Of a DNA stretch of 64,000 bases, positions 1 through 64,000 are shown one piece after another (within the stretch, counting starts at the first letter, position 1; each line of letters starts with the position of its first letter). The position numbers were made by a program, and so were the translations under genes. This stretch comes from Tubulanus polymorphus (lineage: Eukaryota > Animalia > Nemertea). A model generated the notes under the pieces. The model searched no databases. It was not told the DNA's origin and worked only from the letters and a program-made list of their open reading frames with translations. The DNA lies in NCBI RefSeq assembly GCF_964204645.1, contig NC_134030.1, positions 20,978,210 through 21,042,209 of the forward strand. The letters run 5' to 3'.

Positions 1-111
1 TTGGCGGTGCTTTTCCTACCGATCAACTCGTCACTGAATCCACTTCTTTACACCATCCTCACTATCGATGTTAAATCCATACAAGCAAAAACTAAAATCA
101 GACGCCGTTAG
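1..111 (+). CDS. 3' end (TM7 and C-tail) of an upstream GRL101-like GPCR paralog; partial
   Basis: Frame 1 reads LAVLFLPINSSLNPLLYTILTIDVKSIQAKTKIRRR* (TAG 109-111); TM7 identical to copies A-E, tail different. Confidence 0.9.
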   Translation: MAVLFLPINSSLNPLLYTILTIDVKSIQAKTKIRRR

Positions 112-159
112 AAGAAATAAAACCGGCTTGTAATGAATTTCTGACTGCGTCATTTTTCG

Positions 160-463
160 GTTCCGTTCGACAGGAGTTACAATATTACATAACAGATTAT
201 GCCAATGGTATAATTATCACGTATAGATAAAGAGGATATCGAATTGAATCTGAAGATGCGCAATGTCAACAGGTTAGCAGAAAACTCTCTTGTTAGAACA
301 TTAATTAACCCACTCCCCAATCCAAAGAGTTTCCAATCTACAGAAGATTCAATCGAATGGGCGTCGAGTTACATATAAAACGATCCACGTACAAGAACGT
401 ACAGGGCTACCAAAAATCTATTAATTTCAACCACGTTAACGTCAATCGTGTACATATGGATTT
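160..463. repeat. 304-bp dispersed direct repeat, copy 1 (copy 2 at 63466-63769)
   Basis: GTTCCGTTCGACAGGAG...TACATATGGATTT is found near-identically, same orientation, at both ends of the window. Confidence 0.95.
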
Positions 464-488
464 CAGCTACTTTTTAATGTATATCAGT

Positions 489-551
489 CAGGAGCGGATC
501 TAGGATTTTCCATGGGGGAGGTGGTCCAATGAGAAAAAGGGCACTTTTTGG
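489..551 (+). mobile_element. Left end of a non-autonomous TIR element (MITE), truncated by the Penelope element
   Basis: CAGGAGCGGATCTAGG (489-504) is the near reverse complement of CCTAGATCCGCCTCTG (63813-63828); followed by a G-tract and AAAAAGGGCACTTT; Penelope coding sequence abuts at ~552. Confidence 0.55.
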
Positions 552-2450
552 AATTATGCGGAGAAAAGCCATTATTTAAATTGGTACTAATATCTGAGTG
601 ACGAGTAATTAGGGCAGACTTGACTATGTGGCGTTTAGTGTAATTGCTGGAAGTATAAATAATTTCGGCTTTATCAAAATTAAAACGATGACCAGTGTTC
701 CAAACGTGATTGGCTACGCCACTAGCCGGTTTTTGATTTATTATATCCTTTTTGTGTTCCGAAATTCGAGTTTTTAAATCACGACCAGTTTCTCCAAAGT
801 AAATTTTATCACAGCCAAAGCAAGGAATTTTGTAAACTCAGGGTAAGCCAATTTTATAAGAGAGTTGGATATATGGTCAAATTCAGCCGAGAGGAAGGTT
901 TCATCGCAGATCCGTAGTGCACGGAGAAAGAGGCCTTGAGCGAGACCAATTTTGATTGATTTGGCAGTAAACGAAAAGAAGTGAAGGTGTTGCCTCGGCG
1001 TTGATAGGTTTACGGTAGACTGAGAAAATCAAATGAGAAAATTTATTGTGAATTAGAACATCTAAAAACGGAATTTGGTCATTTTGTTCCCATTCAAAAG
1101 TGAATTTCAAAGATGGATATTGGGAGTTGATGAAGTCGATAAAAGAGGTAAGATCAAAATTATCAGAAACTAAGCTCAGAATGTCATCAACATATCTAAT
1201 CCAAAAGTTAGGTTTAGAGCCAGCGTACTTAGGGAGAATTTCTGATTCAAAGTGTTCAAGGAAAAGATTAGCCAAAATCGGGGATAATGGGTTACCCATA
1301 GCGAAACCGAAAATTTGTTCATAGAATTTGTCTTGGAATTGGAAATATAATTTGGTAGTACAGAGTTCCAAAAGTTCAAGTAAACATTCTACAGGAATTG
1401 GGAGATCAAGATTGGAGTCCGGGAGTTTTCTTCTTAAGAATTTGAGAGTTGGTTCCAATGGTATATTAGTGAACAAGGAAACAGCGTCGAAAAATATAAA
1501 TTTTTGTCCATTAGGTTTGAGATTTTTGAGTTTGTCTAAAAGATCCATATTGTGCCGAATGTGAGAATCAGAAAAAGTACCCAAAGCCGGGGAGAGTACT
1601 TTAGCCAGATATTTGGAGAGCCGATATGATGGAGAATTCATATTAGAAATGATCGGTCTTAAAGGTGAATTGGGTTTATGAATTTTGGGAAGACCATAAG
1701 CATAAGGAAGATTTGGAAGCCGAGAGTTGAATTTGGAGATGAAGTCCGAATGGTCAGGAAATTTCTTAGAGATGTTTTTTAAACCGAAATTAAAAGCTGA
1801 TTGCATCTTTTTCAAAGGGTTGTTTTTTTTATGGATTTGTAGAAATTGGAATCACCGAGAATAGCAAACATTTTAGAATTGTAATTTATCAAATCTTGAA
1901 TAACAATTTTGCCGCCTTTATCAGCCTTGGAGATGCGGATGGTACTGATGGATTTTAGTTCCTGGAGAGCAATCGAAAATCTCCGAGGAAAGAACTGGTA
2001 AGATTGACCTTGAAGGGTATTCCAAATGGTGTCCAAATTCATGAATATAAAATTGTATTGAAAACTAGCCGGAGGAGATCTTTCCATACGTTCAACGAAA
2101 TCCAAAATGTGTTGTTTTTTATGCGGGGGAGAGAAATTTAATCCTAAACCGAGAACTTGAAATTGTGTTTTGGTTAATTTAGCCGAAGATAGATTGACAA
2201 CATTATCAGTAGCGCAAAATTTGGTCCAAGGGCTGTTGTCGATTAATTTATTCAGAATGGAAGAGAAATGCGAATTTTTCTTTAGACGATGTGCTGCGCA
2301 AAGATTCTTGATGCCTGAATGAAGAGAGTGCCAAAGGAAACCATCAGGTATATGGTGTCTGAGAAAACGTTCTGCTTGTCGCATTTTATAGAAATTGGAG
2401 TTGGTAGTTTCTTTTTCAATTGAATTTGGAGAAATTGAACGCGGACGACC
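552..2450 (-). mobile_element. Penelope-like retroelement, decayed (RT + GIY-YIG endonuclease)
   Basis: ORF 1812-2384 (LGLGLNF, KADKG) and ORF 901-1815 (YGLPKIHK, LRPIIS, DAVSLFTNIP, FAMGNPLSP, RYVDD, PFLDV) are Penelope RT in shifted frames. After another frameshift and an internal deletion near 840, 837-552 reads VYKIPCFGCDKIYFGETGRDLKTRISEH...NLNNG (GIY-YIG). 5' boundary approximate. Confidence 0.92.
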
Positions 2451-4067
2451 AACTATCTACTAGCGATACCGGGTGGATCCTCGCCTGCCATACATGGAAT
2501 CCTCAACTGCCAGAGTAGCACCGCGGGTACCCCACTGCATGATATGAGTAACTGATTCCGAAAATGTATATTATTTTTTCTTGTCAAGACGTTACTGAAC
2601 TTCTAAGTCAGTTTTCTTGTGGACGCTCCCCTCCCGCTTATGGTTCTACTGCTCAAATAAGCTATCATTTAAAATAGTTCTTAACTAAATCAAAATATGA
2701 ATATCCCATTTAGAAAAAGTGCCGGTCAGGTCACTTACATACCAAACAGAATATGATTCGAATATTTGTTTTGAAATCGATGTTGATGTTGCATTTTTAC
2801 CTCTGGCATTATCACCGCGAACCATCTCCTATAGTTCTGGTGGCCTTTCGTAAGATTCCTATGATAAACCATTTTACAGTTTCCAGGCGCCATTTTTGTG
2901 GGTACCCGCCGGGTCCGCATTGTTGAATTTTTGACCCTATTTTTCTCTGGTTTAACTATTTTTTTTTTTTAATTTTTCTGGATTTGATTAAGATAGAAAC
3001 AAAATAAAAATATCGATGAACTCGGCTAATAATAAACATTTTTATGATATCGCTCATTTATTAAGTTAATGCAAAAATGTGCGCTGGTGAAGTTCTAAAC
3101 ATTGATATCGTCTTCCCGATAATTCAACTTGAATTACTGCTCATCAAAAATTCAAAATTCTTACAAATTTTAATCTAGATTTTTGAAGCTTTCAGGATCA
3201 ATAGCCATCTATATGTGGTCTTATATACCTTTTACCGTTTTCAATAATCTTTATTAGTTTTTAAGTAATTGCGAGTCAAACTTCCAAAACACGTTTTATA
3301 TCAAGGATCAATACAGTTATTTTGAATTTGAATATATCAATGATTTTGAATTGAATTGACCGGCAACCAGTCACATCCTATATATTCATATATCCTCTTA
3401 AAAAATCATTAATACAATAAATGAAATGTCAAATGAAAGAATTATGAAATGTATCTAAATAGAAAACCGTCAAAATTTAAATTTTCGTTTTTTTGAAACC
3501 CTAATTTTGATGACGTAGTGCACACCGATTTTCACGAGAACCCTTTAAATAACAATGTAATTTCAATGTATAAACGATATTGTAACGGTTCTTACGGCGT
3601 CCAAAAAACGTTAGGGCGGGGGTTTATGTTGTGATCCACAATAGAACTACCCATAATCTATGAATACGACCAGTTACATGGCTTTTAAGATTTAAGAAAT
3701 TCTAGTTCTATAGCCGATCTAACAACGTTACCAGATAATTAACACAACTTTTGAGGTTTAAGCCACGACTGTACAAATGAGCCCAGGAATCAGTCACTGA
3801 AAATACGTCTCCCTCAAGAGCCTCGATTTCCGCACACCCCATATCATATTACCATATCATCCTATTTTCTAAAATGCGTAACTACTGCACATTAAACAAT
3901 ATGAGTAATGTATACGCGCACCTGCTGTAAGCTCATTTGCATCTATAAAACTGACTCTCCTTGTTTAAAATCAGTTACATGTCAAAACTATTGATTCGAA
4001 ATATGTATTTACTAATGTGCTGTCATTTGTAACTGGTTTAGACTTTATTGCTTCTCCACTTCGCCCT

Positions 4068-4207
4068 GGGGCCAGTTGCATAATCATGACTTAGACTTAA
4101 GATCAGTCTAAGACCAACTTAGTTCTATAGCCAATCTAACAAGTTAAGACCAGTCTTAAGATTTGAGACCACTTTTGGACTTAAGTCACGACTGTGCAAC
4201 TGGTCTC
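4068..4207. mobile_element. Short MITE with ~26-bp TIRs; decayed relatives near 3668-3787 and 58105-58461
   Basis: GGGGCCAGTTGCATAATCATGACTTA ... TAAGTCACGACTGTGCAACTGGTCTC are inverted repeats; internal TAGTTCTATAGCCAATCTAACAA recurs near 3703 and, reversed and decayed, near 58165. Confidence 0.75.
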
Positions 4208-4706
4208 AATTACCTCAGGAATATACTGATATAGGGTTCCGTTGTGAAATTCCTAGCTCAGAGAATTGACAAGAAAATTAGTTGTTAGTTAGTTGAGTTT
4301 ATTAACGAACCAACCGAGCTGTTGCGTTAGCTAAAAAAACACATGAGAGCAGATGGCCACGTCAATTGACGCTCAGGAAGGCCATGTTTACTAATGTAGA
4401 GTTTCAAATATGTGCTCAAATCTCCGGAGCATATGTTTCACTTTAAGCTATTTAGCTCATCCTCTATATCTCGATACTACTAACTACACTGTGATTATTA
4501 GAATTTTAACCCGAGTTGGCGTCAAACACTGATCAGAGCGCCATTAAATAACTGATAACTATACAAGAAGACGGTGGCAATTTGTAATCTATTTTATCGC
4601 GCTCTCTGTCAATCCGTCACTATTCAAATTTTACTTGCTGCCGAAGTAAAAGAATTTGATAATTATACGGATGAATGACCAGACGAGCAGGTATGTTTAA
4701 ACGTAA

Positions 4707-4925
4707 GGCTAAACAAAAATGATACCTTGTTTCTCCGCAGCGGCAGGGTCATTTTTGTAAAATATGATAAAATTTATAAACAGTTCATTTCTACAGCGGC
4801 CGGGTCTGTTATGGTTAAATTGATCACGATTTTAAAAAAAGTAATGTATAGGGTAGATAGGCGGCCGGCCGGGTCAACATTTAAGCTCAGCAGAGCGGAG
4901 AAACAAGGTGTCAATTTTTTTGGCC
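4707..4925. mobile_element. 219-bp MITE with ~31-bp TIRs and TAA target-site duplication (PIF/Harbinger- or Zator-type)
   Basis: GGCTAAACAAAAATGATACCTTGTTTCTCCGC ... GCGGAGAAACAAGGTGTCAATTTTTTTGGCC; TAA at 4704-4706 and 4926-4928. Confidence 0.85.
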
Positions 4926-5717
4926 TAATTTGCGTAGTGTAAATAGGTTTTCGACGTCTAACCTGTCTTTAGATCTTACAACTTTAAATAATTTCAGTGG
5001 TGCATATACTTTATATTCAATAATTTTGAAATAACTGCTGTATAATATATATAAAAAAGCCCGAAACCCAATCGAGTAAAACAAATTAAGAATCGTATTC
5101 ATTTTAAAGATGGCTTTCCCGGGGCGGGCAAATAAGTTCATTCTGAGCTTTAAATGATTAAAGGGCCGGACGCGGGTTTTACATAAACACCATATTTCTG
5201 TAGCATCGAGTGGATATGCTAAACTAAGTAAATCCTGAATACTATTACTAAGAAATCTCCTTAATTACCTAGAAATTACAAACCAAAACACCAGGTATAT
5301 AACCGTTTTGAAACACCCTGTATACACGCGCTGTACATGTGCGTTACGAATTAATATTCAGAAACCACCTGAACGCAGAGAAAATAATTCGAGTATTTCT
5401 AAAATATGATTGGACAGAGAAATAACCACGCGTTATGAAACTGAGAATTGCTGCACAGATCGATGGTAATTACTGGGATGTTGATCGTTTGAGTCAGAGC
5501 CAACACTAATGACAGAACGAGTAAAAATATCATATGCGATTTCGACAAAATATCAGCGGTTGAAAATGATTGCTGGATTTTAAAATTGCTGAGTGAAGCA
5601 AATCATGAATTTCACGAGTAAGAAATGTAAAATTCTACCTCATTTATGAATGGAACTTGAAGCTCTGTGGACAACCGATCAGAATTTGAATAGTGAAGGA
5701 ATTTCATTCATGTGCTG

Positions 5718-8700
5718 ATGGATCGACTGAGAGCGCTGTTTATAGCGTCGCTGATCGTCTGGCGAGTTAACATCGCACACGCTGATCCGTCTGACTCCGT
5801 GACGGTCAGTTCGTCTTGTAACAACACTTGGTACCCCGTCGATTCTACGTCCGGTTACATCGTTTCACCGAATTACCCGTCGTTTACGCGCGGTGTTGAA
5901 TGTCGTTGCTTCGTCAACAGCTCTTTACCGGGAACTTTCAACATCGAACTATACTACGACATCGAGCCGTCGATATTCTGTAGTGATAACTACCTTCTCG
6001 TCGGTGAGTCCGATAACAGATTCTGCGGTGATGGAAAACATGAAATCCGCCGTAACGATTCGATCGCGTTGATGTTTAGAAGTAACGTCGATGGTGCGCG
6101 GGGTAGTCGGGTTTATGTCACATATCGCTATGAAAGGAACCGATTGAGAATCAGTCATCGCTGTAATAGTTACAATTTTCGAGTGAATGAATTGAAAACA
6201 TCGACTGGATACAAATTTGCGATGTCACTATATGGCGGATGCCCGATATTTCTAGAATTCAGGGGCCCCCCGGATGGTTTAGCGATGAATTTGACATTAG
6301 TAGATTTTGAGCTGAGATGCTTCGTTTACGATTTATGTGTCACTACTGCAGAATCGAGTTTTCGAATCTATGACGGTTGGAACACCAGCACTGAACCAAT
6401 AGCGATTATGGGTAAACAACGTGGACAGCAGCCGTCATCATTTTATACTAAAACCAACAAAGCCATTATCAGTTTGCTTCGAGGCCATCGAGTTACAACA
6501 CAACTGTCAGTTCAGGTGTATAGAATATCTGATTGGAACGTCTCTAATCCGTTAATTCTAATCTCTAATAACGAGTCTGGAGTGCTCATTCCTGATGACA
6601 ACAGTTTACACGTAATAACTCGATCAAAACTCTTACACTGCTGGTCTATCACAGTGCAGGTGTTACAGTACGTCGTCTTCAACTGGACACGTGATCTCAG
6701 CACAACCGGTGACGTCATCGGTGTATATAAACTAGAAGGGTTACGCGTTGTAGGAACTGATATTTTACTCGGTTACAACTACCTGGAATCATTGAGTGTT
6801 AAAACTGACGGCTTTCTCGTCATACTGTGCGTTTTGATAAAGCCAGGTGTTTTACAATCGAATGTAAAGATTGAATTTGAACCGAAATCTATTTCTATAT
6901 TAGACGTACAAGTCCGCAAACACAGGGTGAGTAAAAATATTTATTTATCTATTTATTTATTTATTTATTTATTTCAGAAATAAATTGCAACAATGTGTAC
7001 AATGTTATTGTTAGTACATAATGTTGTAATATAAAACTGGGGTTTCAGAAAAAGCAAGGCTTGTATAAACTGAAACCCTGAAAAGGAATGTTAAATATAT
7101 AAAATGTAGTAGTTGGCTAATAAACTGCTGTTTCAAGTTAACTGCGATAAATACGAGATTTACGAGAAAATACACTAAATAAATATAAAGCAGCTTAAGA
7201 AAGATCAGCAAAAGAGGACAATCAATTAATAAGTGGATATATAATGGCGTTTCATATTTGATTTGAAAATATTCAAACTTTTACTGGTTTTTATTGCATG
7301 ACTAATTTGATTCCAAAGTTTTGGACCCTTTACTCTCAATGAAAACTTTTTAACATTAGTATGGTAATGACTCAAACGAAGGTTAGTCCTCGATCTGGTA
7401 TGATGATTATGAATTGATGCATTTAACTCAAAAAGATCAGCGAACGTGCGAGGTAGAAGGTTGTGGGAATGACAATACACAAACTGCCCAACAAGAAGAT
7501 TGTTTATATCATGGAGTTTTAAGATCTGAGTGGCTTTAAATAACGGGCCTGTATGTTCTAGGTAGTAACTTTTGGTGATGATTCTTATGACTCTTTTTTG
7601 AAGTTTGAATAACTTACCTAGAGCAGATTCGGAGTTGTTGCCCCAAACAATATTGCAATAAAATAGGTGAGGGTAGATAAGGCTGTAATACAGTTGTCTT
7701 AGTACATTACATGGTAAAAGTTTTGATAATTTGTAGATGATACCAATATTTTTGGCTACCGTCGTTGAGATAATACTTATGTGTTTTTTCCAGTTTAGTT
7801 TTTCATCAATTTGAACGCCTAAGAATTTTGTGTCTTGGACCCTGGAAAGGGGTTTACCATATATAGACAAATTCATTTGAATATTACAAGGCCTTCTATT
7901 AAAAACAATGTAATACGTTTTTTTAAGATTTAACGATAATTTGTTTGCTTTAAACCAATCTACAAGTTTAGATAATTCTGTGTTTATAATGAGTTCAAGA
8001 TGGCTCGGATTTGAGTGGCTTTTGAAAATATTGGAATCATCAGCAAACAACACATACTGGAAAATTGGAGAAGCATTAACGTAATCATTTATGTATAGTA
8101 GAAATAGAATTGGGCCTAAGACAGAACCTTGTGGCACTCCGAGACTAATTGGGCTAAGAGAAGAAGTATGTTTATCAATAACAACTGCCTGTTTTCTGTC
8201 CGACAAGTAACTTTTAAACAACAAAAGAGGTAAGCCTCTGATACCATAGTGATCCAATTTGTTAAATAATATTTCGTGATCTATAGTATCAAAGGCTTTT
8301 GACGAGTCTAGGAATATTCCAACTGTAGTCTCACCTTTATCCATACTTTCCGTAATTTTCTCAGAAATAGTTGCAACTGCTAGGGACGTAGAATAGTGTT
8401 TTCTGAAACCAAACTGATACTCACTGAGAATTCCATATTTGTCTAGAAAACTAGATAAACGAGTAAATATTATTTTTTCTAGAATTTTGCTAAAGCACGT
8501 GAGTAGTGAAATAGGCCTATAATTACTGAAAATATCGTCTTCTCCCGATTTGTACAAAGGTTTTACCCTGGCAATTTTTAAAGCATTAGGAACAACACCC
8601 GTAACCATACTGCGATTAGATACATGAGCTAACGGAACAGAAATCAGATCAATGACTTGTTTGATGACACGTTGGCTTCTGTCATCATGACTACAACTAT

Positions 8701-11700
8701 CTTTGAGTTTGAAAGCTTTGGCTATATTTTGGATTTCGAGACTGCTAGCCGGTAAAAAGAATAAATTTTCGGCAAGAGGATGTCCAAGATAGAAGCTGGG
8801 ATCATGTTGGGAGGGTGGTATGTCGTGAGCAAGTGACCAATATTTGTATAATAGTTGTTAAATCCGTTACTAATATCTGCAGGGCGACTAAGCGTGGTTG
8901 AATTTGTTTTAAAGACTGAGGGGTATGAAGCTCTATTACAAGTGGTAATTATTATTAAGCTAAATTGAATGTAAAATAGCATGCGAGTCAAAACCTTATC
9001 GAAATAACAAATATCAATTTTGAACTAATTTTCATGTAAATCTCAAATGATTGACGAAATACCAAAACTTAAATTGCATCAAAAATGGAAACGAAATTCC
9101 GTGCAGCCACTCCTATCTATTATTTAGATGTCTTTCATCCGATGATGTTTAACAGATAACCATATGATATTATGGGACATAACAAACTTCAAACTGATCA
9201 TTGAAAATTAATTGTTATTTCTTACCATTACAAATTATTGATATTTTAGGTAGACCGTGATAGGTTGCCATCGTTAAACCCAGTTCCTATTTCTAAGAGG
9301 AGGTTTAAGTATAGCGTATTCAAGTATGAATTCGAATGGAAAGTTGAATTCTATGACACCGATCTGGAATTAGCGGTTCTGTCTGTGAATTGTGAAAATG
9401 CTGGATTCTATATATTTGATGGTGGTCATTTCACGGCTAGACGATACGGTCCGTATTGTCCCGGTTTATCGGGTTATCGACGAAGTGTCGTCAGTCTGAT
9501 TACATCAGGCGGTCCGGTGATGATACTAGGCTATTCAATCAACAGTCAAAGCCGGAACAAGGGTCAATTGAGGTCGCGTCTGACTGACTGTGACGGCTAC
9601 GCGTTACGGGAAGGAGAATACAGCGTTACAATGCCGCTGACGTCACGTTGTTTCATGGTTACTCCCGAGAATCGGGGCAATCCATTAAATCATGATATCA
9701 AAATAATATCATCGCATGAATATGAATTAAACACGTGTTTGCCTGATTTCATACGTTCATTTGAGGCGTGTAATTATTATTTTCCTATCAACAGACAGCG
9801 CCTCAATAACAGTCTCGTACTGCACACTGTTACAATAAGGGATCCGCAGTTGTTCATAAGACGCCCGTACATCATTGAATTGATGCGTCTTTGTCAAACA
9901 ACGGACAGACGTAACAGACAGTTTGACGAGTGGGAGCGAGATAAAAGCTACTGTGGAATCTTACAGTCGCCGAACTATCCGGCTTCACCTGGAACTACAG
10001 ATGAAACGATTAGATACGAACTCCAGTTCTTTTGGAATACAGCCCCCATACGGTTTTACAGATTCATTATAAAAGATATGGAAACAACGCCGTGCGTCAA
10101 ACGATCCAGAGGTGCTATGGACACCATATTATTCATCCAGATTATAACCGAGATTAAATACAGAGGCGAGACAATACACGAAATAAAGTTATGTGAAACA
10201 TATGGCACAGTAGGATTACAATTCTATAGTCTAATTAGCAGTTCTATCTTGTTCGAAATAAAAAACAAAATACCGAAATTCCGCATTCAATACATTTTTG
10301 AGAAACAGTTTCTGATGAAACAGCGCGATATCGTCTGTAAATCAGGATTTCTAGATTCGGGAGTTTCATGCGTGAAATACATCAGAGATAGACGTCTGAA
10401 TTGGGAGAACGCTGAAATGTATTGTCAACAGAAATACGGAGGACATCTACTCAGTATCAACTCTGAACATGAAATGATTTCTATTAAAAGATTATTTGCT
10501 AAACAACTTCTTCTAGATGGATATTTACAGAAAACACTAGTAGTGATGATCGGTTTAAAACTACAGGTAACAATAGATAAATGCCGTTCCTAAACAGGAT
10601 AGGTATTATTTTTATTCAATTTGAATCTCGAAGTATTTTTATACTCCTTCTAAAAACAGGAAAGATGATCTGAATTGCAAGTTGAGTCTTAATCAAAATT
10701 GTTTATTTTTTTCTAGCCTAATCTGATAAAAATATTTCAATGAATGAAACTAGATTTCATTTTTAAACAGAATGATGGTTATTACACATGGACAGATGGG
10801 AAACCATTGAGCTACGCAGAGTGGTTTAAACCTGCTATGATAAACGAAACGATACCAGAAGTTATTCAAGGATTGATATCTCCTCTACGAAAACAACCGA
10901 TAAATGACGTCAATATGCCGTGTACGGCGATGATACTGAATAATCCACGAGGATCAGCGAACTGGGTTCGATTCCCGTGTCAAATCGAGGAGATTCACAC
11001 GAGTTTTATGTGTGGATTCGATGAAGTTGATGTTGGAGAAAAACAGGAAAATACAACTAACACCAGCAGCAAAAATGAAACAAATACAATAATGTTTAAG
11101 TTTGATGATATTCAGAGAAACAATTCATTTTGTAGACGAGGTTGGCTTGGTATAGCTGGACAGTGTTATCAGATACTGACAGACTGGACAAACAAAAATG
11201 GTTTGGATATCAGAAGAGCGAGGGAAATGTGTCGTGAAATCCACGGAGAAATAACTCATCACGAATATTACATCGTTAAAAACATAATTGAAACATTGCA
11301 CTATAGATACCAGTATGGCGCTATACTGACCTCTGATAACAGAATTATAAAGCCAATAATCACTAGAGATGACATCACTCATACACATATAGTTAAATGG
11401 ATGATACAACAGTTTGATAATGTCACAGATGTAGCGCATTCCGTGCTATGTTCCTATAATGTAACTGGTGAAGAGTTGGCTTCTATAAGCGGTTGTAAAT
11501 CGTGGCAGTTTAAATGTAACGATCAAAGATGTATCAGTGACCATCGCGTATGTGATACCAGAAACGACTGTCAACACGATGAAGATGAAGTCGATTGTTC
11601 GGGTTCAAACTTACAAAGTCAGTTCCACTGTTCAGATGGACGGGTTATATCAATAAGTGGATTCTGTGATTTCATTAAGGATTGTTTGGATGGTTCTGAT

Positions 11701-14007
11701 GAGAACTCGTGTATTCATCCCCCGTGTTTGCCCCAACAATTCCGATGTACTAGTGGTCAATGTGTCAGTAAGTATAAAAGATGCGACGGAGACACTGATT
11801 GTAAAGACGGCTCGGATGAAATGGATTGCACCTCTCAACTGTGTCAGGGGTTTCTGTGTAACAGTGGCGACTGTATCAGTTCTCAGTTATATCAGGATGG
11901 TGTCGTGGATTGTAGTGGAAACCTCGAAGAAGATGAATTAGTAACAAATGCGAATATTACAGTGAATCCTACAGTTCATTGTAATGATTTGAACCAATGT
12001 ACGACTAACTTCACAAATCTCTGCACGGAATCTGATGAACAAAGATGTTCTTTCGATTCTCCTCATTGTTATTCTAGACGTGATAGATGTATTTTAGAAA
12101 GAATGTCGAATAGTTACCCAGTTTGTAGAAATCTTGAGCATATATTGAAATGTGAAAAATTTGATTGTCCAGCTGGTACTGTAAAATGTCCAGCATCGTA
12201 CTGTATACCGATGGGACAGGTGTGCGATGGTCGATCAGATTGTCCTAATTCAGAAGACGAGCGAAACTGCAAGACGTTGTCATGTCCCGGCATGTTCAAA
12301 TGTGGCCAGGAAAACCGATGTGTACCACAATCTGAAGTTTGTGATGGTGTTGTTAATTGTAAACATACCACTGATGACGAAGCTTTCTGTAACGTCACGT
12401 GTCCTGGATATTGTAAATGTCAAGGCCATTTGATCGACTGTGGAAATGGCGGTTTAACAAATATTACTGATCTTTTCTCGGCATCAAGTCGAGTTCTGAT
12501 TCTGTCGAATAACACAATTATCTTGGATATGACGACATTTTTTATTTATGTTTATCTTCGTTCGCTCAATATCTCCTTCAATAAGTTGTCTTATATTTTA
12601 CCAGACGCTTTCTCAAACCTGCATAATCTATATACGTTAGACCTGTCATATAACAACATAACATACTTATCTACAAACACATTCATTGGTTTGTATAGTT
12701 TGAAAGAGTTATTGATAACTAAAAATCCAATTAGTCACTTAGCGGACGATACATTTCAAGATTTGAAGTCTCTTAAAGATCTCGATCTTCACGGACTTTT
12801 CATATCTGTCCTTGGTCGAAATGTGTTCAGAGGTTTATCTACATTACAGTCGTTGAATATCAGCAGTAACAGAATTCATCATATTTCTCCATATGCTTTT
12901 TCGGGATTAGATGAACTTAGACTTATTGATATATCCAATAACTCTAAAATAATATCTACGGAAAAAGATATTTTCAACAATCTGACAACATTAGTCTCTT
13001 TAGCGTCTGATGCTTACAAATTTTGCTGCATGGCTCCGAATGTCGACCAGTGTCTTCCTGAAGCAGATCAATTTTCGTCCTGTTCTGATCTGATGGGTAA
13101 CACGGCCCTCAGAGCTATCATCTGGGTCATCTCCGCATTCAGTTTCTTTCTGAACAGTATCGTCATTTTATTCCGTGTTCGATCATTTCAACTTTCCTAC
13201 CCTGAAAAGCATAACACATATTCTGACATCCTCATCATTAATATCGCAGCTTGTGATTTTCTGATGTCGATGTATTTGTTTCTGATCGCGGGAGCGGATT
13301 ACGTCTATAAAGGAGTTTATTTCCTGCATTCTGAAACTTGGACGGACAGTTCGTTGTGTAGTTTCGCTGGAGTTTTGGTGACTATTTCCTGTGAAGGCTC
13401 ATTGACGTTTCTATTCATTCTAACTCGATATAGATTTTCAAAGATAGTTAATCCATTTTCTGGAAGCCCGATTACATCTCCGAAATGCGTATCCATTATC
13501 TGTTGCCTATGTTGGTTATCTATCAGCACTATTTCTATAATACCGCTGTCACAATCATCTTATTTCGGCATCAAATTCTATGGTACTACTGGAATTTGTT
13601 TACCTATGAATTTGATATCAATTGATGTCCACGCCTGGCAATACTCATTCGCTATATTTGCCGTGTTTAACTCGGTCGTACTTGCTACAATAATGATGAC
13701 GTATGCACAGATGTATAGACTCGTATCTGGAAGCAGGTCCGGCTCGGGTAGAGCTGATCCTACCGAATTGGTTCTGGCGCGTAGGAGTTTAGTGATAAAT
13801 CTGTGTAATTCATTTTGCTGGTTACCGATAATTATCGTCCAGTTTTGCGCTGTATTGCGAGTAGAAATACCGAACCAAGTGGCGGCTTGGTTGGCGGTAC
13901 TTTTCCTACCGATCAACTCGTCACTGAATCCACTTCTTTACACCATCCTCACTATTGATGTCAAATCAATTCGGGCTAGAAATAAACGGGTTTGGAGAAC
14001 TCGTTGA
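5718..14007 (+). CDS. GRL101-like: GRL101-like GPCR copy A (CUB-CTL-LDLa-LRR-7TM), 3 exons, ~1920 aa
   Basis: Exons 5718-6926 (GTGAGT donor), 9250-10566, 10771-14007; both introns phase 0 and frames join. Signal peptide MDRLRALFIASLIVWRVNIAHA; CUB motifs (SGYIVSPNYP, FRIYDG, GPYC, CGILQSPNYP); C-type lectin (WENAEMYC..GGHLLSI..MIGL..WTDG); LDLa (CDGDTDCKDGSDE etc.); LRRs (LDLSYNNI); hinge DQFSSCSDL; TM motifs CWLP, NSSLNPLLY. Confidence 0.92.
6937..8955 (-). mobile_element. 5'-truncated CR1/L2-group LINE inserted antisense in intron 1 of copy A
   Basis: ORF 7226-8608: YRPISLL, QFGFR, SKAFDT, GVPQGSVLGPILFLLYIND, LFADD, KFLGV; frameshifted upstream piece (ISNGFNNYYTNIG, ~8830-8950); (TAAA)n tail at 6937-6973; absent from intron 1 of B, C, D. 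Confidence 0.92.
7226..8608 (-). CDS. LINE reverse transcriptase domain (partial ORF2)
   Basis: RT motifs as above; no endonuclease domain, upstream frame broken. Confidence 0.85.
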   Translation of the reverse strand: MVTGVVPNALKIARVKPLYKSGEDDIFSNYRPISLLTCFSKILEKIIFTRLSSFLDKYGILSEYQFGFRKHYSTSLAVATISEKITESMDKGETTVGIFLDSSKAFDTIDHEILFNKLDHYGIRGLPLLLFKSYLSDRKQAVVIDKHTSSLSPISLGVPQGSVLGPILFLLYINDYVNASPIFQYVLFADDSNIFKSHSNPSHLELIINTELSKLVDWFKANKLSLNLKKTYYIVFNRRPCNIQMNLSIYGKPLSRVQDTKFLGVQIDEKLNWKKHISIISTTVAKNIGIIYKLSKLLPCNVLRQLYYSLIYPHLFYCNIVWGNNSESALGKLFKLQKRVIRIITKSYYLEHTGPLFKATQILKLHDINNLLVGQFVYCHSHNLLPRTFADLFELNASIHNHHTRSRTNLRLSHYHTNVKKFSLRVKGPKLWNQISHAIKTSKSLNIFKSNMKRHYISTY

Positions 14008-15254
14008 GATCTTATTTGATATGGGCCTATAACCTTTAAGTACGCGTTGTAAATATCAAAATGTTGGAACATAAACAAGTTTTTACAAACACCACTAGCA
14101 CAAGCACGGATATGTGCTGGATTTCTGTCCCAAACACTTGCGCATCGCTTCAAAAGAGACGTTTAGTGCAAAGTAATTGAATTATCCGATCTATTTCAAT
14201 GAGGTAGACGATACGCGAACTACGTAGTGCTTTCAATAATCACTAGGAGCGCTGCAAATCACTATCAGATTAGCATCTAATTTAAATATTAATTTGTAAC
14301 ACTTTAACACGATTTTCGTCGTGAAACAAATAACTCAGTGAGAACTGTTGATGATTTGTACATTAGATTCGAATAGAAAATAATAAAGTAATGTCGTATA
14401 TAAAAATATGTTGTATTATCCTGATGCAAGTGAAAAATTGTCAATCTTGCAAGTAGCAGGAAAGTTGCTTGTAGGGGGCTTATATTCTGCTCAATTCTTA
14501 TCGCGAATTTTGATTGATAGACGATTTAGATACCAGACCAACCGATTAGCAATACGAATTGTTCCAATTTCCACACATAAAACACATTTATTCGTTCCAA
14601 TGACACCAAAAAGTAGCACCTAACTACACACTGAAACAGTAGCTCATAAACTGCACTTTTTGAAGGCTCACAAGCCATCTACACAACACTTCTAGCCTAA
14701 ATTCAAAATCCAACCATATCATCCTAACAAGTACTATCTATGGTGGCTCATTTAGGCCACGCTGAGATTTTTCAAACATGCTAAATCTGAAAACAAATTT
14801 GATAACGAGAATACGAGTTTACCTTATAAAGCCTTAGGTCTAAGGTTTAGGAATGATATGATTATTTAGAAGTTAATGAATATTGTGTGAATATTATAAT
14901 ATGATGCACTTGTCTTTGTATATTTCAGTTTCTTGGTTTTTTAATGGTTTAGTTAATTAACTATAAGTTTCTAACAACATCCGTGACTTAAATTACTGGC
15001 TTCATCGCAGACCCAAAATCCATCACAGTGGTCTTAGGATTGACGAGGAGAAAGTTGTTAATTTCTTCTCTAACTAATTACACGCCTCAAAATCCGAACG
15101 AAGATCCCCGAGAACAAAATCCGAGAAATATCGATGACAACATTTTTAAGTTCAGCGAATGAAAGTAATATATGAAACAATTTTCCACACTGACCGTTTA
15201 ATTATCAAGATCGTCAAGCTTGGTGTAATACGGGTCATATTTCACGCAGACAGC
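14008..15254. repeat. Shared downstream block of the tandem unit (3' UTR and flank); copies at 25426-26658, 34392-35637, 50277-51512
   Basis: Near-identical in four copies; all end at ...CACGCAGACAGC. Confidence 0.95.
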
Positions 15255-15350
15255 TAAGTTTAACTCATACAAGTTACAGATAAACAATCGACAACTCCTC
15301 AACCATTTATTGATGAAAATAATGAAATTTGTCGCAATCGTTCTGATTAA

Positions 15351-15906
15351 CACGTTCGCTGCCGCTTCCGAGTGGGTGCGCCGCAGTTTGCCATTACGAG
15401 ATAAATCGTCATCGATTCAATGTCATTTTATAACGTAATGAATGACCTGGCAGAGGCGAGAAACCAGATAACAATTGTCTGGCAGTATGGAGAGACTAAG
15501 ATATTATTTATGGGGGCAACTCAAGTCTGGTGCGAACTTGAAATTTTTTTAAAAAAACCTTCAGAAAGCAATGAATTTAAGCTTCTTTTCCGGCCAATAT
15601 TTAGAGAGAATATAACTACTAAAATCATTCTATATCATTTATACAATAAAACTTTTATTCCTTAAGATATTTATTTGATTTTTCACACTTTTCACTGGCA
15701 ATGGGGACAAGAAATAAATTGAGAATATCTTCACCAGTGCCAGTGACGAGTTATCTCGTCATTGGTTTTTTTTCCACTTAAATAGATCAGTGTATTTATT
15801 TATCAATGTACAAATAGTGCTGGCAGTATACGTATATTGTATAATGTCAACAATAAGCGTTGGCAATGGCGACTGGACGTTAAACCGCTAGGTGGCAGCG
15901 AACGTG
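15351..15906. mobile_element. piggyBac-type MITE, copy 1
   Basis: Perfect 13-bp TIR CACGTTCGCTGCC / GGCAGCGAACGTG with TTAA on both sides (15347-15350, 15907-15910); internal palindrome TGACGAGTTATCTCGTCA. Confidence 0.9.
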
Positions 15907-16180
15907 TTAAAAGTTCTTTGCCAAAGTTTGAACAAGTATCGCAAAAATAGCTAATTCTACCATATCGAATCTTATCACCGGATAAGGTTACGAATGGGGA
16001 ACTATTCGTGTAGTCGGTATCAAAGATTACATAGCCTACGTTGTAACCCTTAGTATACCCTGAAAAAAAAGATGGCATCCACTAATTTAGAAACATTGAA
16101 TTTGTTGCAACGAAAAGCAAGATAACACAAGTATCCACAAAGGAATTGAGAATTAAACTATAAACTTAGCAAAGCATATA

Positions 16181-18357
16181 AATTGAAAATGAACTACAAA
16201 CACCAGACATTAGACATTTTATCAGCACACTTTCAAAAACTGATCGTCCACACTTCACATGTGTTCAGTGCTTCACCGGAGACATTTCTAATTCAAAATG
16301 AACTATAAACACCAGATATTAGACATTTTATCAGCACACTTTCAAAAACTGATCGTCCACACTTCACATGTGTTCAGTGCTTCACCTGAGACATTTCTAT
16401 TTGAAAATGAACCACAAACATCAGACATTAGACATTTTATCAGCACATTTTCGAAAACTTATCGTCCACACTTCACATGTGTTCAGTGCTTCACCTGAGA
16501 CATTTCTATTTGAAAATGAACCACAAACATCAGACATTAGACATTTTATCAGCACATTTTCGAAAACTGATCGTCCACACTTCACATGTGTTCAGTGCTT
16601 CACCTGAGACATTTCTAATTGAAAATGAACTACAAACACCAGATATTAGACATTTTATCAGCACACTTTCAAAAACTGATCGTCCACACTTCACATGTGT
16701 TCAGTGCTTCACCTGAGACATTTCTATTTGAAAATGAACCACAAACATCAGACATTAGACATTTTATCAGCACATTTTCGAAAACTGATCGTCCACACTT
16801 CACATGTGTTCAGTGCTTCACCTGAGACATTTCTATTTGAAAATGAACCACAAACATCAGACATTAGACATTTTATCAGCACATTTTCGAAAACTGATCG
16901 TCCACACTTCACATGTGTTCAGTGCTTCACCTGAGACATTTCTAATTGAAAATGAACTACAAACACCAGATATTAGACATTTTATCAGCACACTTTCAAA
17001 AACTGATCGTCCACACTTCACATGTGTTCAGTGCTTCACCTGAGACATTTTTAATTGAAAATGAACTACAAACACCAGATATTAGACATTTTATCAGAAC
17101 ACTTTCAAAAACTGATTGTCCACACTTCACATGTGTTCAGTGCTTCACCTGAGACATTTCTAATTGAAAATGATCTACAAACACCAGATATTAGACATTT
17201 TATCAGCACACTTTCAAAAACTGATCGTCCACACTTCACATGTGTTCAGTGCTTCACCTGAGACATTTTTAATTGAAAATGAACTACAAACACCAGATAT
17301 TAGACATTTTATCAGCACATTTTCAAAAACTGATCGTCCACACTTCACATGTGTTCAGTACTTCACTTGAGACATTTTTAATTGAAAATGAACTACGACC
17401 ACCAGACATTAGACATTTTATCAGCACACTTTCAAAAACTGATCGTCCACACTTCACATGTGTTCAGTACTTCACTTGAGACATTTTTAATTGAAAATGA
17501 ACTACAAACACCAGATATTAGACATTTTATCAGCACATTTTCAAAAACTGATCGTCCACACTTCACATGTGTTCAGTGCTTCACCTGAGACATTTCTAAT
17601 TGAAAATGAACTACGACCACCAGACATTAGACATTTTATCAGCACACTTTCAAAAACTGATCGTCCACACTTCACATGTGTTCAGTACTTCACCTGAGAC
17701 ATTTTTAATTGAAAATGAACTACGACCACCAGACATTAGACATTTTATCAGCACACTTTCAAAAACTGATCGTCCACACTTCACATGTGTTCAGTACTTC
17801 ACTTGAGACATTTTTAATTGAAAATGAACTACAAACACCAGATATTAGACATTTTATCAGCACATTTTCAAAAACTGATCGTCCACACTTCACATGTGTT
17901 CAGTGCTTCACCTGAGACATTTCTAATTGAAAATGATCTACAAACACCAGATATTAGACATTTTATCAGCACACTTTCAAAAACTGATCGTCCACACTTC
18001 ACATGTGTTCAGTGCTTCACCTGAGACATTTTTAATTGAAAATGAACTACAAACACCAGATATTAGACATTTTATCAGCACATTTTCAAAAACTGATCGT
18101 CCACACTTCACATGTGTTCAGTGCTTCACCTGAGACATTTTTAATTGAAAATGAACTACAAACACCAGATATTAGACATTTTATCAGCACACTTTCAAAA
18201 ACTGATCGTCCACACTTCACATGTGTTCAGTGCTTCACCCAAGACATATTTAACTGAAAATGAACTACAAACACCAGATATTAGACATTTTATCAGCACA
18301 CTTTTAAAAACTGATTGTCCACACTTCACATGTGTTCAGTGCTTCACCCGAGACATT
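16181..18357. repeat. 109-bp tandem satellite, ~20 units
   Basis: Unit AATTGAAAATGAACTACAAACACCAGATATTAGACATTTTATCAGCACACTTTCAAAAACTGATCGTCCACACTTCACATGTGTTCAGTGCTTCACCTGAGACATTTCT; ORF-track starts recur every 109 bp; no spacers. Confidence 0.97.
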
Positions 18358-19337
18358 ATTTATTCCTTTCTTTCTATGAAGTTGATATGAAAATAGATTC
18401 TTCCCTCTCTTCATCGTTAGCCTCTCCCAGGTAAAATGTCTTGGGGGAAATGTGCATCTCGTTGCATATAGATAGAATATCAGTAACCAACACAAGAATA
18501 AACTGACAGCATGTTAGAGATCAGAAAACTTTAACACTTTTATTTCTAAGATGTTTTTAATATTTCTACGTTTAAGCTCATACAAGGTTTATAGATTGAT
18601 CCAACCATTAATTGTTAAAGATAATAGAAGTCGTTCTTATTAAGACATCGAGCATCTTTACTGAAGTTGTTGAAAAATGTTAGGCTCACGTCGGAGGGTA
18701 AGGCTGCACTCTTCGAACGAAGGATTCTTCAGGCGTTCTTCGTAGAACCCAGGGTTACGTAAGGTGGCGGCCACTAATTAGCACTTCGGCCATATTTACT
18801 GCAACGAAAATCAAGATTACCCAATTATCTACAAAGGAACTGAGTAACCTATAAACTTAGTAAATCGTGAATGATATTTTGAGATATCCTTTCAGTTATC
18901 TAGAATTGTCAAACGAAAGTAGATTAACCTCACCGTTTTGAAACACCCTGTACACACGCGTAGAGCATCTGCGATAATTCAGAAACCGCCGAACGATGAG
19001 AAAATATTCCGGGTATTTTTGAAATATGATTGGACACAGAAATAACCACGCGTTATGAAACTGAGAATTGCTGCACAGATCGATGGTAATTACTGGGATG
19101 ATGATCGTTTGAGTCAGAGCCAACACTAATGACAGAATGATTAAAAATATCATATGCGATTTCGACAAAATATCAGCGGTTGAAAATAATTGCTGGATTT
19201 TAAAATTGCTGAGTGAAGCAAATCATGAATTTTACAAGTCAGAAATGTAAAATTCTACCTCATTTATGAATGGAACTTGAAGCTCTGTGGACAACCGAGC
19301 AGAATTTGAATAGTGAAGGAATTTCATTCATGTGCTG

Positions 19338-22300
19338 ATGGATCGACTGAGAGCGCTGTTTATAGCGTCGCTGATCGTCTGGCGAGTTAACATCGCACAC
19401 GCTGATCTGTCTGACTCTGTGACGGTCAGTTCGTCTTGTAACAACACTTGGTACCCCGTCGATTCTACGTCCGGTTACATCGTTTCACCGAATTACCCGT
19501 CGTTGACGCGCGGTGTTGAATGTCGTTGGTTCGTCAACAGCTCTTTACCGGGAACTTTCAACATTAAACTATACTACGACATCGAGCCGTCGATATTCTG
19601 TAGTGATAACTACCTTCTCGTCGGTGAGTCCGATAACAGATTCTGCGGTGAAGGAAAACATGAAATCCGCCGTAACGATTCGATCTCGTTGATGTTTAGA
19701 AGTAACGTCGATGGAGCGCGGGGTAGTCGGGTTTATGTTACATATCGCTATGAACGGAGCCGATTGAGAATCAGTCACCGCTGCCACAAATACCAGTTTC
19801 GAGTGAATGAATTGAAAACATCGACTGGATACAAATTCGCGATGTTACTACGTTACGGATGTCAGATATTTCTGGAATGGGAGGCCCTCTCGAATGATTC
19901 AGCGATGAATTTGACGCTTTTAGATTTCGACCTAAAACGCACGTCACTTTATACTAATGTCGATGCAGCGTCGGGTTTTCGAATCTATGACGGTTGGAAC
20001 ACCAGCAGTGAACCGATAGCGATTATGGGTGAACAACGTGGACATCCACCTTCATCGTTTTATACTAAAACTAACAAAGCCATTTTCACTTCGCAACGAG
20101 GCCGACGCGTTAGCACACAACTATCAGTTCAGGTGTATAGAATATCTGATTGGAACGTCTCTAATCCGTTAATTCAAATCTCTAATAACGAGTCTGGAGT
20201 GCTCATTCCTGATGACAACAGTTTACACGTAATAACTCGATCAAAACACTTACACTGCTGGTCTATCACAGTGCAGGTGTTACAGTACGTCGTCTTCAAC
20301 TGGACACGTGATCTCAGCACATCCGGTGACGTCATTGGTGTATATAAACTAGAAGGGTTACGCGTTGTAGGAACTGATATTTTACTCGGTTACAACTACC
20401 TGGAATCACTGAGTGTTAAATCTGAAGGCTTTCTCGTCATACTGTGCGTTTTAATAAGTCCGAACATCACAGAATCGAATGTACGAATCGAATTCAGAAC
20501 GGGATCAATTTTGAAAAAGTTACGCTTCACTAAACGCGTCGTAAGTGCTGATATAGTATTCAAACTTGGAAATTTGCACTTGTTATCATCCAATAACCTA
20601 CCCGATGCAAACTCCCTGTAATGATAGTAGAATGTTCATGATTAAAGCAAACATTACCATTTCACCAGTTCCCGGCGCAATACATGTTATAATCACATTT
20701 CAACAAGTTAAAGATATTCACTAGAATAATGATGAAGCGATTTATAGTGCATTGTACTTTCATGTATTTCAGATATGGCGCAAGCTGGAGACGATTTCAT
20801 TGTCACATGCGTCGCTTCTTGATAGTCTTCCACCAAAGACTTCGATCTATCGAATAAATGCGTATCAATTCAAATGGAAAGTTGAAATCTATGACATCGA
20901 TCTGGAATTAGCGGTGCTGTCTGTGAATTGTGAAAATGCTGGATTTTATATATTTGATGGTGGTAATTTCGCGGCTAGACGATACGGTCCGTATTGTCCC
21001 GGTTTAGCGGGTTATCGACGAAGTGTCGTCAGTCTGATTACATCAGGCGGTCCGGTGATCATAGTAGGGTATTTCCTTGATAATCACAGCAACCTGAAGG
21101 GTAAGGGCAGTTTGATCTTACGTCCGTCTGACTGTGACGGCTACACTCTACGGGATGGAGAACACCACGTTAGAGTGACGTCACGCTGTTTAAGCATTAC
21201 GCCTGAAAATAGACATGTTCCATCAAATGTAATTTACATATTATCACGACACGAATATCATTTGAGCTCATGTAATCCTAGTTATACGATCCCCAACTCG
21301 TGGTGTAAACAGTTCATGCCATTCAGTATTCAGCGCCTGAATAACAGTCTCATACTGCACACTGTGACGATGCGGTATTCGCGGTTGTTTGTGATATACA
21401 ATTACATCATTGAATTGAGACTTGTTTGTCAATCAGTGAAAAAACATAGCACACCATATACCTGGGAAAACGAGTGTGGAATCATGCAGTCACCAAATTA
21501 TCCAGGATCAGCGAAGAAATCTGATATCACTTTGAAATACTATCTCCTCACCGGACCAAACAGAACTCGAATTCAGTTTTACCGATTTATTGTAAAACAC
21601 TTGGAAGCGACGCCGTGCATTAAACAATTCTCATCTGATTTAGACTCCGTTTTATTCGTGGAGAATGTAATTTACGACGGAGACGTGGGGTCAACTAGGT
21701 ATGAAATTAGATTATGTAATGCATTCACTGAACTAGGAGTTATATTTCACAGTCTAGGTTGGGCAATCCAGTTTGAGGTGAAAAACAAAATACCAAAATT
21801 CCGCATACAATACATTTTACAGAAGCAGTTACGAACGAAAAGGCGCGATGATATGTGTAAATCAGGATTTCTAGATTCGGGAATTTCCTGCGTCAAATAC
21901 ATCAGAGATGAACGTCTGAATTGTGAGAACGCTGAAATGTACTGTCAACAGAAATACGGAGGACATCTTCTCAGTATCAACTCTGAACATGAAATGATTT
22001 CTGTTAAGTCATTATTTGCTACGGAACTTCTACGACAGGCATATTCACAGAAAGCGCTCATAATGATGATAGGATTGAAATTGCAGGTAATTTCCAAACA
22101 TATTTCCAACAAAGATTCCCTTGCCGAAAATCTGTCAATATTCCATCATAATTTTTTACCTAAATTTCAGCAAAATACTTATTATTACACGTGGACTGAT
22201 GGCAAACCATTGAGCTACACAGAGTGGTATGGACCTACAAATAACGAAACGATACCAGAAGTTATTCAAGGATTGATATCTCCTCTACGTAAACAACCGA

Positions 22301-25300
22301 TAAATGACGCCAATATGCCGTGTACGGCGATGATACTGAATAATCCACGAGGATCAGCGAACTGGGTTCGATTCCCTTGCGGAATTGAAGAGGTTCACAC
22401 GAGTTTCATTTGCGAATCGGAAAAAATGAATATCGAAAATACAACGGTTTACAAATTCAATTCAACGAAAAACGACACAATTTCGATGCGAGAAAATATG
22501 ATTTATGATGCAATTTACTTTAGCTGGAGCTGTACGGTTGGTTGGGTAAGCATAAATAAAAGGTGCTATCAAATACTGACGGACTGGAACAAACATCGAG
22601 GTTTAGATATGAAAACTGCGACAGAGATGTGTCATGGCATCGATGGTGAAATAGAAACTGTGATAAACGGTTACACAGAAATAGAAACTTTGAACCTAGT
22701 AAGAATATTTCAATATCGACATCAATATAGCTCGATACTGACAATGACTTACAATGGCGGACTGCAAGTTATAAAACCAATAATCACTAGAGATGATATC
22801 ACTTATATTCACTCAGTAAAATGGTTGATGAAACAGTTTGATAATGTCACAGATGTAGCGCATTCCGTGCTATGTTCCTACAATGTAACTGGTGAAGAGT
22901 TGGCTTCTATAAGCGGTTGTAAATCGTGGCAGTTTCAATGTAACGATCAAAGATGTATCAGCGACCATCGCGTATGTGATACCAGAAACGACTGTCAACA
23001 CGGTGAAGATGAACTCGACTGTTCGGGTTCAAACTTACAGTTCCACTGTTCAGATGGACGGGTTATATCAATAAGTGGATTCTGTGATTTCATTAAGGAT
23101 TGTTTGGATGGTTCTGATGAGAACTCGTGTTTTCATCCCCCGTGTTTGCCCCAACAATTCCGATGTACTAGTGGTCAATGTGTCAGTAAGTATAAAAGAT
23201 GCGACGGAGACACTGATTGTAAAGACGGCTCGGATGAAATGAGATGCACCTCTCAACTGTGTCAGGGGTTCCTGTGTAACAGTGGGGACTGTATCAGTTC
23301 TCAGTTGTATCAGGATGGAGTCGTGGATTGTAGTGGAAACCTAGAAGAAGATGAATTAGTAACAAATGCGAATATTACAGTGAATCCTACAGTTCATTGT
23401 AATGATTTGAACCAATGTACGACTAATTTCACAAATCTTTGTACAAAATCTGATGAACAAAGATGTTCTTTCGATTCTCCTCATTGTTATTCTAGACGTC
23501 ATAGATGTATATTAGAAAGAATGTCGAATAGTTACCCAGTTTGTAGGAATCTTCAGCATATATTGAAATGTGAAAAATTTGATTGTCCAGCTGGTACTGT
23601 AAAATGTCCAGCATCGTACTGTATACCGATGGGACAGGTGTGCGATGGTCGATCAGATTGTCCTAATTCAGAAGACGAGCGAAACTGCGAGACTTTGTCA
23701 TGTCCCGGCATGTTCAAATGTGGCCAGGAAAACCGATGTATACCTCAATCTGAGGTTTGTGATGGTGTTGTTAATTGTAAACATACCACTGATGACGAAG
23801 CTTTCTGTAACGTCACGTGTCCTGGATATTGTAAATGTCAAGGCAATTTGATCGACTGTGGAAATGGCGGTTTAACAAATATTACTGATCTTTTCTCGGC
23901 ATCAACTCGAGTTTTGATTCTGTCGAATAACACAATTATCTTGGATTTGACGACATTTCTTCTACATGTTTATGTTCGTTTGCTCAACATCTCTTCTAAT
24001 AAATTGTCTTACATTTTAGCAAACGCTTTCTCAAACCTGCATAATCTACATACATTAGACCTTACATATAACAATATAACATACTTATCTACAAACACAT
24101 TCATTGGTTTGTACAGTTTGAAAGAGTTATTGATGACTGAAAATCCAATTAGTCACTTAGCGGACGATACATTTCAAGATTTGAAGTCTCTTAAACATCT
24201 CGATCTTCACGGACTTTTCATATCTCTTCTTGGTCGAAATGTATTCAGAGGTTTATCTACATTACAGTCGTTGAATATCAGCAGTAACAGAATTCATCAT
24301 ATTTCTACATATGCCTTTTCGGGATTAGATGAACTTAGAATCATTGATATAACTAATAACTCTAAAATAATATCAACGGAAAAAGATATTTTCAACAATC
24401 TTACATCATTAACCTCCCTAGTGTCTGATGCATACAAATTTTGCTGCATGGCTCCGAATGTTGAACACTGCCTTCCCGAAGCTGATCAATTTTCGTCCTG
24501 TTCTGATCTGATGGGTAACACAGCCCTCAGAGCTATCATCTGGGTCATCTCCGCATTCAGTTTCTTTCTGAACAGTATCGTCATTTTATTCCGTGTTCGA
24601 TCATTTCTACTTTCATCCTCCGAAAAGCGTAACACATCTTCTGACATCCTCATCATTAATATCTCAGCTTGTGATTTTCTGATGTCTATTTATCTGTTTC
24701 TGATCGCGGGAGCTGATTACGTTTATAAAGGAGTTTATTTCCTGCATTCTGAAACTTGGACGGACAGTTCATTGTGTAGTTTCGCTGGAGTTTTGGTGAC
24801 TATTTCCTGTGAAGGCTCATTGACGTTTCTATTCATTTTAACGCGTTATAGATTTTCAAAAATCGTCAATCCATTTTCTGGAAGCCCGATTACATCTCCG
24901 AAATGCGTATCCATTATATGTTGCGTATGTTGGTTATCTATAAACACTATTTCTATAATACCGCTGTCACAATCATCTTATTTCGGCAACAAATTCTATG
25001 GTACTACTGGAATTTGTTTACCTATGAATTTGATATCGATTGATGTCCACGCCTGGCAATATTCATTCGCTATATTTGCCGTGTTTAACTCGGTCCTACT
25101 TGCTACAATAATGATGACGTATGCACAGATGTATAGACTCGTATCTGGAAGCAGGTCCGGCTCGGGTAGAGCTGATCCTACCGAATTGATTCTGGCACGT
25201 AGGAGTTTAGTGATAAATCTGTGTAATGTATTTTGCTGGTTACCGATAATTACCGTTCAGTTTTGCGCTGTATTGCGAGTAGAAATACCGAACCAAGTGG

Positions 25301-25425
25301 CGGCTTGGTTGGCGGTACTTTTCCTACCGATCAACTCGTCACTGAATCCACTTCTTTACACCATCCTCACTATTGATGTTAAATCAATTCGGGCTAGAAA
25401 TAAACGGGTTTGGAGAACTCGTTGA
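19338..25425 (+). CDS. GRL101-like: GRL101-like GPCR copy B, 3 exons, ~1923 aa
   Basis: Exons 19338-20540 (GTAAGT), 20773-22086, 22171-25425; intron 2 is 84 nt and stop-free, which explains the 1557-aa ORF. Same domain order as A. Confidence 0.92.
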
Positions 25426-26754
25426 GATCTTATTTGATATGGGCCTATAAGTACGCGTTGTAAATGTCAAAATGTTGGAACATAAACAAGTTTTTACTAA
25501 CACCACTAGCACAAGCACGGATATGTGCTGGATTTCTGTCCCAAACACTTGCGTTTCGCTTCAAAAGAGACGTTTAGTGCAAAGTAATCGAATTATCCGA
25601 TCTATTTCAATGAGGTAGACGATACGCGAACTACGTAGTGCTTTCAATAAACACTAGGAGCGCTGCAAATCACTATCAAATTAGCATCTAATTTAAATAT
25701 TATGTTGTAACACCGATTTTCGTCGTGAAGGAATAACTCAGTGAGTACTGTTGATGATTTGTACATTAGATTCGAATAGAAATTAATAAAGTAATGTCGT
25801 ATATAAAAATATGTTGTATTATCCTGATGCAAGTGAAAAATTGTCAATCTTGCAAGTAGCAGGAAAGTTGCTTGTAGGGGGCTTATATTCTGCTCAATTC
25901 TTATCGCGAATTTTGATTGATAGACGATTTAGATACCAGACCAACCGATTATCAATACGAATTGTTCCAATTTCCACACATAAAACACATTTATTCGATC
26001 CAATGACACCAAAAAGTAGCACCTAACTACACACTGAAACAGTAGCTCATAAACTGCACTTCTTGAAGGCTCACAAGCCATCTACACAACACTTTTAGCC
26101 TAAATCCAAAATCCAACCATATCATCCTAACAAGTACTATCTATGGTGGCTCATTTAGGCCACGCTGAGATTTTTCGAACATTAAAAATCTGAAAACAAA
26201 TTTGATAACGAGAATACGAGTTTACCTTATTAAACCTTAGGTCTAAGGTTAAGGAATGATATGATTATTTAGAAGTTAATGAATATTGTGTGAATATTAT
26301 AATATGATGTACTTGTCTTTGTATATTTCAGTTTCTTGGTTTTTTTAATGGTTTAGTTAATTAACTATAAGTTTCTAACAACATCCGTGACTTAAATTAC
26401 TGGCTTCATCGCAGACCCAAAATCCATCACAGTGGTCTTAGGATTGACGAGGAGAAAGTTCTTAATTTCTTCTCTAACTAATTACACGCCTCAAAATCCG
26501 AACGAAGATCCCCGAGAACAAAATCCGAGAAATATCGATGGCAACATTTTTAAGTTCAGCGAATGAAAGTAATATATAAAACAATTTTCCACACTGACCG
26601 TTTAATTATCAAGATCGTCAAGTTTGGTGTAATACGGGTCATATTTCACGCAGACAGCTAAGTTTAACTCATACAAGTTACAGATAAACAATCGACAACT
26701 CCTCAACCATTAATTGATGAAAATAATGAAATTTGTCGCAATCGTTCTGATTAA

Positions 26755-27308
26755 CACGTTCGCTGCCGCTTCCGAGTGGGTGCGCCACAGTTTGCCAATA
26801 CGAGATAAATCGTCATCGATTCAATGTCATTTTATAACGTAATGAATGACCTGGCAGAGGCGAGAAACCAGATAACAATTGTCTGGCAGTATGGAGAGAC
26901 TAAGATATTATTTATGGGGGCAACTCAAGTCTGGTGCGAACTTGAAATTTTTTTAAAAATATCTTCAGAAAGCAGTGAATTTAAGCTTCTTTTCCGGCCA
27001 ATATTTAGAGAGAATATAACTACTAAAATCATTCTATATCATTTTTACAATAAAACTTTTATTCCTTAAGATATTTATTTGATTTTTCACACTTTTCACT
27101 GGCAATGGGGACAAGAAATAAATTGAGAATATCTTCACCAGTGCCAGTGACGAGTTATCTCGTCATTGGTTTTTTTCCCACTTAAATAGATCAGTGTATT
27201 TATTTATCAATGTACAAATAGTGCTGGCAGTATATAAATTGTATAATGTCAAAAATTAGCGTTGGCAATGGCGACTGGACGTTAAACCGCTAGGTGGCAG
27301 CGAACGTG
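26755..27308. mobile_element. piggyBac-type MITE, copy 2 (duplicated with the unit)
   Basis: Same TIRs, TTAA flanks and flanking sequence as 15351-15906. Confidence 0.9.
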
Positions 27309-28003
27309 TTAAAAGTTCTTTGCCAAAGTTTGAACAAGTATCGCAAAAATAGCTAATTCTACCATATCGAATCTTATCACCGGATAAGGCTACGAATGGG
27401 GAACTATTCGTGTAGTCGGTATCAAAGATTACATAGCCTACGTTGTAACCCTTAGTATACCCTGAAAAAAAAGATGGCATCCACTAATTTAGAAACATTG
27501 AATTTGTTGCAACGAAAAGCAAGATAACACAAGTATCCACAAAGAATTGAGTATTAAACCTATAAACTTAGCAAAGCATAAATGACATCCTCTTAGTTAT
27601 CTAGAAATGTCAAACGAAAGTAGATTAACCTGACTGTTTTGAAGCACCTTATTTACACGCGTAGAGCGTCTGCGATAATTCAGAAACCGCCCGAACGATG
27701 AGAAAATATTCCGGGTATTTTTAAAATATGATTGGACACAGAAATAACCACGCGTTATGAAACTGAGAATTGCTGCACAGATCGATGGTAATTACTGGGA
27801 TGTTGATCGTTTGAGTCAGAGCCAACACTAATGACAGAACGAGTAAAAATATCATATGCAATTTCGACAAAATATGAGCGGTTGAAAATAATTGCTGGAT
27901 TTTAAAATTGCTGAGTGAAGCAAATCATGAATTTCACGAGTGAGATATGTAAAATTCTACATCATTTATGAATGGAACTTGAAGCTCTATGGACAACCGA
28001 GCA

Positions 28004-31000
28004 ATGGATCGACTGAGAGCGCTGTTTATAGCGTCGCTGATCGTCTGGCGAGTTAACATCGCACACGCTGATCTGTCTGACACTGTGACGGTCAGTTCGT
28101 CTTGTAACAACACTTGGTATCCAGTCGATTCTACGTCCGGTTACATCGTTTCACCGAGTTACCCGTCATTAACGCGCGGTGTTGAATGTCGTTGGTTCGT
28201 CAACAGCTCTTTACCGGGAACTTTCAACATCAAACTATTCTACGACATCGAGCCGTCAATATTCTGTAGTGATAACTACCTTCTCGTCAGTGAGTCCGAT
28301 AACAGATTCTGTGGAGAAGGAAAACATGAAATCCGCCGTAACGATTCGATCTCGTTGATGTTTAGAAGTAACGTCGATGGTGCGCGGGGTAGTCGGGTTT
28401 ATATCATATATCGTTATGAACGAAACCATTTGAAATTAATTCACAACTGCAGATTCACAATGAACAGATTACAAACATCGACAGGATACAGATTTAAAAT
28501 GTATTTATTTCGATGTAAATTGTATTTGGAATGGATCGAGATCCCGGATGGTTTTGCAATGAATTTGACGTTCATACAGATCGATTTCAGATTATTTCCT
28601 CGCACTCGTTCATTGACAACTGTTCAAATTTACGACGGATGGAACACCAGTGAACCTATAGCTGTTATACCAGAACAAACCGGGCATCCACCTTCATCAT
28701 TTTATACTAAAACTAACAAAGCCATTATTGATGATACACTTCCATCATCCTTTAAATCGCAACTATCAGTTCAGGTGTATAGAATATCTGATTGGAACGT
28801 CTCTAATCCGTTGATTCGAATCTCTAATAACGAGTCTGGAGTGTTCATTCCTGATGACAACAGTTTACACGTAATAACTCGATCAAAACACTTACACTGC
28901 TGGTCTATCACAGTGCAGGTGTTACAGTACGTCGTCTTCAACTGGACACGTGATCTCAGCGCATCCGGTGACGTCATTGTTGTATATAAACTAGAAGGGT
29001 TACGCGTTGTAGGAACTGATATTTTACTCGGTTACAACTACCTGGAATCACTGAGTGTTAAATCTGACGGCTTTCTCGTCATACTGTGCGTTTTAATAAG
29101 ACCAGGTGTTTTACAATCGAATGCAAAAATTGAATTTGAAGTGAAGTCTATTTCTATAGGAGACGTACAACTCCGCAAACGCAGGGTGAGTAAAAATGAT
29201 TTGCTCAATTAAATGTAACCCAGGATGAATTGAGTGTGATTAACTACTCAGCTTCATCTAGATTAAGTGTAACACATCTAAAACACAGAAAATTAAATTA
29301 AATAAGATATATTAATGATTAATGATTGATGAAATGTGATTTAGAAAAAGAGTTCATATTGCACTAATTACAGTTTTGAATATGGATTAATTAAATTCAA
29401 TTCTTTTGTGTTTTTTAGATTGAAAAGAATTCTTTTAATTAGAATGTGCCTTGTAATCAAACATAGAATAAAAGCAAACTAATAATGATTTAATTGAATC
29501 TGTAGAATTATTTCAAAAACGTTGCACAAATTTACTTCTAATTTCCCATACGGAAAAAACCCAATAATAAAAATTGCTCCCGTTGAAATCATTAAGCATT
29601 CGAATGTTCAGATTAAATCAAATGATGAATTATTCATTGGAAGAAATAAGATTGCTTTCAACATCACCTTTAAATAGATTAGGATCGATTTATGGAGATT
29701 TTAATGATCTGTTCATATTTTGTAGATATCTGGCTCTAGCGCCGGTCACAAGACGTCAAAGATGACAACATTAATGTATCGTATAAATACATACGAATTT
29801 AAACGGAAAGTTGATATCTATGAGAATAGATTAAAACTAACAGTTTTATCAGAGACGTGCGAGAGAGCTGGATTTTATATATATGATGGTGGTAATTTTA
29901 CAGCTAGACGCTATGGTCCGTATTGTCCCGGTTATAAATACGGTCGATCTGTCGTCAGCCTGATTACATCAGGAGGACCGGTTACTGTAGTAGGATACGC
30001 TTATAACAGCTTATCAGCGCCTCCTGCAGCTCTCAGATTCAATCCTACTGATTGTGACGGGTATGTTCTACATGAAGGAGAAAATCAGATCAATATGACG
30101 TCACACTGCCTGGTGATTACACCTGAAAACCGGCGCCTTCCTTTAGAAAACATTTATATATTATCAGAATATGAATATCAAATTGACGCATGTTATCCTG
30201 TGCAATACTTCAGCAAAACATGCGACAGGCAAATTAGTTTATCAAATCAGTTTCTCAATAACAGTTTCGTATTAAACGCTGTGAAATTGTTCGACAAATA
30301 TCAATTCTGGAATTATGGGTTAATAGTTAAACTACGTCGTAAATGTCAAGGAGTAAAAAACCCTACACAATCTAAATTTGGTGTTTCATATTTCCCGGAT
30401 AGGGATGAATGTGGAATCGTACAATCACCGAACTATCCGGGATCGGCGGGATATACTTCGAAATCTTCTTATTATCGCTTTGAAAACCCGATAATGAATA
30501 ATCGAATTCGACATTACAGATTTATAATCAAATTTATTCAGACTTTACCGTGCAATAAATTATCAAGATTTGACAAAGATCCAATTCTATTCAAACAACA
30601 AATACATGACTTTTACGATAATGGAGTAGTTATTTCAGGAAGCGACACCGAACATCAAACTAAAATGTGCGGAACTATTGCTAAACGTGGAAGTGTATTT
30701 CATAGTTTATGGGACAATGATTTGCAATTTGAGATAAAGGATCGCGTTCCCACATTTCAAATACAATATAATTTAGAAAAGTCGTTACCAATAAAACAGT
30801 TTGATAAAATCGGCTGTAAATCAGGATTTCTAGATTCGGGAATTTCCTGCATCAAATACATCAGAGATGAACGTCTGAATTGGGAGAACGCTGAAATGTA
30901 CTGTCAACAGAAATACGGAGGACATCTTCTCAGTATCAGCTCAGAACAGGAAATGATTTCTGTTAAGTCATTATTTGCTACGGAACTTCTACGACAGGCA

Positions 31001-34000
31001 TATTCACAGAAAGCGCTCATAATGATGATAGGATTGAAATTGCAGGTAATTTCCAGACATATTTTCCAACAAAGATTCCCTTGCCGAAAATCTGTAAATA
31101 TTCCATCATAATTTTTTACCTAAATTTCAGCAAAATACTTATTATTACACGTGGACTGATGGCAAACCATTGAGCTACACAGAGTGGTATGGACCTACAA
31201 ATAACGAAACGATACCAGAAGTTGTTCAAGGATTGATATCTCCTCTACGTAAACAACCGATAAATGACGCCAATATGCCGTGTACGGCGATGATACTGAA
31301 TAATCCACGAGGATCAGCGAACTGGGTTCGATTCCCTTGCGGAATTGAAGAGGTTCACACGAGTTTCATTTGCGAATCGGAAAAAATGAATATCGAAAAT
31401 ACAACGGTTTACAAATTCAATTCAACGAAAAACGACACAATTTCGATGCGAGAAAATATGATTTATGATGCAATTTACTTTAGCTGGAGCTGTACGGTTG
31501 GTTGGGTAAGCATAAATAAAAGGTGCTATCAAATACTGACGGACTGGAACAAACATCGAGGTTTAGATATGAAAACTGCGACAGAGATGTGTCATGGCAT
31601 CGATGGTGAAATAGAAACTGTGATAAACGGTTACACAGAAATAGAAACTTTGAACCTAGTAAGAACATTTCAATATCGACATCAATATAGCTCGATACTG
31701 ACAATGACTTACAATGGCGGACTGCAAGTTATAACACCAATAATCACTAGAGATGATATCACTTATATTCGCTCAGTAAAATGGTTGATGAAACAGTTCG
31801 ATAATGTCACAGATGTAGCGCATTCCGTGCTATGTTCCTACAATGTAACTGTTGAAGAGTTGGCTTCTATAAGCAGCTGTAAATCGTGGCAGTTTAAATG
31901 TAACGATCAAAGATGTATCAGCGACCATCGCGTATGTGATACCGGAAACGACTGTCAACACGGTGAAGATGAAGTCGATTGTTCGGGTTCAAACTTACAA
32001 AGTCAGTTCCACTGTTCAGATGGACGGGTTATATCAATAAGTGGATTCTGTGATTTCATTAAGGATTGTTTGGATGGTTCTGATGAGAACTCGTGTTTTC
32101 ATCCCCCGTGTTTGCCCCAACAATACCGCTGTACTAGTGGTCAATGTGTCAGTAAGTATAAACGATGCGACGGAGACACTGATTGTAAAGACGGCTCGGA
32201 TGAAATGAGATGCACCTCTCAACTGTGTCAGGGGTTCCTGTGTAACAGTGGGGACTGTATCAGTTCTCAGTTATATCAGGATGGTGCCGTGGATTGTAGT
32301 GGAAACCTAGAAGAAGATGAATTAGTAACAAATGCGAATATTACAGTGAATCCTACAGTTCATTGTAATGATTTGAACCAATGTGCGACTAATTTCACAA
32401 ATCTCTGCACGGAATCTGATGAACAAAGATGTTCTTTCGATTCTCCTCATTGTTATTCTAGACGTGATAGATGTATTTTAGAAAGAATGTCGAATAGTTA
32501 CCCAGTTTGTAGAAATCTTCAGCATATATTGAAATGTGAAAAATTTGATTGTCCAGCTGGTACTGTAAAATGTCCAGCATCGTACTGTATACCGATGGGA
32601 CAGGTGTGCGATGGTCGATCAGATTGTCCTAATTCTGAAGACGAGCGAAACAGCAAGACGTTGTCATGTCCCGGCATGTTCAAATGTGGCCAGGAAAACC
32701 GATGTATACCACAATCTGAAGTTTGTGATGGTGTTGTCAATTGTAAACTTACCACTGATGACGAAGCTTTCTGTAACGTCACGTGTCCTGGATATTGTAG
32801 ATGTCAAGGCCATTTGATCGACTGTGGAAATGGCGGTTTAACAAATATTACTGATCTTTTCTCGGCTTCAACTCGAGTTCTGAATCTGTCAAATAACACA
32901 ATTATCTTGGATATGACGACATTTTTTCCATATGTTTATCTTCGTTCGCTCAATATCTCCTTCAATAAGTTGTCTTACATTTTAGCAAACGCATTCTCAA
33001 ACCTGCATAATCTACATACATTAGACCTTACATATAACAATATAACATACTTATCTACAAACACATTCATTGGTTTGTATAGTTTGAAAGAGTTATTGAT
33101 AACTAAAAATCCAATTAGTCACTTAGAGGAAGATACATTTCAAGATTTGAAGTCTCTTAAAGATCTCGATCTTCACGGACTTTTCATATCTGTTCTTGGT
33201 CGAAATGTATTCAAAGGTTTATCTACATTACAGTCGTTGAATATCAGCAGTAACAGAATTCATCATATTTTTCTATATGCTTTTTCGGGATTAGATGAAC
33301 TTAGAATTATTGATATAACCAATAACTCTAAAATAATATCTACGGACAAAGATATTTTTAATAATCTGACAACATTAGTCTCTTTAGCGTCTGATGCCTA
33401 CAAATTTTGCTGCATGGCTCCGAATGTCGACCAGTGTCTCCCTGAAGCAGATCAATTTTCGTCCTGTTCTGATCTGATGGGTAACACGGCCCTCAGAGCT
33501 ATCATCTGGGTCATCTCCGCATTCAGTTTCTTTATGAACAGTATCGTCATTTTATTCCGTGTTCGATCATTTCAACTTTCATCCTCCGAAAAGCGTAACA
33601 CATCTTCTGACATCCTCATCATTAATATCGCAGCTTGTGATTTTCTGATGTCTATTTATCTGTTTCTGATCGCGGGAGCTGATTACGTTTATAAAGGAGT
33701 TTATTTCCTGCATTCTGAAACTTGGACGGACAGTTCATTGTGTAGTTTCGCTGGAGTTTTGGTGACTATTTCCTGTGAAGGCTCGCTGACGTTTCTATTC
33801 ATTTTAACGCGTTATAGATTTTCAAAAATCGTCAATCCATTTTCTGGAAGCCCGATTACATCTCCGAAATGCGTATCCATTATCTGTTGCGTATGTTGGT
33901 TATCTATAAACACTATTTCTATAATACCGCTGTCACAATCATCTTATTTCGGCAACAAATTCTATGGTACTACTGGAATTTGTTTACCTATGAATTTGAT

Positions 34001-34391
34001 ATCGATTGATGTCCACGCCTGGCAATATTCATTCGCTATATTTGCCGTGTTTAACTCGGTCCTACTTGCTACAATAATGATGACGTATGCACAGATGTAT
34101 AGACTCGTATCTGGAAGCAGGTCCGGCTCGGGTAGAGCTGATCCTACCGAATTGATTCTGGCACGTAGGAGTTTAGTGATAAATCTGTGTAATGTATTTT
34201 GCTGGTTACCGATAATTACCGTTCAGTTTTGCGCTGTATTGCGAGTAGAAATACCGAACCAAGTGGCGGCTTGGTTGGCGGTACTTTTCCTACCGATCAA
34301 CTCGTCACTGAATCCACTTCTTTACACCATCCTCACTATTGATGTTAATTCAATTCGGGCTAGAAATAAACGGGTTTGGAGAACTCGTTGA
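28004..34391 (+). CDS. GRL101-like: GRL101-like GPCR copy C, 3 exons, ~1920 aa (alternative in-frame ATG at 27989)
   Basis: Exons 28004-29185 (GTGAGT), 29726-31045, 31131-34391; phase-0 introns, frames join. Confidence 0.92.
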
Positions 34392-35733
34392 GATCTTATT
34401 TGATATCGGCCTATAACCTATAAGTACGCGTTGTAAATGTCAAAATGTTGGAACATAAACAAGTTTTTACTAACACCACTAGCACAAGCACGGATATGTG
34501 CTGGATTTCTGTCCCAAACACTTGCGTTTCGCTTCAAAAGAGACGTTTAGTGCAAAGTAATCGAATTATCCGTCGATCTATTTCAATGAGGTAGACGATA
34601 CGCGAACTACGTAGTGCTTTCAATAAACACTAGGAGCGCTGCAAATCACTATCAAATTAGCATCTAATTTAAATATTATGTTGTAACACCAATTTTCGTC
34701 GTGAAGGAATAACTCAGTGAGTACTGTTGATGATTTGTACATTAGATTCGAATAGAAATTAATAAAGTAATGTCGTATATAAAAATATGTTGTATTATCC
34801 TGATGCAAGTGAAAAATTGTCAATCTTGCAAGTAGCAGGAAAGTTGCTTGTAGGGGGCTTATATTCTGCTCAATTCTTATCGCGAATTTTGATTGATAGA
34901 CGATTTAGATACCAGACCAACCGATTATCATCAATACAAATTGTTCCAATTTCCACACATAAAACACATTTATTCGATCCAATGACACCAAAAAGTAGCA
35001 CCGAACCACACACTTAAACAGTAGCTCATAAACTGCACTTTTTGAAGGCTCACAAGCCATCTACACAACACTTTTAGCCTAAATCCAAAATCCAACCATA
35101 TCATCCTAACAAGTACTATCTATGGTGGCTCATTTAGGCAACGCTGAGATTTTTCAAACATGCTAAATCTGAAAACAAATTTGATAACGAGAATACGAGT
35201 TTACCTTATAAAACCTTAGGTCTAAGGTTTAGGAATGATATGATTATTTAGAAGTTAATGAATATTGTGTGAATATTATAATATGATGCACTTGTCTTTG
35301 TATATTTCAGTTTCTTGGTTTTTTTAATGGTTTAGTTAATTAACTATAAGTTTCTAACAACATCCGTGACTTAAATTACTGGCTTCATCGCAGACCCAAA
35401 ATCCATCACAGTGGTCTTAGGATTGACGAGGAGAAAGTTCTTAATTTCTTCTCTAACTAATTACACGCCTCAAAATCCGAACGAAGATCCCCGAGAACAA
35501 AATCCGAGAAATATCGATGGCAACATTTTTAAGTTCAGCGAATGAAAGTAATATATAAAACAATTTTCCACACTGACCGTTTAATTATCAAGATCGTCAA
35601 GCTTGGTGTAATACGGGTCATATTTCACGCAGACAGCTAAGTTTAACTCATACAAGTTACAGATAAACAATCGACAACTCCTCAACCATTTATTGATGAA
35701 AATAATGAAATTTGTCGCAATCGTTCTGATTAA

Positions 35734-36287
35734 CACGTTCGCTGCCGCTTCCGAGTGGGTGCGCCGCAGTTTGCCATTACGAGATAAATCGTCATCGATT
35801 CAATGTCATTTTATAACGTAATGAATGACCTGGCAGAGGCGAGAAACCAGATAACAATTGTCTGGCAGTATGGAGAGACTAAGATATTATTTATGGGGGC
35901 AACTCAAGTCTGGTGCGAACTTGAAATTTTTTCAAAAAAACCTTCAGAAAGCAATGAATTTAAGCTCCTTTTTCGGCCAATATTTAGAGAGAATATAACT
36001 ACTAAAATCATTCTATATCATTTTTACAATAAAACGTTTATTCCTTAAGATATTTATTTGATTTTTCACACTTTTCACTGGCAATGGGGACAAGAAATAA
36101 ATTGAGAATATCTTCACCAGTGCCAGTGACGAGTTATCTCGTCATTGGTTTTTTTTCCACTTAAATAGATCAGTGTATTTATTTATCAATGTACAAATAG
36201 TGCTGGCAGTATATAAATTGTATAATGTCAAAAATTAGCGTTGGCAATGGCGACTGGACGTTAAACCGCTAGGTGGCAGCGAACGTG
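35734..36287. mobile_element. piggyBac-type MITE, copy 3 (duplicated with the unit)
   Basis: Same TIRs and TTAA flanks. Confidence 0.9.
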
Positions 36288-36559
36288 TTAAAAGTTCTTT
36301 GCCAAAGTTTGAACAAGTATCGCAAAAATAGCTAATTCTACCATATCGAATCTTATCACCGGTAAGGCTACGAATGGGGAACTATTCGTGTAGTCGGTAT
36401 CACAGATTACATAGCCTACGGTGTAACCCTTAGTATGCTCTGAAAAAAACGATGGCATCCACTAATTTAGAAACATTGAATTTGTTGCAACGAAAAGCAA
36501 GATAACACAAGTATCCAAAAAGAATTGAGTATTAAACTATAAACTTAGCAAAGCATACA

Positions 36560-38300
36560 AATTGAAAATGAACTACAAACATCAGACATTAGACATTTTA
36601 TCAGCACATTTTCACAAACTGATTGTCCACACTTCACATGTGTTCAGTGCTTCACCGGAGACATTTCTAATTCAAAATGAACTACAAACACCAGACATTA
36701 GACATTTTATCAGCACACTTTCAAAAACTGATCGTCCACACTTCACATGTGTTCAGTGCTTCACCTGAGACATTTCTAATTCAAAATGAACTATAAACAC
36801 CAGATATTAGACATTTTATCAGCACACTTTCAAAAACTGATCGTCCACACTTCACATGTGTTCAGTGCTTCACCTGAGACATTTCTAATTCAAAATGAAC
36901 TACAAACACCAGACATTAGACATTTTATGAGCACACTTTCAAAAACTGATCGTCCACACTTCACATGTGTTCAGTGCTTCACCTGAGACATTTCTAATTC
37001 AAAATGAACTACAAACACCAGACATTAGACATTTTATCAGCACACTTTCAAAAACTGATCGTCCACACTTCACATGTGTTCAGTGCTTCACCTGAGACAT
37101 TTCTAATTCAAAATGAACTATAAACACCAGATATTAGACATTTTATCAGCACACTTTCAAAAACTGATCGTCCACACTTCACATGTGTTCAGTGCTTCAC
37201 CTGAGACATTTCTAATTCAAAATGAACTACAAACACCAGACATTAGACATTTTATCAGCACACTTTCAAAAACTGATCGTCCACACTTCACATGTGTTCA
37301 GTGCTTCACCTGAGACATTTCTAATTCAAAATGAACTATAAACACCAGATATTAGACATTTTATCAGCACACTTTCAAAAACTGATCGTCCACACTTCAC
37401 ATGTGTTCAGTGCTTCACCTGAGACATTTCTAATTCAAAATGAACTATAAACACCAGATATTAGACATTTTATCAGCACACTTTCACAAACTGATTGTCC
37501 ACACTTCACATGTGTTCAGTGCTTCACCGGAGACATTTCTAATTCAAAATGAACTATAAACACCAGATATTAGACATTTTATCAGCACACTTTCAAAAAC
37601 TGATCGTCCACACTTCACATGTGTTCAGTGCTTCACCTGAGACATTTCTAATTCAAAATGAACTACAAACACCAGACATTAGACATTTTATCAGCACACT
37701 TTCAAAAACTGATCGTCCACACTTCACATGTGTTCAGTGCTTCACCTGAGACATTTCTAATTCAAAATGAACTACAAACACCAGATATTAGACATTTTAT
37801 CAGCACACTTTTAAAAACTGATTGTCCACACTTCACATGTGTTCAGTGCTTCACCTGAGACATTTCTAATTCAAAATGAACTATAAACACCAGATATTAG
37901 ACATTTTATCAGAACACTTTCAAAAACTGATCGTCCACACTTCACATGTGTTCAGAACTTCACCTGAGACATTTCTAATTGAAAATGAACTACAAACACC
38001 AGACATTAGACATTTTATCAGAACACTTTCAAAAACTGATCGTCCACACTTCACATGTGTTCAGTACTTCACCTGAGACATTTCTAATTGAAAATGAACT
38101 ACAAACACCAGATATTAGACATTTTATCAGCACACTTTCAAAAACTGATCGTCCACACTTCACATGTGTGCAGTGCTTCACCTGAGACATTTCTAATTCA
38201 AAATGAACTACAAACACCAGATATTAGACATTTTATCAGCACACTTTTAAAAACTGATTGTCCACACTTCACATGTGTTCAGTGCTTCACCCAAGACATT
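36560..38300. repeat. 109-bp tandem satellite, ~16 units
   Basis: Same unit and same flanks as 16181-18357; most units carry an ATTCAAAATG variant. Confidence 0.97.
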
Positions 38301-38721
38301 ATTTATTCCTTTCTTTCTATGAAGTTGATATGAAAATATATTCTTCCCTCTCTTCATCGTTAGCCTCTCCCAGGTAAAATGTCTTGGGGGAAATGTGCAT
38401 CTCGTTGCATATAGATAGAACATCAGTAACCAATACAAGAATAAACTGCCAGAATGTTAGACATCAGAAAACTTTAACGCTTTTATTTATGAGATGTTTT
38501 TAATATTTCTACGTTGAAGCTCATCAAGGTTTATAGAATGATCCAACCATTAATTGTTAACGATAATAGAAGTCGTTCTTATTAAGACATCGAGCATCTT
38601 TGCTGAAGTTTGTTGAAAAATGTCAGGCTAACGTCAGAGGGTAAGGCTGCACTCTTCGAACGAAGGGTTCTTCAGGCGTTCTTCGAAGAACCCAGACTTA
38701 GTATCAGATTTTGAATCTTTT

Positions 38722-39969
38722 ATGAAAAGCTCAGTCGCTGACATCATGAAGCGCTTGAATGATATTCAACTTGAGCAGAAACAAATGACCGATAGTTTCG
38801 ATTCTTTGAAAACCACAGTTCGTGTCCATGATACTGACATAAGTAGTATTAATGAAAAACTACAAAACCAATCAAAAACTATCGACGAGCTCGCTGACTC
38901 GGTTCAATACACCAGCAAATCCTACGACGACCTTCAAAATGAAAATCAAAAGTTGATCTCAGACTTGAACTTCACATCAGGGAAAGTAAACAGCCTCACC
39001 ACAAGCCTTAAAGCCGCAAGGGCAGATATAAAAAAATTAGAAAGCCTCTGCATAGAGCTGCAGTGCCAAGTGAACTCAGGCCTCACTGCAAACTGCCCCG
39101 ACCCACTAGACTGTGCAGAACTCTGCATTATCGTGAGCGACTTGAAGAAAGAATTCCAATCTGATCTCCAAAAAACATGCGAAGAAATGTTTGACTATCT
39201 TGGCCATAAACAAGCAATTACAGCTCACAAGCAATTGCCGATTAGAAATGGTCAGAGAAATCCGCTTGTAAAGGTCGCGTTGAAAACAAAAGCCATTAAA
39301 ATCGATGTCTTGCGAAAGAAACATAATCTTAGAAAAAATCCTAAGTTCACTGATGTCTGGTTGAGATCAAGCCAATCACATGCGGAACGTCTCAATGACA
39401 TAAACTTCCGAAGAGTTCTAGATTTTATACCAGAAGCCAAGAAAGAACTTAAAATAGCGAGTAATGGGCGATTGATAAGTCGCTCCGTGCCACATAGGCA
39501 ACCGATAAACCGCAGCGCGCCGGCTCAAAGAAACCGAACCCCAGCGACAGAGCCCGATGTAACCCCTACCCGCGATGAAAGTAATGATGAAAAAAACCGA
39601 ACCCCAGCGACAGAGCCCGATGTAACCCCTTCCCGTGATGAAAGTACTTTTTCTGGTTTTACGTTTCGAGCTTCACCTACCCTGCCACCTCAAGTTGCTG
39701 TTAATAATGATGCAACATCTGGTGCGAACGAAACAACCAGCCGCAAGGAATACGCCACACTGACCAACTCTACGAAATCGCGCACCCGTAAAACCGCGCC
39801 TGCTGGAAATCGTAAACGGGATACCGTTAGACCTCCGGAAAAAAGAGCCAGAGTAGCGTCTGAACCTGAACAATCATCAGTAAACGAAGCGCTCCGAGAC
39901 GCCAGGTTCGTCTTGGATATGGACAGTGGATTACATCTATCCCAACCGCTAGCAACAGCTCCAGAATAG
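38722..39969 (+). CDS. LINE ORF1 (coiled-coil, basic nucleic-acid-binding protein); probably 5'-truncated
   Basis: Heptad-rich N-half, basic middle, low-complexity tail; frame stays open back to the insertion junction at 38696. Confidence 0.8.
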   Translation: MKSSVADIMKRLNDIQLEQKQMTDSFDSLKTTVRVHDTDISSINEKLQNQSKTIDELADSVQYTSKSYDDLQNENQKLISDLNFTSGKVNSLTTSLKAARADIKKLESLCIELQCQVNSGLTANCPDPLDCAELCIIVSDLKKEFQSDLQKTCEEMFDYLGHKQAITAHKQLPIRNGQRNPLVKVALKTKAIKIDVLRKKHNLRKNPKFTDVWLRSSQSHAERLNDINFRRVLDFIPEAKKELKIASNGRLISRSVPHRQPINRSAPAQRNRTPATEPDVTPTRDESNDEKNRTPATEPDVTPSRDESTFSGFTFRASPTLPPQVAVNNDATSGANETTSRKEYATLTNSTKSRTRKTAPAGNRKRDTVRPPEKRARVASEPEQSSVNEALRDARFVLDMDSGLHLSQPLATAPE

Positions 39970-42900
39970 GATTGCGCCGAGCCAGGAGAAATTAGTATCC
40001 TGTGTCTGAATATTTGTGGTTTGAAATCTAGATCATATACTCTAGAGTTTGATAGTTTATGCAAGTCAGCTGATATTTTAGTTTTTTCTGAAACCAAACT
40101 TGATGATTCCGATGAATTGTGGGTAAAAGAGTATTTTAAAAGTGTCGGTTACGAAGTAGTCATGAATAACAGATCAAATCTAGCTATAAGGAAATCTGGG
40201 GGAATCCTGGTCGCTTTTAAGCAAAGTCTAAACAGATATATTAAAACTATTCATAAATCAACCAATATCATTCAATGGATTGAAATTGATAAGAGATTCC
40301 TAGGGTGGAAAAAACATTTGTTAATTGGAGGAGTATATATTCCCCCAGAAACTAGTAGATATGGAAATATTAACTTATTCGATGAACTCGACACTGACGT
40401 TATAAACCGAATGAGTTCTACCGATGCTTATTTTTGTCTATGTGGCGATTTCAATGCCTACACAAAGCAGTTATTAGACTATTTACCCCATGACGAAATA
40501 CTCATGGAATTCCTAGGCCTAGACGAAGTTTTTGTGGAAGATCGTCATAACCTTGATGCACTAAAAATACAAGGTCTACTCAATAGGAAAAACAAAGACT
40601 CCTCTATCAATAATTGGGGTTATCGTTTGTTAGACTTTTGTAAAAATCACAACATGTTCATTGCAAATGGCAGATTAGGTAGGGATAAAGGAATCGGTGA
40701 GTACACGTGCATCAAAGGGGAAAATAACCATGTTATTGATTACTTTATTATGTCTCCCTATTTGTTGTCAAAATGCGTGAACTTCAATGTAAACGACTAT
40801 GACCAAATGATTTCAGACGTACACTGTGCTGTTACGTGTTCCTTCTCTATTTCACACACGAGAAGTCCATATACAAATGTACAAAACATGCCTAACATAC
40901 CAGGTAAAATTAAATGGAACAGTGGTCGAAGCGATGTTTTTAGAGAGGCAATCAACCAAACCGAATTGAATAAAATAAATATCGAACTTCAAAATGATAT
41001 AATAGACAGCGCCTGTGCGAATAAGCGTATATGCGACATTTTAAATAAGGCGGCAGGGGCCACAATGGGCCGAAGCCGGGTTAACTTTGACAAACCAAAA
41101 ACTTTGTTACATGACTATAAAGTGAAACGAGACCGTAGAATTTATAGGAAAGCGAAAAGAAATTATAAAAGATATCGATCCGTCCAAAATAGAACTAATC
41201 TGAATTCGGCGTATAAGAGGTATAAAACATCGATAAAGATATCAAAACAAAAGAAAGTTAAATTGCACAATGACCAAATAGGAAAGTTAGCAAAAGACGA
41301 TCCAAAAGCTTTTTGGAAATATTTCCGAAAGGAAAAACCAAATGAATGTAAAGCGTCGCTAGATGATTTATTTGACCACTTTTCCGTCATTAACCAAAAC
41401 CGTAGTGCAGAAAATGATAATCGTAATTTTTTCAATGTGAATGACTTCCTTCATGACCACAATGATGATGCACTTAATAGGCTAATCACTGAGGGAGAAA
41501 TATCTAAATGTATAAAATGCCTCAAAAATAATAAAGCCCCTGGAAACGACGAAATTTTAAACGAATTCCTCAAAACTGCAGAAAATGAAATCATGCCTAC
41601 CCTCGTTTTGTTGTTTAACAATATTTTGAAAACTGGCTGCATTCCGGAAGAGTGGGCTGTAGGTATTATCACTCCAATCTTTAAGAATAAGGGAGACCCT
41701 TCCAATCCGGATAACTACAGAGGAATTACTCTATTAAGCTGTATGAGCAAATTGTTTACGAGCCTGATTAATAAACGTTTAGAGGAGTTTTTGATGGATA
41801 ACCAATTACTGAATGAAAATCAAGCTGGATTTCGAAAAAATCGTAGTATCATGGACCATATTTTCACATTGCATTCTCTTATAGATATTCTGACTAGCAA
41901 TAAGCGGAAGCTTTATTGTATATTTATTGATTACCAAAAAGCATTCGATACAATATGGAGAAAAGCACTGTGGCATAAATTAATTTTAACGGGAATTACA
42001 GGAAATATCCTCCGAGTGATTCATAACATGTATCAACATATTAAATCTAAGGTCAAGGTAAACGATCGATTATCAGAAAGCATAGATAGTCAAATTGGGT
42101 TACGTCAAGGGGAAAATCTGTCACCAGTGCTTTTCTCCATATTTGTCAATGACCTCGAGTCTTTCTTATACGAGAAAGGGTGTCAAGGATTAGATTTCCA
42201 GCTGGATGATTTCTGGTTTAACATATTAATACTTTTATATGCCGACGATACTTTATTATTATCTGACAATGCTTCCAAACTGCAAAATATACTTGACCAT
42301 GTTGTGGATTACTGCCAAACATGGCAGTTAGTAATCAATGTCGAAAAAACCAAAGCCATAGTTTTCGAAAAAAGACGATCTAACAGACAGCCCATTTTCT
42401 ATATCAGGGGGGTAGCCTTGGATACAGTATCTGACTTTAGATATTTGGGAGTACACTTTAATTATACTGGAAATTTCGCTAAATGCAAAAAAGATATCTG
42501 TGACCAAGCAAAAAAAGCACTATTTTTTGTTCTTAAAAAAGTACAGCAATACTCCCTAACTATAGACATTGCATTTAAAATTTTTGATGCAATGGTGGGA
42601 TCGATCCTTACCTTTGGTAGTGAAATATGGGGTTTCTCGAACTTAGATGCAATCGAGAAAATACACCTAATGTTCTGCAAATACTTATTGAAATTGAAAC
42701 GTGCAACTCCAAATGCTATGGTTTATGGAGAATTAGGTCGTTTTCCTTTTGAAATACAAATTAAAGTCAGAATGGTTAAGTTTTGGGGACATCTGATCAC
42801 AGAGAGCAACACTCATTCTAGTAAAATGTATCGTATCCTAATAAAAAATCATGTAAATGGTAAGACCAGTAAATGGATCACTTGTATTCAGTCTATCTTA

Positions 42901-43407
42901 GAAAACTGTGGTCTAGGTTACATTTGGTACGAACAATCTTTCCCGAATATCCGGTATTTATCAGAAACTGTTAAATTATGTTTACAAGATCAATTCAAAC
43001 AGAAATGGCACCAGACTATCGCAGCTTCAACAAAACTAGATACCTATAGAATTATTAAGCCGAATTGGGGGCGGGAAGTATGTTCATTAGCACTACCATT
43101 TGACCTCAGGACAAATGTAATACGGTTTCGTTGCTCTAATCATAATCTACCGATTGAAACAAGAAGATATGAAAATATCCCCCGAAATGAACGACTTTGT
43201 ACCAAATGTAACCTAGGGCAAATCGGCGACGAATACCATTTTATAATGGAGTGTACTTTTTTCGAAAGTTTAAGAAGTCGGTACATACCGCAACAAATAG
43301 TAACGTTTCCTAATATAAGAAAATTTATGAACCTTTTTACGTCAGAAAACCCAAACGTCCTAAGGAATCTTGCAGTTTTTATAAAAAAGGCACATAGCCT
43401 CATCTAG
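39970..43407 (+). CDS. LINE ORF2: AP endonuclease + reverse transcriptase + CCHC
   Basis: ILCLNICGLKS, FSETKL, SGGI, VYIPP, GDFNA, IDYF, SDVH (APE); KAPGND, NYRGITLLS, QAGFR, DYQKAFD, GLRQGENLSP, LLYADD, YLGV (RT); no internal stops. Confidence 0.95.
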   Translation, partial: DCAEPGEISILCLNICGLKSRSYTLEFDSLCKSADILVFSETKLDDSDELWVKEYFKSVGYEVVMNNRSNLAIRKSGGILVAFKQSLNRYIKTIHKSTNIIQWIEIDKRFLGWKKHLLIGGVYIPPETSRYGNINLFDELDTDVINRMSSTDAYFCLCGDFNAYTKQLLDYLPHDEILMEFLGLDEVFVEDRHNLDALKIQGLLNRKNKDSSINNWGYRLLDFCKNHNMFIANGRLGRDKGIGEYTCIKGENNHVIDYFIMSPYLLSKCVNFNVNDYDQMISDVHCAVTCSFSISHTRSPYTNVQNMPNIPGKIKWNSGRSDVFREAINQTELNKINIELQNDIIDSACANKRICDILNKAAGATMGRSRVNFDKPKTLLHDYKVKRDRRIYRKAKRNYKRYRSVQNRTNLNSAYKRYKTSIKISKQKKVKLHNDQIGKLAKDDPKAFWKYFRKEKPNECKASLDDLFDHFSVINQNRSAENDNRNFFNVNDFLHDHNDDALNRLITEGEISKCIKCLKNNKAPGNDEILNEFLKTAENEIMPTLVLLFNNILKTGCIPEEWAVGIITPIFKNKGDPSNPDNYRGITLLSCMSKLFTSLINKRLEEFLMDNQLLNENQAGFRKNRSIMDHIFTLHSLIDILTSNKRKLYCIFIDYQKAFDTIWRKALWHKLILTGITGNILRVIHNMYQHIKSKVKVNDRLSESIDSQIGLRQGENLSPVLFSIFVNDLESFLYEKGCQGLDFQLDDFWFNILILLYADDTLLLSDNASKLQNILDHVVDYCQTWQLVINVEKTKAIVFEKRRSNRQPIFYIRGVALDTVSDFRYLGVHFNYTGNFAKCKKDICDQAKKALFFVLKKVQQYSLTIDIAFKIFDAMVGSILTFGSEIWGFSNLDAIEKIHLMFCKYLLKLKRATPNAMVYGELGRFPFEIQIKVRMVKFWGHLITESNTHSSKMYRILIKNHVNGKTSKWITCIQSILENCGLGYIWYEQSFPNIRYLSETVKLCLQDQFKQKWHQTIAASTKLDTYRIIKPNWGREVCSLALPFDLRTNVIRFRCSNHNLPIETRRYENIPRNERLCTKCNLGQIGDEYHFIMECTFFESLRSRYIPQQIVTFPNIRKFMNLFTSENPNVLRNLAVFIKKAHSLI

Positions 43408-44184
43408 CCTCACCTCATCGCTGTTCCTGGTATACACGAACTTTTCAAAATAACTTTTCAATTGTAAATATAACTAGTTATTGTATGACTAGCAACTGTT
43501 ATTGTATAACTGCAAACTGTTTATTTTGTATGTATCCTGTGCTCGCAAAAAATGTACAATTTTCTGGAGCAATAAATTTAAATCTAATCTAAAATCTAAT
43601 CTACGTAAGGTGGCGGCCACTAATTAGCACCTCGGCCATATTAGCTGCAACGAAAATCAAGATTACCCAATTATCTACAAAGGAACTGCGTAACCTATAA
43701 ACTTAGTAAATCATGAATGATATTTTGAGATATCCTTTTAATTATCTAGAATTGTCAAACGAAAGAAGATTAACATCACCGTTTTGAAACACTCTGTACA
43801 CACGCGTAGAGCATCTGCGATAATTCAGAAACCACCCGAACGATGAGAAAATATTCCGGGTATTTCTAAAATATGATTGGACACAGAAATCACCACGCGT
43901 TATGAAACTGAGAATTGCTGCACAGATCGATGGTAATTACTGGGATGTTGATCGTTTGAGTCAGAGCCAACACTAATGACAGAACGAGTAAAAATATCAT
44001 ATGCGATTTCGACAAAATATCAGCGGTTGAAAATAATTGCTGGATCTTTAAATTGCTGAGTGAAGCAAGTACTGAATTTCACGAGTAAGAAATGTAAAAT
44101 TCTACATCATTTATGAATGGAACTTGAAGATCTGTGGACAACCGATCAGAATTTGAATAGTGAAGGAATTTCATTCATGGGCTG

Positions 44185-47100
44185 ATGGATCGACTGAGAG
44201 CGCTGTTTATAGCGTCGCTGATCGTCTGGCGAGTTAACATCGCACACGCTGATCTGTCTGACTCTGTGACGGTCAGTTCGTCTTGTAACAACACTTGGTA
44301 CCCCGTCGATTCTACGTCCGGTTACATCGTTTCACCGAATTACCCGTCGTTGACGCGCGGTGTTGAATGTCGTTGGTTCGTCAACAGCTCTTTACCGGGA
44401 ACTTTCAACATCAAACTATACTACGACATCGAGCCGTCGATATTCTGTAGTGATAACTACCTTCTCGTCGGTGAGTCCGATAACAGATTCTGCGGTGAAG
44501 GAAAACATGAAATCCGCCGTAACGATTCGATCTCGTTGATGTTTAGAAGTAACGTCGATGGTGCGCGGGGTAGTCGGGTTTATGTCACATATCGTTTTGA
44601 ACGAAGCCGATTGAGAATCAGTCACAACTGCCTGAGGTTCGGTTTTCGATTGAATGAAATGAAAACATCGACTGGATACAAATTCGCGATGTTACTACTT
44701 TCCAGATGTCGGATATTCCTAGAATGGGACGCCCTCTCGGATGGTTCAGCGATGAATTTGACGTTTTCAGATTTCGACCTAAAACTGAGGTTTAGTTGGA
44801 TTTATGTCGATCCAGCTTCGACTTTTCGAATCTATGGTGGTCGGAACACCAGAAGTAAACCGATAGCGCATATTGGTGAACAACGTGGACATCCACCTTC
44901 ATCATTTTACACTAAAACTAACAGAGCCATTATCACTTCGATAGCATACCAAAAAGTTACCTTCCAACTATTCGTTCAGGTATATAGAATATCTGATTGG
45001 AACGTCTCTAATCCGTTGATTGAAATCTCTAATAACGAGTCTGGAGTGCTCATTCCTGATGACAACAGTTTACACGTAATAACTCGATCAAAACACTTAC
45101 ACTGCTGGTCTATCACAGTGCAGGTGTTACAGTACGTCGTCTTCAACTGGACACGTGGTTTCAGCGCATCCGGTGACGTCATCGGTGTATATAAACTAGA
45201 AGGGTCACGCGTTGTAGGAACTGATATTTTACTCGGTTACAACTACCTGGAATCACTGAGTGTTAAATCTGACGGCTTTCTCGTCAAACTGTGCGTTATG
45301 ATGAGACCGAACATCACAGAATCGAATGTACGAATCGAATTCAGAACGGAATCAATTTTGAAAAAGTTACGCTTCACTAAACGCGTGGTAAGTGCTGATA
45401 AAGTATTCAAACTTGCAGATTTGCACTTGTTATCATCCAATAACCTACCCGATGCAAACTCCCTGTAATAATAGTAGAATGTTCATGATTAAAGCCAACA
45501 TTACCATTTCACAAGTTCCCGGCGCAATACATGTTATAATCACAAGTGATGTTTGTTATAGATATTCACTAGAATAATGATGAAGCGATTTATAATGCAT
45601 TGTACTTTCATGTATTTCAGATATTGCGCAAGCTGGAGACGATTTCATTGTCACATGCGTCGCTTCTTGATAGTCTTCCACCAAAGACTTCGATCTATCG
45701 AATAAATGCGTATAGATTCAAATGGAAAGTTGAAATCTATGACATCGATCTGGAATTAGCGGTTCAGTCTGCGAATTGTGAAAATGCTGGATTTTATATA
45801 TTTGATGGTGGTAATTTCACGGCTAGACGATACGGTCCGTATTGTCCCGGTTTAGCTGGTTATCGACGAAGTGTCGTCAGTCTGATTACATCAGGCGGTC
45901 CGGTGATCATAGTAGGCTATTGCCTTGATAATGACAGCAACTTGAAGGGTAAGGGCAGTTTGATCTTACGTCCGTCTGACTGCGACGGCTACACTCTACG
46001 GGAAGGAGAACACCACGTTAGAGTGACGTCACGCTGTTTAAGCATTACGCCTGAAAATAGACATGTTCCATCGAATGTAATTTACATATTATCACGACAC
46101 GAATATCATTTGAGCTCATGTAATCCTAGTTATACGATCCCTAACTCGAAGTGTAAACAGTTCATGTCTTTCAGTATTCAGCGCCTGAATAACAGTCTCA
46201 TACTGCACACTGTGACGATGAAGGATTCGCGATTGTTTGTGAAATACGATTACGTCATTGAATTGAGACTGGTTTGTCAATCAGTGAAAAAACATAGCAC
46301 ACCATATACCTGGGAAAACGAATGTGGAATCATGCAGTCACCAAATTATCCAGGATCAGCGAAGAAATCTGATATCACTTTGAAATACTATCTCGGCACC
46401 TTCCAAGGACACACAACTCGAATTCAGTTTTACCGATTTATTGTAAAACACTTGGAAACGACGCCGTGCATTAAACAATTTTTAAATGATTTAGACTCCG
46501 TTTTATTCGCGGAGGAAGTAAAATATGTCGGAGACGCGGGGTCAACTAGGTATGAAATTAGATTATGTAATGCATTCACTGAACTAGGAGTTATATTTCA
46601 CAGTCTAAATTGGGCAATCCAGTTTGAGGTGAAAAACAAAATACCAAAATTCCGCATACAATACATTTTACAGAAGCAGTTACGAACGAAAAGGCGCGAT
46701 GATATGTGTAAATCAGGATTTCTAGATTCGGGAATTTCCTGCGTCAAATACATCAGAGATGAACGTCTGAATTGGGAGAACGCTGAAATGTACTGTCAAC
46801 AGAAATACGGAGGACATCTTCTCAGTATCAGCTCAGAACAGGAAATGATTTCTGTTAAGTCATTATTTGCTACGGAACTTCTACGACAGGCATATTCACA
46901 GAAAGCGCTCATAATGATGATAGGATTGAAATTGCAGGTAATTTCCAGACATATTTTCCAACAAAGATTCCCTTGCCGAAAATCTGTAAATATTCCATCA
47001 TAATTTTTTACCTAAATTTCAGCAAAATACTTATTATTACACGTGGACTGATGGCAAACCATTGAGCTACACAGAGTGGTATGGACCTACAAATAACGAA

Positions 47101-50100
47101 ACGATACCAGAAGTTGTTCAAGGATTGATATCTCCTCTACGTAAACAACCGATAAATGACGCCAATATGCCGTGTACGGCGATGATACTGAATAATCCAC
47201 GAGGATCAGCGAACTGGGTTCGATTCGAATTGAAGAGGTTCACACGAGTTTCATTTGCGAATCGGAAAAAATGAATATCGAAAATACAACGGTTTACAAA
47301 TTCAATTCAACGAAAAACGACACAATTTCGATGCGAGAAAATATGATTTATGATGCAATTTACTTTAGCTGGAGCTGTACGGTTGGTTGGGTAAGCATAA
47401 ATAAAAGGTGCTATCAAATACTGACGGACTGGAACAAACATCGAGGTTTAGATATGAAAACTGCGACAGAGATGTGTCATGGCATCGATGGTGAAATAGA
47501 AACTGTGATAAACGGTTACACAGAAATAGAAACTTTGAACCTAGTAAGAACATTTCAATATCGACATCAATATAGCTCGATACTGACAATGACTTACAAT
47601 GGCGGACTGCAAGTTATAACACCAATAATCACTAGAGATGATATCACTTATATTCGCTCAGTAAAATGGTTGATGAAACAGTTCGATAATGTCACAGATG
47701 TAGCGCATTCCGTGCTATGTTCCTACAATGTAACTGTTGAAGAGTTGGCTTCTATAAGCAGCTGTAAATCGTGGCAGTTTAAATGTAACGATCAAAGATG
47801 TATCAGCGACCATCGCGTATGTGATACCGGAAACGACTGTCAACACGGTGAAGATGAAGTCGATTGTTCGGGTTCAAACTTACAAAGTCAGTTCCACTGT
47901 TCAGATGGACGGGTTATATCAATAAGTGGATTCTGTGATTTCATTAAGGATTGTTTGGATGGTTCTGATGAGAACTCGTGTTTTCATCCCCCGTGTTTGC
48001 CCCAACAATTCCGCTGTACTAGTGGTCAATGTGTCAGTAAGTATAAACGATGCGACGGAGACACTGATTGTAAAGACGGCTCGGATGAAATGAGATGCAC
48101 CTCTCAACTGTGTCAGGGGTTTCTGTGTAACAGTGGGGACTGTATCAGTTCTCAGTTGTATCAGGATGGTGCCGTGGATTGTAGTGGAAACCTAGAAGAA
48201 GATGAATTAGTAACAAATGCGAATATTACAGTGAATCCTACAGTTCATTGTAATGATTTGAACCAATGTGCGACTAATTTCACAAATCTCTGCACGGAAT
48301 CTGATGAACAAAGATGTTCTTTCGATTCTCCTCATTGTTATTCTAGACGTCATAGATGTATTTTAGAAAGAATGTCGAATAGTTACCCAGTTTGTAGAAA
48401 TCTTGAGCATATATTGAAATGTGAAAAATTTGATTGTCCAGCTGGTACTGTAAAATGTCCAGCATCGTACTGTATACCGATGGGACAGGTGTGCGATGGT
48501 CGATCAGATTGTCCTAATTCTGAAGACGAGCGAAACTGCAAGACGTTGTCATGTCCCGGCATGTTCAAATGTGGCCAGGAAAACCGATGTATACCACAAT
48601 CTGAAGTTTGTGATGGTGTTGTCAATTGTAAACTTACCACTGATGACGAAGCTTTCTGTAACGTCACGTGTCCTGGATATTGTAGATGTCAAGGCCATTT
48701 GATCGACTGTGGAAATGGCGGTTTAACAAATATCACTGATCTTTTCTCGGCTTCAACTCGAGTTCTGAATCTGTCAAATAACACAATTATCTTGGATATG
48801 ACGACATTTTTTCCATATGTTTATCTTCGTTCGCTCAATATCTCCTTCAATAAGTTGTCTTACATTTTAGCAAACGCATTCTCAAACCTGCATAATCTAC
48901 ATACATTAGACCTTACATATAACAATATAACATACTTATCTACAAACACATTCATTGGTTTGTATAGTTTGAAAGAGTTATTGATAACTAAAAATCCAAT
49001 TAGTCACTTAGAGGAAGATACATTTCAAGATTTGAAGTCTCTTAAAGATCTCGATCTTCACGGACTTTTCATATCTGTTCTTGGTCGAAATGTATTCAAA
49101 GGTTTATCTACATTACAGTCGTTGAATATCAGCAGTAACAGCATTCATCATATTTTTCTATATGCTTTTTCGGGATTAGATGAACTTAGAATTATTGATA
49201 TAACTAATAACTCTAAAATAATATCTACGGACAAAGATATTTTCAACAATCTGACATCATTAGTCTCCCTAGCGTCTGATGCCTACAAATTTTGCTGCAT
49301 GGCTCCGAATGTCGACCAGTGTCTTCCTGAAGCAGATCAATTTTCGTCCTGTTCTGATCTGATGGGTAACACGGCCCTCAGAGCTATCATCTGGGTCATC
49401 TCCGCATTCAGTTTCTTTATGAACAGTATCGTCATTTTATTCCGTGTTCGATCATTTCTACTTTCATCCTCCGAAAAGCGTAACACATCTTCTGACATCC
49501 TCATCATTAATATCGCAGCTTGTGATTTTCTGATGTCTATTTATCTGTTTCTGATCGCGGGAGCTGATTACGTTTATAAAGGAGTTTATTTCCTGCATTC
49601 TGAAACTTGGACGGACAGTTCATTGTGTAGTTTCGCTGGAGTTTTGGTGACTATTTCCTGTGAAGGCTCATTGACGTTTCTATTCATTTTAACGCGTTAT
49701 AGATTTTCAAAAATCGTCAATCCATTTTCTGGAAGCCCGATTACATCTCCGAAATGCGTATCCATTATCTGTTGCGTATGTTGGTTATCTATAAACACTA
49801 TTTCTATAATACCGCTGTCACAATCATCTTATTTCGGCAACAAATTCTATGGTACTACTGGAATTTGTTTACCTATGAATTTGATATCGATTGATGTCCA
49901 CGCCTGGCAATATTCATTCGCTATATTTGCCGCGTTTAACTCGGTCCTACTTGCTACAATAATGATGACGTATGCACAGATGTATAGACTCGTATCTGGA
50001 AGCAGGTCCGGCTCGGGTAGAGCTGATCCTACCGAATTGATTCTGGCACGTAGGAGTTTAGTGATAAATCTGTGTAATGTATTTTGCTGGTTACCGATAA

Positions 50101-50276
50101 TTACCGTTCAGTTTTGCGCTGTATTCCGAGTAGAAATACCGAACCAAGTGGCGGCTTGGTTGGCGGTACTTTTCCTACCGATCAACTCGTCACTGAATCC
50201 ACTTCTTTACACCATCCTCACTATTGATGTTAAATCAATTCGGGCTAGAAATAAACGGGTTTGGAGAACTCGTTGA
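44185..50276 (+). pseudogene. GRL101-like GPCR copy D, frameshifted (pseudogene or secreted truncated form)
   Basis: Exons 44185-45387, 45621-46937, 47023-50276; CGATTC|GAATTG at 47221-47232 lacks CCTTGCG (7 nt) present in B and C; stop at 47272-47274; the remaining 1001 codons are intact. Confidence 0.88.
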
Positions 50277-51455
50277 GATCTTATTTGATATGGGCCTATA
50301 AGTACGCGTTGTAAATGTCAAAATGTTGGAACATAAACAAGTTTTTACTAACACCACTAGCACAAGCACGGATATGTGCTGGATTTCTGTCCCAAACACT
50401 TGCGTTTCGCTTCAAAAGAGACGTTTAGTGCAAAGTAATCGAATTATCCGATCTATTTCAATGAGGTAGACGATACGCGAACTACGTAGTGCTTTCAATA
50501 AACACTAGGAGCGCTGCAAATCACTATCAAATTAGCATCTAATTTAAATATTATGTTGTAACACCGATTTTCGTCGTGAAGGAATAACTCAGTGAGTACT
50601 GTTGATGATTTGTACATTAGATTCGAATAGAAATTAATAAAGTAATGTCGTATATAAAAATATGTTGTATTATCCTGATGCAAGTGAAAAATTGTCAATC
50701 TTGCAAGTAGCAGGAAAGTTGCTTGTAGGGGGCTTATATTCTGCTCAATTCTTATCGCGAATTTTGATTGATAGACGATTTAGATACCAGACCAACCGAT
50801 TATCATCAATACAAATTGTTCCAATTTCCACACATAAAACACATTTATTCGATCCAATGACACCAAAAAGTAGCACCGAACCACACACTGAAACAGTAGC
50901 TCATAAACTGCACTTTTTGAAGGCTCACAAGCCATCTACACAACACTTTTAGCCTAAATCCAAAATCCAACCATATCATCCTAACAAGTACTATCTATGG
51001 TGGCTCATTTAGGCCACGCTGAGATTTTTCAAACATGCTAAATCTGAAAACAAATTTGATAACGAGAATACGAGTTTACCTTATAAAACCTTAGGTCTAA
51101 GGTTTAGGAATGATATGATTATTTAGAAGTTAATGAATATTGTGTGAATATTATAATATGATGCACTTGTCTTTGTATATTTCAGTTTCTTGGTTTTTTT
51201 AATGGTTTAGTTAATTAACTATAAGTTTCTAACAACATCCGTGACTTAAATTACTGGCTTCATCGCAGACCCAAAATCCATCACAGTGGTCTTAGGATTG
51301 ACGAGGAGAAAGTTCTTAATTTCTTCTCTAACTAATTACACGCCTCAAAATCCGAACGAAGATCCCCGAGAACAAAATCCGAGAAATATCGATGGCAACA
51401 TTTTTAAGTTCAGCGAATGAAAGTAATATATAAAACAATTTTCCGCACTGACCGT

Positions 51456-52881
51456 TTAATTATCAAGATCGTCAAGTTTGGTGTAATACGGGTCATATTT
51501 CACGCAGACAGCCTGCACTTTGCAGCCCAAACTTTTAGTGCACGGTTGTGAAACTCCGCATCCAGTTTTACCCAATTCGACTGGTCCAATCGCAGCTTTA
51601 TTCTCGTCACTATGTTTGAATCTGAATGAAAATCGTTTTAGGAAAAATGTGAAAGAAATGTGAACAGTTTATATATTCAAAAAGCACCATATTTATCCAA
51701 TAGAACAGCGCTATACTTGTCAGTTAAATATAAAGCTGCAAGAATATAAGAAGCCTACTATGGGCTTTCTTATTTATTCATTCATTCATTCATTCATCTT
51801 TACACTCTAACCCATTACAGGTATTGTAAACAACAAAAAATTTACAGATTTTATTACACTGTAGAATATTTACAAATTCAATAACACAATTAACTTGAAA
51901 TAACATAGCAACTAATTTGGACTACATACGAATAAAACACTATAGTTTCAATGGCATGTTGCCCCCTAGTGGCATCACTACGATCTAATACTGTTACATA
52001 TAAAAATACGCCTATTAAACTATGCGCCCCTGGTGCCAGTATTAAGAACTATGGAAGATCGACGCAATTCTCCAATTCTAAGATTAAGATTAGTTGATCA
52101 TGCAGTGAATCTGTATTAAACCTGGTGGACAATAGACTTTAGGATTACTAACTAAATTTGTTGTGACGATTATATGTTCGTTGTCTTCGTCGATTCCGTC
52201 GCAAGCTAACGAGGCCTGGAAAATACGGTTTTTACGAAATTTGGAAAACTCAAACTGAAGTTTATTGGCTATGCGGAACCGACTGCACATACCAGATGAT
52301 ACAAAAATATATCCTGGTTATTATGGATATAGGTAATAAACGTAAATTTGAATTCAAGGACGAGCAGGTTGATATGCATTATAGAAAAAAAGCAAGATAT
52401 TATAACAGTATAATGGAACAATTTAGAAGGTCGGGAACTTTTAACATAATTAATGTAACAGAGATGAATACATATAGGCTATAAACACATATATGTAAAA
52501 TGTAAAATCCGCAATTGTATGAATATTCCGGGTGGTTCTTTCTACGCTTCTTCGATCTACGAGGTAATTGAAAGGCCAATAATGTGATCGGTAATTAAAA
52601 TGATTGATATTCAAAGTAATTGGCAATTAAACTAATCTTTACCCTTGTCGGATGGTCTGCGTCGTTAGTAAGATAAGCAACACATGTCTTTCCGTCGTCC
52701 CCAATCAGCGCCCCGTCACAGTACTTATAATCGTATTGACATAGACAATTCATCGCTTTCCCTGCGGGACATTTGACTAAGCTTTCATCGTCATCGCCTA
52801 AACCACTTTCCTCGCCTCCATGATGAGACTCATATCCATCAATTGCACGCTTTACACAGTTACCGACATCCGTTAAAGACA
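51456..52881 (-). CDS. Cys-rich protein gene, partial/possibly disrupted; modules resemble PCSK9 C-terminal (resistin-like) repeats
   Basis: Exon 52881-52643 (AG/GT; [40 protein letters not shown]) joins in phase 0 to the exon starting 52215 (ASLACDG...VYCPPG); terminal exon 51621-51456 (FKHSDENK...[23 protein letters not shown]). First exon and the last junction are unresolved. Confidence 0.6.
51768..51895 (-). mobile_element. 3' tail of a LINE/SINE with microsatellite end; second copy at ~60649-60778
   Basis: Both sites show (ATTC/ATTT)n then TTACACT..AACCCATTACAGGTATT...AAATTTACA...ACACTGTAGAA. Confidence 0.6.
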
Positions 52882-52905
52882 CTGGAAATAAAGACCAAAT
52901 GAAAG

Positions 52906-53218
<313 letters not shown>

Positions 53219-53598
53219 CAATAGAATGCCATATATCTTAAAACTTACGCAAGATCAAAATCAATTTTCCGGCGAACATTTTTAACTGTAAGAAAAGAAC
53301 ACGTTTACCCACGTTGTAGAATGTCTATTTCCAGATCTAAAAACTGTAACAGTAAATTCTACTCACGCTTTGACTAATTTTCCAGCCACAAATCTCTCGA
53401 CGTCAGTTGTAGATCAGAGATCACAGCTATAACTGCAGTGAATTTAACCATCTTTTATTCTATCGAGCTGAAATCCACCTGTTTTTGATTGGCATCCGCG
53501 ATCGAACAAAATGACACATGTTAAATTATTGATTCCGGAATATTTTTCAAGAGTTGAGTATTAGTGAGGATTTTAGAAACGTTTGTAAAGATATTACA

Positions 53599-54489
53599 AT
53601 CGTTTGGGTGATCGCTTCATTCAGCTTTGTTGCGAACATTATTGTCATTTTACTTCGCGTTCGAGCGTTTCGAATTCCATCATCTGAATCACGTAACACT
53701 TCCTCTGATATCCTCATCATTAATATTGCCACCTGCGATTTTCTGATATCGATTTATCTGTTTCTGATTGCAGGAGCCGATTACGTCTATAAAGGAGTTT
53801 ATTTCCTAAACTCAGAAAGTTGGACGGATAGTTCATTGTGTCGACTCGCCGGGATTATAGTGACTCTTTCTTGCGAGGGATCTTTGATTTTTCTCCTCAT
53901 TCTAACCCGTCAGAGATACTCGAATATCGTCAACCCATTTTCTGGAACCCCAATTATATCGTCGAAATATGTGTCCGGTATTTGCTGTATATGCTGGATA
54001 ATTTTGGGCAACATTTCAATGTTTCCGCTATCGTCATCTTCTTATTTCGGAAAAAACTTTTACGGCACAACCGGTGTTTGTTTACCTATGAACTTACTAA
54101 CCATCAATGTCCACGCCTGGCAATATTCATTTGCTTTATTTGCCGCGTTTAACTCGGTCCTACTTGCTACAATAATGATGACGTATGCACAGATGTATAG
54201 ACTCGTATCTGGAAGCAGGTTCGGCTCGGGTAGAGCTGATCCTACCGAATTGGTTCTGGCGCGTAGGAGTTTAGTGATAAATCTGTGTAATTTATTTTGC
54301 TGGTTACCGATAATTATCGTTCAGTTTTGCGCTGTATTGCGAGTAGAAATACCGAACCAAGTGGCGGCTTGGTTGGCGGTACTTTTCCTACCGATCAACT
54401 CGTCACTGAATCCACTTCTTTACACCATCCTCACTATTGATGTTAAATCAATTCGGGCCAGAAATAAACGGGTTTTGAAAACTCGCTGA
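53599..54489 (+). pseudogene. 7TM-only remnant of a GRL101-like paralog (copy E)
   Basis: Homology begins abruptly at TM1 (IVWVIASFSF); no ATG, hinge, LRR or LDLa upstream; frame open from TM1 to the stop at 54489. Confidence 0.8.
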
Positions 54490-54700
54490 AACATTTGTCA
54501 GTCGATAGAAACCTTTTTTGAAATCTAATGAGAATGTGCAAAACTTTTCTGATGAAAAGCATAAACACATTGGCACTAGCACGCACTGGTGGTGGCTTTA
54601 TGGTTTCTCTTTTAAACACGTCACTTCAAATCAATGACCTTGGCGCAAAGTTATCAAATTAATCAAAGTAAAAGTTATCTAATTCAGTGAGGCCCTCGTT

Positions 54701-54968
54701 ACCAGACATTAGACATTTTATCAGCACACTTGCAAAAACTGATCGTCCACACTTCACATGTGTTCAGTGCTTCACCGGAGACATTTTTAATTGAAAATGA
54801 ACTACAAACACCAGATATTAGACATTTTATCAGCACACTTTCAAAAACTGATCGTCCACACTTCACATGTGTTCAGTGCTTCACCTGAGACATTTCTAAT
54901 TGAAAATTAACTACAAACACCAGATATTAGACATTTTATCAACACACTTTCAAAAACTGATCGTCCAC
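54701..54968. repeat. 109-bp satellite, ~2.5 units
   Basis: Same unit as the two large arrays; ~55170-55540 is a diverged version of the post-satellite flank at ~18360-18670. Confidence 0.93.
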
Positions 54969-55893
54969 GCGTCACACTTGCAGGTGAATGGTTGTTGGTT
55001 GTTGTTGTTACTTACAGGAGGGGCGTTAGTGATATCCTCTTTAAACTGTTTAATGACATCTTTGTGTAAAGTCACCAAGTCTTACGCCCAACCTTTATGA
55101 GCGCGGATAACCTCCTAACGCCGTCAGAAAACCTAGCATCGGTTATTAATCAAAGTCAGTTAATTCCTCCATTTCCTTGAAGATGATATGAAAATTAATT
55201 TTTCCTGTTTGGTGGATACATCCACAGCAACATTAAGCCGGTTCCAGGTTAAATGCTTGGGGGAAATTGCAACTCATTGCATACATAGACCATCAGACCA
55301 ACACGAGAATAAACTGCCTTGGGGCAATGCATAGATAGACCACAAGTAACCGGTACGAGAAAAACTGCCTGAAAGTGTGAGATCAGAAAACGTAAACGTT
55401 TTTAGAATCTAAGATGTTTAATATTTCTACGTTTTAGCTCAATACAATTTTTACGGATAAACAATAATATACTCCTCAACCATTAATTTTCTGAAAATTA
55501 ATTAAGTCGTCGCAATCGTACTTATTAAGACATCTTTGCCGAAGTTATGAACAAGTTTAATAAAAGTAAAAGCTTTTTTAACATTGACTATTGCATTTTA
55601 TCACCAAAGCGTAAGGCTACGAACGACGTCCCGACGACAAGTTCCACGAATAGATACAGGATTGATTTTCCCGATATATGGTTTATGGTATTATAGACGT
55701 CACCGGATATTGATTTAACAATCGGAAAACTTGATTAGGATTTCATTAAAATGCAGAAAGAAAATAAGCATTTAGTGCAAGCGATATCTGCGGATCTTCA
55801 TGGCATCCTCACTTGCCACAGCAACAGCGGTGCCGATACCTCATCCCAAATCGGGTGAATCATAATTTTATCGAGAATTTCTCACATGTCCAT

Positions 55894-58800
55894 CTATTCC
55901 ATCGATGATTTTTCGCGGTCTATTTCCTCTGCCTCGTCGACCAGTTCCTGTAAAGCGTCCATGATTCGCTTCTGTCGAGTTTCTGTATCCGATCTCTGAA
56001 AATAGACGATCGAAAGCGAAATGGAAACGAAACCAAGATGACGAAGGTGCCGTTGGTACACACCAGATGGCGCAGCAATACGTGTGGGTCAACTCACTAT
56101 ACCGTGCCAATATGCATTGTTTACCGATTGAGGAGGACAGATATACGAAAAAGAAAGACTATGTACAATATGTAATTCAGACGATATCGGTGATGAATAC
56201 CACTACTTAATGATTTGTCATTCTCACACCGAACTGAGAGGATACCTTACAAGTAATCGTTACGAAAATCCAACCTAGCTAAAATATAACGACTGAATAC
56301 AAAGGACCCTAGATTATTATTGAATGTAATAGATTTGTTGAAATGTTCTGTAAATACTTTGTTTCTTACATTAATCTGCATGTTTTTCTATATCCTGATA
56401 CAATTGATATTGTCACGATAAGGTTATCTTATCTTAACTCAATCGACTCTTTCGAGGATTCCAGTTTTGCGTCCCGACAGGACAGACCACCAGGTAGAAA
56501 CGATACAGAAATAATTGTCTAGTTTCCACGTGTTGAGTGGTTTGAGGGGATGAATCTAACATTTTCCATTTGATCGAACCATTGAACTTCGTTAAATACT
56601 CCTAATTTGAATACATTTAGAAACTTTGATAACCAGTTTCTGCGGGACTCACCATTAAGGTTCTGTAACAGATTCCTGACACCAGCTTATCCTTTAACTT
56701 CCGCAACGACTCGTAATCAGGAACCAACATCACGTGACTTCTATCGGTGGCCAAACCGGTCAATAATTTGACGTCGATCTTTTTGCCGACACCGATCACG
56801 AATATCTCGACGTCCAGCGCCCTCAAGCGGTCGCTCTCGCGTCTCAACGCGTCCAGGTCGATCGGTTTACCGTCGGTGACTAGGATGATGATTTTTCTGG
56901 CCGTGGACCGCGCGCCGAACTCGGAGGTGAATGTTTTAGCGAGCGTCTTCTCCAGCAGGACCGGCAGACGTCCGGACTTAGCGGTAGATTCCACCTAAAA
57001 TCAATTAACAAATGAATCCTACATATTGAAATCTTAGTAGTCCAAGAATTGATTGAGATATGGCGCCATCTATTTGGGGTAGATGCTCGAAAAAAAACAA
57101 GCACGCAATTCGTCCCCGAATTAATTGGGATTCGAACCGAAGTTCCATCTCCGCATTTGCATATGCAAATTAACCGAGTTGCGACCGACGGGAATCGAAT
57201 ACTATTCGTATTTTTAATGAGACCTTACCAGTAAAGCATCGAGCACTTGGTCTTTAGTCTTGTGTGAATTCAGGTCGAAGGCGGCCAGTGTCGTACACCT
57301 AGACGGCACAGACGCCATGCGCACTTTCTTATCGCCGACATCCAGTTCTTTAGTAACGACTCTCATGAATTCGTTCGCTTCGATGATGTCCGTAACGTCG
57401 GCGTTCGGCGTGTCCATCACGAACGCGCAGTCCACCTCACCACATTTACCTAGATTGTAATATTCGTGCATGTTAATGGCAACACCGCAACACCAGTTAT
57501 CTCACCAGATGGCGTGACGAGTACTTCGTCAAACATCGTTAGGATTAGATCATTATGTTATAAACTTCGATTGAATCTTTAGCAAATGTCAGTTCATATT
57601 GCTTATTCAATGAGTTCATTAATTATCGATTTATTTAACTTTAGGCTGATGATTGTGTCACATGACCCGATCAGTTCATTTTGTTTATTCAGTAAGTTCA
57701 TTAATTATTGATTTATGCAAAGAGAATTCGATTTTGGCATTCTTTAAATGACTAGAAGTTTTTCCGAGGGAAACCTCAGTGATTAGACTTTCAGTGATAG
57801 ATGTCGATGAAAAAGCATTTGAGATGAAATCTTACTGCTGTCCGGAACTGAAACGAGAAAATGATAACTTAATTTTAGATTGAACATACTTTCTTATCGA
57901 AAATGACAACAACAACAAAAAAAACAGATTAGAAAATTAACTGAATCTTTTATTATTATCTGATCGCATATCAAGTATCGTAACTTTTCGAATCTAGTCG
58001 AATATGAGCAATGCCTTACTTAAGTATCAACTGTAGACTAGTTACTTGATTAACTGGACTAAGACATACATGGACTTATAAATACTGGTCTTAGACATGT
58101 TGGTACTGATCCCAGTTCCACATTCCCAGATATGGTCTCAAATCTTAAAAACTGGTCTAACAAGTAGTTAGATTGGTTATAATGCTAGGATGGCATAAAT
58201 TGCAAAGTTGACCTGTCTAAACCCATCTTGATGATATAACCAATCAAATAACTAAAGACCAGTCTTATGAATTAGGGCCACAATAGAATTAAAGTCATGA
58301 CTAAACAACTGGATCCAGAGTTAGGGTGTACAGTACCGACATAGACAAAAGATGGTTTCAAATCTATAGACTGGTCTTAAGTTGTTTTTAAGATTGGTGA
58401 TAAAGCTTTGATAGCCTTCCTGCTGCCCTAACTATCAGCCATGACTATGCAACTTGGCCCAAGGCTAAGTTTTCTCCAATTAAGGCCGAAATTTCACTTT
58501 AAATCAAGTAAACTTTACTTTACACTTTTAAACTTAACTCAGGGGTCTTGATACTTCACTTTCATTTTAAACCGTTCGCTTTAAACTGGTATTTAATTGT
58601 TTAAGACCGGTCACCGCGTACAGAACTAAGATAATCTTAGAGTCTGAATCTATTAGCATTAAATATTGAATAATTTCTACATATGTTTTGTTTGTACGCA
58701 ACATGTTTCTATCAAACCAATTCATATTGCATATTTCCCATTCCCAGCAACGCTGATTCCGAGAGGGCGCTGCGAGGCAGTATGTTTACTTAATTCCACC

Positions 58801-61800
58801 TGTTTAAATCTGTACGTCACGACGAACAAACATCGTCTTAAGCAACTACTCACAAGGGCAAGACTTTTTTAATATAGACTGTTGATGATCTACTAATTGC
58901 GCGTAATCTTTGGTTGTCATGACGCGATCTTTCGATCCTGCTATATGGACTAGTTCAATCTCGCTGACGAAATCTCCGATCCCTATCGCGAACAGCATGA
59001 TCCCGGTCTCCTCGCGTGTCTTCGCCGACTCCGTTTTCGTTTTCCAAGGAATCTGAAAAAAAAACATCGCCAGGAAATCATATAGAGTTTCATGAATTTC
59101 GAATCATAAAGGAAATACGCCCTCCTTTAGTGATGGGATTGACCCACCTTATTTCATGGGCGATGGAAGTTCTGATTCTGAATCTCATCCTCAAGTGAGG
59201 ATCCACCAGGTGTCGTTAACGTGCAGAAGGGCACCAACTTCTGCAGCGAAACATGATTCCACTTGTGGCAAGTGAGGCTCCACCAGGTGTCACTAGTGTG
59301 CAGTAGGACATCAAGTGCGGCAGTAGAGGATTCCACTTGTAGCAAGTGAGGATTCACCAGTTGTCGCTAGTGTGCAGTAGGACATGAAATACTGCAGTAA
59401 TAGAGGATTCCAATAGTGGCGGGTGAGGATCCACCAGGTGTCGCTAGTGTGCTTGTCGGATATCAGATGCTCGTGCAGTCGGAAATAGAACCCCCAACTT
59501 AGAAAAAATGACTAGAGTTTTCGACGAACCTGTGAATTGCCGTCGGTGATGACGATACCGATTTGTGGCACTTTTCCCTTTCTCGATCCTTTCGCGGTGG
59601 TTAGAGCGCTGTTTCTCGCTAAAGCCATCGCTTCCCAGGTGTGCGTGTCACCGTATAACTGTCTGAACTTACTCACTGCGCTCGTCATCTCATCAGTCGT
59701 GTTATATTCATTCATATCAAACCTTTCGAATCGAGAGAAAAGAAACAGTGATTAACTCTATGAATCCCCCTTTGACGTCATCGTTGAAGTCTCCTATTAC
59801 TAGCAAAGGATATTCCGCATCCACGAATCTTTTAATATCAGCGAAGTTCCTACCTGTAGAAGTAATAACTATCTCCATGAATCCCCCTATGACATCATGA
59901 ACGTTCATATTTATTTCTATGTAAATCCCCTTATGACATCATCAAAATACTATCACAACTTTGAATGAAGATTTATGTGTGTCCATAAACTCCTCTGTGT
60001 CTGTGTCTCCACAGATCCCCTTATGACATCAACAAAACCTTAACATCTGTATCTGTAACTTCACCTTAGATGACGTCATATATGGAGATTTATAGGGGCC
60101 AACACATGTTCACATAATGGATGCGGACAGTTGTACTAGAAGTCAATGATATCAAATCAGCACATTTGCATGGTGTCATAGGGGGATCTTTGAAACTGCC
60201 TTAAATTAGATCAATATTATGATGTCATAGGGGGGATGGTCAGGTGCGTACCTAGTAATCGCACGCGTGGCGAAACTGATGATACCAATTCTGGAGCGAT
60301 CCGGTCCGATCTGGAAACTCTTTATCATCTTATTCACGAATGTCAACTGTCGATCGTAATCTTCCGGTAGTATACTGGTCGACTCGTCCAGTATGAATAG
60401 AACGTCTACTTTATTGCCCACCCCACAGTCTGCGTAGAAAATAACAACTACTGCCTGTCACACCTGCTCTCCGTGCGACGGGCCTGAATTTCGATCATAA
60501 TCAATTGATCTGTGAATACTATCTATCAATTTGTCCAGTAAGGAATTTGCATTCAGAAATAGATTATGAATCGGCATAAATTTGTTTGTTTTCATCATCT
60601 GTCGGCGATTGTTCACCTAGCATACGCTCGCGTAATGCTGAAACACGGCTTATTTATTTATAATTTATCTATCTTACACTGAAACCCATTACAGGTATTA
60701 GAGGGACAACACAAAATTTACAAATTTCATAACACTGTAGAAAATTTCGAAATTCGATAACAAAATAAACTTTCTTGAATAAACAAACAGAAATAACAAA
60801 GTAACTTTGACTTTCTATGCATAGATATCCACACAAATAAATCACTATCTGGTAATTTAAAGCGATTGGCTTTCACGGCCCGTAACGTGGCGCCTCCTAC
60901 ATTTTTTTATGCTAACGAATAGGTGATGACGTCATGGCAACGTCTCTGAGCGTCCGCGGAGCGGTTTTTTCAGCACTACGCGAGCGTATGCCGAGTAAAC
61001 TATCGCCTGGATAGCATGTGTGACAGACAGTAGAGTTGTCCAGCGACACGACGCCTGCTTGGAAAGTGGTTATTGAATTGCTCGACAATTAAACGATTTA
61101 TACATTATCAAATTTAATTGATAATTGTGAATAGCGTTGATTTCGACGAAAAACAATGGTCATCAGTCGGCCATCTTGAATCCGATTGGACCGGTCTTTA
61201 GGCTCAGCGTGTATCTAGGGTAGATACACGCTTAAACCAGATATCTAGACAATAAAATAGTTCAAGATTCACAAAAATAACTGGATTCCGCCTGCGGACA
61301 GAAGGAGGGAATGTGAACACAAAAGGCCATATCGGAGCTTTCTAAATTAGAGCTTCACCCCGAGAGGGCTCAATCTTAGGGTAGAAAAACTCGACGAACC
61401 CTTAGGTCATAAATAGGTCAACAGGTTCCTCTACACCTACTGAGCGCCACTCTAAGAATGACCATCGACCAACAGATTCGTCGACGCATTCCACAAAACA
61501 TGTATTTACGAGAATAACTGATCGAACTGATTATTAATTCTCTACGTTATTTTAAGAGCCGTTTATTGCTGAATAGATGAAAACATTCTCCAAATATCCC
61601 AACTATTTATCATTGCATCCAATTATTTTCGCTGGAAATATTATTCGGAGATAAAAACGTGATGAAAACAAGAAATCTTCGAGAGTCAATTCGCCATGGC
61701 TTGCGGTGTTTGATAAAAACTGTTTTGGAAATCTGATAAAAGGATACTCTATGCACATTGATGAATATGGTCCATTTTGAAGTTAAAGATAATCAAAGAT

Positions 61801-62580
61801 TTTAACGGATTATCTATGGATAATCCGTTGATCGATATTCCTTACTTACCGCGGCGTGGTTGCTTCAAAGCTTCGACATCGAGTTGAGCCGATACCTACA
61901 AAAATGCGTACAACCTTTTAAAGCACCCAAACAGCAAACGGTTCGGAATCGCGATTGCGAGAATGTTTGAAATTACACACATTTTTTTCATAACAATGAT
62001 AATAATTCAAAACTTAAAACCTATGTAAAACAATAAAATCGGTAGCAAAATATCAAAAACAAATATCTATGTTTTTCTCAGTGTAAACGTCTTTCTGAAT
62101 GGGTCGATGCGGTGGATGAAATGCTTATCAACGATACAATGGGTCAAAATCGGTCGCATCATTAAGGGGACGTGTTGCTGAATCTTCGATTATTAAGTCA
62201 TTTTAATTGCGTTTTCATTATGAAGATAGAACGTGTCAAAAAGTTAAGCCTGTTAAAACTTAGAATGTTTCTGGATTTCCGAAAGCTCTTATGACGCCAT
62301 CAAGTTGAATACTATTCAATATTCATAATCATTATCATTGATCAAAGACTCTGAGTCTGTCTCGTAACTTGATGATATAAAATGCTACCCTTGAATAAAA
62401 GATATTTTCGAATGCGACTTTGATATATTTGGATATATTCGTAACGTCGAATAAATCATTAGTTTCTATAGGAAACAATTTCAACAAGTTTCATAATGAA
62501 ATAGCTAAGCTAAACTATAGTGTACGTACGGTGAATATGGTCCCGAGAAAGGCGGTCAGAATTACGAGGAACCTCCACAT
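55894..62580 (-). CDS. Secreted double von Willebrand factor A protein (matrilin/collagen VI-type VWA), 9 exons, 447 aa
   Basis: Exons 62580-62530, 61895-61850, 60429-60252, 59722-59530, 59052-58854, 57847-57836, 57449-57229, 56994-56653, 55995-55894; all GT-AG, phases match, total 1344 nt. Signal MWRFLVILTAFLGTIFTVSA; VWA1 DVLFILDESTS..GDTHT..IVITDG..FAIGIG; VWA2 IIILVTDG..IFVIGVG. Confidence 0.88.
59193..59452. repeat. Intronic minisatellite, ~75-bp unit, ~3.5 copies
   Basis: GTGAGG(A/C)T(C/T)CACCAG(G/T)TGTC recurs at ~59195, 59272, 59346, 59423. Confidence 0.85.
60448..61033. mobile_element. Foldback/MITE-like element with two nested pairs of inverted arms
   Basis: 60448-60478 pairs with 61003-61033 (about 26/31); 60611-60650 pairs with 60960-61000; contains the retroposon tail at ~60649-60778. 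Confidence 0.7.
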
Positions 62581-63465
62581 CACGATTGTTCGACTGATCC
62601 ACGTGTTTGGTGATAATCCTAAAATTGCCTAATCCAGGAATTTGGATCCAGTCCCGCAGTTGTAAGAGTTTAAGTCGACTTCGAGTTAAGATTATTTGTT
62701 CATTACTTCCGATATTTTAACTCTAAAACCAACTTTTGGAAGAACTATGGAAGTGGATCCTGCAACGCGCTGGTCGTTCGCTCCGCGATACGCTGACAAA
62801 CTGGTGAACAGCAGAATTTATTGAAAGTTTTAGACGTCTGGGCGATAAAAGTTGTGCGTCGGTGAATAAATCATCAGCTTCCTGCTCGAGCAAAAACAAG
62901 TCGTGTGCATTTTTGTAAAGATGCGAAAGAGTGGTCACATCAGCGCCAGTGTAAATACACTTGAAATTAATGACGATTGCTGCTGGAACTACAGAGCCCC
63001 GTATCCGGGACGGATGGTTAGTTGATTCCGAGTTCCGGTTAAAGAATTCCCTACGGTTACGCTCATTCTGTACTGTACTTGTTTTTCTATTCTAAATCGA
63101 ACTGTATGAACCTGTTTTAATATTTGAATTGTCCCGCCATGATTTAGTACTGGAAATCACGTGATTTCTTGGGCTTTGTCGAGAGCTTTGAGTTTTGTTC
63201 TTTTGAAATTAATTTTGGTAGTATCTTATCATGTAATAATCCTTTCTTGTAGAAACATGTATTTTCGGTAATGAATCGTAGTAACAGAGAGAATGTCGTC
63301 GTATTTTCTGGTCGTAACACCTACAGTCCTCAAAAATCTGAACTTGATGTTTTCCATGGATGTACTGTCTTATCCGAGTAAGAGGTTTTGTGTTGTATGT
63401 ACAGCCGCGATCACACGGAGACGATTTTACCCGGGCCAAAGCGGCACGGATCAGGTGACGATTTA

Positions 63466-63769
63466 GTTCCGTTCGACAGGAGTTACAATATTACATTACA
63501 GATTATGTCAATGGTATAATTATCACGTATAGATAAAGAGGATATCGAATTGAATCTGAAGATGCGCAATGTCAACAGGTTAGCAGAAAACTCTCTTGTT
63601 AGAACATTAATTAACCCACTCCCCAATCCAAAGAGTTTCCAATCTACTGAAGATTCAATCGAATGGGCGTCGAGTTACATATAAAACGATCCACGTACAA
63701 GAACGTACAGGGCTATCAAAAATCTATTATTTTCAACCACGTTAACGTCAATCGTGTACATATGGATTT
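63466..63769. repeat. 304-bp dispersed direct repeat, copy 2
   Basis: Matches 160-463 with a few substitutions. Confidence 0.95.
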
Positions 63770-63828
63770 TAACATCCAAATTTGAGGGGGGGTCCGGACA
63801 CCCTGACATCCCCCTAGATCCGCCTCTG
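63770..63828 (+). mobile_element. Right end of the MITE family whose left end is at 489
   Basis: GGGGGGGTCCGGACACCC...CCTAGATCCGCCTCTG; terminal 16 nt are inverted relative to 489-504. Confidence 0.55.
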
Positions 63829-64000
63829 TCAGTTCAATAATCTACCAGTAAAGAAGGCTTCTATATCGCACATACTCGTGTGCACATACATTCGTTTGAA
63901 GTCTAGTGTATGACACGAAAACATCTAGAACCAATATCAACTTTTATCACGAGAAGAACCAGTAGAGAATTGTACCGTATTCCTCAAACTCTACTCTATC

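What the first reader, a model, noticed from the sequence alone, without database searches (positions are those of the whole stretch)
19760..20122. Four CDR-like hypervariable loops in the second CUB-like domain of exon 1
Seen, in order A/B/C/D: loop 1 RCNSYN / RCHKYQ / NC / NCLRFG; loop 2 SLYGGCP / LLRYGCQ / YLFRCK / LLLSRCR; loop 3 RCFVYDLCVTTAESS / KRTSLYTNVDAASG / RLFPRTRSLTT / KLRFSWIYVDPAST; loop 4 SLLRGHRVTT / TSQRGRRVST / DDTLPSSFKS / TSIAYQKVTF. They sit between conserved frameworks (TSTGY, AMNLT, PSSFYTKTN, QVYRISDWN), and the ~140 aa before and ~105 aa after are almost invariant. B 19938-19958 vs D 44785-44805: all 7 codons change amino acid (11 of 21 nt) with no indel, although the B and D introns are nearly the same. 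Loops are rich in R, Y, F and W. Inference: a ligand-binding face under diversifying selection. Equivalent regions: A ~6140-6505, C ~28425-28762, D ~44610-44968.
Basis: partly seen in the sequence, partly recalled or inferred. Interest (0 to 1): 0.88.

Follow-up and report, generated by a model that had tools for sequence, protein, structure and literature searches.

The report
Variable CUB loops, ribbon-worm receptor family
A ribbon worm carries well over a hundred copies of a giant GRL101-like cell-surface receptor gene, and in one outer domain the four loops that sit at the usual binding end differ from copy to copy while its neighbours stay alike, which looks like an inherited set of sensors for many different large molecules.

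Summary
The window (almost certainly Tubulanus polymorphus) holds four tandem ~1,920-aa CUB/C-lectin/LDLa/LRR/7TM (GRL101-like) genes of a family with at least 132 scored copies. Across 87 paralogues the four segments are the variability peaks of exon 1. Domain 2 is a divergent CUB domain, and the segments map to its odd loops L1, L3, L5 and L9, the end that binds ligands in known CUBs; L7 is conserved. Selection is supported but weaker than it first looks. Standard site models give omega 2.4-2.7 at 11 codons, all in the four segments, beyond a recombination null. Letting synonymous rate vary cuts the test statistic from 175 to 9. Close pairs still show 119 nonsynonymous to 25 synonymous changes. 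Domain 2 also has threefold higher synonymous divergence than its neighbours, so the flanks are homogenised by conversion. R/Y/F/W enrichment holds only at the peak codons. 'CDR-like' is an analogy: the genes are complete and germline. Exon-2 domains vary too. Ligand and expression are untested. The scan noted this family before on other DNA; GRL101 expansions are published in snails.

The parts
19338..20540 (+). Copy B exon 1 coding part: signal peptide, CUB D1 (about 19437-19757), divergent CUB D2 (19758-20147), D3 (putative degenerate CUB, fold not shown)
   Evidence: ORF; Pfam CUB on D1; donor GTAAGT at 20541, phase 0; profile comparison
19779..19796 (+). Variable segment 1 = CUB loop L1 (B residues 148-153; peak codons 150, 152, 153)
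19845..19865 (+). Variable segment 2 = CUB loop L3 (residues 170-176; peak codon 173, the most robust site)
19935..19976 (+). Variable segment 3 = end of strand 5 plus loop L5 (residues 200-213; peak codons 202, 205, 207; length 7-13 aa among copies)
20088..20117 (+). Variable segment 4 = loop L9 with flanking strand ends (residues 251-260; peak codons 252, 255, 257)
20541..20772 (+). Copy B intron 1 (GT..AG, phase 0; predicted, no RNA support)
20773..22086 (+). Copy B exon 2: D4 (CUB-like by motifs only), D5 (fold unknown), D6 (CUB-like), first half of a C-type lectin domain; D4-D6 strongly diverged among copies
   Evidence: the AlphaFold model was uninformative
22171..25425 (+). Copy B exon 3: lectin end, LDLa repeats (6 pass Pfam), LRRs, hinge FSSCSDLM, rhodopsin-family 7TM; LDLa-to-7TM part nearly constant among neighbours
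5718..14007 (+). Copy A (exons 5718-6926, 9250-10566, 10771-14007); reverse-transcriptase-like ORF in intron 1
28004..34391 (+). Copy C (exons 28004-29185, 29726-31045, 31131-34391)
44185..50276 (+). Copy D (exons 44185-45387, 45621-46937, 47023-50276): B-like up to about 46.7 kb, C-like (98-100%) after; 7-bp frameshifting deletion near 47226
53554..54489 (+). 7TM-only fragment of a more distant paralogue

Best explanation
Each gene encodes a complete GRL101-like (type C2 LGR) receptor whose distal end is a string of CUB or CUB-like domains. Domain 2 is a CUB sandwich that has lost the Ca-binding residues and second disulfide, and presents loops L1, L3, L5 and L9 at one end as a variable binding surface. 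Shown: fold class, loop mapping, family size and mosaic history. Inferred: tandem duplication and unequal exchange multiply the genes; gene conversion homogenises the structural and signalling parts (D1, D3, LDLa-LRR-7TM); selection for distinct specificities keeps D2 and parts of D4-D6 from being homogenised and favours new amino acids in the loops, with omega about 1.5-2.5 at peak codons, by point changes, multi-base changes and loop swapping. The product is a germline repertoire of receptors with many specificities and a shared G-protein output. The ligands are most likely macromolecules of other organisms (microbes, parasites, prey or predator secretions), because variation lies on distal protein-binding loops and not in the 7TM. 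How binding so far from the membrane is relayed to the hinge and 7TM is not known.
For: Entropy peaks confined to four segments. D2 modelled at pLDDT about 80 with ten strands; top structural matches are CUBs (neuropilin-2 a1 Z 8.0, PCPE-1 Z 8.0, cubilin Z 7.9); profile match to CUB over the whole domain E 1.8e-5; language-model neighbours are CUB, 0.95. Odd loops form the ligand site in solved CUBs (PMC8051872). M8 vs M8a 2dL 133, M2a vs M1a 175, 11 of 11 sites in the segments; each of four blocks significant on its own tree (2dL 31-40); indel-free subsets without A-D give 18.1 and 5.3; recombination null 2-34. Close pairs chosen on framework distance: loops 119 N: 25 S (P 0.0025 vs neutral), framework 115: 103. 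Flanks: pS one third of D2, higher GC3 (0.51 and 0.47 vs 0.38), discordant trees, D a B/C mosaic. Only 6 of 106 exon-1 matches hold a stop.
Against: With free synonymous rate, pooled loop omega is 1.02 and the 11 sites give 1.3 (p 0.046). With site-wide rate classes 2dL drops to 8.8, inside the range of the recombination null, whereas data simulated with true omega 2.7 give about 140. Against framework dS the close-pair loop omega is only 1.1-1.9. One of three indel-free subsets shows nothing. CUB structural matches are tied with cupins and carbohydrate-binding modules at Z 7.5-8. No coordinates were available to measure a contiguous patch. No RNA, expression or ligand data.
Confidence: 0.65

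Rival explanations
1. Old variants plus relaxed loops. The loops are simply tolerant surface loops (omega about 1) in a domain too diverged to be converted, while identical flanks keep converting each other. The contrast is a by-product of patchy conversion, with no continuing selection for novelty.
For: pS is equally high in D2 loops and framework (0.49 vs 0.48); free-synonymous-rate estimate omega 1.0; M1a with site rates (lnL -11424) fits better than M8 (-11453); odd loops are the most divergent in CUBs generally (PMC8051872). An earlier scan note (s1-487599) argued this.
Against: In recent duplicates the loops have no raised synonymous rate but about three times the framework's nonsynonymous rate. 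L7, also an exposed odd loop, has omega 0.19. The equivalent loops of CUB D1 are conserved. Something must have kept D2, D4-D6 divergent between two homogenised blocks only about 400 bp apart.
Confidence: 0.2
2. A self-identity code: D2 and D4-D6 variants bind each other or endogenous partners (neuronal self-avoidance, allorecognition, gamete recognition), as clustered protocadherin EC2-EC3 do.
For: Same evolutionary pattern as clustered protocadherins: diverse inner ectodomains under positive selection between converted ones (PMC1852091). Several domains vary together.
Against: A GPCR output and lectin/LDLa modules fit heterologous ligands better (inference). Recent, species-level amplification with broken copies looks more like birth-and-death against external agents. 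The comparable snail cluster is linked to parasite resistance (PMC12297450).
Confidence: 0.1
3. Antibody-like somatic diversification acts on these loops.
For: Multi-base codon changes are five times commoner in loops than in framework (43/1004 vs 23/2767 codons); hundreds of donors are available for conversion.
Against: Every copy is a complete gene with its own 7TM. All diversity seen is between genomic copies. Contigs of other samples cover B's loops 1-4 with 1-10 differences in 150-270 nt. No segment or signal structure seen.
Confidence: 0.03

Closest known systems
Biomphalaria sudanica SudRes2 GRL101-like cluster (PMC12297450)
   Same: Tandem cluster of CTL-LDLa-LRR-7TM receptors, haplotype-level gene gain and loss, under-annotated, candidate recognition role
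   Different: 12 genes against at least 132 here; no CUB domains reported (the word does not occur in the paper's main text); no loop-level selection analysis among the passages read; there a resistance association exists, here none
Ampullariid (apple snail) GRL101 expansion (PMC6573481)
   Same: Lineage-specific tandem expansion (29-132 genes) of GRL101-type GPCRs
   Different: Expression in tentacles and palps shown there; no CUB/CTL variable ectodomain in the passages read; expression unknown here
Lymnaea GRL101 / type C2 LGRs (10.1101/2021.04.15.440029; PMC6267866)
   Same: Multiple LDLa repeats, LRRs, hinge motif and rhodopsin-family 7TM
   Different: Single-copy, proposed insulin/IGF-like peptide receptor; here about 850 extra N-terminal residues, DRY acid replaced by Y or Q, long branch with unresolved placement
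Clustered protocadherins (PMC1852091)
   Same: Domain-wise mosaic: converted, GC3-rich domains next to diverse domains under positive selection
   Different: Cadherin fold, shared constant exons, homophilic adhesion; here independent full-length GPCR genes with CUB loops
Ca2+-binding CUB domains (neuropilin, cubilin, PCPE-1, C1s, MASP; PMC8051872)
   Same: Fold; the odd-numbered loops are the binding end
   Different: D2 lacks the Ca-ligand acids and second disulfide and varies the loops among paralogues; D1 keeps E83, D90, D125
Immunoglobulin CDRs
   Same: Variable loops of changing length on a conserved beta-sandwich
   Different: Different fold, four loops, germline gene-per-specificity, no rearrangement or hypermutation evidence

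Membership tests
GRL101-like / type C2 LGR | Rhodopsin-family 7TM preceded by LRRs | tested here: met
   PF00001 E 7e-19, PF13855 E 6e-41
GRL101-like / type C2 LGR | Multiple LDLa repeats (one in RXFP type C1) | tested here: met
   six LDLa stretches pass Pfam
GRL101-like / type C2 LGR | Hinge motif of the FSSCxDL type before TM1 | tested here: met
   FSSCSDLM here, FSSCEDLM in Palaemon GRL101-like, a different motif in the Patiria RGP receptor
GRL101 orthologue (strict) | 7TM groups with GRL101 to the exclusion of RXFP/LGR3/LGR4 | tested here: inconclusive
   long branch (1.47) in an unresolved polytomy; best named outside hits are GRL101-like at 36-37%
GRL101 orthologue (strict) | Insulin-like peptide ligand (itself only proposed) | not testable with these tools
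   no binding data
CUB domain (D2) | Ten-strand jelly-roll with first disulfide | tested here: met
   C149 in 82 and C175 in 87 of 87 copies
CUB domain (D2) | Pfam PF00431 above cut-off | tested here: not met
   no Pfam family for B D2; A gives only a weak CUB-clan hit, E 0.017
Ca2+-binding CUB (D2) | Acidic Ca ligands in L5 and L9, second disulfide | tested here: not met
   aligned positions are mostly R/K, P/S, L/T/S and no Cys pair
Antigen receptor with CDRs | Ig-V fold | tested here: not met
   fold searches return CUB and jelly-roll folds
Antigen receptor with CDRs | Somatic rearrangement or hypermutation | not testable with these tools
   no single-animal deep or RNA data; gene layout needs no rearrangement

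The most novel reading that the evidence does not exclude
A germline, antibody-like repertoire built on CUB loops and wired directly to a GPCR: hundreds of receptors that recognise foreign macromolecules through combinable variable loops on several tandem CUB domains, serving as the ribbon worm's main variable immune or non-self recognition system.
Probability: 0.3. Interest if true: 0.85.

Novelty: new variant of a known kind. Interest (0 to 1): 0.58.

Why it matters
GRL101-type expansions are known in snails, one of them tied to schistosome resistance, but their ligands and binding sites are unknown. This family points to a defined surface: four loops of one CUB domain that can be expressed alone as a 130-residue module and screened. 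If they confer specificity, CUB joins Ig, LRR and lectin folds as a scaffold for large variable-receptor repertoires, and the question whether GRL101 expansions are immune or chemosensory becomes directly testable. If not, it remains a clear case of patchy concerted evolution and a warning about site models on converted arrays.

Tried and rejected
Profile search of 1.84 billion representatives with the exon-1 alignment found only generic multi-CUB proteins, matching mainly D1; exon-2 word search found nothing. Records of this genome may be left out, so this shows no annotated close relative in reach, not absence. AlphaFold of exon 2 failed (mean pLDDT 37); D1 and D3 were poorly modelled. No RNA run was identified and no splice joint was seen in the listed rows, so gene models rest on splice signals and frame. 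Rejected: misalignment as sole cause; assembly artefact for the copy number (read depth); block-scale recombination as sole cause of the standard test; loop-wide R/Y/F/W enrichment. Site models are my own GY94 implementation (M0 likelihood within about 2 units of IQ-TREE) with scaled, not re-optimised, branch lengths; the AU tests favour each domain's own tree by construction.

Full report
Setting. The window is G000:C6:20978210-21042209 of a 268-Mb animal genome. A RefSeq protein of the ribbon worm Tubulanus polymorphus is the best database hit of the receptor core (64%) and matches another place in this genome at 99%, so the organism is almost certainly that species. The window holds four tandem three-exon genes, A to D, plus two 3' fragments. 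Copy B reads 19338-20540, 20773-22086, 22171-25425, both introns GT..AG in phase 0, about 1,923 aa. These models rest on splice signals and frame only; no RNA run was identified. Pfam gives CUB, weak C-type lectin, six LDLa, LRRs and 7tm_1. The exon-1 query scored 106 places (378 candidates) and the 7TM 132 places (497 candidates) on many contigs. In a second DNA sample read at about 7-fold single-copy depth (1,934 Mb over 268 Mb), conserved bins reach 900-1,460-fold, that is roughly 130-200 copies at 90% identity or more, so the amplification is not an assembly artefact.

The observation. The four segments, their frameworks and the B/D seven-codon example are as described. In 87 distinct intact exon-1 frames the entropy peaks fall at B residues 148-156, 170-174, 195-208 and 252-259; position 173 shows 16 amino acids. 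Each loop has 58-64 distinct sequences, several lengths, and there are 77 four-loop combinations; 51 pairs share one loop nearly unchanged while another differs by 35% or more. The compositional claim does not hold loop-wide (R+Y+F+W 0.18 vs 0.22 in D1), only at the peak codons (0.30 vs 0.17). Copy D has a 7-bp frameshifting deletion in exon 3 and is a mosaic, B-like to about 46.7 kb and 98-100% C-like beyond.

The fold. AlphaFold models residues 141-270 at pLDDT about 80 as ten strands. The best structural matches are CUB domains (neuropilin-2 a1 Z 8.0, PCPE-1 8.0, cubilin 7.9), though cupins and carbohydrate-binding modules tie within one Z unit. Two sequence-level tests favour CUB: a whole-domain profile alignment to CUBs cut from the hits (E 1.8e-5, C149 and C175 on the first disulfide) and language-model neighbours (CUB, 0.95). 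Counting strands, the variable segments are loops L1 (149-153), L3 (173-175), L5 (202-213) and L9 (253-255). In solved CUBs the odd loops point outward and form the Ca and ligand site (PMC8051872). Four variable loops all falling among the five odd ones of nine has chance 0.04. L7 is conserved (omega 0.19) and even loops give 0.51. D2 lacks the Ca-ligand acids and second disulfide that D1 retains.

Selection, the case for. D1 gives 14 and D3 1.6. Each quarter of D2 on its own tree gives 31-40. Indel-free subsets that exclude A-D give 18.1 (18 genes), 5.3 (12 genes) and nothing (8 genes). Ten null simulations with four blocks on different trees give 2-34. In 30 disjoint close pairs chosen on framework distance alone, loops show 119 nonsynonymous to 25 synonymous single-base changes (P 0.0025 against neutrality), the framework 115 to 103.

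Selection, the case against. Synonymous divergence is about three times higher throughout D2 (pS 0.48-0.49) than in D1 (0.17) or D3 (0.13). With synonymous rate free, pooled loop omega is 1.02 and the 11 sites give 1.3 (p 0.046), only site 153 being significant alone among them. Adding site-wide rate classes cuts the D2 statistic to 8.8 with omega 1.6 and only Y173 supported, while data simulated under a true omega of 2.7 keep about 140. So the loops did not evolve by simple single-base positive selection along the whole tree. Multi-base codon changes are five times commoner in loops, and such changes and short conversion tracts inflate apparent synonymous rates on deep branches (inference). 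Measured against framework dS, recent loop omega is 1.1-1.9 overall and 1.5-2.5 at the peak codons. My reading is moderate, real diversifying selection on top of relaxed constraint and exchange.

Mosaic history. Trees of D1, D2 and D3 disagree and their lengths are 2.6, 8.0 and 1.9. GC3 is 0.51, 0.38 and 0.47, the pattern taken as a conversion signature in protocadherins (PMC1852091). Among A-D the LDLa-LRR-7TM part has pN of 0.07 or less per window, whereas exon-2 domains of A, B and C mostly have pS 0.4-0.8. In 25-27 copies standard models also flag D4 (2dL 67, sites at the presumed L7 and L9, which also varies in length), D5 (16) and D6 (21); D4's M2a-M1a statistic falls from 73 to 7 with site rates. 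The variable surface thus spans several domains.

How it most likely works. Each gene gives one receptor with a particular set of CUB loops, far from the membrane, and a near-common signalling core with the LGR hinge motif, CWLP and NPLLY, but Y or Q in place of the DRY acid. Conversion keeps the core uniform; selection keeps and renews loop differences. Variation on distal protein-binding loops rather than in the 7TM points to macromolecular ligands. Immune, ecological (prey, predator) and self-identity roles remain open; external recognition is favoured by analogy only.

Comparison. GRL101-type expansions are published in apple snails (29-132 genes, sensory-organ expression; PMC6573481) and as a 12-gene CTL-LDLa-LRR cluster linked to schistosome resistance in Biomphalaria sudanica (PMC12297450). 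CUB-LDLa-LRR-7TM proteins also occur in unrelated assemblies and form a separate branch. I found no paper on this family or on hypervariable CUB loops in a GPCR; the library omits most subscription journals. The architecture meets the GRL101-like definition; strict orthology is unresolved. This scan has noted the same family in many other windows; those notes are unchecked leads, and the rival from s1-487599 was tested here and partly holds.

Verdict. Real feature, new variant of a known kind. Interest 0.58: a large, tractable, loop-mapped variable receptor repertoire, held back by model-dependent selection evidence and no expression or ligand data.

Noticed in passing
window 7TM exons (e.g. 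24535-25425) and 53554-54489: The acidic residue of the DRY motif is replaced (YRF in A and B, same in C and D ORFs; QRY in the fragment and the RefSeq paralogue) while R3.50, CWLP and NPLLY are kept; may alter basal activity.
   Followed up: partly
window ~47226: 7-bp deletion in exon 3 of copy D shifts the frame; D would give a truncated, membrane-free CUB plus partial lectin product, or is a pseudogene or assembly error.
   Followed up: partly
window 20773-21800 and equivalents: Exon-2 domains D4-D6 are as diverged as D2; D4 has a length-variable loop before its last strand. Read depth there falls to near single copy.
   Followed up: partly
window 20454-20540: The last 30 codons of exon 1 (B residues 373-401) are also variable; weak signal at residue 385 (2dL 7).
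   Followed up: partly
window 22087-22170: Predicted intron 2 of copy B is 84 nt with no in-frame stop, so retention would keep the frame and insert 28 aa in the lectin domain; C and D have a stop there.
   Followed up: no
window 38722-43407 (+): Apparently intact non-LTR retroelement (coiled-coil ORF1, endonuclease plus RT ORF2) between copies C and D.
   Followed up: partly
window 7226-8608 (-) and 901-2384 (-): RT-like ORF inside intron 1 of copy A (by inspection), and another RT-bearing element near the window start (Pfam RVT_1).
   Followed up: partly
window 16181-18357, 36560-38300, 54701-54976: 109-bp satellite arrays (20, 16 and 2.5 copies, about 95% alike) downstream of copies A, C and the fragment; they may travel with the duplication unit.
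   Followed up: no
window 56617-56994 (-): Exon encoding a von Willebrand A domain of an unrelated gene.
   Followed up: no
L091:2810-8251: Intronless 1,813-aa CUB-LDLa-LRR-7TM gene in an unrelated sequencing run (SRR29525000), on a separate branch; similar architecture may have arisen more than once.
   Followed up: partly
G000:C6 about 19.82-19.86 Mb vs 20.05-20.09 Mb (L027/L028, L029/L030): Pairs of identical exon-1 sequences 232 kb apart: a very recent segmental duplication or an uncollapsed haplotype.
   Followed up: no
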